Part shown: piece by piece, positions 1 to 64,000 of the stretch
Numbering within the stretch: the stretch's first letter is position 1
Layout of the letters: each line of letters starts with the position of its first letter
From: a virus
DNA: 64,000 bases
IMG/VR virus record: IMGVR_UViG_3300025597_000012
Reading direction: 5' to 3' (one strand)
Notes under the pieces: generated by a model
Told to the model about the DNA's origin: nothing
The model's input: the letters and a program-made list of their open reading frames with translations, nothing else
Databases searched by the model: none
Made by a program: the position numbers and the translations under genes

Positions 1-1979
1 GCTACACCAGTATAAGCATCAGCTAATACAAGTGTATAGTTTGTTGTTTGTGTTGTAAAAATAAGTGAATTAAGTCCTGATGTACCTGCTGTTCCAGATG
101 TACCTGAAACACCAGATGTACCATTTGCACCATTTACTCCACTTGTACCTGAAACACCAGATGTACCTGAAACACCAGATGTACCATTTACACCATTAAT
201 TCCAGAGGTTCCATTTACTCCAGAAGTTCCATCTATACCATTCACACCAGAAGTTCCATTTGCGCCATTTACTCCAGATGTACCATTTACACCATTTACT
301 CCAGATGTTCCTGAAACACCACTAGTTCCAGATACACCACTTGTGCCACTAATACCCGATGTTCCATTAATACCATTAACTCCAGAAGTTCCATTTATAC
401 CATTAACTCCAGATGTACCATCAATTCCAGAAGTTCCATTTATACCATTAACTCCAGATGTACCATCAATTCCAGAAGTTCCATTAACACCATTAATCCC
501 AGATGTGCCGTTAACTCCAGAAGTACCACTCACACCAGAAGCACCAGATGTACCACTAGTTCCATTTATACCAGATGTGCCACTAGTTCCATCAGCAGCA
601 GAACCATTAAGTACAATTCTACCTGCAAATCTATCATCAGGTGAAGAAGGTACTTTTATTGTTACATTATTAGCATCAGTCTGTTCTACTATATCAACAT
701 TTACTTGAACAGGAGTTGAAGTAGTATCCCATAATTCTATTGTATAATTGAAAGTACCAAGTAAGTGATTAAAAGTTATAAAATAATAACCACTTATAGG
801 GCCACTCCAATCTGTAGTTGCATTAAAAATTTGATTAAAGCCAATAGCAGAAAGTCCAGAAGTACCAGAACTACCGAAAAAAGTACCATCAAGTCCTGAA
901 GTTCCTGATACACCAGAAGAACCAGATGTTCCAGAAATTCCAGAAGTTCCTGAAACACCACTAGTTCCAGAAATTCCAGAAGTTCCTGATACTCCAGATG
1001 TACCTGAAACACCAGATGTACCATTGAGACCATTAATACCCGAAGTACCAGATAAACCTGATGTACCATTAATTCCAGAAGTACCATTTATTCCAGAAGT
1101 TCCTGACACACCACTAGTTCCAGATATACCGCTAGTACCATTAATACCATTTACTCCACTTGTACCTGAAATACCAGATGTACCATTTACACCACTTGTA
1201 CCATTTATACCTGACGTTCCGTTTACACCTGACGTTCCATTTATACCTGAAGTACCAGATGTGCCATTTACTCCAGAAGTTCCATTTATACCATTTGCAC
1301 CATTTATTCCAGAAGTTCCATTTACTCCACTTGTACCATTAACACCACTAGTGCCATTAACTCCACTAGTTCCTGAAGTTCCGTTCACACCTGAAGTTCC
1401 GTTCACACCTGAAGTACCAGATGTTCCAGATATACCACTAGTTCCTGATAGTCCACTAGTACCTGATACTCCACTAGTTCCAGATATACCGCTAGTACCA
1501 TTAATACCATTAATACCCGAAGTACCATTTATTCCAGAAGAACCGGAAGTACCATTAATACCTGAAGTTCCTGATATACCAGAACTACCTGAACTACCAC
1601 TAGTTCCAGATATACCGCTGGTACCATTTAATCCAGAAGTTCCTGATATACCAGAACTACCAGATGCACCAGATGAACCTGTAATTCCAGAAGTACCAGA
1701 TGAACCAAAAAATATACCATCAACACCTGAAGTACCAGATGAACCAAAAAATGTACCATCTAAACCAGATGTACCTGATATACCAGAAGAACCAGATGTA
1801 CCAGCTATACCAATACCAGAAGTACCTGAAGTACCTGCACTACCTCTACTACCAGAAGTACCTGCAGTACCAGAAGTACCTGCTGCGTATTTCAGAAGAT
1901 TAACCTCTTTCCAAAGATTATCAATCTGTTTTTCGCAGTTAGTTAAATTAAACTTTATATTTAAATCACCAAGACCCAT
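1..1979 (-). CDS. Collagen-like (Gly-X-Y repeat) fibre protein, 5' part only; the gene runs off the left edge of the window
   Basis: Minus-strand ATG at 1979 overlaps the TAA stop of the giant gene (TAATG). Manual translation gives MGLGDLNIKFNLTNCEKQIDNLWKEVNLLKYAAGTSGTAGTSG... with long GTSG(I/V)NG triplet runs, interrupted near 600-900 by a non-collagenous block (…IGFNQIFNATTDWSGPISGYYFITFNHLLGTFNYTIELWDTT…). No in-frame stop down to position 1, where checked. Confidence 0.7.
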   Translation of the reverse strand, partial: MGLGDLNIKFNLTNCEKQIDNLWKEVNLLKYAAGTSGTAGTSGSRGSAGTSGTSGIGIAGTSGSSGISGTSGLDGTFFGSSGTSGVDGIFFGSSGTSGITGSSGASGSSGISGTSGLNGTSGISGTSGSSGSSGISGTSGINGTSGSSGINGTSGINGINGTSGISGTSGVSGTSGLSGTSGISGTSGTSGVNGTSGVNGTSGTSGVNGTSGVNGTSGVNGTSGINGANGINGTSGVNGTSGTSGINGTSGVNGTSGINGTSGVNGTSGISGTSGVNGINGTSGISGTSGVSGTSGINGTSGINGTSGLSGTSGINGLNGTSGVSGTSGVSGTSGISGTSGVSGTSGISGTSGSSGVSGTSGLDGTFFGSSGTSGLSAIGFNQIFNATTDWSGPISGYYFITFNHLLGTFNYTIELWDTTSTPVQVNVDIVEQTDANNVTIKVPSSPDDRFAGRIVLNGSAADGTSGTSGINGTSGTSGASGVSGTSGVNGTSGINGVNGTSGIDGTSGVNGINGTSGIDGTSGVNGINGTSGVNGINGTSGISGTSGVSGTSGVSGTSGVNGVNGTSGVNGANGTSGVNGIDGTSGVNGTSGINGVNGTSGVSGTSGVSGTSGVNGANGTSGVSGTSGTAGTSGLNSLIFTTQTTNYTLVLADAYTGV

Positions 1980-4900
1980 TAATATTTATTTAATAGTCTA
2001 TAATATTGTAATTGTTCTTCCGGTTGCATCATGTTAACAGCTTGTCTTACAATCGGAATTGCTTTAAAGAGTTTGGCTTTTAATATAGAGTCTCCTTTAT
2101 CAAAGGCTCCTGTTTTTCTTTTATATACTTCTGTAGGATTAGTTACTAATTGAGTAAAGAAATCAGTATATCTTGTAGCTGTAAGAATTACGGCTGAAGG
2201 ATTTTGAAGCACCTGCATAATATCAGTAGCTCCAAAGATACTATACATACCTATATCTTTTCTAAGTCTAAGCATTTGAAGAGTAAGGGTATTTTGTAAC
2301 CAAGATTTATCCTTATCATCTCCTGAAGCATTAGCTAAAGCTATTGTTAAAATACCCATTCCTACAAGTAATGAGAGTTCAAACATAGTTTTATTATAGG
2401 CATACTTTTCATCAGCAGACCAACCTTTTCTATTAAAGAAGTTAGCTGCAGCGTTGAATTTCATTTCTTTAATATCAGAAGCAACCTTACTGAAGAATTT
2501 ACGATAGTATCCCTCCATTTCATCACCTATCTCATAATCAAAGCGTTGTCTTCCGTATCTTGACCTGAAAGCGTTGTACATGAACTTACGGTAAATTAAC
2601 ATAAGTTTACCATAAAAGGTTCTCTGCAGTTGAACTTTATCGAATTTACTATAGTTACCGTTAAGTATTTTATTTACACCATGTAGTCTTTGAGTGAAAA
2701 GTCTTTCATCTTCAGCAGTCCAGATAATATCATCTCTAAGTCTCAAGAAACCTTTTTCATTAATTTTATGAGCATCAAATAGAGATATAGTTTCTCCAGA
2801 CGTAGTTTTAACTTTGGTAGCGTTCATTAAAGAAAGCATACCTACAAGCTGAATCTGGTGTTCTGCTGCGTGGTTAATAATAAAGATAGTATCGGCATTT
2901 GCGTATCTTTGTGTAGCATTACCAACAAACTTTTTACCATATTTATCACGGAACTCACCTTGGATAGCATCGTATTTAATACCTAACTGAGTAATCTTTG
3001 ATTTCTTAAGATTAAAGGCATCCTTCATAAACTCATTAAAGTTACTGAAGTATTGTCCTTGAGCTTTTCTCCAGTCAGCAGGTGTATAATATTTAGCACC
3101 AAGAGATTCTCCAAGTGTCATAATATTACCGATACTTACGTTACCTATACCTGCTGTTACGTTGAAAGCCATGTTATTAAGAGCAGTAAGAAAGGCAAAG
3201 TTTCCACCAAGTTTATTTAAATCTACAGCTCTGCCAAAAATTCTAGCAGTATCTTGTAATTCTTCTTGACCATATACTACATCATCTAACCAGCTAAGTA
3301 GTTGTTTATTAAGACGTTCTGCTGTAGTTTTCTTAGAAGGAAGTTTAAGGAATCTATCAAAAATAGTTTTTCTATCAGATGTAACAGGAATTATTTTTCT
3401 TGCTTCCATCTTAAACTGAGCATTACCTTCAAGAACCATTCTTAAAGTTCTTACATTAGGTTCAACTTCTCTCATCATTTCAACAAGATTAGCTGCACCT
3501 GCAAACTTAAAGATTGTTTCGGGGAGAACTAAGCTTACATTAGAATCATCAATAGATTGTACATAAGGAGTTTTAATTCTCTTGTACATACTACCATCAA
3601 GATTTATGTCATTTTGTGCTGTAGTACTTTCTTCAGCTTTAGGTAAAAAGAAATTCAATACTTTATTACCTACTACTTTTGCTTTATTACCAGCACCTTC
3701 AGCAGTTTTAACATCTTGAATTTGACTGGGTTTGTCAAATACCTGAGGTACTATACCAAATTGAAGTCTTTCTTCTTCTCCATATTTATCATTACCTTCT
3801 TTATAGGTATCATACATTTTTGTAAAGAACTCGTCTTTATTGTAGAGTCTATCAAATTCTGCATTTTTATACTTATCAGCAGGTTTTGAAAGGCTACCAT
3901 TCTGTTCTTCCCAAGCAAAAATTTTATCTACATAATTTTGATATAAAGCTCTTTCTGCTGCTGTAGAATTTTCACTTGGCGCATCAGGCATTTCTCCTAA
4001 TGTTTCTAAGAAGGCAGCTTTATCTTTAGTATAAAGGTCATAGAAGTAAGGTTGGTGCAAAGCCCATTTCTGAGTGTAAGCCCATTTGAATTTACCTTCA
4101 TCATCTTTCTCTTCAGTTTTCTGAAGGATAGTAGCTTTTCTTAAGAAATTTTTCTTGTAGTATTCTACAGTACTTTTAGTTTCATTAGCTAAACCTTTTG
4201 CTTTCAAGAATTTAGCATAATCAATTTTAATTTCTTCACCAAGTTTTGCTTCATATAAATGGTTATCTTCCATTACATCAAATAAGGCTGTTCTTGTAAT
4301 AGCAGAAACAGGGTCATTATTTGAGCCAACAGAACCTAAATGGAACTGTAAGAAGCTTAAATCTTCATCAGCATTATACAGTTTATTTTTAAACTGCTCT
4401 TTTGTAAGTACATAACTAGGGTACTTATCTTTAATTCTTTCATTAACTTCCTCAATGTAAGGGAATAACCATTCAGCAGTAAGGTCTATTGAACGTGCCT
4501 TAATCTTATAGTCAGCTATATTTCTAGCTTCTGCAAGAGTTATTTGCATAGCTTTATATGCTTCAGGGGCAAGGTCTTGTGCTACTCTACCAAATAAACC
4601 ATGTACATCTTCGTACATAGCTAAAAGGTTTCTAACTAAGTCAAGGTCTCTATGAAGTTGTTTTACATCTTTCTGAGTAAGCTTATTTTCTTTATCAGAA
4701 AGCTTACCACTAATTCTCTTGAACTCATCACTAGCATAACGAAGACCATCTATACCTTGATAGATATATTGGTTAATACTTTCAAACTCATCATAGTTTT
4801 TAAGTAAAGACCTAACAGCTATAAGTTCAGAAAGAAGTTCAGGAGAAGGTGTTCTTCTTCTGGCTGTATCATCTAAAACAGCTAGTCTTCTTTTAATTCT

Positions 4901-7900
4901 TTCTATAAGTTTCTGGTCGTCAGTCTTTTCTGTAGCATCTGCTTGGAAAGCTTTAACGGCAGTAATTAAGTCTTTTCTTTCAGTAAAGTCAAAAGGCATA
5001 CCATTACTTGAAGTAAGGTCGGCAAACTCGGCAAGATTCATAGCCGGAAGATATTTTATTTTAGCAACTCCTTGTTCACCTGCTTTTGCACCTTTTACAT
5101 TAGCTTTTAAAGCTCCATAAAAACCACTAAGTACACTTACAAACCAATCAAAGAATTTTCTAGCTAAACTAGCTCCAGATTTATGATATTTATCATAAAG
5201 GAATCTACCAGTTCTGTCAAAATTTCTAGCTCCAAGTTTACCTAAATAGTTAACTAAAGCTTCGTCTTGGATTTCTTCTTTATTTTTACCTTTATATAAA
5301 GGACTCTTTAAAGTTTCAGACATAGCTTCACCAGCTATATCATCGTTCTCAAGTACAAGAGCTTTATACTCCTCCATTAAGCTTGTATATAGAGCATGGT
5401 TATCTACTTTAAGTACAGCCATAAATGGGTGAAGATATTCGTGAAATGGTGTATCTCTTGATACTCTACTTAAGTTAATAACAGCTACACTATTTTCAAA
5501 TTTACCTTTCCAATCTTCATCAACATCTACTACTTGATAAGGTATATTATATTTTTGTTTAAGATGCTCAAGTATAACTTTAAGACCAACATAATCAACT
5601 GTTAAGTTATCTTCATCTTCTGTAGATACAGTAAAAGGTTCATTTTGTTTACCATATTCAGTTTTATGATTTTCTGAATAATCTGTATCATAAGATTTAG
5701 GTATAACTATTTCTTTAAGAACACCTTCATCAAAAGGTTCTTCTGTTTCTTCTTGAATTTCAGGAGCAACTTTAGTAAGTTTATCTGAAGCAACAATTTG
5801 TTCACCATACTTTGTACCATCAGTAATAGTAACAAAAGTAGTTCCTTTTACAGTTCCGAAAGGTGTTTCTTTATCAAGACCTTCATTAACTTCAGTAACG
5901 GTAAGTTCTTTACCATTATACATAACTTTAGAACCTACATCTTCCTTAGTGAATACTTCAGGAATACGTTCTTCCTCAGGTTGAGGTTGTTCTTCAGTCT
6001 GTTGTTCAACTGGTTCAGTTTGTTGAGTTTCAGTTTCTTGTGCAGGAGTTATTTCTTTTTCTTGTGTATTTCCTGCATTTAATTTATCAATGATTGACTG
6101 AATAGCCTCATCTTTATTTAAACCTATTGCATCACCAGCTTCATCATACCAAGCACCATCAAATTCATCAATAGTATTGATAAGAGTACCATTATGTTTT
6201 ATCTCTACAAGACCATCTCCTGTAGTACGAATACTTAATTCTTTACGAGTTATAGCTTTAGTAGGTACTGGAGCAGGTTCTTCGGCTTGTGCTTCTTCAA
6301 CCTTTTTCTCTTCTTCCTGTTCAGTTTTTACCTCTTCTTTAATAACAGTCTCATATTTTTCACCAAGCATAGCAGCATAAATCTTTTTCATGCTGTCATT
6401 AAGGGTTACGTCAATATCAGAACCTACGATACCTTTATAAATATCAGTTAACCATTTCTTAAAATTATCAAAGAGTTTTTGTAATGTAGAAGTAGGAGCT
6501 TCACCATCAGCAAGGTATTTCTCAAAACCTCTAGCAAATTTCTCAGATGTTTCTCTACTCCAATCTTCAGTTCCAGCCCATTCTAATACGTCAGCTCTCT
6601 CAGTATCAGTAAGTTGTCCTTCCCAATAGTGAGCAAGTTCATGTAAAGGAGTTGATACATCAGGATTAGTTAATGAATAAATAATAGCCTGACTATCACC
6701 TAAAAGTCTTATAGCACCTTTTGGGCCTTGATTAAACTGTACATTAGTCCAATTAGCAATTTTAGAAGTATCGTTTCTTTTTAAATCATTATCTGAAAAT
6801 TCAGGACGACCTGAATAAGTAGGTTTAAGTAGTCGTGTAAATCTGTGTTCTGAATTTTTTAATTTTTTAATTTGTTCTTTTATTTCACTTAATTTTGCCT
6901 CTATATTATTTTTAAATTCAAGATATTCAGTTATAGAATCAAAATCGTCTTCAGTTACACTATCTAAATTATTTTTAACTAGGTTATATAGTTGTATTGC
7001 CCCTTTATATTTATCTTCTCTAGTACGAGTATTTGTACCACCTTCTATATTTAAATGATTTTTAAGTTGATTATATATAGAATTAGATAATCTATCTTCT
7101 ATTACTTTTTGTTCATCTGATGTAATATTAGATATTAATTTAGAAATATCTTGAACTTTTCTAAAAGTTTCAGTCTGGTCTACTTTTAATAATTTTTTAT
7201 ATAAACTTGCTTCAGCTAAAATATAATGTACATTATCATCTCTTACAAAAGGAGAATTTATAATTTTATCTTCATAAGAATTATTTTCAATATCTTTATC
7301 TGTAACATTAAATTCACGAAGTATGCTTCTTAATCGAGTTACAAAAGAACCTATTTTTATATTTGTTAAAGTAGCTTCTTTATCTAACCCTCCATGACCG
7401 TTATTAAATCTATTCCAAAGTCCTGAAAGTCCTACTTTTATAGAATCATATTGTTGTGTTATTCCATTAAGTGCTTCAATCTCAGCGTCTGTTAAGTTAA
7501 AGATTTGTTTAAATTGAGATAAAGTTTCTTTATCAATATAGTCTACAATACGACCAAAATTTGATATAAGTTGATTTTTATATTCCTCTTCTGTAACAAA
7601 TTCTGTTCCATCACGAAAAACTTTAAGACCTTTGGAAATATCAGTAATAAAGTTTGTAGGATTTTTTATTTTAGAGATATTTTCTAAAATATTAGCTACA
7701 GGTATTCTTAATTTAGACTCAACTGATTGATTTTGAAATAAAAGATTACCTTCATTTATGAAAGGATTAACAGTTCCGTGAGTTGCCTCATATACGAATT
7801 TAAGGGTATTACCATATCCATTATCAGCAAGCCACTTGTTAATTTTCTTAGCAAGTTCGGGGGTAGCTTTACCATTCTTAGTTTGGAAGGCAAGGTTACC

Positions 7901-10900
7901 AAAGCTTTTAGCTTTTTGAAGCTCAAAGCCTTTTACCACGTTTGCTATCATAGCAGAATTAGAATACTGATAATAAATATCAGGATTCTCTGTAGAGAAT
8001 GTGGCATTTCTACCAGAGGCATCTTTAACTTGGTCTGCTTCGTAAACAGCTAAGTTCTTGATTCCCTGTTCTTTAACATAGTAACCATCATAACCATTAT
8101 CTTTGATAAGCTTTTGGAAAGCTTTATCTTCTAAGACTTGCCAGTTATGTTCTTCAGAAAGGTAGAAATTACCATTCTCATCTTCACCACCTGTTAGTCT
8201 GCTATATATAGTTTTATTGTGTTCTTTTAGGAAAGCAAGGTCTTGTTTATTCTCATAGTCAAAAGGTTTATTTGCTTTTACAAATAAAGATAAAACATTG
8301 TTACCTCTTGTCACCATAGCATAGTCTTCAGAAAAATCATACTCTGGTGATAAGAACAGACCCATTCCTCTACCTTGTGTTTTGTCAAAGATACTCCAAT
8401 TTTCAGGAGTACCATGAAACATAACCATAGGCTCACCATTAACATCAAGAACTTTAGAGTTACCAAACCAGTTCTTAAATGCTTTAGTCTTAGTTAAAAG
8501 CCATGTATCTTCATCAAGTAATGAAGGTCTTCCGTTTGGAGCTTTTCTGAAAGTACCATTCTTTTTAGCAGCTTCTTTGATTTGAGCTTTTTCCTGCTCA
8601 ATAGATGGATTCTGCCAAATAGTATCTTCTGAACCTTGAAGACTTTCAGGAGTTGTTTTTCTGAAAGTTATGGATTTATAGAAGTCTTCTTTGGTCTTAC
8701 CATTTCTTAAAGCCCAAGTAGTAGCTACTCTATCATAGATTTCAGATACAGCTTTAGCCTGAGTTGATTTAAGGCTGAATAATGTCTCCATTACTTTAGC
8801 CATACTTTTCTTATCGGCAGCCACTTGGACTGTTTCAAAAGCTCTTTTTTCAGCTTCAGCAGCTTCAGGAATAAGTCTTACCAGTGCATCAGAAACCTTT
8901 TTACCAAAGATATTCTTACCTGCTTCTGGATTATCTATGTATTGAGATACGACTGCATTAAATACATCCTCATCATTAGAGCCGGCAATACCACTCTTAT
9001 AAGGTTCTTTAATGTCAGTTAAGTTCTCTCTAACTATACTTATAAACTCTTCTTTAGGAGTTTGAATTTTCTTTTCTTCAATTCTAGCTTGCTTAACTGC
9101 TTTAGCTGCAGCGGGTTCTTGCTTAGGTTGAGGTTTTACCTCTTGTTTAGCTTCAGTAGGAGCTGAAGGTTTAACAGCAGCTTTCTGACCTTTTTGTAGA
9201 GGGAATACTCTTAAAGAAAACTGTTTGAATACATCAGGTTGAGCTGCTATTGAAAGAGAGTTATTAAGTTGGTCTTGAGTAACTTCTGCGTCATTCAAGA
9301 TACCTGATTTAAAGTCTTGTTTAGCAAGTGAAAGATTAAGTTTGTCTATACTCTTAGTTTCGTAAGATACTTTTCTAATCTTTTCATCAATAGCTCTAAC
9401 CATTCCGTCAAAGTCTTTGGCTTGCTTTATCTCATTAACTTTAACTCTTTTATGTATAGGATTCTCAGGGTCAACTGTTTTATTGAATACATTAAGATAG
9501 ATATTGCCTTGAGTATCAACAGTTAATTTAAGGTCAGTTCTTCTTTCATCTCTATTTCTAGAGTCTGCAATATAAAGTTTTTCTGTAAGTTCAGAATTAA
9601 TTTTATCTACCTGTGCTTTTGTTAAAGTATTAGGAAGATTTTTAAGTTCATTATATACTTCATTAAGAATCTTTTCATCAGCCGCAGAAGGTCTTGCTAC
9701 AAGATGTCTGAAAGTACTGTCAGGCATTTTCATAACATAAAGATAGCGTCTATCAAAAGATTGAATATTCTTCAGATTATTAGCAACATAAGTTACAATA
9801 TCTGTAATTTCATCTTGAGAAAGTTCTGCTTTATTAAGAATAGTAGGTTTAGTACTTCTTTCGTATTGTTTATTTTCTTTGTTATAAACAACTGGGAATG
9901 AAAGTATTGCACTACCTTTTTGACCTTTGTATGTAAGATTTTTAAGTAATGTAGAAGAAGATTCTGATTTTGAATAATTTATACCGCCATAAGAAGTTAC
10001 AATATCAAATAAAGCCTTAAGCTCCTGATTAGTAAATTCAGTTTTACCTGATTTAAATTGAGAATAGAAATGCTCACTAAGTGCTTTATAATCAGTCATT
10101 TGCTGAATAAAGTCAGAATAAGTTGAAGGTTCATTACCTGTAATTCTTTCATATTCTTCAGGAGCAATCTCAATTAACGGAGTATATTTTTCACCTCTTT
10201 TAAAATAAAGTCTATCAGCGTCACTAAGAAAACCAATAGTCTCACCTTCAAATTTTAATTCAATTTGAGTATGTGAACCTGTGTAGTAAACACCCGGAAT
10301 ATTTTTAAAACCTTGATATGCACCATGAGGAAGCCCTTTAGTGCTTTCTGCTACAGTAGCAGTAAGACCATCATAAATTTGTTGAGGTGTTTTACTGAAT
10401 AAAACTTTTCTAAGATTGTCATTATTTTTTTGACCATCTTGATAGTTTACAGAGTTAATCTTGTTAAATAAAACTGAAGGGTTAGCAACCATTTGGATGC
10501 TATTAGTCTTCACACCTTTTCTTTTCTTATCAGCTTCTTTTACACCTTCTTGAATTTCTGCAACATCCTCAGAATCAAATGTTTCGTGAGTAGGAGTATT
10601 GTCTATAAAAGTAACTGGGCCAGCAGAAGTTTGAACTTCTTTAGAAGTATTTTCTTCTAATGTAGCCAGTTCTGCATCATATTTAGCATTAATTTTTTTT
10701 GAATAAGCGTTTAAACTGGATTCCTCCCCTGTTCTTTCTCCTGTTTTAGAGTATTTACCAAAAGAAGTTTGAGAATACGCAACTTTTAAGTAATCTTCTG
10801 TTGTTTGTTCTTTACTGATTTCAAAAGGAGAGTTATCATTAACATTACCATATTTATTTTTTTCAATACCTTGGTAAGCCATTCTTTTTCCATCAGGATA

Positions 10901-13858
10901 CGTTCTTATTTGAACATAAGTAATATCTCCATCATCATTAGTAAATGTAAATTCTTCTACTTTAGACGCATCTTTATCTTTATATTCATTTAATTCTTCC
11001 TGTCTTCTTTTTTCTATATCAGCTTTCTTAGCTTCTATATCAGTAGCTTTATTTTTATTTTCAGCTCTTTGAGCTTGTGCTTTCTTAGTTACTTCTGCTT
11101 TTACTTTAGAAGAAACTTTACCTTTTACTTCTTTACCGTTTTTATCAACGGCTGTAACTTCCCCATTAGGTTTAACTATATAAGTCTTACCTTCATTTTT
11201 TACAAGTACGTCTTTAGTTTCTTTCTTAGTTTCAGCAGGTTTAGCCTCAGTAGCTTTAGTAGCTGCTGCAGCTTTAGGAGCTGGTTCATCTACAACGTCT
11301 TCTACATCAGCACCATTAACATCACCGGGTTTAACTTCAGTATCTAAGAAAGGTGATTTATCAAAGTTATCTTCAGCTCTTTGATATTCAGCCATTACAT
11401 CAGCAAAGAATTTATTATATCCGTTCTTATTTGTAAGTTGCTGATAATGATAAATAGCACCATCTGTAGCACTTATAAGTTTAAATCCATCTTGTGCTTT
11501 GTTTAAAATATCATAAGCATCAATAGGATTAATTATTTTTTCATTACTAAAAGTTTTGTTATTAGCATAATAATTTAATAACTCTGTAGCAGTTTTTGTA
11601 TAGTTTCCTTTATAATCATCAGCTAAAGCATCTTTAAGTTCTTCAACTTTTTTATTTAAAAAGTCTCTTTCTTTTGTTTGCTTTTTATATAAATCGGAAT
11701 CCTTATCTTCAACATCTTTTGTTAATTCATCAATCTCTTTAACTCTTTTTTCAAATCTATTTATAGTATCTTGTACACCTTTATCATTAGTTAAATTAAT
11801 TACTTCATCAACATTAGCACCAGTGGATTGAGCTATCTCTGTAGATATTTTAGAAAGTCTTCTTTTATTATCATTAATTTCTGATAAGTTAAGACCTAAC
11901 TGTGTTTTATATTCATCAAATACAAAATAATTATTAGTTCCTTTTTTATAAGGATTAGGGAAAACTTTTTCTACTTTATCAATATTATCTTTAATATCGT
12001 GAGCTTTTTTGATAATATTATCAACAAAAGCATCTGTAGTTTTTTTGTTTTCTTCTGAGAAATTTATACCAAACATATTTTGGAACTCTTCAGGCTTAAG
12101 TTCTTTAAGCATATTAAGTTGTTCCATTCTTAAATCAAAGCGATTAGCTCTGACTCCACTTTCAACAAAGTTAAATAATTGTTGAAATTTAAGATTTTTA
12201 TGTTCAAAAATATCACCTTTAGCTAAAGCTTCATCCATAGAAGACTTAATAGATTGAGCTACTACAGCTTCATCATAAGTATTTCTAAATAAACCAGAAA
12301 GTCTTTGACTATTAAGTAAAGAAACGGCAGAATTAATTATTTGATTTTTTCCACCATCAATACCTTTTCTACGCTCAAGAGCACCTCTACCAACATGAAT
12401 AACAGCACCGCTAAGAATACCTAAGAATACATTCTCAAGACCTTCTCTTGTAGTTAGTACTTCTTTTAATCCTGTTGCTAAAGATTGGGTAAAATTATCA
12501 ACAGTATCAATATCCTTATTAGAGAATTTACGCTTATAATAATCTTCGGCAGTTCTTTGAATTACAAATTGAGAACCTTCTTCAAATCCTTCAGTAAGAC
12601 TTGTAGTTATAGGTCTAGCTATTTTACCTGCTGATTTAAATAAATCAAATTTTGTACTATTCTTTAATGTATTTTCAAATACATCCATAGATGCTTTAGA
12701 TAATGCAATATCCGCATCACTCATTACTTCAGATTGTACTGCTTTTCTAGCTGCATTTGTAGGACTAAATAGTGAACCAAAAATTTGTGAATTTGTAAAA
12801 GTAAGAAGAGCTACGTTAGCAAGCATACCAGCATTACCACCACCTCTTGCATATTCCTTAATCTGTTCTAAATCATAACCAGATGGGTCACGATGATATG
12901 TATTTCTATAATCTTCTGTTAAATTTTTTTCAATATTACGATATGTTTGATTTGCCTCAAATGTACCTTCAGCAATAGCAGAAGTACCTATAGCCAGACC
13001 ATATCTGAATTTATCAACAATATTTTTTGTTTTATTAGCTGCATTTATAGTAGCAAGAAGTTCATCGGCCTTATCTAAAGATTCAATAACAGCAGTTGAA
13101 ACTCTTTTTTCAGCAGTAAAGTATTTTCCTATTTTACCAAAAGCACTCATTATTTGAGAGCTTACTAATGGAACATCACCAACACCTCCAGTTAAAACTC
13201 CAACTACAGCATCTTCAGCAATAGCACCACCAATAGCACCTGCAGTGAAGCCAAGGTTATTTAATAAAGTACTCCAGTTATTAGCAGAACCATTAGTAAA
13301 AGGAATCCAACTAGCAATAGGATGTAACTGATTAGCAGTAGATTGATATGTAGGATGACTTATTTCTAAATTTTCCATCATATCTGCAATAGAATTTGCT
13401 AATTTTCCATTATATGTTTTATCTATATCTCCTGATGATAAAGCATCTAAAGTTTGGGGAACAGCAACAATAGCTTGTGCAAAAGAACCTGTAGTATTAC
13501 CTAAAAATTTTAAAATATTATTTCCCCATGTAGTCCAAGCACTTTGTCTATCACCATATTGAGCTTCTTGATTTGTATTATATGGGTCAAATCCATAAAT
13601 AGGTGACTGATATCTTAGAGTTTGTTCAAGAGGTGTTCTAACAGGCTGATTTATTTCTAAAGAAGATGACCAAGGTGCAGATTCAGTTCTTACTTTATCA
13701 AAGATACTTGATAAGATTTCTTTAGGAGAAGGAGTAACCTGAGCACCCGGAACATTAGGCATAGGCTGAGTATGTAACTCAGGACTAACTAAGTTATTCA
13801 TTCCTGTATTCAGGAAATCCAAGTTTCTGTTATATGTACCATTTGGAACGTCAGGCAT
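1979..13858 (-). CDS. Giant virion/tail protein (3959 aa), probable ejected or tail-associated protein; zincin-type HExxH motif (PLHELAHYWEG, ~6626-6640), low-complexity K/A/E-rich linker, possible ADP-ribosyltransferase-like HGT motif (~8408-8419)
   Basis: Uninterrupted 11.9 kb ORF at the distal end of the structural block. HELAH confirmed by reverse translation of 6626-6640. Crude screen for the crAss-type RNAP DxDGD motif negative. Confidence 0.85.
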   Translation of the reverse strand: MPDVPNGTYNRNLDFLNTGMNNLVSPELHTQPMPNVPGAQVTPSPKEILSSIFDKVRTESAPWSSSLEINQPVRTPLEQTLRYQSPIYGFDPYNTNQEAQYGDRQSAWTTWGNNILKFLGNTTGSFAQAIVAVPQTLDALSSGDIDKTYNGKLANSIADMMENLEISHPTYQSTANQLHPIASWIPFTNGSANNWSTLLNNLGFTAGAIGGAIAEDAVVGVLTGGVGDVPLVSSQIMSAFGKIGKYFTAEKRVSTAVIESLDKADELLATINAANKTKNIVDKFRYGLAIGTSAIAEGTFEANQTYRNIEKNLTEDYRNTYHRDPSGYDLEQIKEYARGGGNAGMLANVALLTFTNSQIFGSLFSPTNAARKAVQSEVMSDADIALSKASMDVFENTLKNSTKFDLFKSAGKIARPITTSLTEGFEEGSQFVIQRTAEDYYKRKFSNKDIDTVDNFTQSLATGLKEVLTTREGLENVFLGILSGAVIHVGRGALERRKGIDGGKNQIINSAVSLLNSQRLSGLFRNTYDEAVVAQSIKSSMDEALAKGDIFEHKNLKFQQLFNFVESGVRANRFDLRMEQLNMLKELKPEEFQNMFGINFSEENKKTTDAFVDNIIKKAHDIKDNIDKVEKVFPNPYKKGTNNYFVFDEYKTQLGLNLSEINDNKRRLSKISTEIAQSTGANVDEVINLTNDKGVQDTINRFEKRVKEIDELTKDVEDKDSDLYKKQTKERDFLNKKVEELKDALADDYKGNYTKTATELLNYYANNKTFSNEKIINPIDAYDILNKAQDGFKLISATDGAIYHYQQLTNKNGYNKFFADVMAEYQRAEDNFDKSPFLDTEVKPGDVNGADVEDVVDEPAPKAAAATKATEAKPAETKKETKDVLVKNEGKTYIVKPNGEVTAVDKNGKEVKGKVSSKVKAEVTKKAQAQRAENKNKATDIEAKKADIEKRRQEELNEYKDKDASKVEEFTFTNDDGDITYVQIRTYPDGKRMAYQGIEKNKYGNVNDNSPFEISKEQTTEDYLKVAYSQTSFGKYSKTGERTGEESSLNAYSKKINAKYDAELATLEENTSKEVQTSAGPVTFIDNTPTHETFDSEDVAEIQEGVKEADKKRKGVKTNSIQMVANPSVLFNKINSVNYQDGQKNNDNLRKVLFSKTPQQIYDGLTATVAESTKGLPHGAYQGFKNIPGVYYTGSHTQIELKFEGETIGFLSDADRLYFKRGEKYTPLIEIAPEEYERITGNEPSTYSDFIQQMTDYKALSEHFYSQFKSGKTEFTNQELKALFDIVTSYGGINYSKSESSSTLLKNLTYKGQKGSAILSFPVVYNKENKQYERSTKPTILNKAELSQDEITDIVTYVANNLKNIQSFDRRYLYVMKMPDSTFRHLVARPSAADEKILNEVYNELKNLPNTLTKAQVDKINSELTEKLYIADSRNRDERRTDLKLTVDTQGNIYLNVFNKTVDPENPIHKRVKVNEIKQAKDFDGMVRAIDEKIRKVSYETKSIDKLNLSLAKQDFKSGILNDAEVTQDQLNNSLSIAAQPDVFKQFSLRVFPLQKGQKAAVKPSAPTEAKQEVKPQPKQEPAAAKAVKQARIEEKKIQTPKEEFISIVRENLTDIKEPYKSGIAGSNDEDVFNAVVSQYIDNPEAGKNIFGKKVSDALVRLIPEAAEAEKRAFETVQVAADKKSMAKVMETLFSLKSTQAKAVSEIYDRVATTWALRNGKTKEDFYKSITFRKTTPESLQGSEDTIWQNPSIEQEKAQIKEAAKKNGTFRKAPNGRPSLLDEDTWLLTKTKAFKNWFGNSKVLDVNGEPMVMFHGTPENWSIFDKTQGRGMGLFLSPEYDFSEDYAMVTRGNNVLSLFVKANKPFDYENKQDLAFLKEHNKTIYSRLTGGEDENGNFYLSEEHNWQVLEDKAFQKLIKDNGYDGYYVKEQGIKNLAVYEADQVKDASGRNATFSTENPDIYYQYSNSAMIANVVKGFELQKAKSFGNLAFQTKNGKATPELAKKINKWLADNGYGNTLKFVYEATHGTVNPFINEGNLLFQNQSVESKLRIPVANILENISKIKNPTNFITDISKGLKVFRDGTEFVTEEEYKNQLISNFGRIVDYIDKETLSQFKQIFNLTDAEIEALNGITQQYDSIKVGLSGLWNRFNNGHGGLDKEATLTNIKIGSFVTRLRSILREFNVTDKDIENNSYEDKIINSPFVRDDNVHYILAEASLYKKLLKVDQTETFRKVQDISKLISNITSDEQKVIEDRLSNSIYNQLKNHLNIEGGTNTRTREDKYKGAIQLYNLVKNNLDSVTEDDFDSITEYLEFKNNIEAKLSEIKEQIKKLKNSEHRFTRLLKPTYSGRPEFSDNDLKRNDTSKIANWTNVQFNQGPKGAIRLLGDSQAIIYSLTNPDVSTPLHELAHYWEGQLTDTERADVLEWAGTEDWSRETSEKFARGFEKYLADGEAPTSTLQKLFDNFKKWLTDIYKGIVGSDIDVTLNDSMKKIYAAMLGEKYETVIKEEVKTEQEEEKKVEEAQAEEPAPVPTKAITRKELSIRTTGDGLVEIKHNGTLINTIDEFDGAWYDEAGDAIGLNKDEAIQSIIDKLNAGNTQEKEITPAQETETQQTEPVEQQTEEQPQPEEERIPEVFTKEDVGSKVMYNGKELTVTEVNEGLDKETPFGTVKGTTFVTITDGTKYGEQIVASDKLTKVAPEIQEETEEPFDEGVLKEIVIPKSYDTDYSENHKTEYGKQNEPFTVSTEDEDNLTVDYVGLKVILEHLKQKYNIPYQVVDVDEDWKGKFENSVAVINLSRVSRDTPFHEYLHPFMAVLKVDNHALYTSLMEEYKALVLENDDIAGEAMSETLKSPLYKGKNKEEIQDEALVNYLGKLGARNFDRTGRFLYDKYHKSGASLARKFFDWFVSVLSGFYGALKANVKGAKAGEQGVAKIKYLPAMNLAEFADLTSSNGMPFDFTERKDLITAVKAFQADATEKTDDQKLIERIKRRLAVLDDTARRRTPSPELLSELIAVRSLLKNYDEFESINQYIYQGIDGLRYASDEFKRISGKLSDKENKLTQKDVKQLHRDLDLVRNLLAMYEDVHGLFGRVAQDLAPEAYKAMQITLAEARNIADYKIKARSIDLTAEWLFPYIEEVNERIKDKYPSYVLTKEQFKNKLYNADEDLSFLQFHLGSVGSNNDPVSAITRTALFDVMEDNHLYEAKLGEEIKIDYAKFLKAKGLANETKSTVEYYKKNFLRKATILQKTEEKDDEGKFKWAYTQKWALHQPYFYDLYTKDKAAFLETLGEMPDAPSENSTAAERALYQNYVDKIFAWEEQNGSLSKPADKYKNAEFDRLYNKDEFFTKMYDTYKEGNDKYGEEERLQFGIVPQVFDKPSQIQDVKTAEGAGNKAKVVGNKVLNFFLPKAEESTTAQNDINLDGSMYKRIKTPYVQSIDDSNVSLVLPETIFKFAGAANLVEMMREVEPNVRTLRMVLEGNAQFKMEARKIIPVTSDRKTIFDRFLKLPSKKTTAERLNKQLLSWLDDVVYGQEELQDTARIFGRAVDLNKLGGNFAFLTALNNMAFNVTAGIGNVSIGNIMTLGESLGAKYYTPADWRKAQGQYFSNFNEFMKDAFNLKKSKITQLGIKYDAIQGEFRDKYGKKFVGNATQRYANADTIFIINHAAEHQIQLVGMLSLMNATKVKTTSGETISLFDAHKINEKGFLRLRDDIIWTAEDERLFTQRLHGVNKILNGNYSKFDKVQLQRTFYGKLMLIYRKFMYNAFRSRYGRQRFDYEIGDEMEGYYRKFFSKVASDIKEMKFNAAANFFNRKGWSADEKYAYNKTMFELSLLVGMGILTIALANASGDDKDKSWLQNTLTLQMLRLRKDIGMYSIFGATDIMQVLQNPSAVILTATRYTDFFTQLVTNPTEVYKRKTGAFDKGDSILKAKLFKAIPIVRQAVNMMQPEEQLQYYRLLNKY

Positions 13859-16488
13859 TATTTATAATTTCTTAATTCTTCTATAAATTGTTCGTGTGTA
13901 AGTCCTTGTTGCGATGCAAGTTTAACTACTTGTTTTGCTTTATTATAAGCATCAGAAGGACTTAAACCATTGGTTGCTGGTATTGTAATTCTATCTACTC
14001 TATTTGTTTTATTACCATTTTCATCTAAATAATAAACTACAGCTTGTGCATAAGAGTTATTATCATTTAAATCTGATGAATTTCTATCTACTATATTTAC
14101 AAAGATAGACATATCTTTATTTCCATAAATAGGTAAATCAGAACTTCTACCGTTTATTTTTACACTATAGTTAAGTGAGTTTTCATAAGGGTCTCTTACA
14201 ATTCCCATTTTAGCAGCTTGACTATCACTAATAAAAGTTTTATATTTAGTTTTTACTGTTTTATCACCATTACCTACTTCAATATCAGATATAACAAAGT
14301 AACGTCCAGTACCATCAGATGCTTTTCCTATCATTGTAGGAGTAATCTTTTTTTCTACTGTTAAATCACTATTGCTAAGTTTAGGAGAATCTCTATAAGG
14401 TTCTGATTTTCCATTTATTAATTCTGTACTTATTAAATTAGATAATTGTCCATCACTAACAAAAGGGTCTTTATTTGAAATAGTTCTTAAACCATAAACA
14501 TCTCTTGTTTTTGTAGTTTTAAGACCTTCATTAATATTTTGTATGACTGTAGTTAAATAATCTCCAAATTCAGAATTTGCATAACCGGGAGTTACAAAAC
14601 CAAGAGCAGCAAGTCCATTTTGAATTATTGAAGCTGCTTCATTTGTGCTTTTTGAACTAAGTTCTGGATGTTTATTAATAAACTCAGTTATTTTTTCTCT
14701 AGCTGCTTCTGGAATGTTAAAATCATCATAAACTTTATTACGAACAGCTTCTACTTTTTTATTGTTAGCTTTGATAACTTCATTGTTCATTAATATCTTC
14801 TCAACATCAGCATCAAAACCATCTATTAAATCGGGAGTTACTGAACCTTTTCCTAAAGCTAAAGCTTCATAGTTCTTATATTGATTAGCAATAAATTGTA
14901 ATTGAGAACTATTTAAATTTGCTAAATGACCATATTGCTGAACTACAGCGTCATGTTTATAAACAGGTTTTCCATCAGGGCCTGTTGTCGTTTCAAACAT
15001 AGCTAAGTCATCTGCTTGTAATCCGGGTTGACCATTAAAATCTTCTATAAACTTCTGATTCTTAAGAAGTCTGGCTGTTCCTTTACCTATAGTTGTTACT
15101 TCTGTAACACCAACTTCAGGGTGTTCACCAACTAGCTTGTTTATAATAGATGCGGATATTTGGTCATTTTCTAGCTTTAATGCTGTATTTTCATCTGTAA
15201 TTTTAGCTAATGTTGGAATAGATGCTTCTTCTGTATTAGGGTCATCTGTTACTAAGTGGTTATCTCCTGTTGGTAAATCAAGTAATTCAATTTCTCCTGT
15301 TATAGGATTAACATGTCTATACTTACCTGCAGCAGCTAACTTAACTTGAAGCTCTCCCTCTTTAATATCAAGCTCTCTATTTTTTAATTCTACTGTTTTA
15401 GCAAAATGTCTATCAGCTTGTTCCATCTTATCAGTGAACATCTTAGCTTGGTCAAATTGTATAGTTCTGTCTGTTCTATTAACTGAGAATCTATTACCTA
15501 ATCCTCTAAAATAATCATCTGCATATAGATTGTAATAGACTTCATCAGGGTTAGATTGAAGTGCTTTACCAAAATTCTGTGAGAATTGTGACTTAGCCGA
15601 GGCAATAGAAGATACTACTTTAGCTTGTTCATCTGCTAATTTATTGTAATTTTTTCTAGCTTGGGGGTCATTAACTGCTTGAGCAGCAAGGTCTTCGTAT
15701 TCTCTTTGAAGTCTTACAGCATCATCAACTTTAGTTTGATATTGTGCTTCTCCTTTTTGCATAAGAGCCTTAGGGTCAGCTCCTCTGTATAAAAACCAAG
15801 CATCTCTTTTCATTTGTTCTCTTTCCTGAGGAAGCATATTATCAGCAGCAATAGCCATTATTCTGTCTGGACTAATTCTTTCACCTGTTTCCTTAGTTAT
15901 GTAATATCCATTTTGCATGATATTAGTAGTAAGGTCAGATTTAATTTTATCAAATAACTTATAGTGAGCATCACGATAAGCTACATAAGGAGTAGCCTCA
16001 GATGGGCCATTATAACTACTTCCAATAGTTTTATCATTCATGTAAGCATTAACACTTTGCATGTCATATGCTTCATTTACTTGGCTATAAAGTTTTGAAA
16101 GTTTAGGGTCTGTTTTAAATTTTTCATAAGAACTCATTAAATTTCTAACTTTCTTTGTTGAAGCAAGTGCAGAAAGAACTTTATTATCAGAATAAATATC
16201 AGAACCTAAACCTTCTACTTGTGCTGTTACACTTTGGTCAGATAAGTCAATTCCACCATATGTATTTAAAGAACTAACAAGATTATTAATCTTACCGTTA
16301 AGATAGTCTCTATCTTCTGTCTTTAATACATCTAAGCTACCAAGTTGGTCTATATCAGATTGTATCTTTTGGCCTGCCTTATCAAACTGTTCTTGCTTGA
16401 TACTCAACACTTTAGAGAAAAGGTTGAGGTCAAGTGGTAGCTCGTAAGGGCTAGACTTAAAAGGTGTACTTAAATAACTTATCGCCAT
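13858..16488 (-). CDS. Large structural (tail) protein, 876 aa
   Basis: Long ORF in the tail gene block; 1-nt start/stop coupling with the neighbouring gene. Confidence 0.7.
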   Translation of the reverse strand: MAISYLSTPFKSSPYELPLDLNLFSKVLSIKQEQFDKAGQKIQSDIDQLGSLDVLKTEDRDYLNGKINNLVSSLNTYGGIDLSDQSVTAQVEGLGSDIYSDNKVLSALASTKKVRNLMSSYEKFKTDPKLSKLYSQVNEAYDMQSVNAYMNDKTIGSSYNGPSEATPYVAYRDAHYKLFDKIKSDLTTNIMQNGYYITKETGERISPDRIMAIAADNMLPQEREQMKRDAWFLYRGADPKALMQKGEAQYQTKVDDAVRLQREYEDLAAQAVNDPQARKNYNKLADEQAKVVSSIASAKSQFSQNFGKALQSNPDEVYYNLYADDYFRGLGNRFSVNRTDRTIQFDQAKMFTDKMEQADRHFAKTVELKNRELDIKEGELQVKLAAAGKYRHVNPITGEIELLDLPTGDNHLVTDDPNTEEASIPTLAKITDENTALKLENDQISASIINKLVGEHPEVGVTEVTTIGKGTARLLKNQKFIEDFNGQPGLQADDLAMFETTTGPDGKPVYKHDAVVQQYGHLANLNSSQLQFIANQYKNYEALALGKGSVTPDLIDGFDADVEKILMNNEVIKANNKKVEAVRNKVYDDFNIPEAAREKITEFINKHPELSSKSTNEAASIIQNGLAALGFVTPGYANSEFGDYLTTVIQNINEGLKTTKTRDVYGLRTISNKDPFVSDGQLSNLISTELINGKSEPYRDSPKLSNSDLTVEKKITPTMIGKASDGTGRYFVISDIEVGNGDKTVKTKYKTFISDSQAAKMGIVRDPYENSLNYSVKINGRSSDLPIYGNKDMSIFVNIVDRNSSDLNDNNSYAQAVVYYLDENGNKTNRVDRITIPATNGLSPSDAYNKAKQVVKLASQQGLTHEQFIEELRNYK

Positions 16489-16563
16489 ATCAAATGTAAG
16501 TTAAGCAAAGGTAGTGATTTTCATTGATTTAATGAAATCTCTAATGGATTGCTGTTAAAATTA

Positions 16564-18651
16564 TTATTTTTTAGGTTTAGCAGAAGCAGCAGCCGTAGGT
16601 ATTCCAAGTGGTCTTCTGAAAATATACTGTCTTCCGTTGAATTGTCCTTGTTGATTAAAGTTCGGGAATAGCTGCATAAGAAGATTTCCTTCTCTATTAA
16701 GTTTTGCATTTTGTGCAAGACGTTGATAAAGCTCATCCCAAGATGTTCTCTTTTGCTTGCTTTGTGCTTCTAAGCTACCAAGTTGCTTACGTTCAAACAA
16801 TTCTCTTGCTTGTTGGTCAGCTTGAGATTGTTGTCCTCTTGCTGTAGCATTATACATTGTTTCTTTATTCTTAATATCTTTATTTACATTCTCATCATTA
16901 CCAAGTATTTGATTATCAAGGGAATACTTGCTTGTAAAGATATTGGCTAGATTAGCATATCCTTGCCCGTTTGCAGGTAAAAGCTTTAATGCAGCATTAA
17001 AAGCAGCCTGACCTGATTGTAACGCAGGTGTAGGATTTTGTCTATTTAATCTTATTTGCGGAACCTCAATAGGATTATACTTTACAGGTATTCTTTGTGA
17101 AGCATCTAATAATCCTTGAAGCGGGCCAGCTACATCATACCAATTAAGAGGTTGATTAAATCTACTATCAGAACTACCATCACCATTTGCAGTATTAGCC
17201 GCAGTTGGTGTACCTTGACCTAAAGAACCACTAGCACCATCAGGATTTCCTGAAGTATTAGCAGCAGATACCCCATTTTCATTTCCTGTAGGTAATGTAG
17301 GAATTGGTGAATCTGGCATATACCAGTTATAATTTGGATTATTATCCGGTGTTAATTGAGGGCCAACACCAAGTCCATTACCCTGATTACCATGAGAGTA
17401 AACAGTAACATTACCTAATGTTTTTGACTTTGCTAAATTTCCAGTAGGTTCATCTGAACCAGCAGGAATATGATACCATTTACCATTAATATATTGCCAG
17501 TCATTAGGATTAAAATTAGGGTTTCTTCTATTAGGTCTCCAGTTATGACCTACACCAACTTGTGCTTTTGATACTTTATATTTACCACCGCATTTAGCTT
17601 TAGGTTGCTCTATACCAGCCATTTGTTTTATAAACTCTTGATGGTCAAATAGTTTATCAAAAAGTTCACCTTCTGTTGGTACAGTTTGGAGATGTTGTAA
17701 ATTCATATCCATTGAATTTTGTGCAAACTTATTGTTAGGAGTTTGTGTAAGTGATTTTACATTACTCTTTAACTTAGCTTGTAATTTATTTATATGTTTA
17801 TTATTTTTTTCAAGAGCTAATTCTAGAGCTTTTGAGTGTGAAACTTCTTTACCCGGATTATGACCAGTAAGAAGTTCTGCCATCATAGGACTAAGTTTAA
17901 GATGTTGAGAATCAGTATCTTTTCTCATAGTGCTTGTATTTTCAAGTACTCTTGATACATCTTGTAAAAGCTCTCCTCCTTGTTCATGTGTATTACCATT
18001 GTCTGAAACCTTCTTTATTTGCCCTGTAGCTTCCTGAAATACTTCACCCTTCTCTGCCTCTACATTAGGATTATCATCCTTAGAAACGCCTTTAACGGCC
18101 TCTAGACCATACTCAGCTTTCTTTGGCATTTTAGAATCAATCATTTTTCTTGCAGCTTCTGGACTTTTACCTCTTGCAACAAGTCTAAGAAAGGCAGCCT
18201 GTCTTGATGTAATTTTATGACCATATACAGTTCCTTGATTAAGTAAAGCGGATGCCTCACCTTTATCTAAAGCTCCACCGTTTTTAGCATACATAGGTAA
18301 ATCACCAATACCATCTTCTTGTCCACTTTCATAACTAGGTGATTGTAAAGCTTTTAGGTATTGTTCTTGCTCTTGTTTTCTATTTTTAATTTCTTGTATA
18401 TCATTTGCTGTCTTAGTTATAATTCTAGCAGCAGGATTGATTATATTAAACGGATTATTATTTCCAATATTTCCTATACCATTAGCAAGAGAAATAATGT
18501 CATCAATACCGCCACTGCCAGCAAGACTTAAACTATTCAAATCATAACGCCCTGTATTACGTACATCTATTCTTTTATCGGAAATAGAAGGAATAGGTAT
18601 ATCTTTATATAAACCAACTTGAGCTTTTTTTACTGTATATTTTTTAGCCAT
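16564..18651 (-). CDS. Structural protein, 695 aa, Gly/Asn/Pro-rich (possible fibre or baseplate component)
   Basis: Long ORF. N-terminal MAKKYTVKKAQVG motif is repeated internally (GGKYKVSKAQVG) and resembles the N-terminus of the adjacent 424-aa protein. Confidence 0.7.
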   Translation of the reverse strand: MAKKYTVKKAQVGLYKDIPIPSISDKRIDVRNTGRYDLNSLSLAGSGGIDDIISLANGIGNIGNNNPFNIINPAARIITKTANDIQEIKNRKQEQEQYLKALQSPSYESGQEDGIGDLPMYAKNGGALDKGEASALLNQGTVYGHKITSRQAAFLRLVARGKSPEAARKMIDSKMPKKAEYGLEAVKGVSKDDNPNVEAEKGEVFQEATGQIKKVSDNGNTHEQGGELLQDVSRVLENTSTMRKDTDSQHLKLSPMMAELLTGHNPGKEVSHSKALELALEKNNKHINKLQAKLKSNVKSLTQTPNNKFAQNSMDMNLQHLQTVPTEGELFDKLFDHQEFIKQMAGIEQPKAKCGGKYKVSKAQVGVGHNWRPNRRNPNFNPNDWQYINGKWYHIPAGSDEPTGNLAKSKTLGNVTVYSHGNQGNGLGVGPQLTPDNNPNYNWYMPDSPIPTLPTGNENGVSAANTSGNPDGASGSLGQGTPTAANTANGDGSSDSRFNQPLNWYDVAGPLQGLLDASQRIPVKYNPIEVPQIRLNRQNPTPALQSGQAAFNAALKLLPANGQGYANLANIFTSKYSLDNQILGNDENVNKDIKNKETMYNATARGQQSQADQQARELFERKQLGSLEAQSKQKRTSWDELYQRLAQNAKLNREGNLLMQLFPNFNQQGQFNGRQYIFRRPLGIPTAAASAKPKK

Positions 18652-19925
18652 TACGGATTCTTTTTAAATCGTGGAGAATAGAAGTTTTGTTTTTGTGTGT
18701 ATTGTATATCACCTGAACTAGGGTCAATATAATAAGGCAAATTTAATTTTTCATCCCAAAATAACTCATTTACTTGTTGAGGAACATAAGGAGAAACTAA
18801 AGACTTAGGAATAGGACTATAATCAGGAGATAATTTATTTCCATTTATATCTACATAATCAGGTACTCTATTACCAACGGTAGCATTTTCTCCCATTATT
18901 AAATTTCTTTCTACTGCAAATTTTTTAGCCTGCTTATTAGCTTCTGCTATTTGTTCTTTTGTATATCCACCAACTTGCATCTTATGTTCCTTTACAACTC
19001 CATACATAGCTACAGTATGATTAGGGCCATGTAATACAGCGGTCTTTCCTCTTTGGTCTGTTACCTTTATAGGTCTTCCAGAATCTAATCCGCGTATAAG
19101 ATTATACTGCGGTGGTAAATCAAGCGTCATACTTTGTAAAGAACTACCGTTCAATCCATTAGCTAGTTCTGTAGGTGTGCTTGCTACTCCACCCATTTGT
19201 CTTTTAGCGGGTTCTATATGCCAGTGAGGGCCAACTCCTTTTACATTTCTTTCATCAATTATTTCATAACCTTGACTTTGCATATATGCTCTTCCTTCAG
19301 GAGAAGCAAAAAAAGCATCTGTCTTAGGCTCTGTTCTAATATCGGCAGCTCTACCAGTTAAGTGAAACGAGTTCTTTGCAGAACCAGTTATCTTACTATT
19401 TTCTTGAGGTGTTCTAAGTCCACTTGTTACTGTAAAATTTCCTATTTTTGATTTAATCCCTGATAATACTCCAGTTAATTGATTAGATAATCCTTGTGAG
19501 CTAACTCCTTGTTTAAAAGATATTCCTTCTGCGCTTGGTGTTCTAGACACATTTGTATTAGGAGTTGAAGCAGGAGTTCCACTAACTTCCTCATCACTAA
19601 AAGTTATAGGCATATTATCATCATCCTGAAAAATAAAATTTAGGAAGGGGTCATTAAAATCCTTACCTATAGTTTGATTTCTTTGTAAACTTTCAAGTTG
19701 GCTAGCAAGGTCATTATATTTACCTAAAAGCTCCTGATAATTATCATCTCCAATATCTGAAGACGTTGTTTCGGCAGCCTCTTCGGTATTATTATCTTCA
19801 CTCTCTTGTTCGTCCTGTTGTGGTTGCTGTTGATTAGCTTGTAAATAACTAGCTACCTGATTAAAAAAATCAGTACTATATAAATCATTTTGACCACCAA
19901 CTTGATATTTAGATTTCTTTCTCAT
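18651..19925 (-). CDS. Virion-associated peptidoglycan hydrolase candidate; peptidase M15 (LAS/VanY-like) signature SFHLTGRAADI
   Basis: SxHxxGxAxD zinc-peptidase motif sitting inside the tail gene block. Confidence 0.6.
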   Translation of the reverse strand: MRKKSKYQVGGQNDLYSTDFFNQVASYLQANQQQPQQDEQESEDNNTEEAAETTSSDIGDDNYQELLGKYNDLASQLESLQRNQTIGKDFNDPFLNFIFQDDDNMPITFSDEEVSGTPASTPNTNVSRTPSAEGISFKQGVSSQGLSNQLTGVLSGIKSKIGNFTVTSGLRTPQENSKITGSAKNSFHLTGRAADIRTEPKTDAFFASPEGRAYMQSQGYEIIDERNVKGVGPHWHIEPAKRQMGGVASTPTELANGLNGSSLQSMTLDLPPQYNLIRGLDSGRPIKVTDQRGKTAVLHGPNHTVAMYGVVKEHKMQVGGYTKEQIAEANKQAKKFAVERNLIMGENATVGNRVPDYVDINGNKLSPDYSPIPKSLVSPYVPQQVNELFWDEKLNLPYYIDPSSGDIQYTQKQNFYSPRFKKNP

Positions 19926-22900
19926 TAACTATCCCTTTTAGTTTGGTTCTCTTGTCCAAAATTAAATATAAATTTATAGTTTGAATATTTATCGTTCTCT
20001 AATCTAATTCTAGTTTGTCGTCCAGCAATAGGCTGTTTGTAAACATCTGATTTATAATAGTTAAGAGAAGACGTATTAAGTACTTTGTTTACATTAGAAC
20101 ATTCATTTTTAATAAATGGTACATTATTTGTTTGTGATTTTACAGTATCAAAGAACTGATTAAATCTCCATTTATTATCTCTGTTTGTAACAAGTATCTT
20201 AATTTTGTTATTCTCTACTTTAGGATATTGTATACTAGCAAATAAGTCTTCCTCATTTTTAACTATAAGTTCAAGAGGGCCGCTACATTGTCTATCATTG
20301 TAAATCAATGCTTTATTAAATGTTATGTTTCTTAGATATACAGTATCATATAAATTATGGTATCTAATAACATCACAATCATATTGTACTGAATTTAAAA
20401 CTCCATTTAAAAGCATAGGTTCTGATAACAACTCTATGATAAACGGATATATTTTACCATAGTAAACTTGATAAGATTTATTAGTAAGATTATGTGACCA
20501 AAGAGAACTATGAGTTAAATTATGTTCAAGGTCATTTATACCAGACTGAGTATATTCTACATCATCCACATAAAAGTTAGGTATGAATGAATGGAAAGAT
20601 ACCCATGTCTTAGTCATAAAATTATACGAAGCAGTCCATGATTTATTACAGAAATACTTAGTATTTGTAACTCTAACTACTTGATTATCGTGTATAAATT
20701 CTTTTTGAACTGGGTCATAGATTACGCCTGCATGTATCCTTTTATAGTCAAGTTTAGTTATAAAGAATCTATTAAATCTTTTATCAAAAGAGAAGTGAAG
20801 GCCGATTCCTTTAAAGTTATTATCAATATCTTTCAAGTCAATAGCTGGAAAGTCTTTAATAATCTGGAACGGAAGATTTTCTTTAAACCAGTTTTTCATA
20901 CCTGAAGCACAAAGTTCGTCAAGACTATCTGCATTTGCTCCCATATTGAAAATCTGCCCTCTCTTAGCATCAGCCCAGATATGACCAAATTCAGTATTTA
21001 ATATATCAGAATGCTGAGAACCAGCGTATCCAAGATTTGTAGCACTAAACTGTTTAGGACGAGAAGTGAATAAGCCACCATTACTGATAGCTACCTCTTT
21101 TGCATCTAGCTTTAAGGTATCATAAGAATTAAATATCTGGGATGTATTCTCAAATCTAGCAAGTATTCTATTATTCTCAATACCATCAAGTCCAATGATT
21201 CTACCTAAAGAAGCAGGTGCATCATATAGGTCGTTTGCTTTGAACACCAACCAATTATCATAAGAGTTATCATTATAAGATTCCTGAGAATTAATAATTC
21301 TATAAGGATATACTGTCTTGCAATCTTCCACTTTTATAAAAGGTTGAGTTCCGATTACACTTTCTTTATTTTGTTTAGAATATGTTTTATTATAAAAGAA
21401 GTAATTATCTTCTGTTATAGGTACATTTTTCTCTTGAAACCAGAAATTCAAATCTTGCTGGTGAGGGTAGAAGTCTTTTTCCTTAGCGTTTTCACCGTGT
21501 CTGAAATCACAGTTGACATCAGATTCTGAAAGGAAATAAGGTATTCCGTAATTATATACGTGTATGAATCCACTTTGGTTGAATAATTTTTGTTTCTTTG
21601 CATCCAGTCTTGTATTAGCAACACCGATTAAATCTGCAAAGGATGCAAGTAATTTTGTTATATCGAATGTATTTCCCGATAGTCTATCTAATAGAGGTTC
21701 AGGAGTGTTAAAATAATAGTTAGGATAACCTACATTACCTAAATCACTATATCTTACATCAGCTTCATTGTTAAATCTGAATCTTGTTTGTAAGAAGAAA
21801 GGCATCTTTCTTTTTAAGGCAAATCTAGTTATAAAGGTATCTCCACCATATAATCCATCTTGAGATGTTGTATATGTTTTACTTAAATCAAAAGTACAAC
21901 TATTTGTTTCAAGATAAGCAATATCAGTTATAGCACCGTATTGGTCAGGTACAAAATTCTTAAGTGAAGCATAATAAGAAGATATATCTTTATATACTCT
22001 TTTATTTAAATCATCTTGTTTAAGACCTTCACTATCTAAAGTTATTCTACTTGTATCTTGAGTTATTGTAGAAGGGAATCCTATTTTAGCATTATCAAGT
22101 TTAAGATATACTGAACGCTCTCTATTCCAATTATTTACATATACATTAGTATATTGATTAGCTGTTGTATTTACAGCTTCATTTACTAATTGTATAATAG
22201 GCTCAAGATAAGCACTTCTTTCAATCTTTCTTATTTTGTTACCTGTAGAATTATTTACTAGTCTAAAATTATTATACTTACCAATAGAGTTATACTGAAT
22301 AGCAAAGTTTTTTAAAGAGATAATTGATTTGAATAAATCATTCATTATATCAATTTCCTTTAAGCTCATTACAGCTAAATAAGGTAACTGTTGGAAGAAA
22401 GCACCAGCAGGATTACCAGAAGCAAGATTTAATAATTGGAATGTTTTACCATGACAAGTATTTCTTTGTACTTCTGCTACTTGTAAACTAAGAGGGTCAA
22501 GAACACTTACAGGAAGTACAGGTAATCCTGTAAAATCTTCATATTTCATTACTCCACCGGGGTCAAGAACACTTATTGGTGCATATTGAACTCCTGGAAT
22601 TGCAGGAGCTGTAGTACCTGTACCAGCAACTAAATCAATAGCTTGTGTACTTCTTGATACAATAGTTTTACACTCTTTCTCTTTTTCAGCAGAGAAAGCA
22701 GCAGCTATACCAGCAGCAAAACTTACTAAAGTTGCAGCAGTAGATAAGAACTTATATTTAGCTTGTTCTTCAGCTTCATTGAAGTATCCTTCAGATTTAC
22801 CATATTCTTCAGTCTCAAGTTTAATCTCAGTTCCTATAAAAGGATTATTAAAATGAGTATCAGGAGAATGGAAAGTATATCTTTTAGAAGGAGCAAATGT

Positions 22901-24883
22901 ATTAGGTTTAGGACTTGAGTTATTACCAAAAGTATAAGTATTTGGATTATTACTTATAAGGTTATCAGGTCTTAAATCGTTATAAGGATAATTGGGATAA
23001 TAATATGTATTACCATGCTTGTCATACTTCCACATATCATAGAGCAATCCTTTGGCAACAATAGATTTATTACCTACACGATTACCTCTTACAATACGAT
23101 ATTCTGTTATTTCATCTCTTTCTTCTTGAGTTATAATACCATCTATAACTGCTTGAGTAAGAGCTGCTTTTACAGAATTATGGTCAACTCTAAGACCAAT
23201 AGGATATATAATATTAAGGTCAAAGTAAGACTTAGCACCATTTAACCCATCGTGAATATGTGTTACACGACTGTCTGGGAATTTGTGGTGTCTAATAGGT
23301 TTACCACAAAGGTCACCCCATACTTCAGGGTCATTAGGATATGTTCTGGTTGATTCCCAGTATGAGAATTCACCATACTCCCAAGTACCATCAGATTCAC
23401 AATTAGGAATACTTTCGTGTGGTGTTCCTATAACTGTAGCTGTATTGTATACTTGCCAAAGTTTATTTCTTGTAAGACCACTACAAGTAGTATCTTCTAA
23501 TACATCATTATTAGATACAGTAGCATCTACGTTAATACCATAAGTATTAAGAAATCTCGCTTTACTAGGGCCGGGAATATGGAAAGGCCCAAGTTCTTCA
23601 CCTGTGCCTTTTACAAAAATAATAGCAAAAGGATATACCTCATCTCTTTGGTATCCTCTGAATAAAAATGAATATTTAGGGTCTTTATATATAGTTTCTG
23701 GTACAGCAATAGTCTTCCAGTAAAGAGATACATTATTAGCTACTCTTTGTAGATTAGGTTTACTGAACTCCTCTAAGTCACTGAAAAACAGAATGTTATT
23801 GGAATCAGCAATACCTCCAGCAGTTTTATAAAAAGCACTTTTCGAAAAAACATCTTCAGCAGTAAGGTTTAATAATCCTTGCTCATTACCCGAATAAGTA
23901 ATAAATTTTTGTACAGTCGGGAAAGTTCCTACAAGTTTAAATGAAGTAAAATTGTTTATTGTTTCAGCTACTATTAAATTATAATAGTCATATACTTTAG
24001 GTTCATTTAGATTACTGATTACTAATGAAATAGCTTTGTCAGTTCTGTAATCAGTATCTATAGTAATTTCTTTTGAAAAAATAGGTATTGGATTTGTAGC
24101 AGGAAAAGCATCGCTAAAAGCATTTCCTTTAACATCAGAATATTGTATAATAAACTGATAAGTACCTGCCTGTAAACTACCTCCATAAACTACCTCTGCA
24201 AAATCAATACAAGGCTTGCTTATAAGAGGATGGTAGTTTAGCTTATTACAATCAAGCTCATCTGAATATATAGGTTCGTGACAAGCATCGTTAGTATATC
24301 CAATAATCTTCTTAAAATATTGATTTATAACAAGTTGATTTGATGCATTATAATCAAAGTATAAGAATCTTCTCTGGTTTAATTTATCGGTAAAATAGAT
24401 ATTTAAACTACAATCAGTTATTTTATATCTGATTTTTACAGGATAATTTATATTAAAATTTAAACACTTATTGCTAATGATTGTACGATATACACAATAA
24501 GGTTCTTGAGTTGTTTGTTCTAAAGGAGTAGTTTCTTTTTGTGTTACACAATCTATACAACTACCCATAAGTTTATCATCCTTATTATCATCATAGGGAC
24601 ATTCAATAACTTCACCAAATTCAGAATCTCCTGTTATTGTATTTAAAAGAGCATATATTGTTCTATTTTGCTCATGTATTTTTCTTTTACCTATTACTAC
24701 ATAATTTAAAGGAAAATTTATAGCTAAAATATTACTACCTTCATTTTGAATAGACAATAAGTTTCCTTCCTGTGAATTAGATTCTACAGAACCATTTAAC
24801 ATAAAAGGATATGATGTACCATCTAGATTAGATGGAACTATATCCTTTATCATGCCTTTTCTTGGAACACTGTTAGTTATCAT
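19925..24883 (-). CDS. Large tail protein, 1652 aa, Cys-containing (receptor-binding or baseplate candidate)
   Basis: Long intact ORF coupled to its neighbours. Confidence 0.75.
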   Translation of the reverse strand: MITNSVPRKGMIKDIVPSNLDGTSYPFMLNGSVESNSQEGNLLSIQNEGSNILAINFPLNYVVIGKRKIHEQNRTIYALLNTITGDSEFGEVIECPYDDNKDDKLMGSCIDCVTQKETTPLEQTTQEPYCVYRTIISNKCLNFNINYPVKIRYKITDCSLNIYFTDKLNQRRFLYFDYNASNQLVINQYFKKIIGYTNDACHEPIYSDELDCNKLNYHPLISKPCIDFAEVVYGGSLQAGTYQFIIQYSDVKGNAFSDAFPATNPIPIFSKEITIDTDYRTDKAISLVISNLNEPKVYDYYNLIVAETINNFTSFKLVGTFPTVQKFITYSGNEQGLLNLTAEDVFSKSAFYKTAGGIADSNNILFFSDLEEFSKPNLQRVANNVSLYWKTIAVPETIYKDPKYSFLFRGYQRDEVYPFAIIFVKGTGEELGPFHIPGPSKARFLNTYGINVDATVSNNDVLEDTTCSGLTRNKLWQVYNTATVIGTPHESIPNCESDGTWEYGEFSYWESTRTYPNDPEVWGDLCGKPIRHHKFPDSRVTHIHDGLNGAKSYFDLNIIYPIGLRVDHNSVKAALTQAVIDGIITQEERDEITEYRIVRGNRVGNKSIVAKGLLYDMWKYDKHGNTYYYPNYPYNDLRPDNLISNNPNTYTFGNNSSPKPNTFAPSKRYTFHSPDTHFNNPFIGTEIKLETEEYGKSEGYFNEAEEQAKYKFLSTAATLVSFAAGIAAAFSAEKEKECKTIVSRSTQAIDLVAGTGTTAPAIPGVQYAPISVLDPGGVMKYEDFTGLPVLPVSVLDPLSLQVAEVQRNTCHGKTFQLLNLASGNPAGAFFQQLPYLAVMSLKEIDIMNDLFKSIISLKNFAIQYNSIGKYNNFRLVNNSTGNKIRKIERSAYLEPIIQLVNEAVNTTANQYTNVYVNNWNRERSVYLKLDNAKIGFPSTITQDTSRITLDSEGLKQDDLNKRVYKDISSYYASLKNFVPDQYGAITDIAYLETNSCTFDLSKTYTTSQDGLYGGDTFITRFALKRKMPFFLQTRFRFNNEADVRYSDLGNVGYPNYYFNTPEPLLDRLSGNTFDITKLLASFADLIGVANTRLDAKKQKLFNQSGFIHVYNYGIPYFLSESDVNCDFRHGENAKEKDFYPHQQDLNFWFQEKNVPITEDNYFFYNKTYSKQNKESVIGTQPFIKVEDCKTVYPYRIINSQESYNDNSYDNWLVFKANDLYDAPASLGRIIGLDGIENNRILARFENTSQIFNSYDTLKLDAKEVAISNGGLFTSRPKQFSATNLGYAGSQHSDILNTEFGHIWADAKRGQIFNMGANADSLDELCASGMKNWFKENLPFQIIKDFPAIDLKDIDNNFKGIGLHFSFDKRFNRFFITKLDYKRIHAGVIYDPVQKEFIHDNQVVRVTNTKYFCNKSWTASYNFMTKTWVSFHSFIPNFYVDDVEYTQSGINDLEHNLTHSSLWSHNLTNKSYQVYYGKIYPFIIELLSEPMLLNGVLNSVQYDCDVIRYHNLYDTVYLRNITFNKALIYNDRQCSGPLELIVKNEEDLFASIQYPKVENNKIKILVTNRDNKWRFNQFFDTVKSQTNNVPFIKNECSNVNKVLNTSSLNYYKSDVYKQPIAGRQTRIRLENDKYSNYKFIFNFGQENQTKRDS

Positions 24884-24884
24884 A

Positions 24885-25775
24885 TTATACTTGCTGTGCT
24901 ATAACTTTTACTATATTTGAACTTCTTTGTCTTCTTACTGTATTTATCATATTTTGGAAAGAAGGAAGTCTGTTTATAAATTTGGCTTCTGCAAAATACT
25001 TATTATATTCAGCTTCTGCAAGCTGCCAACGATTTTGTAAATCAGGAACTTCCCCATTGATAAACCACTTTAGCATCAACTGGTAGATTATGTACCATTC
25101 TATAGTTTTTTCTACTTCCTTAATATCAGGAATTAAAGGTACACCATTTTCATCTTTAGCAAGTTCATAGTATTTTATATATACACAATCTTTATTAAAA
25201 TTTGTAAGTAAAAAACCATCATCTATAGTAATCTCAAATGGAGAAGTACCTAAGATATTTTGACAGTCATCTGTACACTTATTTCTTTTTACATTAGGGC
25301 TAAGAGAAAGTAATATAGGACTTGTAAAATTCATTATTACATTCTCTTCTTTTACATACTGTCTTACAGTTATTCTTTCAAGTATTTTATTATCTGAATT
25401 TGCAACACAATTAATATCACAATTTTTTCCAGAATCTAATACTTCCCATGTTACATCGTTATATACAGAAATAGGATTTCCTTGTTGATGAACAAAATCT
25501 TTTCCTTCAAAAACAGGAGTTACTTTATATGCAGCATAAAGTATTGAAAAATTTGCAGGTAGAGGAGCTTTAAAATTATTTACATTTAAAACAGCATCAC
25601 TTTCTTTATACACACCTACACCTAAACTTCTTAATACTTCATTTATATAAATAGGAAATTCACCTTCATCAATTAAGTTTGCAGCATTGTATGAAGATAA
25701 AAATCTTTTTACTTTAGAATACATCTCAGATGCACTCTTAAAAACATTATTACTATCAGGATTAATTATAGACAT
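24885..25775 (-). CDS. Hypothetical structural protein
   Basis: ORF in an operon with the tail genes. Confidence 0.55.
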   Translation of the reverse strand: MSIINPDSNNVFKSASEMYSKVKRFLSSYNAANLIDEGEFPIYINEVLRSLGVGVYKESDAVLNVNNFKAPLPANFSILYAAYKVTPVFEGKDFVHQQGNPISVYNDVTWEVLDSGKNCDINCVANSDNKILERITVRQYVKEENVIMNFTSPILLSLSPNVKRNKCTDDCQNILGTSPFEITIDDGFLLTNFNKDCVYIKYYELAKDENGVPLIPDIKEVEKTIEWYIIYQLMLKWFINGEVPDLQNRWQLAEAEYNKYFAEAKFINRLPSFQNMINTVRRQRSSNIVKVIAQQV

Positions 25776-25777
25776 TA

Positions 25778-26287
25778 TTAGTCTTTTTTGTATATTTTAT
25801 TAAATCTTCTCTCCATTTTCGTTGAACTCCAAAGGTCTGTATTTTCCCAAGTGAAATATTTTTTACCATCTTTAATACTCTTAGCCACACCTCTTTTAAG
25901 TATTCTATAAGGAACAAATTTATAGATATGTTTGTTAGCACAAATCATTCCTATTCTAAACCATTTTATATGATGTACAAAACCAAAAGAATGTAAATTA
26001 AGAAGTGGTATTTTCTTTTGAAACTTTATAGAGTTAATCCAGTCTGTAGGTACTTTTTTAGATTTATATTTTGTAACAATTACATTTCCTAAATTTTCCG
26101 GTAATTTAATTCCTGCCTCTTCCTCTATAACAGAATTTCTCATTATAGTATTGGTAGTTTTTATTATATTACAGAAAGTTTCATAGTCTATATTTATAAA
26201 AGTTTCATCTATAAACTGCTTATAGAGTTTCTTTCCTAATGGATTATGACGATTTCCTACTGTTAATTTTGAACCTTTTGAGGGCAT
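25778..26287 (-). CDS. Hypothetical protein
   Basis: ORF only. Confidence 0.5.
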   Translation of the reverse strand: MPSKGSKLTVGNRHNPLGKKLYKQFIDETFINIDYETFCNIIKTTNTIMRNSVIEEEAGIKLPENLGNVIVTKYKSKKVPTDWINSIKFQKKIPLLNLHSFGFVHHIKWFRIGMICANKHIYKFVPYRILKRGVAKSIKDGKKYFTWENTDLWSSTKMERRFNKIYKKD

Positions 26288-26955
26288 TACTTATTACTTT
26301 GGTTTGGATTTGTATCTTCTACTATTGCTTTATAAGTTCTTGCAAACTCGATAATTGTGTCTTTTTTAACAGGGTCTAAAAGATGTTCAGGACATGGAAA
26401 ATATTGGTCTAATGGTTTAGCACAATCAGCTCCTTTTTCTTCATTTAATTTGTCAACTTCTTCTGGTCTCTCAAAAAGTCCTTGTATACTAACTGCCTCT
26501 ACTTCTGAATCAGGTATATAAACATATTGGTCATCTATCCAAAAATACTTTACAGAAGGGTCAATAATTTCTCTATTTTTTATATCTTTATACTCACTAA
26601 AGCTTACCTGCTTATACTCTTTACTTCCATCTATGGTAAATACTTTTACAATGCTTCCGTAATTGCTATCAAAACTCTGTGGTATTCTTTTTGTGGATTT
26701 CATAAAACATTGACAATGAGGTATATCGAATCCACACTCCATAGGGTCATACGACTTCATATGAAGGCATTTGATTCTTTTCCAGATATTCGTTATTTTA
26801 AATAATCTTCTGGAGTCTAAATCTTGTTTTATCATATTACGAGCCTTATCTTTAGCACGGGATAAAACCAGTCTATTACTGATTCTATCATCAATATTCA
26901 TGCTGCGTAGTTGCCCTATAATATCTGATACTAATTGTCTGTTTGTTAATTCCAT
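26287..26955 (-). CDS. Hypothetical protein
   Basis: ORF only. Confidence 0.5.
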   Translation of the reverse strand: MELTNRQLVSDIIGQLRSMNIDDRISNRLVLSRAKDKARNMIKQDLDSRRLFKITNIWKRIKCLHMKSYDPMECGFDIPHCQCFMKSTKRIPQSFDSNYGSIVKVFTIDGSKEYKQVSFSEYKDIKNREIIDPSVKYFWIDDQYVYIPDSEVEAVSIQGLFERPEEVDKLNEEKGADCAKPLDQYFPCPEHLLDPVKKDTIIEFARTYKAIVEDTNPNQSNK

Positions 26956-26973
26956 TGAATTTGATTATTCCGG

Positions 26974-27384
26974 TTAGCGGTTATTAATTATATAGCTAAG
27001 TGCTTTTTCTAATGAAACAACAGAATCTTTAAAATAACCAAGTCCAGTATTGCAATTAGAACATAAAAGACCTCTTACTTTACCTGTTGAATGACAATGA
27101 TCTACACTTAATTTATTTTTTAAATGTGTTTGATGAATACCACAAATAGCACAACTACCATTTTGCATAGTAAACATATCATTGTATTCTGCCATTGTAA
27201 TACCGTATTTATGCTTATAAGCATCTTTCCTTTGTCTTTCTTTTTCTTTATTTCTTCTATGTGCTAAATCTTTTTCAAAACAACTATTACATTTATGGAA
27301 GGGCATATTTGTTTCTGGATGCTTATCAAAAAAGTCTGCACTTTTGTACGTCTCACATTTAAAACAATAAAACTTGTCTTCCAT
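26974..27384 (-). CDS. Recombination endonuclease VII (Holliday-junction resolvase; His-Me finger)
   Basis: CAICG…LSVDHCHSTGKVRGLLCSNCN matches the T4 gp49 endonuclease VII signature. Confidence 0.75.
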   Translation of the reverse strand: MEDKFYCFKCETYKSADFFDKHPETNMPFHKCNSCFEKDLAHRRNKEKERQRKDAYKHKYGITMAEYNDMFTMQNGSCAICGIHQTHLKNKLSVDHCHSTGKVRGLLCSNCNTGLGYFKDSVVSLEKALSYIINNR

Positions 27385-27484
27385 ATTAATTAAATAAAGT
27401 TATTTTGAATAGAGCTTTTTAGCGGATTCTCCGCTAAGGTACGAAAAATTAGGCACATACAGAAATGAGTAACCATAATTAATT

Positions 27485-27512
27485 AAAAAAGCCCCATCTA
27501 AAAAGATGAGGC
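27485..27512 (-). terminator. Intrinsic terminator downstream of the phosphoesterase gene
   Basis: GCCUCAUC…GAUGGGGC hairpin then U6. Confidence 0.5.
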
Positions 27513-27543
27513 TTACCTGCAAAGTCCCTGTCCGAATCGGGGA

Positions 27544-28815
27544 TTATATCGTGTATGTATATTCTGCTATTAGTCCTTCTTCAGGATGGAATAAGAAGGC
27601 TTTTGCTTGCTTAAGGCTAGCATATCCTTTTCCGGCATGCCAAGCATCGGTTCCACTTAAAGATGGCATAATTTGAATCTGGAAGCCCGGATGCGTGTCC
27701 ACAGATACGAAGTTTGTCTTCTTCTGTTTATGGAAGTGTCCAAGTTGACAGAATCTATACTTAGTACCTGCCCATAAAATAGGCTGCTCTGTGGCAAAAA
27801 TAAGCCCTAAATCAAGGTGTTTTTCACGGTCACCGTGTGTAAACTGGAAACCGTTTTTACCGTATTTGTAATACTTTCTAAGTTTAGGGGCATTATTAAC
27901 GGAGACATTAGGATTCTTGGAATACCAAGCATCTAAGATTTCTCCTATAAGGAATGTAACTGTTGTGTCGTGGTTACCCGGAACAATGAGAACATCAACC
28001 GGGGCTATAAGACTAAGTTCATCAATAGTTTCTATAAGAACCCTTTTTACAGTGGTTACTATTTTATGGAAACGTGTGTCTGCGTCTTGGGGTGTACCAG
28101 CAAAAGTCGTATTTACAATATTATCTACGTGTACCAAGTCATTACCTACAGGGAACAAAATCTTGCGTACAAGCTTGAGATTCACTCTTTTAAGTAGTTC
28201 TCTAAGTGCTGTTTTAAATCTTTTCTCAGCTATTTTAAGGTCGTAATCTTCACCTGTTTCATTCTTATGAGCAAGTTTACCAAAGTGAATATCAAATAAG
28301 CTGATTTCAAGGAGAGATTCTCTATCTTGTTCCTGATTATAGTCTATAGCTTCATAGATAGGAGCATGTTTCTTTAACTCACTGATAATCAATTCCTTCT
28401 GTTTACCAAGGTCAGTATCAAGTTTTCTACGCTCAAGTTTAGCTTTTACTTGGAATAAAGGTTCTACTGTAATAGTTCCATCATCAAGTTTTGCACCAAC
28501 CTCCCATTTGTTACATTCCCATCTTACTATATTCCACTCTTCAGTATCAATATTACATACTCTGATAAGGTCTTCAAGAGTAACAATTCTTTCTTTTACA
28601 AGACTTGTTATTTCAGTAATATCACCTTTAGCTACAAATTGTGATTTTGTTGCTTCATTTTCTACTAAGCCACTTTCTCTGAGTCTTCTATAAATTCTTC
28701 TAATAGTCTCAGTAGGCACTCCAAAATGATTAGCTGCTTTTGCATAGCAGTTGTTTTTTGAACGGTCTACAGGATTTTTTAAAAGATATTCTTTTATTTC
28801 TCTATTTTTTATCAT
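27544..28815 (-). CDS. Calcineurin-like metallophosphoesterase with N-terminal HTH
   Basis: Motifs GNDLVHVD, VPGNHD and LGHFHK; N-terminal helix-turn-helix (VPTETIRRIYRRLRESGLV). Confidence 0.7.
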   Translation of the reverse strand: MIKNREIKEYLLKNPVDRSKNNCYAKAANHFGVPTETIRRIYRRLRESGLVENEATKSQFVAKGDITEITSLVKERIVTLEDLIRVCNIDTEEWNIVRWECNKWEVGAKLDDGTITVEPLFQVKAKLERRKLDTDLGKQKELIISELKKHAPIYEAIDYNQEQDRESLLEISLFDIHFGKLAHKNETGEDYDLKIAEKRFKTALRELLKRVNLKLVRKILFPVGNDLVHVDNIVNTTFAGTPQDADTRFHKIVTTVKRVLIETIDELSLIAPVDVLIVPGNHDTTVTFLIGEILDAWYSKNPNVSVNNAPKLRKYYKYGKNGFQFTHGDREKHLDLGLIFATEQPILWAGTKYRFCQLGHFHKQKKTNFVSVDTHPGFQIQIMPSLSGTDAWHAGKGYASLKQAKAFLFHPEEGLIAEYTYTI

Positions 28816-29213
28816 AAGTTTTTATTTAAAATTACCCAAATAATAGTAGCTATTACAAAGAAAATACTCTTTTTAAAAGCACCATGCTTTCCAAATATTT
28901 TAATAAATATCTTATCAAACAAAGCTGTACTTCCTAAGTAAGTTACTGACAAGCCTGCCCACTTATTAAAAGCAATATCAAAAACTGCTAATCTAATAAG
29001 TAATGATGTTATTGGTACCTGCCAATATTGATGTGAATAATAAGCAAGTACTCCTGTAAATAAAGCGGCTAGTGCTACACCATCTCTATGCCATCTTTTA
29101 ATCCTCTTAAAATCAAGAGCATCAGCCGTATTTTTATCTTTGAGAAGAAAAGATGTTGCGTCTTTTCCTGCTAAAAATAAAGTAAAAATTAAAAGTAATA
29201 AGCCTTCTGTCAT
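28812..29213 (-). CDS. Membrane protein
   Basis: Several hydrophobic segments. Confidence 0.45.
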   Translation of the reverse strand: MTEGLLLLIFTLFLAGKDATSFLLKDKNTADALDFKRIKRWHRDGVALAALFTGVLAYYSHQYWQVPITSLLIRLAVFDIAFNKWAGLSVTYLGSTALFDKIFIKIFGKHGAFKKSIFFVIATIIWVILNKNL

Positions 29214-29473
29214 TATGCTTTGTAATAATCAATAGCTATTGCTATAAGAGAAACTATCCATAGAACGATTGCTACATAAGCTAATTTTGTTGTATCAAGT
29301 TTCCAAAAGGAAATATTCTCTTTGGATTCATGTACACCAAGAACATCGTTAGTATAAGAACCAGATTTTGAAGCTTTAAAAGACTGATATAAAAATATAC
29401 CAGTTATTAATGCAAAAACAGCAGATACACCTAAAGTGAGTCCACCAGTTTTAAAAAGATTAAGTAATGTCAT
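29213..29473 (-). CDS. Small membrane protein (2 TM)
   Basis: Two hydrophobic helices. Confidence 0.45.
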   Translation of the reverse strand: MTLLNLFKTGGLTLGVSAVFALITGIFLYQSFKASKSGSYTNDVLGVHESKENISFWKLDTTKLAYVAIVLWIVSLIAIAIDYYKA

Positions 29474-29490
29474 ATTTTGAGTTTTAAATT

Positions 29491-29520
29491 AAAAAAGAAA
29501 AGGGTAGGGAAACCCTACCC
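29491..29520 (-). terminator. Intrinsic terminator (perfect 8-bp GGGUAGGG/CCCUACCC stem then U-rich tract)
   Basis: Hairpin plus T-run on the minus strand. Confidence 0.6.
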
Positions 29521-29528
29521 TTAATCAC

Positions 29529-29717
29529 TTAGTTAGACAAATCTTTAATATAACGTCTCTTTACATTTACAAGAGAGCGTTTAACTTGACGAGCAGTTCT
29601 TTCAGAAACACCGAAGTTTTCAGAAAGCCATGAATCGCCTTTTTTCAGATAAGAAGGTTTTGTCTTAAGAATGTTTGTAAAATTTGTGATTGTCATATTG
29701 ATTAATTTATACAGCAA
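29529..29717 (-). CDS. Small HTH DNA-binding protein
   Basis: WLSENFGVSERTARQVKRSL helix-turn-helix; flanked by terminators. Confidence 0.45.
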   Translation of the reverse strand: MLYKLINMTITNFTNILKTKPSYLKKGDSWLSENFGVSERTARQVKRSLVNVKRRYIKDLSN

Positions 29718-29777
29718 ATGTACGACCTTTTCGCCATATAAAAAAATTTATTAAGTTAAAAGACTGTTAAAGGAAAG

Positions 29778-29802
29778 AAAAAAAAAGGGCGTAGAAACGC
29801 CC
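29778..29802 (-). terminator. Intrinsic terminator downstream of the collagen-like gene
   Basis: GGGCG-UUUCUA-CGCCC then U9. Confidence 0.6.
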
Positions 29803-29846
29803 GGTAGAAGGAAAACCAATATAACCTTTCTACTATCTTTAATTAC

Positions 29847-30782
29847 TTATACTAGAGTTCCTATGTAATAAGTAAATGTAAACCAATATGTTTCAGCTAC
29901 ACCTGTACCTATTCCTACAGCATAAAATTCAGCTAAATCATCAGCGGCTCTTGCTCGTATAGCAAAGCCTGCTCCTGAGTTACTACCATTACTACAAGCA
30001 GTTCCACCACAGTTTTCTTCTGCTGTAAAATTGGCAGCAATAGGTAAGCTAATTGTCATTTTTGTAACAGTTCCTGCATTTGTAAATACTAATCTAAATC
30101 TACCACTAACAGTAACTACATTACCAACTCTTAAATACTGACATTGGTATGCTGTTGTACTAGTTACGTTACCATCACCAGCTAATGTAGGTGTATATGT
30201 TCCAGCATCTAATGAAAATGAAGGGGATGTTCCAGAGGTACCTGCTGTACCAGAAGTACCGTGTGTTCCAGATGTACCAGAAGTTCCAGCGGCACCATTA
30301 ACTCCTGAAGTTCCGTTTGCTCCAGATGTGCCAGAAGTTCCAGCAGCACCGTTCACTCCTGAAGTTCCAGCAGCACCGTTCACTCCTGAAGTTCCAGCAG
30401 CACCATTTACACCAGATGTTCCATTAACTCCTGATGTTCCTGATGTTCCATTTGAACCAGCAACACCTGCAGCAGAAGTACCTGATGTACCATTTATGCC
30501 CGATGTACCATTACGTCCAGAAGTACCTGATGTACCACTAAAATTATCACCTATTAAGTCATCAATTTTTTCAAGAATTTGCTCAACAGTTGATAAATTA
30601 GGCATTGCAATATTGTTCAGTTTTGTTGGTTTATCATCTTTAGAATGATAAATAACACACTGAGAATCAATTTGCTCTATACATATATTCTGTTCGGTAC
30701 ATTGTTCACAATAGGGAACTTGTGGTTCAGAAATAGTAACTACGCTGCCTCCGGGTAATTCATTGCAATTTAAACAGCTCAT
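29847..30782 (-). CDS. Collagen-like fibre protein with Cys-rich N-terminal domain
   Basis: GTSGTSGRNGTSGINGTSG…(GAAGTSGVN)n Gly-X-Y triplets. N-terminal domain paralogous to the 30793 gene (…CVIYH…). Confidence 0.75.
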   Translation of the reverse strand: MSCLNCNELPGGSVVTISEPQVPYCEQCTEQNICIEQIDSQCVIYHSKDDKPTKLNNIAMPNLSTVEQILEKIDDLIGDNFSGTSGTSGRNGTSGINGTSGTSAAGVAGSNGTSGTSGVNGTSGVNGAAGTSGVNGAAGTSGVNGAAGTSGTSGANGTSGVNGAAGTSGTSGTHGTSGTAGTSGTSPSFSLDAGTYTPTLAGDGNVTSTTAYQCQYLRVGNVVTVSGRFRLVFTNAGTVTKMTISLPIAANFTAEENCGGTACSNGSNSGAGFAIRARAADDLAEFYAVGIGTGVAETYWFTFTYYIGTLV

Positions 30783-30792
30783 TTATTATAGT

Positions 30793-31254
30793 TTAGGCGG
30801 GAGTTATCGTAATTTTATAAATTACGTTATTTAAATTTATATGAAGTTCTGATAAGTCGGTTCTAAACCAGTATTGTCCGGGTTTAGAATCACTAAGTGT
30901 ACCATCAATATTTCCTAAATAAAAGGAGTTTTTAATATTACATAGTTCTGTGTCAACTGCTTGTATGAATTGTTGTAGGGTATTTACAACATAGTTTTGT
31001 CTTAAACAAGGCAAATCAAAATCAATTACATTAAGTTGTTTTATTTTTTCATCTATACTTTCTATTACAAGTTCTAGTGTTGCACCATTTGATAAATTTA
31101 ATCCATCAAGTTCAGATACAGCACTATTGCTTTTGTGATAAATCACGCAATCAAAGTCAAGTTGTACGGGACATCCACAATTTGTATTGTAGCTATAGTT
31201 TCCACAACTACATGAATTACATGAATTTCCGCATCTGTTACAATAACAAGACAT
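30793..31254 (-). CDS. Cys-rich small protein (fibre N-domain paralogue)
   Basis: MSCYCNRCGNSCNSCSCGN… and a shared QLDFDCVIYH motif. Confidence 0.55.
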   Translation of the reverse strand: MSCYCNRCGNSCNSCSCGNYSYNTNCGCPVQLDFDCVIYHKSNSAVSELDGLNLSNGATLELVIESIDEKIKQLNVIDFDLPCLRQNYVVNTLQQFIQAVDTELCNIKNSFYLGNIDGTLSDSKPGQYWFRTDLSELHINLNNVIYKITITPA

Positions 31255-31271
31255 TATATATTATTTTAAAA

Positions 31272-32369
31272 TTAAGAATAACAAGGGCCATTATTTGATA
31301 CTACTATATAACTTCCAAGAGGAACTATTCTTGAACATACAGTGTATTGTTGATATTCAGCTACAAATATGGATAAAGGTGCGCTTGTAGTGCAATCTTC
31401 CCATTCTAAAGTAGTTCCACCAGCGTTTGCTTGTATAGTATATGAGTTACAAGTACTAGATGAAACACAAGCATTACAATTAAGAAGAACACTCCAGTTT
31501 CCACTACCAATAGCAAAACCTGTAAAGGTATATACTCCTGCACCGCTATAATCTTGGCATTGTGATACACCGTTGCTATCAGTAACTGTTATAGAGCCTG
31601 CTATACCATCAGCAAATACAAGTAATGTACCTACAGAAGGAGTATTAGCAGTTGTTATAAATGTATTTCCAGAAGTTACTGGGAATGAACCACTTGATGC
31701 TGTAACAGATAATCCATTAAATTTAACATCTGTAATTCTACCAGTTGTTACACAATTTGAATTAGATATAGTACCTACACCACCAGCTACTCCAGAAGTA
31801 CCTGTTGTTCCAGATGTTCCTGAAGAACCTGATGTTCCGTTTGCTCCAGATGTTCCACTATTTCCAGAAGTACCAGAAGTACAATTACATCCAGAAGTAC
31901 CAGATGTTCCACCTCCACCACCATTTTCAATTAAATCACAAATAGCGTCTCTAAAAATAGATAAAATACTTAATAAAGAATAAGTATTTGTTCCTTGAAG
32001 ACAAGGTACTCCTTGAGGAGTAAGACATTTTAAATCTAAAGTTATAAGAGAAGAACCTATATTTAAATCACCAAGGGCTGTTTCTAAATAAGAAAGTCTT
32101 GTTCTTAAATCACAAATTTTATCTATTTCTTCTTGATGTAATTCTTTAATAGTTCCTGTAGCAGGAGTAAAATTAAAGCATTTTGCATCAATATCTGTTA
32201 AATTAGTTCCATCAAATAATTCTTGTAATTTATCATTTGTTAAATTCAATACGTCATCTAACATTGCATCACAATCAAGTGAATCTGCATTTATAAAAGA
32301 TGGTACTACTCCTGTAAAGAGTACGCAACCACTTGGAAAAATATTACCGCAAAATGTTTTGTTACCCAT
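31272..32369 (-). CDS. Collagen-like fibre protein
   Basis: GGGGTSGTSGCNCTSGTSGNSGTSGANGTSG… triplets; Cys-rich termini. Confidence 0.75.
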   Translation of the reverse strand: MGNKTFCGNIFPSGCVLFTGVVPSFINADSLDCDAMLDDVLNLTNDKLQELFDGTNLTDIDAKCFNFTPATGTIKELHQEEIDKICDLRTRLSYLETALGDLNIGSSLITLDLKCLTPQGVPCLQGTNTYSLLSILSIFRDAICDLIENGGGGGTSGTSGCNCTSGTSGNSGTSGANGTSGSSGTSGTTGTSGVAGGVGTISNSNCVTTGRITDVKFNGLSVTASSGSFPVTSGNTFITTANTPSVGTLLVFADGIAGSITVTDSNGVSQCQDYSGAGVYTFTGFAIGSGNWSVLLNCNACVSSSTCNSYTIQANAGGTTLEWEDCTTSAPLSIFVAEYQQYTVCSRIVPLGSYIVVSNNGPCYS

Positions 32370-32381
32370 TATAAATTTTAT

Positions 32382-32675
32382 TTAACACTTTCCTAAGTTA
32401 ATTAGAGAAAGAATAATTCCATTAATTTCGTCAAGTTGTTTTTTAAAAGGACAAGCATCACCTGTATTTATTGCAGAATCAACTGTTCCTATTGCAAAAT
32501 TTATTTTATATTTTTGTATGTTTAATTGGTCAAATAAATTATTAGTTCTTATACATTCTAATTTAGCTTTCCAAATATACATCAATTCTATAGTATAATC
32601 GCAAGTACTTATAGCTGATTGATTTGTATTAGATACAGGTGCTGATACACTAAATGCTGAAGCACAACCACACAT
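32382..32675 (-). CDS. Cys-containing small protein
   Basis: ORF only. Confidence 0.4.
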   Translation of the reverse strand: MCGCASAFSVSAPVSNTNQSAISTCDYTIELMYIWKAKLECIRTNNLFDQLNIQKYKINFAIGTVDSAINTGDACPFKKQLDEINGIILSLINLGKC

Positions 32676-32676
32676 A

Positions 32677-33228
32677 TTAGCAAGTTTGCGTTAATTTATT
32701 TAATGTTTTATTTACTAATGAACTTGCTTTTTGGTAAAGTGTTGATGCTTTTTTAACATTTCCTAAAGCCGCATTACTTTTACCAGATTCAATAGCCAAA
32801 ATAATATCAATTATATTATTTTTAAGTTTTATATCTCTTTCAATATCACAGTCAGATAAATCTAAATATTCATATATTTTTGCAAGTCTATTTTCTAAAT
32901 CTACTGTTCTTAAGTGATATTTTTGAATATATACTTCTTCATACGGACATACTTTAAATTTTAATTTCCAAACACCATCTGGTAAATCAGCTAAATCAAA
33001 AGTATTTAATGTTTCTGTTAAACCTATGGTATTAGAATTAAATGTATTTATTTTTCTTGCTGATACATTTAATAAAAAATATTTTGTATATCCCGGAAGT
33101 GTAACTTCTAAAAGAGGACTTTCAGGTTCTTTATAATACTGAGAAGAATCTAAAAATACTAATGTTCTAGGATTCTTTGTTTCAAGTATTTCAAAATCAA
33201 GTAAATGATGTTTTACTCCTAAACTCAT
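32677..33228 (-). CDS. Hypothetical protein
   Basis: ORF only. Confidence 0.5.
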   Translation of the reverse strand: MSLGVKHHLLDFEILETKNPRTLVFLDSSQYYKEPESPLLEVTLPGYTKYFLLNVSARKINTFNSNTIGLTETLNTFDLADLPDGVWKLKFKVCPYEEVYIQKYHLRTVDLENRLAKIYEYLDLSDCDIERDIKLKNNIIDIILAIESGKSNAALGNVKKASTLYQKASSLVNKTLNKLTQTC

Positions 33229-33229
33229 G

Positions 33230-33739
33230 TTATAAATTTAAATAGTGTGTACCGGGAATAAAATCTTTATTTTTATATTTGTTTAAAAGAGTACTAATAG
33301 AATAACCAAAAGATTTTTCAAAGTGAGGATAATCCTTCCATGATGCTCCCCAAGTCCAGCCATATTTGAGAAATATTTTAACTACTTCCATCCAGTCAAT
33401 AGTATTGTCTTTGTCTATGTCTGTATTTCTATCCCAAATAATTTCATCTCCAGAAATATGACCATCATTATTTTTATCACTTATAAGACAAAAATCTATA
33501 GCTAGTCCGTAATTATGATAAGATTTTCCACCGGGCGCATCTGTTACTTTAGGGCCTGGTTTAGTTCTACCTTGAGCATATAGAGCATCTTGTTCTTCAA
33601 AAGTTCTAAATACCTGAACAAAACGACAACCTAGATTTCCTCCTAAAACTGAACAAATTTCATCATATATCTTTAAAAGTTCATCTTTAAGTTTAGGATG
33701 AATATATTGTATTCTGTCTATTGTTACTTTATCTTTCAT
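33230..33739 (-). CDS. Endolysin, peptidase M15 (L-alanyl-D-glutamate peptidase type)
   Basis: YAQGRTKPGPKVTDAPGGKSYHNYGLAIDF resembles the T5-type endolysin signature; sits next to holin-like genes. Confidence 0.8.
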   Translation of the reverse strand: MKDKVTIDRIQYIHPKLKDELLKIYDEICSVLGGNLGCRFVQVFRTFEEQDALYAQGRTKPGPKVTDAPGGKSYHNYGLAIDFCLISDKNNDGHISGDEIIWDRNTDIDKDNTIDWMEVVKIFLKYGWTWGASWKDYPHFEKSFGYSISTLLNKYKNKDFIPGTHYLNL

Positions 33740-34014
33740 TAATCTACAATTTTTTCGTCACTATTAGTTGTTTCACAATGATTCTCATTAAAGTTTTCAG
33801 TTTCTTTAACTATTTGAGACTTAAGAAATTGTCTTATAAAACCTTCAATAGCTCCGGGAGCAAGCAATAGAATACTACCAGTGATAAGTCCAGCAACACC
33901 CTGCCAAACAAAGTCTATATCCTTTGTCCAGATGAGTACTAATGTTATTACCATTGTAATAGTACCTACTATACTTGTAATCCATCCTTTTACTATATTT
34001 GTTTGTACTGACAT
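33739..34014 (-). CDS. Holin candidate (2 TM)
   Basis: 91 aa with two hydrophobic helices, directly upstream of the endolysin. Confidence 0.5.
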   Translation of the reverse strand: MSVQTNIVKGWITSIVGTITMVITLVLIWTKDIDFVWQGVAGLITGSILLLAPGAIEGFIRQFLKSQIVKETENFNENHCETTNSDEKIVD

Positions 34015-34322
34015 TATTTTATAACAAATTTGAGAATAATCTCCAGACCAGCTATAAGAACTCCAACAAATATCATATTTCTTTGTTGTCTTTTTTCTGA
34101 TTCATCCTGAAGTTTTTTATTAATAGCCATTTCTGTTTCCAGTTGTACTATTCTTTTTGCCTGCTCTGCTAATTCTTTTTGTGTTGTATTGTTTTTTCTA
34201 TAATCATCGAACTCCGTTCTCAAATTATGTAATTCTCTATAAACAAGCTTTAACAATTCCTTTTCAGTGTATTCTGAAGGGTTAAAAATATCTTCCATAG
34301 CCATTTCTAAAACTTTATCCAT
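34014..34322 (-). CDS. Lysis-associated membrane protein (coiled coil plus C-terminal TM)
   Basis: C-terminal hydrophobic helix; lies in the lysis cassette. Confidence 0.4.
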   Translation of the reverse strand: MDKVLEMAMEDIFNPSEYTEKELLKLVYRELHNLRTEFDDYRKNNTTQKELAEQAKRIVQLETEMAINKKLQDESEKRQQRNMIFVGVLIAGLEIILKFVIK

Positions 34323-34332
34323 TTTTTAAATT

Positions 34333-34638
34333 TTAGGCACAATATACACACTTATTTACAAATATTTCAAGAACAGTTTTAGCTCTGTTTAAAGAAGCTC
34401 TATTAGCAGCGGTATTAGGCATACCATTAATATACATTTTTACTGCTCTAGTCAATGTATTATCTCTAAATGTATGAATATCTACAGGGCCAGTTCCTTC
34501 ACAACATGAAGGATTAAGCTTCTCAGAAATTAATGTGATTGCTTTTTGTATATAAACAAGTGCTACTTTACGTCTAGCAAATTGTCTAACATAAGAATTT
34601 ATAAATACCTCCAGAGGAGATTTTTTTAATACTGCCAT
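34333..34638 (-). CDS. Hypothetical protein
   Basis: ORF only. Confidence 0.45.
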   Translation of the reverse strand: MAVLKKSPLEVFINSYVRQFARRKVALVYIQKAITLISEKLNPSCCEGTGPVDIHTFRDNTLTRAVKMYINGMPNTAANRASLNRAKTVLEIFVNKCVYCA

Positions 34639-34651
34639 TTTTGTATTTATT

Positions 34652-34691
34652 AAAAAAGGTGGGTAGGATTCTTGTTAAACCCAAACCCACC
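34652..34691 (-). terminator. Terminator-like hairpin (GGUGGGU…ACCCACC then U6) after the 630-aa structural gene
   Basis: Inverted repeat plus T-run. Confidence 0.45.
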
Positions 34692-34714
34692 TTTGTGTTA
34701 GAAAATTATTACTA

Positions 34715-36607
34715 TTAGAGAACTACAGGTTCTATATTGATATTAGCACTTGAGATGTATCCGTTAACTGCGGCCTCAAAGTTTTTACCTTGACCAGCAG
34801 GGAAGAATACATGAAGATGATAACTATCAGTATATTGCTCTGACCATCCACCTACTTTATAAGAGAAGTCAAATTCAAGCACATACTCATCGTAGTATTT
34901 GTTCGGGTCAGCTTGGAAGCTATATCCTTCAACTTCTCTGATTACAGGGTCAAAAGAACGCTCTTTTAAAGCATAGCTCTTAGACTCTTTTTCAAGTTTT
35001 CTCACATTAGCTCCAAATCCAGCAGGATGTTGGTAAGCTTGGAGTTTCTTAACAGCCCATGCATCTTCTGTAGGAGCTGCGTTGTAATCAGGATTAAAGT
35101 TAGATACCTGAATATGAATTGTTTCTGCTTCGTAAGGGAAGTAATCAAAAGTACATTCACCTGTTACACGATTTACAAAAGCAACTTCAAGTTTAATACC
35201 ACAAAGACAAGTACCTTCGTCTGCAAGTGTAGTATCTGCTTTCCATTCAACTCCTTCAAATGCTTGAGGAATAGTCCATACTAAATCATCCTTAGAACAT
35301 CCTGCTTTTACTGCATTAGAGTAAACGGTTGTGCTATATGTGTGAACACATGAACCACTAGCATTTACAACAGCTACTGTAAGGTTAGGATAAGCTGCTT
35401 GAATATCAGTAAGACGATTTGTTCCACAAACGCTATCAGCGATTGTAAGTTTAAAAGTTTTACCGTATTTAGTTACAGTACCTGCTCCAAGCCATGCTGT
35501 AGTTGTCGGAGAAGTAAGAACACAAGAGTTTCTAGCTTTACCAAGGAATACAACAGTGTCTGTACCAGAAGCGGTAAGAGCAGTTGTAGAAACTACAACA
35601 TAAGTGGAAGTACCAAACTCATAACTTACTCTTGAAGCAACTTCATCACCAGTAAGACTATAATCAGATTTGAATGTAGTTAATGCACCAGCACTACCAG
35701 CATCAAGTCTTGAAATTTTGTAAGCAAATCCACCAGTTACTAAACTGTAACCAGAAGGACAAGTATCACAATCAGGAACGATTGCAATAGCACTGTTTGA
35801 GAAAGAAGTAGGAGTAGAGTTTGTATCTTTAACTACTTGATATACAGATAGATTTCCTTCAATACCTACTCTTTTTACTACATCATTAGGATATTGTGCT
35901 TGAACAATTCCAAGAGCAATATCATCTTTGGTATCACAAATTCTAAGCTCAAATACATAGTCTGTATCAGTTGTTCCTGCTACGGGAGCAGTACATTGGC
36001 TGATAACACTAGCTTTGATAAGAGGTTGTTTACCATAAGGTTGAGTACCGATAAGCGGGTCAGAGTTGATTTGTTTTACCAAATCAGCAGCTATTAGGCG
36101 GCAATCAACACTAGCACAAGGGTCATCACAATCAGGTGATGTACTACGAACAACTGTAGAGAATTGACGAGTAATACCTTGTCTTGAGAAAAGTTTGTCA
36201 ATAGGGCCACCAGTTAACTTGATATACAAGTTTTTGATTTCACCCGGTTTAGCAAATAAAGTGTTTGTATCAGTTACATCACCAGTGTTACCTACAGCCC
36301 ATACTTCTGTTTGACCAGTTTTTGCTGCTTTACCTCTAAAGTTTTTAAGAAGTTTCCCTTTAATGAGTTTTGAATACTCATTTTCATTAGGAACTCCTGA
36401 CATTAAAGATTTGTTAGGAACATCGGGTGTACCCCATACTAACTGAAATGCTTTTGTTGTCGCATAAGTGGGAGAAGTCAATCCTTTGTGGGTCTTGGCA
36501 TCTACAAAGCCAACTTGACCTACAGCGATGCTCTCAACGGTTGCGCCTTGTGCGAGTAAGGCAGGGTTGTTTGTAACGAACACCTGTCTGAACGATTCGT
36601 GAGCCAT
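34715..36607 (-). CDS. Major structural protein, 630 aa (capsid or decoration candidate)
   Basis: S/T/G-rich; followed directly by an intrinsic terminator, as expected for a highly expressed virion gene. Confidence 0.55.
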   Translation of the reverse strand: MAHESFRQVFVTNNPALLAQGATVESIAVGQVGFVDAKTHKGLTSPTYATTKAFQLVWGTPDVPNKSLMSGVPNENEYSKLIKGKLLKNFRGKAAKTGQTEVWAVGNTGDVTDTNTLFAKPGEIKNLYIKLTGGPIDKLFSRQGITRQFSTVVRSTSPDCDDPCASVDCRLIAADLVKQINSDPLIGTQPYGKQPLIKASVISQCTAPVAGTTDTDYVFELRICDTKDDIALGIVQAQYPNDVVKRVGIEGNLSVYQVVKDTNSTPTSFSNSAIAIVPDCDTCPSGYSLVTGGFAYKISRLDAGSAGALTTFKSDYSLTGDEVASRVSYEFGTSTYVVVSTTALTASGTDTVVFLGKARNSCVLTSPTTTAWLGAGTVTKYGKTFKLTIADSVCGTNRLTDIQAAYPNLTVAVVNASGSCVHTYSTTVYSNAVKAGCSKDDLVWTIPQAFEGVEWKADTTLADEGTCLCGIKLEVAFVNRVTGECTFDYFPYEAETIHIQVSNFNPDYNAAPTEDAWAVKKLQAYQHPAGFGANVRKLEKESKSYALKERSFDPVIREVEGYSFQADPNKYYDEYVLEFDFSYKVGGWSEQYTDSYHLHVFFPAGQGKNFEAAVNGYISSANINIEPVVL

Positions 36608-36629
36608 TTTTGTTTAATTTTTGTTTAAG

Positions 36630-37298
36630 TTATTCTTCTGTTAAAATTCTATCTTTTGAAATCTGAAATCCTTCAGCGTTCTCAGATATACCCTGAAATT
36701 CTAAAACACATCTGCTAATTATTTCATTAACAGCTATATCTGGTAAATCAGGATTTATATTCGTTGAATGACTACCATCTATTTTTATGTAGCCTTCAAT
36801 GTCTATACTAATTGGTTCTCTGTAATAAGTTAAATATGTTTCTTTAATTTTAAAGTCATTAAAATAGACTTTTAACTTATTATTTACTGCTGTACAAAGA
36901 CTTTCTTCATAATCAAAAGAGGGTTTAAAATTAGCATCTCTTAAAAGATTTCTGATATTTTTGTCTTTTGTAGGCCAGTTATCAAGTGTTCTAGTACAAT
37001 TACCTCTTGTAGCTATTGAAATACAACTTGATATATCAAAGAAGTCATCAGGGAGTGTGAAATCAAAATGGTCTAAATGCTTGCCCTGAGATTTTAACGA
37101 TAAGTCGTCAACAAGCAAATAGTTTAATTCGTCTAGCTCATTGGTTCCTAGTTTTCTTTTTAATTTCTGTTTAAGCCAGCGTTTAGCTTGCTCATTGTAA
37201 GAAATAACAAATTTACCTTTTGGAACATTTATATTAGAGTTAGAGTCGTTTCTATTCAGTTTAAGAAGAAAGCTGTTATATGCTTCCAGAGAGGTCAT
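36630..37298 (-). CDS. Hypothetical head-region protein
   Basis: ORF only. Confidence 0.5.
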   Translation of the reverse strand: MTSLEAYNSFLLKLNRNDSNSNINVPKGKFVISYNEQAKRWLKQKLKRKLGTNELDELNYLLVDDLSLKSQGKHLDHFDFTLPDDFFDISSCISIATRGNCTRTLDNWPTKDKNIRNLLRDANFKPSFDYEESLCTAVNNKLKVYFNDFKIKETYLTYYREPISIDIEGYIKIDGSHSTNINPDLPDIAVNEIISRCVLEFQGISENAEGFQISKDRILTEE

Positions 37299-38173
37299 TA
37301 TTCTAATTCTTCTTTAAGTGATAAAAATTCTGTAGCAAATTCAGGTTTCTTGAGATTTTCGTAAACCTCTAAAGGATTTGTACCTAAAGTAACCTGTCCT
37401 CTCTGATAGTAACCTTTGTTAAGTCTGATAATTTTCTTCTTAATAGCACGGTCAACAATAATTTTGAACTGAAGTTCTTCATTTGAGAGACCTACTGCTT
37501 TTACAAAGCGTTTGATATTATCAGGTTCAAGTACTGAAGAAATATAATCAGAGAGCATTTTGTATAAAGTCATTTGCTTCATACCAGCTTTATACTTATC
37601 TCCTTCGAGATACTGTCCTACGATAACCATACGATTTTCGTCTTCTGACAGTTTAAGAAGTTCAGAACGAGCTTTATCTCTGCTCATCTGAGTAGAAACT
37701 TCTTCATCATTTACTTTATCCTCTACAAAACAGTAATACTTTGTAGCCCTATATTCAGGCAATCCAGCTTTATTTTTATCAGGGATTGCATAGTGATTAG
37801 ATACTAAAACATGGTATCTTATTACATCTATAGGATTTGCACGATTAAGAACTAGGTCAGAATCACTAGAAAGTCTTACACCAAATGTTTCCCAAAAAGG
37901 ACTTGTTGCACTAAGGTCTTTACCTGTTAGTTTTTCAAGACTTTCACGAAGAGCTTTAGTTTCTTTTGCTACTTTTTCTCTTTCAAAGTCATCTTTAATT
38001 CTTTGAATTTGAAAACTGTCTTCGTCTATTCCTGTAACTGCCCTTCCACCTTCTATAGCAGGCTGGAGAAAATCTCCAGTTGACGGCATTTTACTTCTGT
38101 TGTACTTATTTAACCCTGTTAATGATGCTACATCATCAGGGATTTGTTTGATAGTTACTTTATCGTATATCAT
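37298..38173 (-). CDS. Hypothetical head-region protein
   Basis: ORF only. Confidence 0.5.
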   Translation of the reverse strand: MIYDKVTIKQIPDDVASLTGLNKYNRSKMPSTGDFLQPAIEGGRAVTGIDEDSFQIQRIKDDFEREKVAKETKALRESLEKLTGKDLSATSPFWETFGVRLSSDSDLVLNRANPIDVIRYHVLVSNHYAIPDKNKAGLPEYRATKYYCFVEDKVNDEEVSTQMSRDKARSELLKLSEDENRMVIVGQYLEGDKYKAGMKQMTLYKMLSDYISSVLEPDNIKRFVKAVGLSNEELQFKIIVDRAIKKKIIRLNKGYYQRGQVTLGTNPLEVYENLKKPEFATEFLSLKEELE

Positions 38174-38232
38174 ATTACTGGTTTTTTAAAAGAAATTTGC
38201 GCTTTTTGCGTTATCGCCCAACGACTTATATA

Positions 38233-39900
38233 TTAAGACAATGTATAGGAAGGTCTAGCCTTTTCTATAATAAGAGTCTTAGTTACGTCTTTTACCCAAA
38301 TGTTGGAGAAAGCTTTCATCCAAATTTGATAACCGTCATGGTGGTTAGCAGACATCATACCCTTCATAGCGGCGGGGCCGAGAGGAGAGTGTGTACCTAC
38401 AATGTAACCCCAATAGAGTTCACCATAGTTTTGAGGTTTAACAAGAACGATATTAGCGTTACTATTGAAACCATCATCAACACGGTATTTTACGTTGTCT
38501 ACTCTAGCAGCAGCATTACTTACTTTACCGTCAGTTACGTCCATAATCATATAAGTATATGATTCAATCGGATATTCACCGATAAGACCATCCTGAGTTC
38601 TGCTGTTGTAAACATTATCAAGTGCGGGGTTGATTTCGAACTCAAGCAATCCTGCAACAGGAGAGATGAATTTAACGAATCTGTAACCAAATCCAAGGTT
38701 CATTGAGTCTTTACCGAAAAGAACTCCACCCGGAACATCACCTGTATTTGTTAAGAACGGAACTGTTTGTTTGAATCTATCTTCAAGTTCTTTGGAGATT
38801 TGAATCATACCACCAGTACCAGTCATTACTTTAGTTCTACGTTGCTCAATGGGCACGCCTGATTTTGAGTAAAGGTTGGCTACTGCAGATTCGATAAGGT
38901 TAAGAGTAATCTTGTTATAGATATATCTGTTACCATTACGAAGTTGCTCATAAAGACCAGCACCAATACGGAGAGAACGGCGACCAGAACCTGTAGCGAA
39001 ACCACCTTTAGCCCACATAAGGTCTTTTTCGGTCATCATTTCCATTTCAGCACGAAGTAATACTTCAATAGTAGGCTGCCAAGTTAATGATTTAGGAAGG
39101 GGAGCACCTGTTTTGGGGTCTTTGTTCATATAAACCATTGTAGAACCCATACCTTCAAGACGTTGGTTGATGAAGGCAAGTTGAGGATGCTTAGACTCAT
39201 CAATACGAGCCATATCAGCATAACCTGTAATCCAGTGATTTACAGAACGGTGTCCACCACCAAGTTCCATTTCAAGGTGCATAAAACCAGTACGAAGACC
39301 TTCTGAAGAAATAGAAGATTTTTGAGTATCGTACTCGTTGTTTACGTTAGCTACTTTCATGTACTGAACACCGGGCTGAAGCCAAGCTTTCGGATAGTAA
39401 GTACCTTTACGATTTTTAGAAACGATTTCAACTGTATAAACGAAACCATCAGCTTCTTCTACAATTTCATCTTCTGTTACATATAGCTCGATACCATCAC
39501 GGAAATCGGCTGTAAGACGGTCTGTATTTTGATAGCAGTTTTCATTAAGTTTAAGTTTGAAACGCTGACCATCAAGACCGGGTTTATCGTTGTCTTTTTC
39601 TAAATCCTCAACAACGAAAGGAAGACCCAATTCATAAGGAACACTATAACGGAAACGACCTTCTGTATTAGGAACGTACATTACGTTATTCTTAAGCTCA
39701 GTCATGTTAATCAACGGAGTATTAATAATACTACGCTGGTTCCAAAGAGCGATAAGACCCTTATAAACAGTAAAAGAATCTTTACTGTAGTTGTTATACA
39801 AAAAGTTCAAATCTGTGAACTTCTTTGGGTCGAACTTAGTTTGTCCAACAATAACCGAGTTATTAATTTGATTTAATGTCGGTACTTTAAATTCTGACAT
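38233..39900 (-). CDS. Putative major capsid protein, 555 aa
   Basis: Position immediately after the scaffold-like gene, in the order terminase, portal, scaffold, capsid; few Cys. Confidence 0.45.
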   Translation of the reverse strand: MSEFKVPTLNQINNSVIVGQTKFDPKKFTDLNFLYNNYSKDSFTVYKGLIALWNQRSIINTPLINMTELKNNVMYVPNTEGRFRYSVPYELGLPFVVEDLEKDNDKPGLDGQRFKLKLNENCYQNTDRLTADFRDGIELYVTEDEIVEEADGFVYTVEIVSKNRKGTYYPKAWLQPGVQYMKVANVNNEYDTQKSSISSEGLRTGFMHLEMELGGGHRSVNHWITGYADMARIDESKHPQLAFINQRLEGMGSTMVYMNKDPKTGAPLPKSLTWQPTIEVLLRAEMEMMTEKDLMWAKGGFATGSGRRSLRIGAGLYEQLRNGNRYIYNKITLNLIESAVANLYSKSGVPIEQRRTKVMTGTGGMIQISKELEDRFKQTVPFLTNTGDVPGGVLFGKDSMNLGFGYRFVKFISPVAGLLEFEINPALDNVYNSRTQDGLIGEYPIESYTYMIMDVTDGKVSNAAARVDNVKYRVDDGFNSNANIVLVKPQNYGELYWGYIVGTHSPLGPAAMKGMMSANHHDGYQIWMKAFSNIWVKDVTKTLIIEKARPSYTLS

Positions 39901-39923
39901 GATTGTTAATTTTTACTTTAAAT

Positions 39924-41147
39924 TTATTTGAATATTACTGAAAAGTCAGTACCACTTTCTTTGGAAGAACTTGCTGAACCTTTTTCAACGTGATTACTTC
40001 CTTTATTTTTATCAAGAGTTCCGTTTCTTTTTATAAAGTTAAACGTCTTGTCTGTTACTTTATTTTCTACTTCGATAGCTTTTCTTTTAAGATAACCGTC
40101 TTTATCTAATATGAACTCTGCAAGTTCAATATATTTTGAAGGGTCATTTTGCCATTCAGCAAATTTTAAATAGAAATCATTTACTTTAGTTCCATCTTCA
40201 AGTGTTTTAAATTTAAAGATTGAATTTTTCAGTAATTGTTTTCTTTTACTATCGAATTCTTGATTAGAATCAATTACTTTGCTTATATTGCTCTCAAAGA
40301 CTTTTTGTTTTTCTTGTTGAGCTTTATTATAATCAAGCTGTTGTTGTTGAAGTTCTTGTAACTGATGTTTGTAGTTTTCTTCGTACTTACTCTTAATTTC
40401 TTCAGCTTCAGAGTCTAATGCGTTATCTTCTGCTTCTAAAGTATTAAGATATTTATTAATCTTATCGGATTTCCAACCGTGTACTTCTTTATACCACTTA
40501 GTTACAAGGGCTTTTTTAGAATCATCTGTAGAAATGTCAAATTCTTCTATTGCTTTTCTCTCTTTAAAGAGGTCAATTAATTTGTCAGCATCTCCACCGT
40601 TTTCTACATATTCAAGTACGGCTTCACCGAACTCTCCTGTAGATTTTTTTCTGCTTGTATATAGTTCATCAACTTTTGCTTCTACTTGTTTTTCAAGAAG
40701 TTGAGCAAAAATATCATCTGTAACTTCTAATTCTTCACTACCTTCAAAATCCTTAAAAAGACCTTTTTCTATAAGATATTGAACACTTGTTTTAAGAAGA
40801 GCTTTTCTTTCAGCTAGTAAAGTTTCTTCCTGAGCTTTTTCTTCTTCAGTTTTCTCTTCCTCTTTTTTAACCTCTTCAGGTTTCTTTACTTCTTCTACTT
40901 TTTCTACTTCTTCCTCAGTTTTCTCTTCCTCTTTAGGTTTAGTTTCAGTTTTAACTTCATCAAGTTTATCTAAATCTATTGTTTCTACATTAAAATTAGA
41001 TGATGTACTTACTTGAAGTGGTTTATCATTACCAGTAGGAAGGTTCAGATTATTTGCATTTACTTGATTATCAGGTGTTTCTGAGAATAAAGCATCTAAA
41101 CTTTCAGGTGAAATAGTTGCAACAGAAGTGTTTAAATCTCCTATCAT
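39924..41147 (-). CDS. Scaffold-like acidic coiled-coil protein
   Basis: EEEKTEEEVEKVEEVKKPEEVKKEEEK…; sits between portal and capsid candidate. Confidence 0.45.
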   Translation of the reverse strand: MIGDLNTSVATISPESLDALFSETPDNQVNANNLNLPTGNDKPLQVSTSSNFNVETIDLDKLDEVKTETKPKEEEKTEEEVEKVEEVKKPEEVKKEEEKTEEEKAQEETLLAERKALLKTSVQYLIEKGLFKDFEGSEELEVTDDIFAQLLEKQVEAKVDELYTSRKKSTGEFGEAVLEYVENGGDADKLIDLFKERKAIEEFDISTDDSKKALVTKWYKEVHGWKSDKINKYLNTLEAEDNALDSEAEEIKSKYEENYKHQLQELQQQQLDYNKAQQEKQKVFESNISKVIDSNQEFDSKRKQLLKNSIFKFKTLEDGTKVNDFYLKFAEWQNDPSKYIELAEFILDKDGYLKRKAIEVENKVTDKTFNFIKRNGTLDKNKGSNHVEKGSASSSKESGTDFSVIFK

Positions 41148-41246
41148 ATAATTGGTTTTTTTAAGTTCTTGATTGTCAGTGAATACAAAGGTAATTAATT
41201 AAATTGAATTAATAAAACGTATGAAAAAGTTTGAGCTATTATGGCA

Positions 41247-43958
41247 TTACTTAGTTTTCTTCTTAATTTTATCAGCTTTTGCCTTCTGTTCAAGCTCTTT
41301 TCCTTTCATTATTTTAGCATAATCTAGTTTCTTTTCTTCTACTTGTAGACCAGCTTCTATCTTCTTTTTATCAAGTTCAAGCTTTTTCATTCTATAATCA
41401 TGTTCTGAAATTGCTTTATCTCTTTCTAAAGAAGTTTTTTCACGTTGAGCTTCAATCTTATCGGAAGCTTCTTGTTGTTTTTGACCAAGTTTATCATACT
41501 CTAGAATATCTGGAGTTTGGTCTGTATTCTGGTCTTTAAGATTATCTTGTTGTCTTCCAAAAGTAGTGATATAAGCCACTTCTTTTTTATTCTCAAGAGT
41601 CTTATCAAGGTCAGCACTTTCTTGTTGCATCTTAAGTTCTTCCAGTTGTTTTTGCTGGTCAATCTTTTGTTGCTCAAGTTGGAATTGTTGGTCAAGTCTT
41701 TGTTGCTGCTTGTCATAAGATTCTTTAAGTTTAATCTTAATTTGAGCAGGAGAATTAGATGTAATAATTTCAGCAAGGTCTACAACCGTTGCATTTGTAG
41801 TATTATTACTTAAAGCAAGTTGTTTTAAACTTTCAAGTTGTCTAATATCTTCTTGAGAATTAGATACATATACGTGGAGGTCTGATAGTAAAAGGTCAGT
41901 TCCAAGTATTTTTACAAAAGCTCTACTTAGGTCAGATTTAACATAAGTAACTGTAACATCTTGTTCTTTAGATTGTACATATTGAGCTATATCCAAGTTC
42001 ATTTTATTACATCTTTGGATATAGTTACTAAAGTTAGTAAAGTAGGATTCTGTTTGTGCAAATGAACGTGTTTGTCCTGCTTCTGCAGTACCAACAGGTG
42101 TTGAATTAGATTGCTGTCCTAAACGATACTGGTTAAAACCAACTTGTTTAAGAGCAAATTCTTCAAATGCTTCTGCTATTTTAAGTCTTGAAAGTATTCT
42201 TGCTGAAGCATCTAAGTCAATTTCTTTAGGATAATGACCACCAGCTATACCAGCAGCACCTTGTACGTTTGCAGGAGAAGTATCTACTACAGTTACTCCA
42301 AGCTCTTTAGCAATAAGCATAAATCTTTCATATGCTTTTGCTCCTCCCCAGTCTTTCTTATCAGGGAACATATTAACATCCATGATAAGGAATTTACCAT
42401 AATCTTTTTGCATTTCAGCATAAGCTTGGTTCATAGCTACGTTATGACCAATTTGGTGAGGCTTTATTAAATCTACAAGTGATTGAGACTGAGAATTTCT
42501 TATGCTAAATACTTGTCCACAAACCGGTAATTTTGAGCCGTATAAATTATTATCTGCTTTAAATTGAAAATCTGTAGGTTTAACATCTACATAAATATCA
42601 GAAGTAAAGCCGGCATGATTTTTAACACAAATTTTAGTTCCTTTCCATGTTCTATTTACCCAAGTCCATGTCACAGTATTTTCTTCATTAGATTCATCAA
42701 ATACAGAATCTATTTCTTTAAAATTAGCCGGAACTACAAAATCTTCATCTACATAGACTTTTCTTATTTGTCCAGTTTCAGGGTCTTTAAATATTAGTTT
42801 GCCAATTTTTTCTTGTGATTTCCAATAACCTTCAACAACAAAAAAATAACCTCTTCTTTCATTAAAATAACGACCACCATATAGACTAGTAAAGAAATTA
42901 CTATCTAAATAAGGTAAATTATTTTCTGGTTGAAGAAATCCTTGTGATTGTCTTACAATGTCATATGCTGGATACCCTTTAAAAGGCATCATATAATTTT
43001 CATAAACATATTCAGTACCAGCAGCATAATTCCAATGTTTATCTTTTGGTTTGGCTAGTTCTTGAAGATGTTCAATATCTTCTTTTTTCATCTTATAACC
43101 GTATCTATCAATAATATCAGATACTGTAAGATAAAATACACGACCCACATAATCTCCATCTTCAATATAGTTTACATCAGGAGATTTATGAAAAAATACA
43201 TTTATAGGGTTCCAAGTTTCTTGGTTATAACCATTAGGTGTTAAGTAAAAGTGTCTAAAGCATCTATCTGCAATTAGCATATCTTCAAATTCAACTTTCT
43301 CTTTTTCTAGAAATTTGAAGCGTTTACGGTCAAGCTCTAACTGATGTTGTCCCCATAGTTCTGCTGAAGAACTCCATGTTGTCTTCATGTATTCAGAAAT
43401 TTGTGGGGGAGTAAGCTGTTGCTTTAACTGTTCTACTTGCTTTTGATAAGCTTGCATTTCTTCATCAGAGTTGAAATCTTGTTTATTCTCATCAACTCCC
43501 ATCTCAAGTAATTTACGACTTACTTCGGCATTTATCTTAGCCATTACATATTTCTGTAATAGGTCAGTTTGAGTTCTTTGATACTCATTTCCAGTCTTTT
43601 CATCATGAGCTTTAACTCTAAAAAAATCTGGTCTTGTTTGCCATTCACCAGATAGTGTGTTTACTACCTTTGATGCAATATCATAATGTCTTAAGTATGA
43701 AGGAATTGCAAACTCTTTTGTAAGTTGACCAATCATATCAGAGTAGTCATCTTCTTCAAAATAGTGCTTATATATAAAACGTCCTTTTACAAGTTCGTAG
43801 TTTTCTACGAATCTCATATTTTGTATAAACTGGCTTCTGCCCACAGACTCCAGTGCATCCATACAGTTTTGCCACCACTCTTCATTCTTTTCACTTTTCT
43901 TTAACATCTGCGGGGGCAGCATTGCTAAGATGGACGATGTATAAAACGCGTTGTACAT
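41247..43958 (-). CDS. Portal protein candidate, 903 aa
   Basis: Directly downstream of the large terminase; charged Q/E/K-rich C-terminal tail. Confidence 0.55.
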   Translation of the reverse strand: MYNAFYTSSILAMLPPQMLKKSEKNEEWWQNCMDALESVGRSQFIQNMRFVENYELVKGRFIYKHYFEEDDYSDMIGQLTKEFAIPSYLRHYDIASKVVNTLSGEWQTRPDFFRVKAHDEKTGNEYQRTQTDLLQKYVMAKINAEVSRKLLEMGVDENKQDFNSDEEMQAYQKQVEQLKQQLTPPQISEYMKTTWSSSAELWGQHQLELDRKRFKFLEKEKVEFEDMLIADRCFRHFYLTPNGYNQETWNPINVFFHKSPDVNYIEDGDYVGRVFYLTVSDIIDRYGYKMKKEDIEHLQELAKPKDKHWNYAAGTEYVYENYMMPFKGYPAYDIVRQSQGFLQPENNLPYLDSNFFTSLYGGRYFNERRGYFFVVEGYWKSQEKIGKLIFKDPETGQIRKVYVDEDFVVPANFKEIDSVFDESNEENTVTWTWVNRTWKGTKICVKNHAGFTSDIYVDVKPTDFQFKADNNLYGSKLPVCGQVFSIRNSQSQSLVDLIKPHQIGHNVAMNQAYAEMQKDYGKFLIMDVNMFPDKKDWGGAKAYERFMLIAKELGVTVVDTSPANVQGAAGIAGGHYPKEIDLDASARILSRLKIAEAFEEFALKQVGFNQYRLGQQSNSTPVGTAEAGQTRSFAQTESYFTNFSNYIQRCNKMNLDIAQYVQSKEQDVTVTYVKSDLSRAFVKILGTDLLLSDLHVYVSNSQEDIRQLESLKQLALSNNTTNATVVDLAEIITSNSPAQIKIKLKESYDKQQQRLDQQFQLEQQKIDQQKQLEELKMQQESADLDKTLENKKEVAYITTFGRQQDNLKDQNTDQTPDILEYDKLGQKQQEASDKIEAQREKTSLERDKAISEHDYRMKKLELDKKKIEAGLQVEEKKLDYAKIMKGKELEQKAKADKIKKKTK

Positions 43959-44032
43959 AAATTAATTAAAAAGCAAATATACGCAAAAATCAGGATTCAT
44001 TAAAATTTTGTGAAAATTTTAATCAATTCTAA

Positions 44033-46072
44033 TTAAAATGGTGAAGTATTAGTTCTAAATGTAGAAGCTCTACTTAATCTAAACGGAGAGCGTATAGGTT
44101 TAAACTCTTTAGTAGGTTGAGGAGTATCTGAATGATTTACTAAAGGACTTGTTTTTTGTAGGTGAGAATCATATGCTAAAGCGTGTCTAAATGCCACAAT
44201 TCTATCCACATTTACTGTACTACTATAATTAAGCATTTCTACAAGAAGCATTTTATCTGGGATTCTTGTTACTCCAAGTTTTTTGATTACTCTTCCATCC
44301 TCTAGAACAGTAGTCAATTCTTCTTTACAGTATTGGTAAAGTAGAGCCATACAGTGATTTATAACTCCTACTGTAGGAGGTAAACCCTTTGGTTTGTTTC
44401 TAATAGATGTATTTGGTGAAATCTGTACTAGCAAGTTATAGCCATCAGCAAGGTAGTGAGCCTTATTTTTGGCATCCATATACTCTATGAAGTTAGTACC
44501 TACGTTTTCTATCATCAGAGTTGCGTTGTATAATTCCAAGAGCATCTCTACTATATTATGCCACTCTTTCATTTGTGTTGGACGAGCTGCATAACTTGCT
44601 ACAATAGAGTTTTGGTATGTTCCGTTTACAGGGTCATAAAGTCTTTTATATATACAAACTGTACCTAATGAAGGACTATTGTTTGATGTACTTTGGTTAT
44701 ATGGGTCACCTCCCGCTATATATAAAAGAGGTGTAATATTTTCAGGTTCAGCTACAGGAGGCTCAAACATCATAATAGGAGCATCTTTAATAGTAGCTCC
44801 TGTTACAGGGAAATCTGTAATTTCTTTTAAAGATGTATTAAATGTATATTTTACTTTTCCTAATTGGTCTCTATAAAGTTCTACAGGAGTACCGCTTTTT
44901 TCTAAACTATTCAAATAAGCAAGATGCTCTCTAATAGCTTCAATAGGAAATTCATTTACTTCATCACTTAAGAAACAATCTTCTGGTTCCTTCGGAAAAT
45001 ACATTCTAGCTTTAAGAGCAGCTTTTGGGTCTTTAGCATTTTGAGCATCTGCTATTTCTCTATCTGTTACAGAATCTGCTAATGCTTTATCTGATTCATA
45101 AAAAGGAAGATTTAATAATTCAGAATCTTCTGGAAGTAATATATTATTTTTTCTTACAAAATTTCCAAAAGTTGTTTTAACTTTTCCTTCCATTCTATAA
45201 CTACCCGGAACAAAAAGACCATATTTTTTGGATTTACCCGGCCATTCTACACCTAAAAAACCATATGCTTCAGGGTCTGTAAATAGTTTTTCTGCATCTG
45301 AATTAGGGATGAAAGTACCACCTGTACCAGTTAGAATAGGTACACAACGCCATCCAAAGGGAGATGTAAAACCGGGTTTAGCAGCTTCAAAAGCTTCAAT
45401 AATTTTTTCAGCTTTACCAATCTCATCTATTACAAGAGTTTTAGGAGTAGTACCTGCAATAGCTTCCGTTTTTCTACCTTCTTCAAGGTTACGAATAAGT
45501 ATTTTAGACCATTCTACTTTCTCACCAGATTTCTTTTTAAGACCAAGAGAAACCTCTTTTCTCCAGTCATCTAATAGTCTATCAAATTTAAAATAAGGAT
45601 TTAATGATGCTAATCCTCTATCTGTAGAAGCAGCAATAATTTTAATATCAGATTCTGTAGTACTAGAAATGATATTTTGAGAACCTTCATAAATAGTAGC
45701 ACCTCTTCCAATCCAAGAGGCTTCAAATTCAGTCTTTGCAAAACGGCGTGTACCAAAAATTAATAGTCCTTTATTTTTTGCATCTTCCGCTTTCTTAATA
45801 TATTCTGCTATAAGCCACTCATTATCACGAAAATCAGGGTTTTTAAATACACGAATAATATCTTGTGGTCTATTTGGGTCTTCTTGGTCAAGATAAATTT
45901 TCCAGTGATTCAAATGCCAATATAACCAACCATGTATGTAAATACCATTAATTGTTACACCATATTTTATCTTTTTTAACTCTTCCTGAAAAAAAGGATG
46001 CCATTCCTCAGATTTCTCATCTGGAATGGCTTTCATATTAATAAATAATTCAGGACTTGTACTTAGGCTCAT
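44033..46072 (-). CDS. terL: Terminase large subunit
   Basis: Walker A-like FGTRRFAKT; 679 aa; followed by portal. Confidence 0.7.
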   Translation of the reverse strand: MSLSTSPELFINMKAIPDEKSEEWHPFFQEELKKIKYGVTINGIYIHGWLYWHLNHWKIYLDQEDPNRPQDIIRVFKNPDFRDNEWLIAEYIKKAEDAKNKGLLIFGTRRFAKTEFEASWIGRGATIYEGSQNIISSTTESDIKIIAASTDRGLASLNPYFKFDRLLDDWRKEVSLGLKKKSGEKVEWSKILIRNLEEGRKTEAIAGTTPKTLVIDEIGKAEKIIEAFEAAKPGFTSPFGWRCVPILTGTGGTFIPNSDAEKLFTDPEAYGFLGVEWPGKSKKYGLFVPGSYRMEGKVKTTFGNFVRKNNILLPEDSELLNLPFYESDKALADSVTDREIADAQNAKDPKAALKARMYFPKEPEDCFLSDEVNEFPIEAIREHLAYLNSLEKSGTPVELYRDQLGKVKYTFNTSLKEITDFPVTGATIKDAPIMMFEPPVAEPENITPLLYIAGGDPYNQSTSNNSPSLGTVCIYKRLYDPVNGTYQNSIVASYAARPTQMKEWHNIVEMLLELYNATLMIENVGTNFIEYMDAKNKAHYLADGYNLLVQISPNTSIRNKPKGLPPTVGVINHCMALLYQYCKEELTTVLEDGRVIKKLGVTRIPDKMLLVEMLNYSSTVNVDRIVAFRHALAYDSHLQKTSPLVNHSDTPQPTKEFKPIRSPFRLSRASTFRTNTSPF

Positions 46073-46404
46073 GTGGTTTCTTCTAGTTTGGAACTCATCA
46101 TTCCATTTATATTAGACCCTTTTCTTACTTGGGCTTCTACTTCTGCTTTTGTTTCTCTTGCTTCTTCTACTGCTTTTAAAAGTGATGCAAATTCTTTAAG
46201 AGCTAAAATCCAACCTTTTAAAGCAGCTTCTTTAGTAGCAATAATTTTAACTACAGGCTGACCTTTAGAAGAAGTAACTGTTTCAATTCTATCATCTATA
46301 TCTTCAATAGGATTATTATCTATAAATGTTTTAAGGCTTGCAAGTTTACTTTCAAGCCAATCAATTTCAAATTGTGTATATAAATGGTCTTTCTGTTTAG
46401 TCAT
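46069..46404 (-). CDS. Small protein upstream of terL (possible terminase small subunit)
   Basis: Position only. Confidence 0.3.
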   Translation of the reverse strand: MTKQKDHLYTQFEIDWLESKLASLKTFIDNNPIEDIDDRIETVTSSKGQPVVKIIATKEAALKGWILALKEFASLLKAVEEARETKAEVEAQVRKGSNINGMMSSKLEETT

Positions 46405-46936
46405 TTTTTACTGGTTCAACTTCGTTAAATATTCTTACTGAAGGTATGAGACCAATATCAGTCATTGTAAACTTCTCAATTTCAATACCCCATTTTTTTA
46501 CTTCTACTCTTAATTTCTTAGCAATAATATTGTCAATCTCATTATCATTACATTCTTGCCAATCTCTTTGTATAATTTGCTCTTTAATAATGGCTTGTGT
46601 TGTATCTGAAAGAGCATCTTTACTATCTGATACTTTTAAAAGGAAAGGAGTTACATCAGCTATGTTATATTTGATTACTCCTTTAACAACTACTTGTTTT
46701 TTATCTTTAGTCGTTAAGGATTGTGATGGTGTAGATAATGTAGTTGTTACAACACTTTGTGTAAAGATTTCATCTAAAAAAGGTATTTTAAGATAAAATC
46801 CGGGAGATAATGTTTTAATATAAGTACCACCTCTTAGACGTATTCCAGCTTCCCACTGTTTTATCATCCAGAAAGGAATTACTTTATCTATTATACCAAT
46901 TATCCATTGTATAAGAGAATCAAGCATTTGATGCAT
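46397..46936 (-). CDS. SPFH/band-7 domain protein
   Basis: …QVVVKGVIKYNIADV…ALSDTTQAIIKEQIIQRDWQE…VKKWGIEIEKFTMTDIGLIP matches the stomatin/prohibitin fold pattern. Confidence 0.5.
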   Translation of the reverse strand: MHQMLDSLIQWIIGIIDKVIPFWMIKQWEAGIRLRGGTYIKTLSPGFYLKIPFLDEIFTQSVVTTTLSTPSQSLTTKDKKQVVVKGVIKYNIADVTPFLLKVSDSKDALSDTTQAIIKEQIIQRDWQECNDNEIDNIIAKKLRVEVKKWGIEIEKFTMTDIGLIPSVRIFNEVEPVKND

Positions 46937-47177
46937 CCTCCTCGCCTAATGTCAGCTCTCTATCTAACTCATCTTTATAATCCTCTATTTTTTTCAATAG
47001 TTTATCATTATTCCAATGATAGGATTCTTCAGAATCTTCTTTCTTTCTGAGAATATGACATAAGTGTTGAGAAATAGTATATTGAGGAAATTGTTGTACA
47101 ACTTGCATAAAGTTGTAAAAAATTTGCTCTTCTATCTGTTTTCTCTTCTTGTCTATTGGTTTTTGAATGTTAATCAT
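46920..47177 (-). CDS. Hypothetical protein
   Basis: ORF only. Confidence 0.35.
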   Translation of the reverse strand: MINIQKPIDKKRKQIEEQIFYNFMQVVQQFPQYTISQHLCHILRKKEDSEESYHWNNDKLLKKIEDYKDELDRELTLGEEDASNA

Positions 47178-47538
47178 GTTTTTTATTTTTATCGTATGCT
47201 GTCCATTTTAACTCCATTTTATTATCTTTATTTGAAGCGTTAAATATTTCAATTCCACAATTTGAAGAAAGAGATGCCGTCTTTTTTACTATAGGACAGC
47301 CACACTGAATACAGTGTTCATCTTTTCTCATAGTTACATAATTGCCGGCAGCTACTGCATTCTTACTTAAAAAAGGACATCCTTCACAGATAGCTCTTCT
47401 TCTTACTATCTCTTTAACTTCATCTTCTTGTAGGTCTCCTGCTTCTAATTTAATATCATTAAGCCATCCTTCAAGTATTTTATCAGCATTAGTCAATGCT
47501 CTCGGTATCAATTTCAGGTATTCCAAAAGTGCGCTCAT
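47170..47538 (-). CDS. Cys-containing hypothetical protein
   Basis: CEGCPF…CIQCGCP metal-binding-like cysteine pairs. Confidence 0.4.
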   Translation of the reverse strand: MSALLEYLKLIPRALTNADKILEGWLNDIKLEAGDLQEDEVKEIVRRRAICEGCPFLSKNAVAAGNYVTMRKDEHCIQCGCPIVKKTASLSSNCGIEIFNASNKDNKMELKWTAYDKNKKHD

Positions 47539-47893
47539 CTTTTAATTTTTTCTGTTCTAATCTATAAATTGCTAAGTCGTTTCTTTTCTTTAATAACTTT
47601 CTAAGATTTTCATATTTATAATCTAAGATTAAATTTTTCTTTTTTTCTGTAAACTTAGGTGAATAATATATGTTTCTTATTTTAGCTATTTCATCTTTTA
47701 TTTCAAAATAAAGTTTTTTAGGACTTACACAAATAGTTCCAAAATTCTTTATATAGATAGCATCATAAACTACATTAGCCAGTTGTTTTTTAATTCCTTC
47801 TTTCCAATAAAAAGCATTTACTTTCTTAACTAGATTAACTGGTAGATTTAGTTCTTCGGCTGCCTGTTTATAATAATTATCGGGTGTCTTCAT
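47489..47893 (-). CDS. Hypothetical protein
   Basis: ORF only. Confidence 0.4.
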   Translation of the reverse strand: MKTPDNYYKQAAEELNLPVNLVKKVNAFYWKEGIKKQLANVVYDAIYIKNFGTICVSPKKLYFEIKDEIAKIRNIYYSPKFTEKKKNLILDYKYENLRKLLKKRNDLAIYRLEQKKLKDERTFGIPEIDTESID

Positions 47894-48234
47894 TAACTAT
47901 TATCAACTTTAATTAAAACTCCTATAGCTGCGTCAGATTGAAAATTAATTTTATCGTTTATATGATATTCTTTAAGAGATGTTGATTTTTTAAGCAAACC
48001 AACTCTTTTAAGTTTAGAAATTGTATTGTTTAAAGAATCTTCGCTTTTCAAAAGTTCACTTTTTAATATCAGTTGTCTTGTGCTCTCACTATCTTTATAA
48101 ACTAAAAAATAAGCTAATACGGTAAGTTCCGTATCTGAAAGTTTAATATCAGACAATAAACAAAAAATTGAAAGAACAACTTTTGCCTGTTCAATCTTTC
48201 CGTAGCTCTTTTTTTCAATCTTTATAAGTTGCAC
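47893..48234 (-). CDS. Hypothetical protein
   Basis: ORF only. Confidence 0.4.
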   Translation of the reverse strand: MQLIKIEKKSYGKIEQAKVVLSIFCLLSDIKLSDTELTVLAYFLVYKDSESTRQLILKSELLKSEDSLNNTISKLKRVGLLKKSTSLKEYHINDKINFQSDAAIGVLIKVDNS

Positions 48235-48407
48235 AACTAATTGGTTTTGAGGACAAAGATAAGTATTTTATTTGAAATAACAAAATTTTATATAAGACTT
48301 TAACATTTTGGTAACAAACAGGAAAGGCCGACTTACAACTAGTTGTAAATCAGCCTTTTAATTTAACCCTCCACCTTAGTCCTGTACCAGCGGGATTGGG
48401 GGAATAC

Positions 48408-48481
48408 GCACGGGCTGTGGGCATCGAACCCATCTCCATGCAAGGTTTTGGAGACCTGCTGCTTCCTAAAGCTAGCCCGGA
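48408..48481 (-). tRNA. tRNA-Trp (CCA), irregular T-arm/acceptor junction
   Basis: Anticodon loop CTCCAAA and T-loop TTCGATG found. Supported by the single TGG codon in the upstream leader peptide. Acceptor pairing imperfect. Confidence 0.45.
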
Positions 48482-48485
48482 TAAG

Positions 48486-48558
48486 TACACTCTAAAAGAT
48501 TCGAACTTTTATTTCTTGGTTCGTAGCCAAGTGTCCTCATCCATTGGACGAAGAGTGC
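48486..48558 (-). tRNA. tRNA-Arg (ACG)
   Basis: Manual cloverleaf: GCACTCT / GTCC..GGAC / CTTGG-CTACGAA-CCAAG / AAAAG-TTCGAAT-CTTTT. Confidence 0.8.
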
Positions 48559-48563
48559 AAAAG

Positions 48564-48635
48564 TGTGAATGACCAGACTCGAACTGGTACTTAGTAGCTC
48601 CACAAACTACCGCTCTACCATTAAGCTACATCCAC
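48564..48635 (-). tRNA. tRNA-His (GTG)
   Basis: Anticodon loop TTGTGGA; extra 5' G; T-arm ACCAG-TTCGAGT-CTGGT. Confidence 0.8.
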
Positions 48636-48643
48636 CATATGAG

Positions 48644-48714
48644 ATGCCTCTAAAGGACTCGAACCTGTAACTCTTGACCCAAAATCAAGCGTGTTGCCAT
48701 TACACTAAGAGGCA
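48644..48714 (-). tRNA. tRNA-Gln (TTG)
   Basis: Anticodon arm CTTGA-TTTTGGG-TCAAG; acceptor TGCCTCT/AGAGGCA. Confidence 0.8.
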
Positions 48715-48719
48715 AAAAG

Positions 48720-48791
48720 CGTGGAAGGTGGATTCCGAGACCACAACACCTTGCTCTTCAGGCAAGTGCTCTACCTTTGAGCTACATCCAC
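48720..48791 (-). tRNA. tRNA-Phe (GAA)
   Basis: Anticodon loop CTGAAGA; D-arm GCTC-AAAGGTA-GAGC. Confidence 0.75.
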
Positions 48792-48798
48792 ATAATTG

Positions 48799-48872
48799 AG
48801 CCTGAGAAGGGAATCGAACCCTCAACCGCTAGTTTACAAAACTAGTGCTCTACCGATTGAGCCACTGCAGGC
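48799..48872 (-). tRNA. tRNA-Thr (TGT)
   Basis: Anticodon arm CTAGT-TTTGTAA-ACTAG; acceptor stem has a bulge or mismatch. Confidence 0.65.
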
Positions 48873-48876
48873 ATAG

Positions 48877-48948
48877 TCTAGTTGACAGGGTTCGAACCTG
48901 CCTAGTCTTGCTCCCAAAGCAAGTGCCTAACCAATCGGCCACAACTAG
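48877..48948 (-). tRNA. tRNA-Pro (TGG)
   Basis: Anticodon arm CTTGC-TTTGGGA-GCAAG; acceptor CTAGTTG/CAACTAG. Confidence 0.8.
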
Positions 48949-48949
48949 A

Positions 48950-48978
48950 AATAAAAAACCCCGCTTTATAGGCGGGGC
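48950..48978 (-). terminator. Intrinsic terminator (CCCCGCC-UAUAAA-GCGGGG then U6AUUU) abutting the 5' end of tRNA-Pro; acts as the attenuator terminator of tRNA array A
   Basis: GC hairpin followed by a T-run on the minus strand. Confidence 0.7.
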
Positions 48979-49003
48979 TTTAAGTATAATAATTGAGTTT
49001 CAA

Positions 49004-49078
49004 TTAGTTACACGTAGTGCATCCGCCACCAGATATTGTGGGCGTAAACCAAAAGCGTGTATGTTGAAACTGTTTCAT
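49004..49078 (-). CDS. Leader peptide MKQFQHTRFWFTPTISGGGCTTCN (24 aa) of tRNA array A
   Basis: ATG about 57 nt downstream of the predicted TSS; stop 27 nt upstream of the terminator hairpin. Codons CAG TTT CAA CAT ACA CGC TTT TGG TTT ACG CCC ACA are read by exactly the seven downstream tRNAs (Gln, Phe, His, Thr, Arg, Trp, Pro). Confidence 0.6.
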   Translation of the reverse strand: MKQFQHTRFWFTPTISGGGCTTCN

Positions 49079-49141
49079 ATTTAAAAAAGACCAATTCTAA
49101 GCGCGCTGTTCTATAGGAAGCGGAACTGGTATATTGATGCA

Positions 49142-49172
49142 AACTTACGAAGAATTTTTCAATCCTCCAAAT
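49142..49172 (-). promoter_or_regulatory. Bacteroidota-type promoter (TTTG-N20-TAAGTTTG) for the array A leader
   Basis: Member of an extended consensus repeated six times in 48-58 kb (…AAATTTGG…AAATATTTTTCGTA(T/A)ATTTG). Confidence 0.55.
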
Positions 49173-49204
49173 TTATTTTGTTAAAATAACTAAAAAGAAT
49201 TAAT

Positions 49205-49741
49205 TTAACTTCCTAACTCATTGTCTAACAGACGTAAAGCTATTTTATCTGTACCAAAGGCAGCTAATCTATCCATAAGATTTTGAGTCTTTTCATGCTC
49301 TTCTATTTGTTCTTGTAAATATTTCATACCTAAAGTATAGAGCATAAAATCTGCTTCTTTTAAAGCATTAGCTGTCAATTCTTTACATTGCTTAGTTATA
49401 TCAATTTCATGTTGATAAGACTGTTTAATTATATCCGGTAAACCTGCAAATGTTTGTTTAGGTGAGTCTAGTTTTGGAGTTTCAGGTTGAACACCCATAG
49501 CTAAGAGATACTCTCTAGACCATTCTGCGTGTTTTAGCTCTTCCTCTGAATATTTTCTCCAAAGCTTTGCTGAACCTAGATAACCATTATTATTTAACCA
49601 CAGACTCATGGCTAAATATAGACGAGAAGAAAGCTCCTCTTGTTGGATTCTATTATTTAAAAATTGAACACATTTATTAGATAATAGTTCATTTTTACCT
49701 GTAAGGGAAATAGAATCTGTAGTTTTAAAATTAAGTTCCAT
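49205..49741 (-). CDS. ftn: Ferritin (non-haem, ferroxidase-type)
   Basis: Spacing of conserved E/H residues and overall motif pattern align with bacterial FtnA (…EELSSRLYLAMSLW…EEELKHAEW…QHEIDIT…EQIEEHEK…). Confidence 0.75.
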   Translation of the reverse strand: MELNFKTTDSISLTGKNELLSNKCVQFLNNRIQQEELSSRLYLAMSLWLNNNGYLGSAKLWRKYSEEELKHAEWSREYLLAMGVQPETPKLDSPKQTFAGLPDIIKQSYQHEIDITKQCKELTANALKEADFMLYTLGMKYLQEQIEEHEKTQNLMDRLAAFGTDKIALRLLDNELGS

Positions 49742-49753
49742 TAAAAATTTTTC

Positions 49754-49785
49754 ACAAATATAACACTTTTTTGTGAAATTACCAA
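49754..49785 (-). promoter_or_regulatory. Promoter TTTG-N20-TATATTTG for ferritin (predicted TSS about 6 nt before the ATG)
   Basis: Same extended consensus as above. Confidence 0.55.
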
Positions 49786-49790
49786 ATTTG

Positions 49791-49875
49791 TGAGAGTGGC
49801 TGGAGTCGAACCAGCACCCTTGCGGGACTACAGTTTTACAGACTGCTCCACCTAACCGATAGGTAGCTCACTCTC
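49791..49875 (-). tRNA. tRNA-Tyr (GTA), type II
   Basis: Anticodon arm GCAGT-CTGTAAA-ACTGT; variable arm TCCC-GCAA-GGGT. Confidence 0.8.
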
Positions 49876-49881
49876 AAATAG

Positions 49882-49967
49882 CGGAAACGAAAGGACTCGA
49901 ACCTTCAACCCAAATTAACGAGTAACGGTTTAGCAAACCGCTGCAGTACCATTATGCTTACGCTTCC
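49882..49967 (-). tRNA. tRNA-Ser (GCT), type II
   Basis: Anticodon loop TTGCTAA; long variable arm; acceptor GGAAGCG/CGTTTCC. Confidence 0.7.
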
Positions 49968-49972
49968 AATAG

Positions 49973-50056
49973 CGGTAGAGACAGGAATCGAACCTGTACG
50001 GCTATTACACCTTCATGGTTTTCAAGACCAATAAGCCCTCTCATTTGCGCTCTACC
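49973..50056 (-). tRNA. tRNA-Ser (TGA), type II
   Basis: Anticodon loop CTTGAAA; 84 nt; acceptor GGTAGAG/CTCTACC. Confidence 0.7.
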
Positions 50057-50062
50057 AATATG

Positions 50063-50148
50063 TACTCCTGACTGGACTCGAACCAGCACGTCCATTTCTG
50101 GACAAGGGATTTTAAGTCCCTCGTGTCTACCAATTCCACCACAGGAGC
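50063..50148 (-). tRNA. tRNA-Leu (TAA), type II
   Basis: D-arm GTG-GAATTGGTAGA-CAC; anticodon arm AGGGA-CTTAAAA-TCCCT. Confidence 0.8.
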
Positions 50149-50153
50149 ATATG

Positions 50154-50237
50154 TAGCCTCGGAGAGACTCGAACTCTCACGTCCTTACGGACACTAGCTC
50201 CTAAGGCTAGCGCGTCTACCAATTCCGCCACAAGGCC
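50154..50237 (-). tRNA. tRNA-Leu (TAG), type II
   Basis: D-arm GCG-GAATTGGTAGA-CGC; anticodon arm CTAGC-CTTAGGA-GCTAG. Confidence 0.8.
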
Positions 50238-50238
50238 A

Positions 50239-50269
50239 ATAAAAAACCCCGACTATTGCTCGCCGGGGT
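50239..50269 (-). terminator. Intrinsic terminator (7-bp GC stem then U6AUU) 2 nt upstream of tRNA-Leu(TAG); attenuator terminator of array B
   Basis: Hairpin plus T-run on the minus strand. Confidence 0.7.
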
Positions 50270-50300
50270 TTGAGGTTAAAGACCGTAGTCTAAAACAAGT

Positions 50301-50369
50301 TTACATAGTATTCCCAGCTCGATTTTTACTCGATAAACTGAGGGAATAATATGTGTTGTTTGTCTTCAT
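50301..50369 (-). CDS. Leader peptide MKTNNTYYSLSLSSKNRAGNTM (22 aa) of tRNA array B
   Basis: ATG 11 nt from the predicted TSS. Eight consecutive codons TAT TAT TCC CTC AGT TTA TCG AGT cover all five downstream tRNAs: Tyr-GTA, Ser-TGA, Leu-TAG, Ser-GCT, Leu-TAA. Confidence 0.6.
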   Translation of the reverse strand: MKTNNTYYSLSLSSKNRAGNTM

Positions 50370-50386
50370 TGCGTTTGAAAGGAATA

Positions 50387-50418
50387 CAAATATACGAAAA
50401 ATATTTGAAACTACCAAA
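50387..50418 (-). promoter_or_regulatory. Promoter TTTG-N20-TATATTTG for the array B leader
   Basis: Extended consensus copy. Confidence 0.55.
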
Positions 50419-50424
50419 TTTTTA

Positions 50425-52368
50425 TTAATAAATATTTATTGCTAGTTTTTCTTTAAATAACTGCTTTTGGTAAAAGCGTTGTTTTAAAAATGAATATCTA
50501 TCGTAAGATTTGTTAATATCATATAATAAATTAGCTAATAAAGAGTTACCAACAGAAGCTATAAAAGTATTTATTTTTTGAAATAACGCTCTGAAATACA
50601 AGATATTAGTTTCTCTTGTAGGAAGGTGAATCTTTACTGATTTAGGTACTCTTACTGGCGGTGCTTCATTTACTGTTACCTGAACAGTATCTGTTCCTAC
50701 TGCACCATTGTTATCAGTAACTGTTAATGTAAATGTATATATTCCGGCTGCTAAACCGCTAACTATAGTAGTTGGTGAAGTAGGTGTTTCTATTAAATGT
50801 GCTGTAGGCCCACTTGTTTTTGTCCAATTATAAGAAGAAATAGTGCCATCTGTATCAGTCCCGCTACCATTTAAAGTTGCACTATTAGCAGGAAGAGTTA
50901 TAATTTTATCTTCTCCTGCATTTGCAACTGGGGCTATATTTTGTGCAGCAATTACAGTAATTATTACATTAGAACTGCCTGTTGCACCGTTATTATCAGT
51001 AACTGTAAGTCTAAAAGTATATATACCTGTAGATAAAGCACTTACAACCGTTGATGCGGAATTAGGTGATTGTATAGTAGCATTTGTAGGGCCACTAACT
51101 TGAGTCCAAGCATATGAAGAAATAGTCCCATCACTATCCGAACCGGTTCCGTTTAAAGTCACAGAACTTGCTGGTGCTTGTATAGATTGATTATTTCCTG
51201 CATTTGCAGTGGGTGGGGTATTTCCAACACAATTTGTTGTATATACTATTCCCGGTGTAACATCTATATCCGATGGAGAATTATCTGCTAATTTTGTATT
51301 TCCACAAATTATATTATCTGTGTTATATCTATTTGGATAATTTCCTCCATTATCATCAACACTAATATCAAAAGTTTGAAGAGAACCGCGAGAACCTGTT
51401 CTATTATTCTTGATAATAAATGTAGTATTCTCTACAGGAATTGTATTTCTTGGAGAAACAATAATAGCCCAAGGCCATACAAGACTATGGTCTAAACCAT
51501 CTCTTGTAGCTGAAGCAGGAAGAAATCCACTATGATTAATAGTATTATTTTCAATTCTTACATAAGTTCCTCCAAGTGAAGCAATACCCCAAACATAAGT
51601 ATAATCAATATTATTATCATGAATATACACTTTTGAATAAAGTCCTATATTAATACCGTTACCTTGACCATCACTAATTTCAAGACCTGCATTAGTAATT
51701 GTATTATTATAAATTTCACTTATACCAAGTTCAGCATCAGAAAGTTGAATAGCGGCACGACCTGTTTTATCAAATATGTTATGGTGAATTTTAAAATTAC
51801 CAAGGCGTGTCGGTTTATATTGTCCTTGAGTTGCAGGCACTCCATTACAAACAATAGGATTTCTATCTAACCAAAGAGCATTAGGGTCTGTAGAACCACA
51901 GTACATACCTTCGTATGTAATATTTCTTACTCTACAGTGATGAACTTCAATATTATTTATATACCAGTTAGGATATTGTAATGATGGGTCACAACTAGCT
52001 TCATTTTTAATCCAAAAACCAAAGGCTCCACCATCTATATCTATGTTAGAAACTTCTATATCAGAAACTCTTCCATGTAAAGAACATCCTGTTGAAACAA
52101 AACCATAGGTATCTGCTGAACCAGTTCCTAAAATTTTAATATGTGTACAATGTTCAATATCAAATGATACTTGAACTTGTCCGCCTTCATTTATAATGGT
52201 GATAGGCTGGTCAGCAGTACCATGTACTTCTGCCATATAAAAATAACTTCTAGGATTATCTGAAGCTCTAAGTACAATAGTATCTCCCGGATTAAAAATA
52301 CCCGGACTATTGATACCATTAAACATGTAACCGTTGTCTCCCTGTTTACCGGGATAATGTATTGCCAT
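50425..52368 (-). CDS. Tailspike/depolymerase candidate: right-handed beta-helix (NNTI/HDNNI repeats) with two C-terminal PKD/Ig-like repeats
   Basis: …IYNNTITNAGLEISDGQGNGINIG…IHDNNIDYT…IENNTINHSG… and duplicated …NAG(N/E)…TLNG(T/S)G(S/T)D(S/T)DGTISSY.WT.(V/T)SGP… segments. Confidence 0.7.
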   Translation of the reverse strand: MAIHYPGKQGDNGYMFNGINSPGIFNPGDTIVLRASDNPRSYFYMAEVHGTADQPITIINEGGQVQVSFDIEHCTHIKILGTGSADTYGFVSTGCSLHGRVSDIEVSNIDIDGGAFGFWIKNEASCDPSLQYPNWYINNIEVHHCRVRNITYEGMYCGSTDPNALWLDRNPIVCNGVPATQGQYKPTRLGNFKIHHNIFDKTGRAAIQLSDAELGISEIYNNTITNAGLEISDGQGNGINIGLYSKVYIHDNNIDYTYVWGIASLGGTYVRIENNTINHSGFLPASATRDGLDHSLVWPWAIIVSPRNTIPVENTTFIIKNNRTGSRGSLQTFDISVDDNGGNYPNRYNTDNIICGNTKLADNSPSDIDVTPGIVYTTNCVGNTPPTANAGNNQSIQAPASSVTLNGTGSDSDGTISSYAWTQVSGPTNATIQSPNSASTVVSALSTGIYTFRLTVTDNNGATGSSNVIITVIAAQNIAPVANAGEDKIITLPANSATLNGSGTDTDGTISSYNWTKTSGPTAHLIETPTSPTTIVSGLAAGIYTFTLTVTDNNGAVGTDTVQVTVNEAPPVRVPKSVKIHLPTRETNILYFRALFQKINTFIASVGNSLLANLLYDINKSYDRYSFLKQRFYQKQLFKEKLAINIY

Positions 52369-52378
52369 TTATTTTAAT

Positions 52379-52780
52379 TTAGGATATTACTTTAGTTGTT
52401 GAATCACTATAGGTTATAGTGACTATTTTTGTATCAAAATCTACTACTACATCATCTATTACTCTAGTAACAGTTACTTTTACACTATCTGAACTAGTTG
52501 CTCCTTTGTTATCAGTAGCAGTTAATTTAAACGTATAACTACCTAAAAGAAGTCCTGTAATTGTAGGAGTAAGGGTATTTTGTCCTGTAATTGTACAAGT
52601 ACCTCCGCTAGTTTTAGTCCAAACTACTGAAGAAATAGTACCATCAGGGTCTGTGGCAGTTCCAGTTAGAACTATTTGATTATTAGGAAGTTGTACTATT
52701 TTATCAACTCCTGCATTTACTATAGGTACTTTATTTATTGCCATATTTACAAATATACAAAAAAAAAACCATATTGCCAA
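52379..52780 (-). CDS. Ig-like/PKD-domain protein
   Basis: VNAGVDKIVQLPNN…GTATDPDGTISSVVWTKTSG… is paralogous to the tailspike C-terminal repeats. Confidence 0.5.
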   Translation of the reverse strand: MAIWFFFCIFVNMAINKVPIVNAGVDKIVQLPNNQIVLTGTATDPDGTISSVVWTKTSGGTCTITGQNTLTPTITGLLLGSYTFKLTATDNKGATSSDSVKVTVTRVIDDVVVDFDTKIVTITYSDSTTKVIS

Positions 52781-52784
52781 ATTT

Positions 52785-53243
52785 CTAGTTTCGGCAAATA
52801 TGGTCTGCTGCTTTTGAAGCTATCATCTCGTCTGGTTTTACTAAAACATTATATCCTAGTGATTTAACCCAACCGGTAATAGCTGGAACAAGATTTGTTG
52901 ATTTTGTTATTTTTGCATTATTATAATCGAACTCAAGGGCTTCAAATTGGACTGGAACTTCTGCATTTATAGTTTGAGCTGTATCTATTGTTATTTCAGC
53001 TTCCTTCCATAAACGGCTAAAAGTATCCCTTATCCTAGGGATTCTTTGCTTTCTATATACAAAGTGTGCTCCCCTAAGTCCATATCTGAACACAACCGCC
53101 GTAGCGTAAACTGTATTCGACCCGTAATTCTGTGAGTCAGTAGCTATGTAAATCTTTAGGTTTGGATTCTGCTGTATTTGTTCTACAACGTGTTCCACTA
53201 TGTTTACTAACTTTCCTTCCTCTGTCCGAAAGTATTTGTCCAT
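52785..53243 (-). CDS. Hypothetical protein (weak RNase H-like KIYIATDSQ…ATAVVF pattern)
   Basis: ORF; the motif match is only weakly suggestive. Confidence 0.45.
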   Translation of the reverse strand: MDKYFRTEEGKLVNIVEHVVEQIQQNPNLKIYIATDSQNYGSNTVYATAVVFRYGLRGAHFVYRKQRIPRIRDTFSRLWKEAEITIDTAQTINAEVPVQFEALEFDYNNAKITKSTNLVPAITGWVKSLGYNVLVKPDEMIASKAADHICRN

Positions 53244-53255
53244 TGGTTTTATTTG

Positions 53256-53331
53256 TGGAATCTATGGGCATCGAACCCATCTGGTATTCTGCTTGCAAGG
53301 CAGACGACCACTCCAAGCAGTCCCAGACCCC
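53256..53331 (-). tRNA. tRNA-Ala (TGC)
   Basis: Anticodon arm TCTGC-CTTGCAA-GCAGA; acceptor GGGGTCT/AGATTCC with G3:U70; unusual G8. Confidence 0.65.
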
Positions 53332-53335
53332 AAAT

Positions 53336-53456
53336 GCGGGGGACTACGGCCCCCTAAAGATGTCTTATTAGGTTTCATCTCTGTCCCGGATTACGCTAGC
53401 GAGCTACCGGGGAAACCACGCTACATACTTTCGTAGAGGTTATGCGGGTTACACTG
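53336..53456 (-). ncRNA. Unresolved ~120-nt structured spacer between tRNA-Ala and tRNA-Ile; hairpin-rich but no canonical cloverleaf found
   Basis: GGGGG-CCGTAGT-CCCCC and TAGCG…CGCTA stems. Confidence 0.2.
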
Positions 53457-53529
53457 TGCTCACGCTAAGACTCGAACTTAGACTCTCTCGCGTATCAGGC
53501 GAGAGCTTTAACCATTAAGCTACATGAGC
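53457..53529 (-). tRNA. tRNA-Ile (GAT)
   Basis: Anticodon arm CTCGC-CTGATAC-GCGAG; T-arm CTAAG-TTCGAGT-CTTAG. Confidence 0.8.
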
Positions 53530-53581
53530 TGGAGAGGGACAGGTTATTTATACCTTCAAAGGACTCCCTCAGACCTCTTCG

Positions 53582-53654
53582 TACTCTCAAAGGGATTCGA
53601 ACCCTAAATTGCCTGTGTATAAGACAGGAGTTTTCACCGTTAAACTATGAGAGC
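53582..53654 (-). tRNA. tRNA-Ile (TAT) (AUA-decoding, or a modified-Met type)
   Basis: Anticodon arm CCTGT-CTTATAC-ACAGG; acceptor GCTCTCA/TGAGAGT. Confidence 0.55.
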
Positions 53655-53659
53655 AAGTA

Positions 53660-53740
53660 AAGAGAGTGGGATTAGATTTCCGGGGATTGACCCAACCTGT
53701 GTCCTAATCTTATTTATCCTTGTACGGAGGCACACTCTCT
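53660..53740 (-). ncRNA. tRNA-like element (~80 nt) with 7-bp terminal pairing AGAGAGT/ACTCTCT but no canonical T-loop
   Basis: Pairing of the two ends is seen; no cloverleaf could be built. Confidence 0.25.
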
Positions 53741-53801
53741 TTGAATGGTCGGGCGGATTGCTTCTTTCAGCCTCAGACATTAATTACAATGTTGCCCGAT
53801 G

Positions 53802-53874
53802 CGGTCTATCACGGATTCGAACCGAGACTACCGCATAGACAGTGCGGCGTGTTCAACCATTACACTAATAGACC
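53802..53874 (-). tRNA. tRNA-Asp (GTC)
   Basis: Anticodon arm CCGCA-CTGTCTA-TGCGG; acceptor GGTCTAT/ATAGACC; overlaps the 3' end of the upstream ORF by ~15 nt. Confidence 0.8.
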
Positions 53875-54504
53875 ATAAACTTTATCCATGTTTGTTTTTC
53901 CGTTGCCATGAATAATCAACGGCTGAGTACCAGTTTTTTTATTAATCAGGATTCCATGTCTGTACTCAAAGTCATCTTCTGATTCAAAAGCTACAGATTG
54001 AAATAAATCACAGTTGGTATCCAACTTCATGTTATATTTATCTCTGTGCTTCAGATAAATTTCTGCTAAGTTAACTTGGTCATTATCACTATGTTTTATT
54101 GGATAATCCTCAAACATCTTGATAAATAAATCTACATTAACAAAGCATGCACCACCATTCAGATATTTCCAATCACTTTTTACTTTAGGATATTTTTCTG
54201 CCCAATCTGAATAAGGCCAGCATCCTTTTTCTGCGTTAAATATAATAGAATCAATATCATCTATTCTATCTATTGCTTGTTGCATTGTACCCAAAACTAT
54301 GATGTCATAAGTGTCTAGGATAAACAAGTGAGTACAATCTGTTTGCTTTGCATAGTTATAAGCGTTAACCATTTTACTACCATAAGCTTTATAGGTATCA
54401 GTCAGAATATCATAATTCCAATCAAACCTATCAAGTGAATCTTTAAACTGTTTAAACCCTTCGTGGTTTAAGTTGGTTGCTGTTCCTATTACGTTTACTT
54501 TCAT
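53860..54504 (-). CDS. Hypothetical protein, possible glycosyltransferase-like
   Basis: ORF; weak resemblance only. Confidence 0.35.
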   Translation of the reverse strand: MKVNVIGTATNLNHEGFKQFKDSLDRFDWNYDILTDTYKAYGSKMVNAYNYAKQTDCTHLFILDTYDIIVLGTMQQAIDRIDDIDSIIFNAEKGCWPYSDWAEKYPKVKSDWKYLNGGACFVNVDLFIKMFEDYPIKHSDNDQVNLAEIYLKHRDKYNMKLDTNCDLFQSVAFESEDDFEYRHGILINKKTGTQPLIIHGNGKTNMDKVYGLLV

Positions 54505-55289
54505 TTGAATGGATTATAATAAATAGATATTGTATTATTCTTATAACCCTGAACGGTTTCGTGATAGGTTTTCCATTGTTCAGAAGCATGGTTTTCTTTC
54601 CATTTCTGGTATGGTGTTCCTCCTGTATCTATGTGTTCTATCTCTATATGAGGTAAGAATACACTTTTAAACCCTGATAGTCTTGCTCTTATAGACATAA
54701 GGACATCATCAAATCCGTATAAACTAGGTTGGTATAAATAACCTATTTTATCAAGTAAAGCTGCTGAGTGCATAACACAAGTACCCATCACATGATTTAC
54801 TTGTTCTACTACTACCCATTTTTCACCGGGCTGGTGTTGAAGCATTAGTAATTCTGACTTATAAAAATCAGTTCTATTTGGTGATTCCCAACAATCTTTT
54901 CTTTTCAAGCCCACCTGTCCAATAGTATTGTCACGGCGAAAAACTTCTTCCATCTGTTCTATCCAACCTGATTGATGTATTACTACATCATCATCAATTT
55001 TAACACAATTCTCTCCGGGTTTTCTTTCTTTCCATGCTAAATTAATAGCTTCAGCAGTTCCTAGATTTTTATCATTCCAGATAACTTTATCAATTACAGA
55101 AAAAATTCCATTTGATTCAGAAAAATCTTCTATTATTTCTTTTGTTCTAGTAGTATAGGAATTTACAGAAAGTATTAATCTGTGTGAATCCCAGTCAACT
55201 GTTTTTTCTAAAGAATCTAATGTTTTATAAAGATATGTATCTTTATCATTATCTTCAGTACAATAAACAGCCATTGCTATTAAAGCCAT
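54501..55289 (-). CDS. Glycosyltransferase family 2-like; start moved to the internal Met at 55289 because the track start (55331) lies inside tRNA-Glu
   Basis: …NDKNLGTAEAINLAWKE…CVKIDDDVVI… (DxD) and YGFDDVLMSIRARLSGFK. Confidence 0.55.
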   Translation of the reverse strand: MALIAMAVYCTEDNDKDTYLYKTLDSLEKTVDWDSHRLILSVNSYTTRTKEIIEDFSESNGIFSVIDKVIWNDKNLGTAEAINLAWKERKPGENCVKIDDDVVIHQSGWIEQMEEVFRRDNTIGQVGLKRKDCWESPNRTDFYKSELLMLQHQPGEKWVVVEQVNHVMGTCVMHSAALLDKIGYLYQPSLYGFDDVLMSIRARLSGFKSVFLPHIEIEHIDTGGTPYQKWKENHASEQWKTYHETVQGYKNNTISIYYNPFK

Positions 55290-55304
55290 TGGTTTTATTT
55301 TTAG

Positions 55305-55379
55305 TATTCTGGAAGGGACTCGAACCCTCACTGACCACAGTGAAAGTGTGGTGACTTATTCCAATTTGTCAACCAGAAC
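55305..55379 (-). tRNA. tRNA-Glu (TTC)
   Basis: Anticodon arm CCACA-CTTTCAC-TGTGG; acceptor GTTCTGG/CCAGAAT. Confidence 0.75.
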
Positions 55380-55459
55380 ATTTGCAGTTTAGTCGGCCTC
55401 TACTATACCTAGGCCGCAGAGAGTATAGACTCGTATTCCATCTACTGCAAAAAGGAATT

Positions 55460-55530
55460 GAGCGAGTAGTGGGAGTCAAACCCACGCCTTAACCTTGGAA
55501 GGGTCATATGCTATCGTAACACTTCACTCG
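55460..55530 (-). tRNA. tRNA-Gly (TCC)
   Basis: Anticodon arm TGACC-CTTCCAA-GGTTA; T-arm GTGGG-TTTGACT-CCCAC; the 5' end overlaps the HNH stop. Confidence 0.6.
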
Positions 55531-55942
55531 CTAATGCTTCTTTATAATGTAAATCTCTATGACAATTAGCACATAAAACTTTACATTTATTTATTTCTTC
55601 TTGTAATAGTTTTTTAGAACATTTTGTTACAAGTTGTGATACTTCTGAATCTTTTTCATTTGGATTTTTATGATGAAAATCTAAAACCCAATATCTACTA
55701 TCTCCACATGATTCACAAGATAAAGTACTTTTGTATTCAGAAAACCATTTTCTAAAGTCTTGTTTATACTTTACTGCTTTTTGAATATACTTTTCTTTAT
55801 TTTTTTCGTAATGCTTTTTTCTATATTCTTTTTGACAAGCTTTACAATTACTTTGATAAAGTAAATTTTTTCTATCTTTTCTTGTAGCAAACTCCGTTAA
55901 AGGAAGTTCTTTTTTACAAATTGTACATTTTTTAATTTTCAT
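55511..55942 (-). CDS. HNH homing endonuclease (leaderless; start at MKIKKCTICKK)
   Basis: CESCGDS…DFHHKNP…LCANCHRDLH; the predicted promoter places the TSS on the ATG, so the N-terminal extension in the ORF track is rejected. Confidence 0.7.
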   Translation of the reverse strand: MKIKKCTICKKELPLTEFATRKDRKNLLYQSNCKACQKEYRKKHYEKNKEKYIQKAVKYKQDFRKWFSEYKSTLSCESCGDSRYWVLDFHHKNPNEKDSEVSQLVTKCSKKLLQEEINKCKVLCANCHRDLHYKEALASEVLR

Positions 55943-55947
55943 ATATG

Positions 55948-55979
55948 TAAATATACGAAAAATAATTGATACTTCCAAA
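55948..55979 (-). promoter_or_regulatory. Promoter TTTG-N20-TATATTTA for the HNH endonuclease
   Basis: Extended consensus copy. Confidence 0.5.
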
Positions 55980-56001
55980 TTTTATTTTATTTGGAAGGAT
56001 G

Positions 56002-56073
56002 TTGCGTAGGCTGGATTCGAACCAGCGACCTAATGGTTATGAGCCATCCGAGCTACCTCTGCTCTACCACGCA
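56002..56073 (-). tRNA. tRNA-Met (CAT), elongator-like
   Basis: Anticodon arm GATGG-CTCATAA-CCATT; T-arm GCTGG-TTCGAAT-CCAGC. Confidence 0.8.
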
Positions 56074-56183
56074 ATTTATCCCCGGACTAGTGCGCCTTCC
56101 TCCGGGGGTGTTATTGCTTATCTTCTTCGTCAATAACTAAACCCTTTTGGGTCGGCCAACGGATACTATCCGCAGGGGGGGGG

Positions 56184-56396
56184 CTATCTTAATATCTTTA
56201 AACCGCTGGTAGCAGTCCAAAGAACATAATTGTTTTTCTTTACTTCACCCATTACTATTTTCTTTTCATAATTAGTAACTCGTGAAGTAGGAAGGGTAAC
56301 CAACCAGTGAATGAATTTTTCTCGTTCACCTTTGTATTTTTTAATACTGGCTATCCTACGGTATTCCTTACCGTCTTTTATGACTGTATCATTCAT
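56184..56396 (-). CDS. Small basic hypothetical protein
   Basis: ORF; its TAG stop directly abuts a G9 homopolymer. Confidence 0.35.
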   Translation of the reverse strand: MNDTVIKDGKEYRRIASIKKYKGEREKFIHWLVTLPTSRVTNYEKKIVMGEVKKNNYVLWTATSGLKILR

Positions 56397-56397
56397 G

Positions 56398-56472
56398 CGG
56401 GACAGGATGGACTCGAACCAACGACCTTAGAGTTAACAGCTCTCTGCTCTCGACCAACTGAGCTACAGTCCC
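56398..56472 (-). tRNA. tRNA-Asn (GTT)
   Basis: Anticodon loop CTGTTAA; D-arm GCTC..GAGC. Confidence 0.7.
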
Positions 56473-56513
56473 CTTTTGTATTTTTAACTCCACGCAGAAT
56501 ACTAACTGACCTG

Positions 56514-56587
56514 AAGCCCTGAAAGGAGTCGAACCTTCATCTAATAGTTTAGAAAACTATGACATTCATCCATTATGCTACAGGGCC
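56514..56587 (-). tRNA. tRNA-Arg (TCT)
   Basis: Anticodon arm ATAGT-TTTCTAA-ACTAT; acceptor GGCCCTG/CAGGGCT. Confidence 0.8.
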
Positions 56588-56590
56588 ATG

Positions 56591-56665
56591 TACATCTGGA
56601 ATGAGTCGAACATTCGGTCTCCGTCTTGTAAGGGCGGTGCTTTCAACCAACTAAGCTACAGATGC
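56591..56665 (-). tRNA. tRNA-Val (TAC)
   Basis: Anticodon loop CTTACAA; acceptor GCATCTG/CAGATGT. Confidence 0.75.
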
Positions 56666-56720
56666 AAATATAATACTTTATTTAAAGCTTACCAAATAAA
56701 GTATGTTAAAGTTTTGTTAG

Positions 56721-56791
56721 AGGACAAGATAGGAATCGAACCTACGCTGGAGGTGTTGCAGACCTCTGCCTTACCGCTTGGCTACTTGTCC
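56721..56791 (-). tRNA. tRNA-Cys (GCA)
   Basis: Anticodon arm GAGGT-CTGCAAC-ACCTC; acceptor GGACAAG/CTTGTCC. Confidence 0.8.
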
Positions 56792-56794
56792 ATG

Positions 56795-56868
56795 TGCTAC
56801 CGAAGGGACTCGAACCCATAACCTCCTGATTAAAAGTCAGAAGCTCTACACTATTGAGCTACGATAGC
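56795..56868 (-). tRNA. tRNA-Lys (TTT)
   Basis: Anticodon loop CTTTTAA; acceptor GCTATCG/CGGTAGC. Confidence 0.75.
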
Positions 56869-56871
56869 AAA

Positions 56872-56898
56872 TAAAAAACCCTCCTTTAAGGGGAGGGC
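56872..56898 (-). terminator. Intrinsic terminator (CCCUCC…GGAGGG then U6AUUU) 4 nt upstream of tRNA-Lys; attenuator terminator of array D
   Basis: Hairpin plus T-run. Confidence 0.7.
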
Positions 56899-56920
56899 TT
56901 CAGTAATATTCGTGGTTAAA

Positions 56921-57013
56921 TTAAACCAGTTCTATATCAGACATAGCTCTCCTGATGATGGTATCTCTACCCACCTCTTTACAAATCATATTTATGGCTA
57001 TGTTCTTTCTCAT
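56921..57013 (-). CDS. Leader peptide MRKNIAINMICKEVGRDTIIRRAMSDIELV (30 aa) of tRNA array D
   Basis: ATG 11 nt from the predicted TSS. Codons AGA AAG AAC…AAT…TGT AAA…GTG…AGA…AGG AGA…GTT are read by the downstream Arg-TCT, Lys-TTT, Asn-GTT, Cys-GCA and Val-TAC tRNAs (13 of 29 codons). Three ATA codons also match tRNA-Ile(TAT). Confidence 0.55.
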   Translation of the reverse strand: MRKNIAINMICKEVGRDTIIRRAMSDIELV

Positions 57014-57030
57014 TTTAAATTTAAGTTATG

Positions 57031-57062
57031 CAAACTTACGACAAATATTTGGATTTTCCAAA
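57031..57062 (-). promoter_or_regulatory. Promoter TTTG-N20-TAAGTTTG for the array D leader
   Basis: Extended consensus copy. Confidence 0.55.
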
Positions 57063-57080
57063 TTTATTAATAGAAAATAA

Positions 57081-57281
57081 TTAAATCTTTTGTGAATATC
57101 TTTTCCAGCCTGTAACTTTATTGATAGCGTCTACTAGTTTATTGTAATCTTTACGCCAGTTTTTATAAGCTTTGGAGCGTTTATCTGATGGCTCCTTAGC
57201 GGCCTGTTCAGCTAAAAGTTCATCAGCATGACCTACGTTTACAATAATTATTTCTTTATCGTCAATCATTACTCTTTCCAT
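57081..57281 (-). CDS. Small hypothetical protein
   Basis: ORF coupled to its upstream gene. Confidence 0.4.
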   Translation of the reverse strand: MERVMIDDKEIIIVNVGHADELLAEQAAKEPSDKRSKAYKNWRKDYNKLVDAINKVTGWKRYSQKI

Positions 57282-57607
57282 TACTTTATTCTTTTAATAA
57301 GTTCACCACTAAGCTCCTCATAAATTCTTGAGAATTTTTCATAACCCATTCTTATTAAGAACATTCCGTAGTTTAAAAATATCTTTACGTGCTCATCATC
57401 TTCTTTACCATAAGCTACAATATCATTTAAATTGACTACTAATGGTTTATATGTAGTTTCTGAATCATCTTCATCTTCTTCATCTTCTTCATATTTATCA
57501 CCTTTAATCAGACGTTTAGCTATTCTTGCAGCTTTGTCTTCTTCTGATTCATTGTTCTTGTCTTTAAAGACTCTTACTTTTACAAAAAATTCTACGCGTT
57601 GTGCCAT
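57281..57607 (-). CDS. Acidic hypothetical protein
   Basis: ORF; EEDEEDEDD tract. Confidence 0.45.
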   Translation of the reverse strand: MAQRVEFFVKVRVFKDKNNESEEDKAARIAKRLIKGDKYEEDEEDEDDSETTYKPLVVNLNDIVAYGKEDDEHVKIFLNYGMFLIRMGYEKFSRIYEELSGELIKRIK

Positions 57608-57620
57608 GTTTTTTATTTTG

Positions 57621-57736
57621 CAGTATGGGAAGGATTCGAACCTTCATAGTTTAATGTATCGTTCACTAGGAATACTTAATACTTATAAACTGCCACCGAG
57701 ACTAGGTGGTGCGTCTGCCAGTTCCGCCACCGTACT
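57621..57736 (-). tRNA. Atypical 116-nt tRNA-like gene: Leu-like D-arm (TG-GCG-GAACTGGCAGA-CGC), canonical T-arm (GAAGG-TTCGAAT-CCTTC), paired acceptor, ~46-nt hairpin insertion in the variable region, non-canonical anticodon loop UAGUCUC
   Basis: Own promoter whose predicted TSS coincides with the 5' end. Confidence 0.4.
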
Positions 57737-57743
57737 ATAAGTA

Positions 57744-57774
57744 CAAAGATAGTGAAAAATTTTGAGATTACAAA
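57744..57774 (-). promoter_or_regulatory. Promoter TTTG-N19-TATCTTTG driving the atypical tRNA-like gene
   Basis: Predicted TSS falls at the tRNA-like 5' end (57736-57737). Confidence 0.5.
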
Positions 57775-57776
57775 AT

Positions 57777-58544
57777 TTATAATCGACTTCCTAGAAAAAT
57801 TAATCCTCCAAATTCCAGAGCTTTTAACAAAATATTAGGTTTTTTAACAGGAGAATAGATTACTGAATTCTGTCCCATTACGTTAATAAATTGTGAACTA
57901 TGCAATACCTGAACCTGAAATTTAGGTTTAGAGAAAGGATGGAAAAATCCTCTTTTAAGTTTTACTACTCTAATATATTGAGTATCAGCTATTGAGATAG
58001 TTCCAAGATGAAATCCTGTCTTTGTGATTACTCCTGAAAGTCTTATACCTTCCTGATATTTATCTTCAACGCTATCTAAAGTTACAGCTTTAGGAACCTT
58101 AATCATATTGTTCAGGACGTAGTTATATAAAGAGGCTGTGTCTTTATATTTACTTAATTCCTTTCTAACACTGTCTATGGTAGCTGTGTCCTTATAAGGA
58201 ATGAAGGTATTATCTATATGAGCTGAGAGTTGTGCTTCGTAGTAGAATGTGACATCCTTAATTTTCTTCTCATACTTTTTAGTCAGATTAAACTTCTGGT
58301 CAGTAAGGTCTTTAATCTCAGCTTGATTATCTGTGATAATAGAAGTCTGAGTATAAACGGTTTGTTTTAACTCATTTTTAATACTGTCTAATTTTTGGTT
58401 AGCTAAGGTCAAAGAATCCAATGCCACGTTCTGACGAGCTACTTGGGATTCGTAATTACACTTGTTAAGAAAAAGACAAAGAAATAATCCAGCTATTACT
58501 GAGAAATAAATGTAGTCTTTGAAATTAATTTTAGGGAATGTCAT
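57777..58544 (-). CDS. Membrane-anchored coiled-coil protein
   Basis: N-terminal TM helix (SVIAGLFLCLFL); ORF. Confidence 0.5.
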   Translation of the reverse strand: MTFPKINFKDYIYFSVIAGLFLCLFLNKCNYESQVARQNVALDSLTLANQKLDSIKNELKQTVYTQTSIITDNQAEIKDLTDQKFNLTKKYEKKIKDVTFYYEAQLSAHIDNTFIPYKDTATIDSVRKELSKYKDTASLYNYVLNNMIKVPKAVTLDSVEDKYQEGIRLSGVITKTGFHLGTISIADTQYIRVVKLKRGFFHPFSKPKFQVQVLHSSQFINVMGQNSVIYSPVKKPNILLKALEFGGLIFLGSRL

Positions 58545-58604
58545 GTTTTTGATTTGTTCAAATATAAGGCATTTGGATACCCAAATCCAAATCTTTTAAG
58601 TTAA

Positions 58605-59090
58605 TTAAATGTTAAGGAGTCTACAGATATAGCGGAAGGCAGATTTATCTTTACATTCTCCTTCAAAAAGTATTTTGTCACTATTATGTATTTTAAAAAT
58701 ACTTAGATATGTAGTGTCATCTTCATCTTCTTTTTGTCCATTGAAAAAATGAATAATTCTATTTTCTTTCTCCCAAAGGTATTCTCTCCAATGAATACAT
58801 CTCCATCCCTCAGCTATTATATCTTCCTTGGTAAGATAGGGTACTCTAATAAGTCCTCTTTCCAAATTGGAGGCTAAAGTTGGGCTTCCGTCTGATAAGA
58901 ATGTTTCTTTAACCCAGTTGTCCTCAAGTACCCAGTCTGCTACAGGTTGGGGATAATCCATTTTAATTAGCTGTTCCTTAGGTATATATCTAAGGAAATT
59001 TTGTTCATACTCGTACCCGTAAATAAAGTCTTCCAGTTTAGGAGTGAAATACTTACTGTCCATTGTCTTTGGTTTTATGTGAGCCGTCAC
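58605..59090 (-). CDS. Hypothetical protein
   Basis: ORF only. Confidence 0.45.
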   Translation of the reverse strand: MTAHIKPKTMDSKYFTPKLEDFIYGYEYEQNFLRYIPKEQLIKMDYPQPVADWVLEDNWVKETFLSDGSPTLASNLERGLIRVPYLTKEDIIAEGWRCIHWREYLWEKENRIIHFFNGQKEDEDDTTYLSIFKIHNSDKILFEGECKDKSAFRYICRLLNI

Positions 59091-59271
59091 AGAAGATACC
59101 GTCTTTACTTTTCCCGCAGCGGCACAGGGCTATTGTTCCGTTTTTTGAAGTATTGAAGATTCCTTGGATACCTTGATTAGGTTGTTTATCCTTAGGGTGA
59201 AGTTCAATTTCGTAGTCGGTGCATGCTATAAGAGCAGGGCCACCTTCGAGCAGTTTAATCTTTAATGCCAT
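59053..59271 (-). CDS. CDGSH iron-sulfur domain (mitoNEET-like) protein
   Basis: CRCGKSKDGIFCDGSH matches C-X-C-X2-S-X5-C-D-G-S-H. Confidence 0.65.
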   Translation of the reverse strand: MALKIKLLEGGPALIACTDYEIELHPKDKQPNQGIQGIFNTSKNGTIALCRCGKSKDGIFCDGSHKTKDNGQ

Positions 59272-59295
59272 AATATATTGGTTTTTTTAGGGGTT

Positions 59296-59544
59296 TTACT
59301 GTTTTGATGTCTTCATTGATTGATTATAAGAAGGGCCAAAAAAGGAGAAGCTTGGCTTAATGTAGGAGGAGCCTTTAACGGCGTTGCCTTCCTTCTCGAT
59401 AAACTCAACAGCTTGTCTGGCCTCTTCGTTATCCCTAGAGTCAACTACAGGGATATTAAAAGTCTCACCTTTGGTATTGGTTACCTTCAGTTGGTAGGAG
59501 CGTTCTCCGGGCGTTGTAATCTTTTCGATTTTCGTCTTATTCAT
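59296..59544 (-). CDS. Hypothetical protein
   Basis: ORF only. Confidence 0.4.
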   Translation of the reverse strand: MNKTKIEKITTPGERSYQLKVTNTKGETFNIPVVDSRDNEEARQAVEFIEKEGNAVKGSSYIKPSFSFFGPSYNQSMKTSKQ

Positions 59545-59884
59545 TTTCAGGCGTTTTAACGGGGTTAATTGAATCTGGTGTCTCGGTCTGGGGTTCTTGG
59601 GTAGTGTCGGTTAAATCGACCGTAATAGCTTCAGGGATGGTCATAGAGGCTAACTGTTCAGGAGTAATCCTAGATAAAGGGAAAACTCCATTAGGAGTAT
59701 GAACGAATATATGGTTCTCTAGGATGGCATCCTCTATATGTAATCTGCGGCATACCTGTACATAATCTATAAAGGCTTTATAGTCGGAAGTGTACTGGAT
59801 TGTATAGGTCTTGTCAATTACACCACCTGCCTGCCCAACACTATAAGCAAATCCGGGTATTAGTTTGTCTGTAATCATAACCAC
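59537..59884 (-). CDS. Hypothetical protein (first gene of the leftward transcription unit)
   Basis: ORF; candidate promoter …TAAATTTG… about 20-35 nt upstream at 59905-59945. Confidence 0.45.
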   Translation of the reverse strand: MVMITDKLIPGFAYSVGQAGGVIDKTYTIQYTSDYKAFIDYVQVCRRLHIEDAILENHIFVHTPNGVFPLSRITPEQLASMTIPEAITVDLTDTTQEPQTETPDSINPVKTPENE

Positions 59885-60433
59885 AAAGGTAGTGTTTTTC
59901 TCTCACTTAACCAAATTTAATTTGTTAAAATAGGCCCCCGGTATTTAACATTTGAAAAAGATACCCCCGTACTTACCTAAAGGGGAAATAAGGGGAGGCT
60001 CTCACTCTTAGGAACCCGGTTATAACTCCTCCCCCGCGTTCCCTTAGTCCGTGACCTATCCCCCTGCTTAAAGCCGTAACGAATTGAGAACCAGCGACTT
60101 ACAACTATTTTCAAAGTTTTTGCCCTGAATAGTTGGAAACGGTCAGCAGGATGACCTACTTTTGTCTGGTAATCCTACCACACAGCCCAAAGGGGCAAAG
60201 CAAAGTAAGGCAAGCCGCAAGGCCATCCCTGAACTGTTCGTGGCGTGATTACCCTGCATATAAACTATAGGCAAACTTTGCCTACAGTCCAAAGTATGGA
60301 ATGTCGGAATAACTGATGTTTATTGGTGTCTATGTAGCATCCAACTCAGGTGTTAGTCTACATAGGATTAAACAGTAGGCCAGTTGACCAGTCGGGGTAT
60401 TTTTATACCTAACTGCAAACCATTGGTTAATCC

Positions 60434-60457
60434 AAAAAACCCGTCCTTTACGCGGGC
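60434..60457 (-). terminator. Possible minus-strand terminator inside the GC-rich region
   Basis: CCCGC-GUAAAGGA-CGGG then U6. Confidence 0.3.
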
Positions 60458-61397
60458 TTGCTAAAAACAGGCTCTTAAATTGGACTCCCTAAGGGGATAT
60501 GCTTATACGATTGTGTCTGCTCATGCAGGTACATCGGTCAAGGGCAAAGTGTTACCGTCATCAGAATACAGGAACAAACCTGTATACGGTAGGGGTATAT
60601 CCCAACGCAGCCGGCTTGGTACGGACTTGGCAAGTCCAAACCATGACAATACTCGGTCAAACAACCCTGCTGTCCTAAATGGGCATCATATAGGCAGGGA
60701 CTGCGAAGCAACGTAGTGGACAACTCCCTGCTTAGGGTAGGGGTATATAGTGTCCGGTGCGTAGTGTAAAGGTGGCTATTGTTACCTGAAAGCGTAACGA
60801 AAGGAATAAACTGCAAAGTTTTTGAGGCTCGTCATGTACTAACGGGCTATTTTGCGTGTAGAATAATATTCAACCACGTTTCTGAATAGTACAAAGTAAG
60901 GTAAGCTACCTGCGAAAACGGTCTAAACGGGCTAATTGCACCCGCAAGGATTAGACTAAACTCACAATTATTTCTATAATTGAGTATAAAGCGGAAGCAC
61001 TCTTGTCATTTAGTGACAGGACTAATCTGCAAGTAAGGTATGAGGGTGGCCGCAAGGTTGCACCCTCATGTCGGGGTCAAATCCGGCGGAAGGCTCATAA
61101 CTTTCCGCCTTACCACATTTGGACACGGACGGATAACACAATAGGGGATGGGGCACGTCAAAGCACTACTAATGTAGGCGAGCACGGCACTCATTCCCTT
61201 GTTGTGTTAAAGTTGTGTTACATTTTACGTTATGTAAAGCCAGCAGTGTGCCGCGAGGTTCTTTTGCTGGCTCAATGTACTGAAAGAGAACCGTTTGCGG
61301 GTTGTTCCGTATGGGTCGGTATGTCCATATCTTTTGCTCGTAAATTGTTGATTTTCAATGTTTCAAAGGCTCTCATTAGTTATTACTGGGTCTTTAT

Positions 61398-61436
61398 GGG
61401 GGGTGTGTCGGTACTGTCCTGCACACCCCTTTTCTA
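61398..61436 (+). terminator. Plus-strand intrinsic terminator (GGGGUGUG…CACACCCC then UUUUC)
   Basis: 8-bp GC-rich stem plus T-run ending the ORF-poor region. Confidence 0.55.
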
Positions 61437-61474
61437 TTAGGATTATCGTGCCTCTTATGGCATAATGATACAAT

Positions 61475-61669
61475 ATGGCTGAACTTACTCTTGCACAGTT
61501 GGTTGAAAGGTGTTATGCCTCTAATACCGAACTGAAACCTCACGTTAAAAGTACGTGGCGTAGTCCTGAACCGTGTGAATTCGGGTGGCATATTGAAGAG
61601 GCTACCTGTAATGACGGCAGCGTATGGGAGTGGATACCGGAAGACCATATCTGGGAACTTAAAAGATAA
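61475..61669 (+). CDS. Small hypothetical protein (GC-rich rightward operon)
   Basis: First of five tightly spaced plus-strand ORFs with ~48% GC codon usage. Confidence 0.4.
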   Translation: MAELTLAQLVERCYASNTELKPHVKSTWRSPEPCEFGWHIEEATCNDGSVWEWIPEDHIWELKR

Positions 61670-61671
61670 GT

Positions 61672-61920
61672 ATGCCTTTACCTAATGACCTTCACCCTAT
61701 CCTTAGGACTTGTTGGCTTGAGGATATTGTGCCTGTTTGTAAAAAAGTGTGGCAAAGTGAAGGTACACAAAGATGGCACAATAAGACAGATGCCAAAGAT
61801 GTAATATCTAAGGCATTACAAGCCATGTATCCATATAAAATTAGCAATCTGGAGATAAACTTTGTTTACTTTCAGGCTATGCAGTATGTGGATGACCTTG
61901 AGAAATCATTAAATTCCTAA
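61672..61920 (+). CDS. Small hypothetical protein
   Basis: Operon member. Confidence 0.4.
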   Translation: MPLPNDLHPILRTCWLEDIVPVCKKVWQSEGTQRWHNKTDAKDVISKALQAMYPYKISNLEINFVYFQAMQYVDDLEKSLNS

Positions 61921-61987
61921 TATGCACAAAGCAATTCGGATTTTTATCCATGCCATGTTTGGCATTTTCTTCTAAACCAATACATCT

Positions 61988-62257
61988 ATGCGTATCCAAT
62001 TTGGATGCACTCAAACTGTCTTGGATAATACAGGACGGCTTGTGTGCTATCGTGGCTCTTTACCTGTTCATAAGGGTTTGGCACATAGTAATCCTGCTAT
62101 TAAATTGATTAAGGGCAAGGCATTCTATATGCCTGAGAGTCAGGACTTTGAAGAGTTATGGAGATTATTGGATGATATGAGGATAGTTAACCACAAGTTT
62201 AAGATAAAAGAACTGAACCAGCGCATTAAACAAATTAAAAAGAAATCAACGTGGTAA
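61988..62257 (+). CDS. Small hypothetical protein with basic C-terminus
   Basis: Operon member. Confidence 0.4.
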   Translation: MRIQFGCTQTVLDNTGRLVCYRGSLPVHKGLAHSNPAIKLIKGKAFYMPESQDFEELWRLLDDMRIVNHKFKIKELNQRIKQIKKKSTW

Positions 62258-62340
62258 ACACAATCATTCACATCTGTGAGGCGGGGACTATTCATGTCCT
62301 TACCGCTTCGGGGCTTGCTCGTAAATAATAGGCTCAATAT

Positions 62341-62730
62341 ATGCACGTTAGAATCCATTGGAAAGTGGATAGTTCGGGCGTGGCTAAAAAGGATGAAAAA
62401 TCTTTATCCTTCAAGCACAGGCTCGGAACTAAACCGCTATCCTTGAATCAAAGCGTGGAGTTTACGTTAGACGGCAAGATTAACAAGACGTGGAAACGTA
62501 ACTTCACTAAGAAAATCAACGCACAGTTCCGGCGCAATTCTACTGCTGTCTTATTCATTGACGGTAAACGGATTGAGCACGGGACAGGACTGCGTGATGC
62601 AGGTTCTTTTGCCAACGAGATTGCCAACATTTTGTTGGAACTCCGGCATACCCACAAAGAAACTTTTGATGCAGTTTCCAACCGTAAAGGTAAGGAGATT
62701 GCAGGGAGTATAGCTAACGCACTGGCTTAG
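62341..62730 (+). CDS. Hypothetical basic protein, 129 aa
   Basis: Operon member. Confidence 0.45.
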   Translation: MHVRIHWKVDSSGVAKKDEKSLSFKHRLGTKPLSLNQSVEFTLDGKINKTWKRNFTKKINAQFRRNSTAVLFIDGKRIEHGTGLRDAGSFANEIANILLELRHTHKETFDAVSNRKGKEIAGSIANALA

Positions 62731-62763
62731 TAGTGCTATTTTAAACGCATAAAACAAAAACAA

Positions 62764-63351
62764 ATGCGTACAACTAACAAAGTAAGCGTGAGATTCTCAC
62801 AGGACTTGTCTTATGTCGGGCCTTCCCGCAAAGGCAAGGACGGCGTAGTCAAACCGGGCAGGCTCATTACTTTCGGTAATGAGATGGTATTCTCGGATGA
62901 GACTGAAGAGGAAGTAACAGCCGAAAACGTAGGTTCGTGGGCTGTGGCTAAAGTCGGCCACGCCTTGAAACTGATGCGTTTGCAGGGCAAAACCGGTTTC
63001 AAAATCAGCAAGCCTATCGTGATGGAAGTAACCATCAACGGTAAGCGTGTTGAATTGAGTTACTGGAAAATGTCACTGAACCTTGACCGTATTGAGCGTA
63101 TCATGGGTAAATCACCCGAATTGCTCGCGTATGCCTTTACCGGCTACAAACACAACGTGTCAAAGTCAACTGCAAAAGACGGTTTCGCGTTCCTCGCCAA
63201 TGCTGCAAGTGGTAAAACACTGCTGGCTCCCGCTGTTACCAACAACCCGCTGCTGCCCGCTGTCAACACAGAAGGACTGGAAGAACTGGAAGTTGAGGAA
63301 ACTCAACCCGTAGTTACTGACAACCTGCCTGTGGATGAAGAAGCAAAGTAA
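62764..63351 (+). CDS. Hypothetical protein, 195 aa, acidic C-terminal tail
   Basis: Operon member; followed by a terminator-like hairpin. Confidence 0.5.
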   Translation: MRTTNKVSVRFSQDLSYVGPSRKGKDGVVKPGRLITFGNEMVFSDETEEEVTAENVGSWAVAKVGHALKLMRLQGKTGFKISKPIVMEVTINGKRVELSYWKMSLNLDRIERIMGKSPELLAYAFTGYKHNVSKSTAKDGFAFLANAASGKTLLAPAVTNNPLLPAVNTEGLEELEVEETQPVVTDNLPVDEEAK

Positions 63352-63613
63352 GCGGTACCGGCCGGAACGAATACCGTGCCTATTGTAAGGTAGGTTAGCC
63401 CTTAGTAGGTGCTAAGTATATCGTTCCCGCTGCCTGTATGTTTATCCGGAAACTAAAACACCGGAAACGATCAAAAATCCTTGTACCTCCCGTAATTATG
63501 CGGCAGGTAGGGTGTGCTGTAGCTGCCAACTGTAATCAGTAAGACGGCAAGCATTATGTATAATCAGCAGGAGGGTGGTAGCAAAAATGGGTAGCCAACC
63601 CATGATACCTAAA

Positions 63614-63651
63614 CAGTCGTTAAGTGTGCCTGTCCCGACTGCTGATTTTTT
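63614..63651 (+). terminator. Weak terminator candidate (CAGUCG…CGACUG then U6)
   Basis: Stem with a long loop plus T-run. Confidence 0.3.
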
Positions 63652-64000
63652 AACAAAAGATTATTCTTATTTAGTCTTATATCTTAGGCAACGACTATAA
63701 CAAGTAATAAGGAATCAGTCACCTCAGATAATATCTCCTATGATATAGACTAATGAGTATATAAAGAATACCTCGCGTCTGTAATCTATCCACTAACTGT
63801 CGTAAAGTGGGCACCTGTATGTTAGCCTGACGAATGGCATACAGAAAGCTACCTATGTGTGCTCGTTGGCACATCAATGTTAAGGGGACAGGGTTATGGA
63901 CGCGAGGTATTTTTTTTGCTATGGGTGTTACTCGTAGTGGTTCAACTCCACTAAGCAAAGCATGAAGCACATCCTCGCCTTTCACTACAAGGCAAATGAA

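What the first reader, a model, noticed from the sequence alone, without database searches (positions are those of the whole stretch)
59900..61440. 1.5-kb GC-rich, ORF-less, highly structured region at the strand-switch point: candidate large ornate ncRNA
GC jumps from ~32% to ~47%. There is no ORF of note on either strand. It is dense in extended hairpins, several capped by GCAA (GNRA) tetraloops (CC-GCAA-GG at ~60216, ~60941, ~61046), with long stems such as TGAGGGTG…CACCCTCA and GGCGGAA…TTCCGCC. Internally repeated motifs include TAGGGGTATAT twice, CGTAACGAA twice and CAAAGTTTTTG twice. It ends at a clean plus-strand terminator (61398-61436). Large ornate ncRNAs of phages (GOLLD- and ROOL-like) have this size and GNRA-rich character and tend to lie near tRNA arrays. 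Alternatives are a replication origin or packaging region, or a group I/II intron remnant.
Basis: inference. Interest (0 to 1): 0.8.

Follow-up and report, generated by a model that had tools for sequence, protein, structure and literature searches.

The report
Structured non-coding unit heading phage early genes
At the point where a large crAss-like phage genome switches gene direction lies a 1.6-kb protein-free stretch made of a conserved control module and a strongly folding segment that probably gives an early non-coding RNA of unknown function, unrelated to any catalogued RNA family.

Summary
Window 59885-61474 has no credible ORF under any genetic code. It is GC-richer (44.8% vs 33.9%), folds far better than shuffles, and ends in a plus-strand terminator. 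The GOLLD/ROOL/intron reading is not supported: Rfam 15 gives nothing even at E<=10.

The region has two parts. (1) 59885-60125 is a control module conserved as sequence, not as a fold. It holds a leftward Bacteroidota-type promoter (TTTG-N20-TAnnTTTG) and a single-copy box, CCCRGTTATAACTnCTCCCCC, with a second C-run 29-30 nt on. The box persists in relatives whose terminase is only 49% identical. (2) About 60125-61436 is a lineage-specific body. Its 3' 540 nt give z = -7.0 on the plus strand, with G·U-containing helices and three CCGCAAGG hairpins.

Seven related phages, Lbo-JY46 included, keep a gene-free gap of 0.5-2.0 kb at their strand switch; five of them end it in a clear rightward terminator. 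Their bodies do not align, so covariation could not be tested.

The closest precedent is the abundant early lncRNAs of crAss-like phage phi14:2, one of which I find to be a tmRNA.

Best reading: an early, rightward, structured non-coding transcript. Transcription is inferred, and function is unknown.

The parts
59884..59915 (-). Leftward host-type promoter: TTTG-N20-TACCTTTG (Bacteroidota -33/-7 geometry), directly upstream of the first leftward gene. Its upstream half is the conserved 'box 0' (ACCAAATTTAATTTG on the plus strand).
   Evidence: The pattern TTTG-N19-21-TAnnTTTG occurs 12 times in the window against 1.7 expected. Ten copies are on the minus strand upstream of minus-strand genes or tRNA arrays, including this one. 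The two boxes keep the same 28-nt start-to-start spacing in L015, L023, L027, L053 and Lbo-JY46. A 22-nt copy of box 0 lies at 49167-49188, before a tRNA array.
59935..59978 (+). Two C5-led direct repeats 29 nt apart (CCCCCGGTATTTAAC and CCCCCGTACTTACC), followed by G4 runs at 59982-59998. They are possible iteron-like protein sites.
   Evidence: Sequence; positions of the C5 and G4 runs. Function is inferred only.
60014..60036 (+). Box 1: CCCGGTTATAACTCCTCCCCCGC, with a palindromic core GTTATAAC. It occurs once per genome and is the most conserved element of the locus.
   Evidence: Shared with L015, L016, L024, L027, L053, L050, L055 and Lbo-JY46, and diverged in L022 and L023. It is single-copy in the window and in each locus. 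No conserved RNA pairing surrounds it.
60056..60068 (+). Box 2: CCTATCCCCCTGC. Its C-run starts 29-30 nt after the C-run of box 1, while the sequence between them varies.
   Evidence: The spacing is 29-30 nt in win, L015, L016, L024, L027 and L053, and the same in L055.
60112..60122 (+). CAAAGTTTTTG (box 3), repeated exactly at 60814-60824. Similar AAAGTTT(T)G elements lie 50-70 nt after box 2 in L016, L024 and L050.
   Evidence: Its role as a promoter-like element is an inference. The full -33/-7 geometry is not met on the plus strand.
60125..61436 (+). Body of the putative non-coding transcript. It is ORF-free and GC-rich, and it folds better on the plus strand. The 5' end (transcription start) is not determined.
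   Evidence: For 60040-61440 the MFE is -479.5 (plus) against -430.3 kcal/mol (minus), with 67 against 46 G·U pairs. Sliding-window z-scores favour the plus strand from 60450 onward. Three GNRA hairpins with stems >=4 bp lie on the plus strand and none on the minus strand.
60948..61084 (+). Closed multi-branch domain (GGAUU/AAUCC) that encloses three hairpins: 60967-60980; 60991-61030 with 61001-61021; and 61037-61072, a 12-bp stem topped by a GCAA-capped extension.
   Evidence: Base-pair probabilities are 0.91-0.97. The helices contain G·U pairs.
61085..61109 (+). Hairpin GGCGGAAGG / CUUUCCGCC, 9 bp.
   Evidence: P = 0.97.
61134..61209 (+). Long hairpin closed by the 10-bp stem UAACACAAUA / UGUUGUGUUA. 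The polymorphism 61151 G>A turns a G·U pair into A-U.
   Evidence: (I2).
61238..61272 (+). Hairpin AGCCAGCAG / UUGCUGGCU, whose inner part is capped by GCGA.
   Evidence: P = 0.97; sequence.
61399..61436 (+). Rightward intrinsic terminator: a 10-bp G+C-rich stem followed by UUUUCU. It lies 38 nt before the first rightward ORF (ATG at 61475).
   Evidence: Equivalent rightward terminators close the gap in L016, L022, L024 and Lbo-JY46.
61003..61440 (+). A 145-codon TTG-started open frame, judged spurious.
   Evidence: It has no Pfam or PHROG match. Its only hit is its own 99% copy. It overlaps the best-determined helices and the terminator.

Best explanation
The 1.6-kb gap is the divergent control region of a large crAss-like phage, followed by a non-coding transcription unit at the head of the rightward (probably early) gene block.

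Shown: the left 30 nt carry a host-type (Bacteroidota -33/-7) promoter that fires leftward. Next come a single-copy, clade-conserved box 1 and box 2, which are conserved as sequence and not as a fold. After them comes a lineage-specific body whose 3' ~500 nt form stable helices on the plus strand. These helices contain G·U pairs and GNRA caps, and the body ends in a rightward intrinsic terminator just before the first rightward ORF.

Inferred: box 1 and box 2 form the site from which rightward transcription is launched or controlled. That could be a promoter for a phage-borne polymerase, or an operator. The body would be released as a stable RNA of about 1.3 kb (at minimum a ~0.5-kb structured 3' domain), made very early and accumulating. 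This would resemble the two abundant, persistent early lncRNAs measured in crAss-like phage phi14:2.

Because the body changes completely between related phages while the architecture stays, I infer that it acts in trans on a fast-changing host target, as a decoy or sponge for a host nuclease or defence factor or as a translation-related mimic, rather than as a conserved ribozyme-like machine. This last step is speculative.
For: Non-coding.

Strand-specific folding: z = -6.9 and -7.0. The plus strand beats the minus strand by 43-49 kcal/mol. There are 8 G·U pairs in 57 confident long-helix pairs on the plus strand and 0 of 33 on the minus strand. CCGCAAGG occurs three times on the plus strand; the only other copy in 64 kb lies within the span of a tRNA gene, on its sense strand.

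Rightward terminator.

Architecture in relatives: gene-free gaps of 1253-2008 nt lie at the strand switch of L016, L022, L023 and L024, with about 1.6 kb in Lbo-JY46 and 503 nt in L015. Clear rightward terminators close five of the seven loci examined, the window included. L016's gap folds with z = -7.7.

Leftward host-type promoters are enriched 7-fold, and none lies on the plus strand from 59885 to 64000. This fits a different transcription mode for the rightward block.

Precedent: phi14:2 long intergenic regions are transcribed rightward, early, persistently and above most mRNAs, with function undetermined (bioRxiv 10.1101/2020.03.07.982082).

Polymorphisms: the two that fall in predicted pairs both keep the pair.
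Against: No transcript data exist for this phage, and the 5' end is unknown.

No diverged homologue of the body could be aligned, so there is no covariation support. A covariance model of the best domain finds nothing significant in relatives.

Only 27% of body nucleotides have a partner at P>=0.8, and the 5' 400 nt of the body are poorly determined. Between 60000 and 60450 the minus strand has the lower z-scores.

GNRA-hairpin enrichment is modest: 3 observed against 0.9 +/- 1.0 expected.

L015 has only ~370 nt after box 1, so a long body is dispensable.

A virion RNA polymerase was not identified in the window.

Box 1 and box 2 also occur in a non-crAss integrative element (L055), so they are not a dedicated RNA 5' end.

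The phi14:2 lncRNA regions show no sequence similarity to this one.
Confidence: 0.5

Rival explanations
1. The region is a DNA-level element: a replication origin and/or a genome-end or packaging region. The conserved boxes and C5 repeats would be protein-binding sites, the A/T-rich tract an unwinding element, and the hairpins incidental or acting as DNA.
For: The box 1/box 2 module is conserved as sequence with fixed spacing and no conserved fold. C5-led repeats recur with a 29-nt period, and A/T runs lie beside them in relatives. The cumulative GC skew turns near 57-60 kb. Several assemblies break inside or beside the locus: at window 61051, 61129 and 61411, and L027 ends 72 nt after box 1. 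The Lbo-JY46 record starts and ends inside the equivalent gap. The module also occurs in an integrative element.
Against: A DNA palindrome would fold equally on both strands. Here the plus strand is 43-49 kcal/mol better, and its long helices contain 8 G·U pairs against 0 on the minus strand. A rightward terminator closes the unit in five loci. The skew turn coincides with the change of gene strand, so it is not independent evidence. There is no terminal or dispersed repeat of the region in the window. This rival explains the 5' 240 nt better than it explains the 1.3-kb body, and the two readings can coexist.
Confidence: 0.2
2. The region is a long cis-acting leader of the rightward operon rather than a free RNA. 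It could be an attenuator or antitermination leader. It could also be the first DNA to enter the cell, whose transcription helps draw the genome in, as in the T7 and N4 entry models.
For: It sits immediately upstream of the first rightward genes. No separate host-type promoter lies between the terminator and those genes. Length and sequence are free to vary between relatives, as expected for a spacer-like leader.
Against: The terminator is strong (10-bp G+C-rich stem plus a U-tract, P = 0.98), which favours a discrete product. The exceptional folding of the 3' domain (z = -7.0) is not needed for a mere entry spacer. In phi14:2 the intergenic RNAs behave differently from the neighbouring early mRNAs, since they persist.
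Confidence: 0.15
3. The region is a decayed or frameshifted protein gene, or non-functional filler left by recombination in a hypervariable part of the genome.
For: The neighbouring small genes evolve very fast: the 115-aa neighbour has no homologue beyond its own species. No flanking protein is shared with Lbo-JY46. The bodies are unrelated between relatives.
Against: No frame is open under any code, and stop codons are spread over all frames. There is no protein homology. Filler would not fold at z = -7 with strand asymmetry, nor be kept at 1.2-2.0 kb with a terminator across relatives.
Confidence: 0.05
4. The region is a member of a catalogued large RNA family: GOLLD, ROOL, a group I or II intron, tmRNA or RNase P.
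For: Its size, its GNRA hairpins and its nearness to tRNA arrays resemble GOLLD and ROOL contexts. The phi14:2 counterpart region does contain a tmRNA.
Against: No Rfam 15 model matches at its gathering score or at E<=10 in 59700-61600. ARAGORN finds no tmRNA. There is no intron-encoded protein and no split host gene.
Confidence: 0.02

Closest known systems
Early long non-coding RNAs of crAss-like phage phi14:2 (g004-g005 and g005-g006 intergenic regions; Drobysheva et al., bioRxiv 10.1101/2020.03.07.982082)
   Same: Both lie in a crAss-like phage. Both are ~1.7 kb free of genes inside the rightward early block (phi14:2 2905-4601). In phi14:2 the orientation of transcription is rightward, matching the strand of folding and the terminator here. 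The function of both is unknown.
   Different: There is no sequence or model similarity. phi14:2's region lies ~3 kb into the early block rather than at the strand switch. It is AT-rich and folds unremarkably (z = -0.2 and -1.6), and half of it is a tmRNA. Transcription was measured there and is only inferred here.
GOLLD (RF01998) and ROOL (RF03087) large ornate RNAs
   Same: Large size, a phage-associated context, nearby tRNA genes, and GNRA-capped helices.
   Different: There is no covariance-model match at all. There is no conserved architecture among relatives. Well-determined structure covers only ~330 nt plus a terminator.
Divergent control (immunity or early) regions of phages, with operators between back-to-back promoters
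   Same: A single-copy palindrome-containing box sits between leftward and rightward units, next to a recognisable host-type promoter. In L055 the same box follows an XRE-type HTH gene.
   Different: No repressor gene was identified beside it here. Such regions are normally 100-300 bp and are not followed by 1.3 kb of structured non-coding sequence.
Non-coding left end of T7-like and N4-like genomes (entry and early-promoter region)
   Same: It is a gene-free stretch at the start of the early genes, possibly read by a non-host or specially recruited polymerase.
   Different: The genome ends were not mapped here. N4 early promoters are short DNA hairpins present in several copies, whereas box 1 is single-copy and shows no conserved hairpin.

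Membership tests
GOLLD RNA (RF01998) | A match to the family covariance model at or above its gathering score | tested here: not met
   No hit at the gathering score over the whole window, nor at E<=10 over 59700-61600 on either strand.
ROOL RNA (RF03087) | A match to the family covariance model | tested here: not met
   no hit.
Group I / group II introns | A match to the intron core models; interruption of a host gene; often an intron-encoded endonuclease or reverse transcriptase | tested here: not met
   There are no Rfam hits. The flanking ORFs are complete, divergent and unrelated. No ORF in the region has a significant Pfam match.
tmRNA | A tRNA-like domain plus a tag reading frame, detectable by ARAGORN or RF00023 | tested here: not met
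   ARAGORN finds 21 tRNAs and no tmRNA in the window. Rfam finds nothing. There is no T-arm-like element in the window's gap. As a positive control, the same tools find the phi14:2 tmRNA.
Large ornate structured RNA (generic sense) | A conserved multi-helix architecture supported by covariation across homologues | tested here: inconclusive
   No alignable diverged homologues were obtained. The copies found are >=99.67% identical, and more distant relatives do not align. Single-sequence evidence is strong for the 3' domain only.
phi14:2-type early lncRNA of crAss-like phages (operational class) | A long gene-free stretch in the rightward early block of a crAss-like phage | tested here: met
   crAss-like identity rests on the terminase, portal, capsid and muzzle proteins. 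The gap lies at the head of the rightward genes.
phi14:2-type early lncRNA of crAss-like phages (operational class) | Abundant rightward transcription from the earliest time point that persists late | not testable with these tools
   No expression data are available. The only indirect evidence is the plus-strand folding bias and the terminator.
phi14:2-type early lncRNA of crAss-like phages (operational class) | Sequence or structure homology to the phi14:2 regions | tested here: not met
   blastn against 50,697 phage records, which include phi14:2, gave no match. Model R1 has no hit in L026.
Bacteroidota primary-sigma promoter (for the leftward edge) | TTTG, then 19-21 nt, then TAnnTTTG, upstream of a gene on the same strand | tested here: met
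   59884-59915 (-) matches. The motif is enriched 7-fold in the window and lies before minus-strand genes and tRNA arrays. The consensus itself comes from established knowledge and was not derived here.
Replication origin | Iterons plus an A/T-rich unwinding element, beside an initiator gene, at a skew turning point | tested here: inconclusive
   C5-led repeats and A/T runs are present, and the skew turns nearby. No initiator gene was identified, and the skew turn coincides with the change of gene strand.

The most novel reading that the evidence does not exclude
Large crAss-like phages of this clade carry, at the very start of their early genes, a 'cargo slot' for big structured RNAs. A conserved single-copy launch site (box 1/box 2) and a terminator frame it, and its content is swapped or rewritten between lineages: a GNRA-hairpin domain here, tRNA-like minihelices in L016 and L053, and a tmRNA in the analogous region of phi14:2. 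These RNAs would be the first products of infection. They would act as fast-evolving decoys or mimics against host defence or translation-control factors, forming an RNA-based counterpart of protein anti-defence islands.
Probability: 0.2. Interest if true: 0.8.

Novelty: new variant of a known kind. Interest (0 to 1): 0.55.

Why it matters
Long, abundant early RNAs of crAss-like phages have been seen once by RNA-seq (phi14:2) and were left unexplained.

This locus shows that a whole clade of large crAss-like phages keeps a framed non-coding unit at the head of the early genes. It supplies a conserved sequence handle (box 1/box 2) with which such loci can be retrieved from any assembly. It also shows that the RNA content is lineage-specific.

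If the transcripts are real, they are candidates for RNA-based host takeover or anti-defence in one of the most abundant phage groups associated with Bacteroidota. The window's 3' domain is a compact, very stable target for structure probing.

If they are not, the box module is still a new candidate promoter, operator or origin element for phages whose early transcription signals are unknown.

Tried and rejected
1. Internal ~700-nt duplication. Collinear motif pairs suggested it. It is rejected because the only local alignment came from the overlap of my own slices.

2. Near-matches to TAGGGGTATAT at window 1124-1494. These lie in a collagen-like Gly-X-Y coding repeat and are unrelated.

3. 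Alternative genetic codes. None opens a frame.

4. A stem enclosing box 1 with compensatory changes. I saw it by eye in four loci, but the stems are in different registers and RNAalifold predicts 0 pairs, so I dropped it.

5. Flanking-protein anchors (115 aa and 195 aa) in IMG/VR gave nothing. The 115-aa protein has no homologue outside its own species.

6. The pseudo-protein trick with the 145-codon frame returned only a self hit, and its contig could not be retrieved.

7. Box-probe scans gave 37 loci (1 viral, 26 metagenome, 10 genome). Most lie inside long ORFs and are chance matches. Only L027, L047/L053, L050, L055 and perhaps L039 are credible.

8. Collinear word chains and a shared k-mer survey of the bodies were not above shuffles, apart from the 5' boxes.

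9. Covariance model R1 of 60948-61109. It gave only weak hits (E >= 0.28 over 98 kb). The three that fall at the right place in L016, L023 and L024 have poor alignments.

10. DGR template or terminal repeat. The region has no similarity elsewhere in the window or in 8 kb downstream.

11. Identifying the virion RNA polymerase. There is no DFDxD motif, no PDB match and no annotation support. The 1652-aa ORF is the muzzle protein, and the 3959-aa ORF is a polyvalent ART-domain protein.

12. Literature. I found no paper on Lbo-JY46 and none linking Crassvirales to ornate RNAs.
Full report
**What is in the sequence.** The finding sits in the 1590-nt gap (window 59885-61474) between a leftward gene (59537-59884) and the first rightward gene (61475-61669). 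The window is part of a large crAss-like phage genome. Its terminase, portal and major capsid proteins match the crAss-type PHROGs. Its terminase is 49% identical to that of Leptolyngbya phage Lbo-JY46 and 31% identical to those of Cellulophaga phages phi17:2 and phi4:1 and of the epsilon-group phage csAssE-Sib. The 1652-aa ORF is the homologue of the csAssE-Sib 'muzzle' protein. All 21 tRNA genes lie on the minus strand between 48.4 and 56.9 kb.

**The region does not code for protein.** The longest frame is a TTG-started 145-codon ORF. Stop codons of all three kinds are spread over all six frames, and reassigning TGA, TAG or TAA opens no gene-sized frame. The ORFs have no significant Pfam match and no PHROG match. 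The 145-codon frame finds only its own 99% copy among 5.8 billion proteins. Gene callers on eight independent metagenomic copies also left the stretch empty.

**The region folds unusually well, mostly in its 3' part and on the plus strand.** The tool's own z-scores are -2.9 for 59900-60899 and -6.9 for 60500-61440. In 300-nt windows the plus strand reaches -4.4 to -5.9 between 60450 and 61500, against -1.4 to -4.3 for the minus strand and about -0.5 for a terminase coding control.

- For 60900-61440 the plus-strand MFE is -200.8 kcal/mol, against -155.2 +/- 6.5 for 100 dinucleotide shuffles (z = -7.0; none reached it) and -157.3 for the minus strand.
- That domain has six confident helices of at least 8 bp, which contain 8 G·U pairs. 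The minus strand has four such helices with no G·U pair.
- The confident helices cluster at 60948-61272, and the terminator is at 61399-61430.
- CCGCAAGG, a GCAA tetraloop with its closing pairs, occurs three times in the region, always on the plus strand. The only other copy in 64 kb lies within the span of the tRNA-Tyr gene, on its sense strand. In all there are 4 copies against 0.35 expected.
- The signal is uneven. Only 27% of body nucleotides have a partner at P>=0.8. The 5' 400 nt of the body are poorly determined, and between 60000 and 60450 the minus strand scores lower.

**It matches no catalogued RNA.** Rfam 15 reports only tRNAs at gathering scores. A permissive scan of 59700-61600 gives three chance-level matches and nothing for GOLLD, ROOL, introns, tmRNA or RNase P. 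The region matches nothing in 50,697 phage records.

**Relatives.** The flanking small proteins are useless as anchors. The eight contigs that carry them are the same phage at >=99.67% identity. A PF04308 protein 6.6 kb away is conserved and gave a graded series of relatives, from which I fetched contigs.

| Locus | Gene-free gap at the strand switch (nt) |
|---|---|
| L023 | 2008 |
| L016 | 1746 |
| window | 1590 |
| Lbo-JY46 | about 1590 (spans the record ends) |
| L022 | 1455 |
| L024 | 1253 |
| L015 | 503 |

In Lbo-JY46 the unit runs across the ends of the record and includes a doubtful 'CDS 1..714'. L016's gap folds with z = -7.7. Clear rightward terminators close the gap in the window, L016, L022, L024 and Lbo-JY46.

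The bodies do not align. blastn, nhmmer, collinear word chains and a k-mer survey found nothing beyond the 5' end. A covariance model of the window's best domain has no significant hit in any relative. Covariation, the decisive test for a structured RNA, therefore could not be run. Among the seven polymorphic sites in the eight copies, the two that fall in predicted pairs both preserve pairing. This agrees with the structure but is weak evidence.

**The conserved part is a 5' control module.** Comparing the gaps exposed a ~21-nt box, CCCRGTTATAACTnCTCCCCC (window 60014-60036). It is shared even with Lbo-JY46 and occurs once per genome. A second C-run follows 29-30 nt later, across variable sequence. 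RNAalifold predicts no conserved pairing around the boxes, so they are best read as a protein-recognised site.

At the left edge, the minus strand reads TTTG-N20-TACCTTTG, the geometry of a Bacteroidota primary-sigma promoter. This pattern occurs 12 times in the window against 1.7 expected. Ten copies are on the minus strand before minus-strand genes and tRNA arrays, and none is on the plus strand from 59885 to 64000. Relatives keep the same two boxes at the same spacing. The leftward genes therefore use host-type promoters and the rightward block does not.

Scanning public collections with the box retrieved a few more non-coding members: L027, L047/L053 and L050. It also retrieved one case in a Chitinophagaceae MAG (L055). 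There the same box geometry follows an XRE-type HTH gene in what looks like an integrative element beside a tRNA gene. So the module is not exclusive to this phage clade, which again argues for a DNA-level control site.

**Precedent.** In crAss-like phage phi14:2, two long intergenic regions in the early block are transcribed rightward above the level of most mRNAs. They appear from the first time point and do not decline, and the authors left their function open. Early genes there are transcribed by the virion RNA polymerase, and middle and late genes by the host enzyme. The phi14:2 region (2905-4601) is now free of CDS in RefSeq. I find that its second half is a tmRNA: RF00023 at 46.0 bits against a gathering score of 47, E = 2.6e-16, and ARAGORN gives the tag GSSVQKLAMVA. 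T-loop-capped, tRNA-like helices occur near the 3' end of the bodies of L016 and L053, but not in the window. The phi14:2 regions fold unremarkably, so the window's 3' domain is unusually stable for this kind of locus.

**Interpretation.** The best-supported model is a divergent control region followed by a rightward non-coding transcription unit, whose product is a stable structured RNA made at the start of infection.

- Shown: the absence of coding capacity; the strand-specific folding; the terminator; the leftward promoter; the conserved boxes; and the recurrence of the architecture.
- Inferred: that the unit is transcribed; that box 1 and box 2 launch or control that transcription; that a virion polymerase is involved; and any function.

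I could not identify a virion RNAP in this 64-kb window, although the related epsilon group has a very divergent one. A replication-origin or genome-end role for the 5' module is a live rival and could coexist with the RNA. Assemblies tend to break in or near the locus.

**Novelty and score.** This is not a member of any defined RNA family, and the 'ornate RNA' label is not earned. It is a new, sequence-unrelated variant of a phenomenon reported once, the early lncRNAs of a crAss-like phage. What is added here is a clade-wide architecture and a conserved sequence handle. Interest is moderate (0.55): the anatomy is clear and testable, but expression and conservation of the fold are unproven.

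Noticed in passing
L026 (Cellulophaga phage phi14:2, NC_021806) 4031-4502, plus strand: One of the two 'long non-coding RNAs of unknown function' reported for phi14:2 contains a tmRNA. RF00023 scores 46.0 bits (gathering score 47), E = 2.6e-16, over the full model. ARAGORN calls a tmRNA with the tag peptide GSSVQKLAMVA*.
   Followed up: partly
window 48254-59915, minus strand: Ten copies of the Bacteroidota-type promoter geometry TTTG-N19-21-TAnnTTTG lie before minus-strand genes and tRNA arrays (12 in the window against 1.7 expected). This points to a Bacteroidota host and to host-RNAP transcription of the tRNA and structural block.
   Followed up: partly
window 1-1979, minus strand: A collagen-like Gly-X-Y repeat protein (GTS/GIN/GVS triplets) runs off the start of the window. 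The 337-codon plus-strand ORF at 1024-2037 is its mirror artefact.
   Followed up: no
window 1979-13858, minus strand: A 3959-aa polyvalent virion-type protein. It has an ADP-ribosyltransferase domain (PF18760 ART-PolyVal, residues 1805-1954) and an HELAH zincin motif. Its N-terminal 830 residues are homologous to the 2208-aa 'structural protein' of csAssE-Sib (E = 2e-18). It has no DFDxD motif and no PDB match, so whether it is the virion RNAP is open.
   Followed up: partly
L010 24323-25313 and L009 1-852 (Leptolyngbya phage Lbo-JY46, PP438436.1): The GenBank record is cut in the middle of the equivalent non-coding unit. Its first feature, 'CDS 1..714', lies between box 1 and the unit's terminator (record ~730-770) and has no PHROG match, so it may be a mis-call. 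This 'cyanophage' also keeps the Bacteroidota-type leftward promoter boxes.
   Followed up: partly
L016 ~3185-3225 (minus strand); L053 oriented 1155-1236: T-loop-capped helices lie near the 3' end of the relatives' non-coding bodies. L016 has a continuous ~12-bp minihelix with a GGTTCGATTCC loop. L053 has a 7-bp acceptor-like stem plus a T-arm (GGCGGTTCGAATCCGCT). Neither ARAGORN nor Rfam calls them.
   Followed up: partly
L024 10845-10917: A tRNA with anticodon CTA (amber suppressor; ARAGORN labels it Pyl) in a related phage. It hints at TAG reassignment in that lineage. No suppressor tRNA is present in the window.
   Followed up: no
L055 (MAG Chitinophagaceae, JADLHL010000069.1), oriented 7040-7700: The same box 1 and box 2 geometry occurs outside crAss-like phages. 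It lies directly after an XRE-type HTH ORF, ~230 nt from a tRNA gene, in a context with an excisionase-like protein, which looks like the edge of an integrative element.
   Followed up: partly
window 61051, 61129, 61411 and 59471-59474: Several independent assemblies of this phage end inside the region: L003 at 61051, L005 at 61129, and L007 and L008 at 61411. Two ~1.9-kb contigs (L007, L008) consist of little more than this locus. The IMG/VR contig behind L027 ends 72 nt after box 1. This suggests a coverage or variant discontinuity, or genome ends, near here.
   Followed up: no
window 60927: All eight metagenomic copies have an extra G here relative to the window. This is either a 1-nt deletion or an error in the window sequence.
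   Followed up: no
window 59053-59271 (-) and 52785-53243 (-): A small zf-CDGSH iron-sulfur-type protein (72 aa; the Pfam label comes from the contig look-up) lies three genes from the switch. A PF04308 RNaseH-like (YkuK/DUF458) protein sits amid the tRNA arrays. It is conserved across the clade at 47-79% identity and is a good anchor for finding relatives.
   Followed up: partly

Follow-up and report, generated by a model that had tools for sequence, protein, structure and literature searches.

We lean towards reading the right-hand end of the window, that is, the whole 64,000-nucleotide stretch of viral DNA analysed (IMG/VR record IMGVR_UViG_3300025597_000012), as the clade-conserved divergent junction in a crAss-related phage of Bacteroidota, in which the early unit is headed by a long non-coding RNA. 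Judging from its sequence, the gene-free stretch of 1.6 kb found at the strand switch probably encodes a long structured RNA, and we infer that it is transcribed and that RNA, rather than DNA, is its functional product. The rightward unit would be early by analogy with phage phi14:2. The hallmark structural genes place the phage among the crAss-related phages: PHROG matches include portal, terminase and major head, the terminase retrieves crAss-like phages at 23-34% identity and phage Lbo-JY46 at 49% (tblastn), and the Pfam domains Crass_capsid and CrAss_Ring_2 occur in the relatives L026 and L024.

Composition and integrity of the junction

A preliminary description of this DNA had portrayed a block of ~48% GC attached to the end of an AT-rich phage, with an abrupt change at 59.9 kb. 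The AT-rich nature of the left part is evident (~33% GC backbone), whereas the block measures 44-45% GC and has the following extent:

58760..64000, continuing to ~64.2 kb, no strand: GC-elevated island, ~44-45% GC vs ~33% in the backbone (GC profiles along the window and along contig L001, GC3)

GC per kb is 0.28-0.39 across most of 2-58 kb (tRNA zones excepted) and 0.41-0.45 at 59-64 kb. In the window profile the climb begins not at 59.9 kb but at ~58.8 kb, where minus-strand genes with a GC3 of 0.30-0.48 lie. In L001, a 118-kb contig 99.97% identical to the window, GC is back to 0.30-0.33 from position 11500, which corresponds to ~64.2 kb of the window. Since both the climb and the fall are seen, the region is a bounded island of 5.4 kb rather than an attached end. 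The distinct GC-rich codon set attributed to its plus-strand ORFs is real, with CTG, GGC and CGC accounting for shares of 0.27, 0.34 and 0.11, respectively, vs 0.02, 0.06 and 0.03 in late genes, and with a GC3 of 0.46 vs 0.17. Mean GC is 0.441 over the five plus-strand ORFs (range 0.37-0.49) and 0.448 in the ORF-free gap that precedes them. The tRNA zones of the same phage likewise reach 0.42-0.44 GC, and the cumulative GC skew has its minimum at 58-59 kb. Asked whether the island uses codons that the phage tRNAs leave unserved, a simple comparison said no (0.73 vs 0.72), and so does not account for the raised GC3 of the small genes. The GC excess may be viewed as having two sources, namely structured non-coding DNA with a GC level equal to that of the tRNA zones, and nine small genes in which codon use lacks the extreme AT3 bias seen in late genes.

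Only the change of composition and strand itself speaks for an assembly chimera in which the phage would be joined to unrelated DNA at ~59.9 kb, an option that had been raised at the outset and to which we now give next to no probability. The junction is spanned by two contigs from different samples and assemblers (ENA ERZ724020, 118 kb, and JGI 3300010348, 16 kb) that are 99.96-99.97% identical to the window, and shorter contigs from further samples cover the region in part; this recurrence in independent assemblies rules a chimera out. In addition, AT-rich phage sequence returns past 64.2 kb, and the layout, whose occurrence in related phages had been named beforehand as part of what would rule out a chimera, is conserved in relatives, a cultured phage included. 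A recently acquired island, also suggested before, would be expected to look atypical, and the GC (44-45% vs 33%) and GC3 (0.37-0.46 vs 0.17) of the island indeed do. However, domain and family searches revealed no integrase or transposase domains in the island, and no flanking direct repeats were found beyond chance-level 15-27-mers. Homologues of a 161-aa, a 129-aa and a 195-aa protein, the gap, its motif and the terminator lie at the same positions in relatives. A recent foreign insert is made less likely by the conserved layout, by the diverged homologues in place for two proteins of the plus strand and one of the minus strand, and by the motif in the gap being common to the clade.

The leftward side of the junction comprises these elements:

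58605..59090, minus strand: 161-aa gene within which the GC rise starts, GC3 0.30 (ORF list)
59053..59271, minus strand: 72-aa CDGSH iron-binding zinc-finger protein (Pfam PF09360, E=9.9e-10, over the curated cut-off)
59296..59544, minus strand: 82-aa gene (ORF list; called in independent contigs)
59537..59877, minus strand: 113-aa gene, first of the leftward unit (ORF list; 113 aa called in L001 and L002)
59884..59915, minus strand: predicted Bacteroidota-type host promoter (TTTG, N20, TACCTTTG) adjoining the start of the 113-aa gene (pattern scan)

Homologues of the 161-aa protein were detected by tblastn in L014, L017, L018 and L020 at 25-31% identity, the 82-aa minus-strand gene has no family match, and a word-indexed protein search with the 113-aa product returned only itself. 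The listed ORF of the latter gene reaches further, to a GTG at 59884. It had been stated that everything left of 59.9 kb is on the minus strand, which holds for all tRNAs and for all long ORFs with the single exception of 1024-2037; the phage does carry its own tRNAs, 21 being found by ARAGORN and one tRNA-Trp by Rfam only. A scan for the Bacteroidota primary-sigma consensus (-33 TTTG / -7 TAnnTTTG) gave 13 matches vs 3.2 expected, a number reached by none of 100 shuffles. All but two of them are on the minus strand, immediately upstream of minus-strand genes or tRNA arrays. The consensus is nearly absent from the plus-strand early genes, and the same asymmetry is seen in all relatives.

The gene-free stretch and its conserved elements

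Between the two units lies a gap with the following features, all on the strand of the rightward genes:

59885..61474, plus strand: 1,590-bp gap without ORFs where the strands switch, 44.8% GC, putative locus of a long non-coding RNA
60012..60063, plus strand: bipartite motif in one copy, conserved in the clade (AACCCGGTTATAACTCCTCCCCC, ~20 nt, TATCCCCC)
60476..61440, plus strand: strongly structured part of the gap (MFE vs shuffles)
61037..61072, plus strand: GCAA-loop hairpin (alignment with L003, folding)
61133..61209, plus strand: 77-nt extended hairpin (alignment with L003, folding)
61398..61438, plus strand: intrinsic-terminator-like hairpin GGGGGGUGUG...CACACCCC, then UUUUCU, 36-39 nt ahead of the first plus-strand ORF

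No credible ORF was found in 59885-61474, even with reassigned stop codons. The sole long ORF there (61003-61440, TTG start) was rejected, being broken in the strain variant L003. Rfam searches over 58500-64000 gave nothing relevant even at E<=1, only tRNAs reaching the gathering score; no match was obtained to the large RNA families held in Rfam (GOLLD, ROOL, OLE, HEARO, group I/II introns, tmRNA, RNase P), nor between the gaps of the relatives and Rfam. The preliminary description made no mention of this 1.6-kb gap, which we rank as the most informative part of the region.

An ORF-free gap of 0.5-2.0 kb occupies the matching strand switch in eight related phages, most of which share both the motif and a plus-strand hairpin with U tract ahead of the first early ORF. 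The gap lengths are:

L015: 503 bp
L016: 1746 bp
L017: 1455 bp
L018: 2008 bp
L019: 1253 bp
L025: 1148 bp
L026: 1214 bp
phage Lbo-JY46: ~990 bp

Outside the motif, no sequence similarity was detectable among the gaps. Protein identity to relatives declines smoothly toward the junction, from 75% to ~30%. Junction GC equals or exceeds that of the backbone in every relative. The contrast is strong only in this phage, in L017 (~0.42 vs 0.33-0.37) and in JY46 (0.39-0.47 vs 0.22-0.38 in adjacent DNA). In its clade form (CAGTTATAACTnCTCCCCC, about 22 nt, TATCCCCC) the motif sits by the left edge of the gap, and it was found in JY46, L015, L016, L019, L022 and L026, as well as in a bacterial island (L023). 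It gives one match in the window even at 3 mismatches, with 0.01 expected. The 10-bp palindrome AGTTATAACT lies within it, and A/T tracts come before it in JY46, L016 and L022. One IMG/VR contig terminates 60 nt beyond the motif.

The structured part of the gap is predicted to fold more stably than its shuffled versions on both strands (plus, MFE -356.8 vs -297.1, z -4.4; minus, -281.0 vs -250.7, z -5.1), and these similar z-scores mean that hairpins may also form at the level of DNA. The folding excess over 60476-61474 is nevertheless about 2x on the plus strand (-60 vs -30 kcal/mol), where sliding windows in the structured part go down to z -7.5 to -8.1, and in five of six long gaps the plus strand has the lower mean z over sliding windows. 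GNRA hairpins on this strand are only modestly enriched. As the gaps share no similarity beyond the motif, the search for covariation was confined to L003, in which two hairpins survive ~35 changes, including one U-A to C-G swap. The first, at 61037..61072, has its tip swapped in L003 (loop UGUA, one pair more) and its stem retained, both variants folding (-19.0 and -22.0 kcal/mol). The second, at 61133..61209, has its distal two-thirds rewritten by substitutions and indels, and is still predicted as an unbranched hairpin (-39.4 kcal/mol, z -8.1, and -29.9 kcal/mol, z -4.0). The hairpin at 61398..61438 is the top plus-strand match in the 20.6-kb L001 locus (dG -19.3), and a terminator-like hairpin with U tract ends 15-39 nt ahead of the first early ORF in seven of nine phages, against a background of ~0.9 per kb.

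The gap is followed by the rightward genes and by a second gene-free stretch:

61475..61669, plus strand: 64-aa ORF, first early ORF (ORF list; called in 5 contigs)
61672..61920, plus strand: 82-aa ORF (ORF list; called in contigs)
61988..62257, plus strand: 89-aa ORF (ORF list; called in contigs)
62341..62730, plus strand: 129-aa protein, kept in the clade (tblastn)
62764..63351, plus strand: 195-aa protein with acidic tail, of a small fast-evolving family
63352..64000, continuing to ~64212, plus strand: second ORF-free stretch, 861 bp, strongly structured (fold, L001:10590-11449)
63563..63652, plus strand: long hairpin closed by AUCAGCAG/CUGCUGAU, then U6, downstream of the operon (sequence, fold)
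63763..63920, plus strand: ~110-nt domain with a closing stem of 22-25 bp, then U8 (inverted repeat, fold, sliding-window z -5.9)

The five plus-strand ORFs previously placed at 61475-63351 were recovered at exactly those coordinates. The homology search that had been advised for their products found relatives for two of them and no family match for the 64-aa, 82-aa (61672..61920) and 89-aa ones. By tblastn, the 129-aa protein is 37% identical (E=5e-17) to the product of a 131-aa gene in the equivalent post-gap position of L016, and the 195-aa protein is 46% identical (E=3e-20) to a homologue in L018. The latter protein has 31 remote homologue clusters and an AlphaFold2 model with pLDDT 84 when the alignment is used, for which no significant structural match was found in PDB and BFVD. 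The second stretch (L001:10590-11449) also folds with excess stability (plus, MFE -264.8 vs -221.8 shuffled, z -6.9; minus, z -4.2), the excess being -43 on the plus vs -33 kcal/mol on the minus strand. The operon appears to end at its own terminator, as first described, a role predicted for the hairpin and U6 at 63563-63652. From sequence and folding, GC-rich hairpins followed by U tracts, as in intrinsic terminators, are predicted at 61398-61438, 63563-63652 and 63763-63920.

Proposed early transcription and its alternatives

In the proposed model, the tRNA arrays and structural genes of the leftward side would each be read from a host-type promoter (TTTG...TAnnTTTG). The rightward unit, lacking such promoters, would be an early unit read by a phage polymerase, as in phi14:2. 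No DFDxD polymerase motif turned up in the large proteins within the window, which makes the virion polymerase an assumption of the model. The early unit would start with a non-coding transcript of ~1.4 kb instead of a gene, running rightward from near the motif (60.0 kb) to the hairpin and U tract at 61.43 kb. It would be followed by five small fast-evolving early genes and then by the second structured non-coding stretch. A plus-strand transcript would agree with the terminator-like hairpins ahead of the first ORF, with the larger folding excess and lower sliding-window z of that strand, and with the hairpins kept in L003. The suggestion, among those first made, of an early-gene module under different selection is broadly supported by the clade-conserved divergent junction and the host promoters of the minus side, its early timing depending on the phi14:2 analogy.

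The gap could also work as DNA, bringing together cis-acting sites such as an origin of replication, a site for packaging or a terminus, or hairpin promoters used by a polymerase with a preference for single-stranded DNA, with the hairpins as DNA structures and the one ahead of the first ORF as a promoter element rather than a terminator. We judge this unlikely, even if it has several points in its favour: the single-copy motif with its palindrome and preceding A/T tracts, the contig end 60 nt beyond it, its presence in a Chitinophagaceae integrative island in the manner of satellites bearing a helper packaging site, the nearby GC skew minimum, and the similar z-scores of both strands. Moreover, denatured DNA was used when the virion polymerase of phi14:2 was assayed (10.1101/2020.03.07.982082). 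However, a 50-nt motif is too short to explain 1-2 kb of conserved ORF-free length, the twofold plus-strand stability excess fits G-U pairs in RNA, the U tracts of the pre-ORF hairpins are confined to the plus strand in seven of nine phages, and the region is GC-rich, which typical origins are not. The two readings are in part compatible, as the motif may well be a DNA site. We find it distinctly improbable that the head of the early region was replaced by homologous recombination from a GC-richer clade relative (L016-like, 44% GC) and is still short of the 33% to which it would drift. Such replacement would account for the ~44% GC common to coding and non-coding parts on both strands. L016, with 44% GC overall and 46% in its gap, has the closest 129-aa homologue, seen even at the DNA level (E=2.4e-6), and word-indexed searches with the 195-aa and 115-aa proteins returned self-matches only. 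Yet the GC boundaries are gradual rather than sharp, identity falls smoothly up to the junction as expected for fast-evolving early genes, and identity to L016 and L018 is just 37-46%. In addition, L017 and JY46, which are AT-rich too, have a GC-elevated junction, suggesting constraint and not one event.

An early unit headed by a non-coding RNA would explain the composition anomaly without misassembly or gene transfer, which is useful for curating metagenomic phage genomes. More speculatively, and with considerable doubt, the locus may represent an undescribed class of large (~0.8-1.4 kb) structured RNA with which the early unit of the crAss-related clade begins its output, with a conserved cis motif on its 5' side that was captured by a Chitinophagaceae island. 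If so, the captured motif would hint, for the first time, that a satellite exploits crAss-related phages.

Comparison with known systems

The crAss-like phages rank with the most abundant viruses of the gut and of engineered anaerobic systems, and the start of their infection is poorly understood. Phage phi14:2 offers the sole experimental hint so far of long early non-coding RNAs. From a pair of long intergenic regions at the beginning of its early module, rightward transcripts of unassigned function are made early and in abundance, and its early genes are read by a virion RNA polymerase (Drobysheva et al., bioRxiv 10.1101/2020.03.07.982082). The ~1.7 kb of ORF-free DNA in its g004-g006 region, close to where the rightward early module begins, resembles the 1,590 + 861 bp described here, and its host-type promoter motif, present on middle/late genes and not on early ones, matches the strand asymmetry of our phage. 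The phi14:2 region differs in having no GC excess (0.29 vs 0.28) and in being placed after four small genes, whereas here the stretch is at the strand switch. Transcripts are reported there and are predicted here. A blastn comparison of that region with the gap was no better than chance, and neither the motif nor the pre-ORF hairpin was found in it. A comparable locus is now defined across a related clade by fixed landmarks, namely the motif, the gap and the hairpin ahead of the first ORF.

In AT-rich genomes, the genes of structured RNAs reportedly stand out as GC-rich intergenic regions (Klein, Misulovin and Eddy 2002), and the Breaker laboratory is said to have used such GC-IGR searches. 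The gap conforms to that pattern, as an intergenic region of 45% GC in a genome of 33% GC, at the GC level of the tRNA zones and with excess predicted folding stability. The pattern is nonetheless a search heuristic rather than a family, and the gap matches no known large RNA. Phage N4 has its early genes at one genome end, where an injected virion RNA polymerase uses DNA-hairpin promoters with 5-7 bp stems and 3-nt loops in three occurrences. The hairpins found here are also close upstream of early genes, but they have stems of 8-12 bp and U tracts, with a single occurrence ahead of the first ORF, and the window yielded no N4-like polymerase.

Satellites that carry the packaging site of their helper are established for P4/P2 and cos-type PICIs. 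The L023 island (6.9 kb), integrated in the tRNA-Asn of a Chitinophagaceae genome, encodes an integrase, an excisionase-like HTH protein and an XRE regulator; no capsid-related or other genes shared with the phages were found in it. It differs from those satellites in being a single example and in its size relative to a helper genome of ~120 kb, and resembles them as a small integrative island bearing the single-copy motif of a phage clade.

Composition and extent of the GC-rich island

The window derives from a phage, its portal, large terminase and major head proteins being recognised through PHROG matches, and it carries an ORF of 3,959 aa. Its terminase is closest, among cultured phages, to that of Leptolyngbya phage Lbo-JY46 (49% identity), followed by those of Cellulophaga phi17:2-type and crAss-like phages (23-34%). 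Lbo-JY46 (PP438436.1; L009/L010) was deposited with a cyanobacterial host, although it may in fact infect a bacterium of the Bacteroidota that was present in a non-axenic culture.

GC content per kb stays at about 0.28-0.39 up to 58 kb, with the exception of the tRNA zones (0.42-0.44); in the rest of the window, from 59 kb on, it is 0.41-0.45. The preliminary description had reported an abrupt change of composition and strand at ~59.9 kb. The discontinuity is real but its onset is not abrupt there, since a finer-scale profile places the start of the GC rise near 58.8 kb, within minus-strand genes rather than at the strand switch. The ~48% GC then proposed was also too high, the five plus-strand ORFs averaging 44.1% and the non-coding gap preceding them 44.8%, while the Bacteroides-like codon set ascribed to these ORFs was borne out (CTG, GGC and CGC are all enriched). 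Their GC3 is 0.46 versus 0.17 in the late genes (41 kb); the four minus-strand genes at 58.6-59.9 kb have a value of 0.37, and plus-strand genes farther right drop to 0.28. The main features of the region are the following:

59053-59271, minus strand: 72-aa CDGSH iron-sulfur zinc-finger protein
59884-59915, minus strand: promoter match abutting the first leftward gene
59885-61474: ORF-free gap of 1,590 bp separating the minus-strand genes from the five plus-strand ORFs
60012-60063: bipartite motif near the left edge of the gap
61398-61438, plus strand: GC-rich hairpin and U tract
62764-63351, plus strand: 195-aa protein with an acidic C-terminal tail
from 63352: second ORF-free gap (gap 2), 861 bp, after the five plus-strand ORFs

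The junction is not an assembly chimera: two independent, near-identical contigs, L001 (118 kb, ENA) and L002 (16 kb, JGI), span it whole at 99.96-99.97% identity to the window, and contigs of ENA, JGI and Logan samples, at least 8 in all, encode a 195-aa protein identical to that of the window. Nor is the GC-rich block an attached end. L001 continues past the window, with GC back to 0.30-0.33 from ~64.2 kb and small plus-strand genes carrying on, meaning that the anomaly is a bounded 5.4-kb island lying across the strand switch.

The phage encodes 22 tRNAs, all on the minus strand at 48.4-56.9 kb, a total that includes a tRNA-Trp (anticodon CCA, 55461-55531, minus) matched by the Rfam tRNA model and missed by ARAGORN; Gly and suppressor tRNAs are absent from the set. 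The idea that island GC3 reflects codons unserved by these tRNAs was rejected (with lenient wobble pairing allowed, the readable fraction is 0.73 vs 0.72). The GC excess of the non-coding parts would be ordinary, as their GC equals that of the tRNA zones in the same phage. At the left edge, window positions 1-2037 have 38-39% GC and a strongly negative GC skew (-0.26 to -0.34). The ORF at 1024-2037 in this stretch, which has a TTG start, is the sole long one on the plus strand to the left of the junction.

Island proteins and related loci

A DNA search of the region against a phage collection gave zero matches, and a search of IMG/VR for related loci with three window proteins as queries found none. 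For an RNase H-like protein whose gene lies 6.6 kb to the left of the gap, more than 120 homologues (47-79% identity) were found, and through these ten related loci were retrieved. Nine lie on phage contigs bearing terminase/portal genes, and eight of these extend upstream of the RNase H gene. All but one of the eight reach a strand switch, where a large gap free of ORFs is found; the remaining locus, L020, comprises 10 kb of upstream sequence and does not reach the switch.

Length of the ORF-free gap at the strand switch in relatives
L015: 503 bp
L016: 1,746 bp
L017: 1,455 bp
L018: 2,008 bp
L019: 1,253 bp
L025: 1,148 bp
L026: 1,214 bp
Lbo-JY46: about 990 bp

Diverged homologues of island proteins occupy equivalent positions in these relatives: L016 has one for the 129-aa protein (37% identity) and L018 one for the 195-aa protein (46%), while the 161-aa protein has homologues in L014, L017, L018 and L020. 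This argues against a recently acquired island, one of the origins contemplated in the preliminary description. Word-indexed searches with the 195-aa and 115-aa proteins returned self-matches only; exhaustive HMMER searching recovered 31 remote clusters for the 195-aa protein. Judging from such comparisons, the island genes are fast-evolving rather than foreign. The anomaly is neither artefact nor insert; it belongs to the architecture that a clade of crAss-related phages has conserved, and is ordinary in origin.

The nine island proteins gave no match in Pfam, PHROGs or PADLOC save the CDGSH protein, which adjoins the junction and whose domain is unusual for a phage early or middle gene; PADLOC matches were zero among all island proteins. 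No paralogy was detectable between the 129-aa and 195-aa proteins. The AlphaFold model of the latter was poor from the single sequence (pLDDT 51) and confident when alignment-based (pLDDT 84). With no structural neighbour in PDB or BFVD, no PDB sequence match and no Pfam, PHROG or PADLOC match, the modelled protein may represent a new fold.

Landmarks and folding of the ORF-free gaps

The 1,590-bp gap had escaped the preliminary description. It contains no credible ORF, either in the standard code or with TGA, TAG or TAA reassigned, and its one long ORF (61003-61440, TTG start) is broken in the strain variant L003. Rfam found no family match in either gap even at E<=1; for the window as a whole and for five relatives it gave only tRNAs, whether the threshold was the gathering score or a relaxed one.

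Sequence similarity between the gaps is undetectable apart from the bipartite motif (CAGTTATAACTnCTCCCCC, about 22 nt, TATCCCCC), which occurs in the window, Lbo-JY46, L015, L016, L019, L022 (an IMG/VR contig) and L026. A hairpin formed by the motif and its upstream sequence was rejected as not conserved, and a phage-encoded reader, suggested by conservation across host phyla, was dropped because Lbo-JY46 carries Bacteroidota-type promoters. A metagenome motif scan gave two matches, one due to chance inside a bacterial gene (L012) and one that looks unrelated (L011, ~50% GC, no tRNAs). The second landmark is a plus-strand GC-rich hairpin with a U tract, whose end lies 15-39 nt upstream of the first early ORF in seven of nine phages; as the background density of these sites is ~0.9 per kb, chance is a very unlikely cause of this placement. 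The window copy is the strongest plus-strand site in a 20.6-kb locus.

Two pairs of direct repeats were noted in the gap, CCTGnnTAnGGTAGGGGTATAT (60578-60599 and 60726-60747, 148 nt apart) and CAAAGTAAGGYAAGC (60200-60214 and 60891-60905, 691 nt apart); GGTAGGG and AAGTAAGG are also present in the Lbo-JY46 gap. The L016 gap (3160-3420, reverse strand of the locus) has a tRNA-like acceptor/T-arm minihelix, GCAGGGCAGAGGGTTCGATTCCCTTTGCTCTGC (dG -22.9), and two copies of the palindrome GTTCCACGTGGAAC, neither of which was found in the window.

Predicted folding of the gaps (MFE and shuffle mean in kcal/mol)
60476-61474, plus: MFE -356.8; shuffle mean -297.1; z -4.4
60476-61474, minus: MFE -281.0; shuffle mean -250.7; z -5.1
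gap 2, plus: MFE -264.8; shuffle mean -221.8; z -6.9
gap 2, minus: MFE -242.5; shuffle mean -209.1; z -4.2

The strands are not separable by z-score. Excess stability on the plus strand is twice that on the minus, which is what a contribution from G-U pairs would produce. In sliding windows, mean z was lower on the plus strand in five of six long gaps, and the right-hand portion of the gap was the most structured; GNRA-hairpin counts showed modest plus-strand enrichment only. L003 (JGI 3300009710), otherwise 99.9% identical, differs from the window at 61051-61195 by ~35 changes (substitutions and indels together), which are concentrated at the tips of two hairpins, 61037-61072 and 61133-61209. 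Both hairpins still fold, the second stem showing a U-A to C-G exchange. This, the sole compensatory evidence, fits RNA and DNA hairpins equally; one idea is that the variation in the tips reflects escape from spacer targeting.

Proposed early transcription and comparison with phi14:2

The Bacteroidota promoter consensus (TTTG-N17-21-TAnnTTTG) has 13 matches versus 3.2 expected, 11 of them on the minus strand at 48-60 kb, directly upstream of genes or tRNA arrays of that strand. It is nearly absent from the plus-strand early genes of L001, and every relative examined has the same strand-specific pattern, including Lbo-JY46 (late-strand genes). The host-type promoters at 48254-59915 (minus) have an extended form in common, TTTGGnA...TTCAAA...CGTAnnTTTG, which suggests one co-regulated class, comparable to the phi14:2 middle promoters.

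The best-supported reading, drawn by analogy, is that the island marks the head of an early transcription unit. This would open with a long structured non-coding RNA, starting near the motif and running to the hairpin at 61.43 kb, followed by five small early genes and then more structured RNA. A partly compatible rival takes the gap mainly as a hub that works at the DNA level, whether for packaging, as an origin or through hairpin promoters, in favour of which the motif is palindromic, single-copy in the window with three mismatches allowed, flanked by A/T tracts, situated 60 nt from an IMG/VR contig end and also present in a bacterial integrative island. The contig in question, L022 (IMGVR_UViG_3300043403_000051, 83 kb, positions 1-70), could end there at a physical genome end or at an assembly break in a variable region. 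Another rival has the early-region head replaced by that of a GC-richer relative.

The bacterial island (L023) spans 6.9 kb (~704-7600) of a Chitinophagaceae MAG contig in GTDB (JADLHL010000069.1), is flanked by direct repeats in which 30 nt of the 3' end of tRNA-Asn recur, and has genes for a tyrosine integrase, an excisionase-like HTH_17 protein and a regulator of the XRE type. It contains the motif at 7344-7392 (TCAGTTATAACTACTCCCCCC, N21, TATCCCCCC) and has no significant protein similarity to the phages, one 35-aa tblastn match being weak (E=0.008); it may be a satellite-like element sharing a cis site with the phage clade.

Reading the island as the head of an early unit draws on the crAss-like phage phi14:2, in which transcription of middle and late genes starts at host-type promoters, the virion polymerase reads early genes with no common motif, and two long intergenic regions at the early-module head, of unknown function, are transcribed rightward, early and abundantly (bioRxiv 10.1101/2020.03.07.982082). 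The strand-specific host-type promoters of the window match this middle/late versus early split. The ~1.7-kb intergenic region of phi14:2 has neither sequence similarity to the window gap nor GC excess; the resemblance is one of organisation and not homology. At the core of the anomaly is a long, conserved non-coding locus whose landmarks are fixed, and this offers a testable extension of the unexplained phi14:2 observation.
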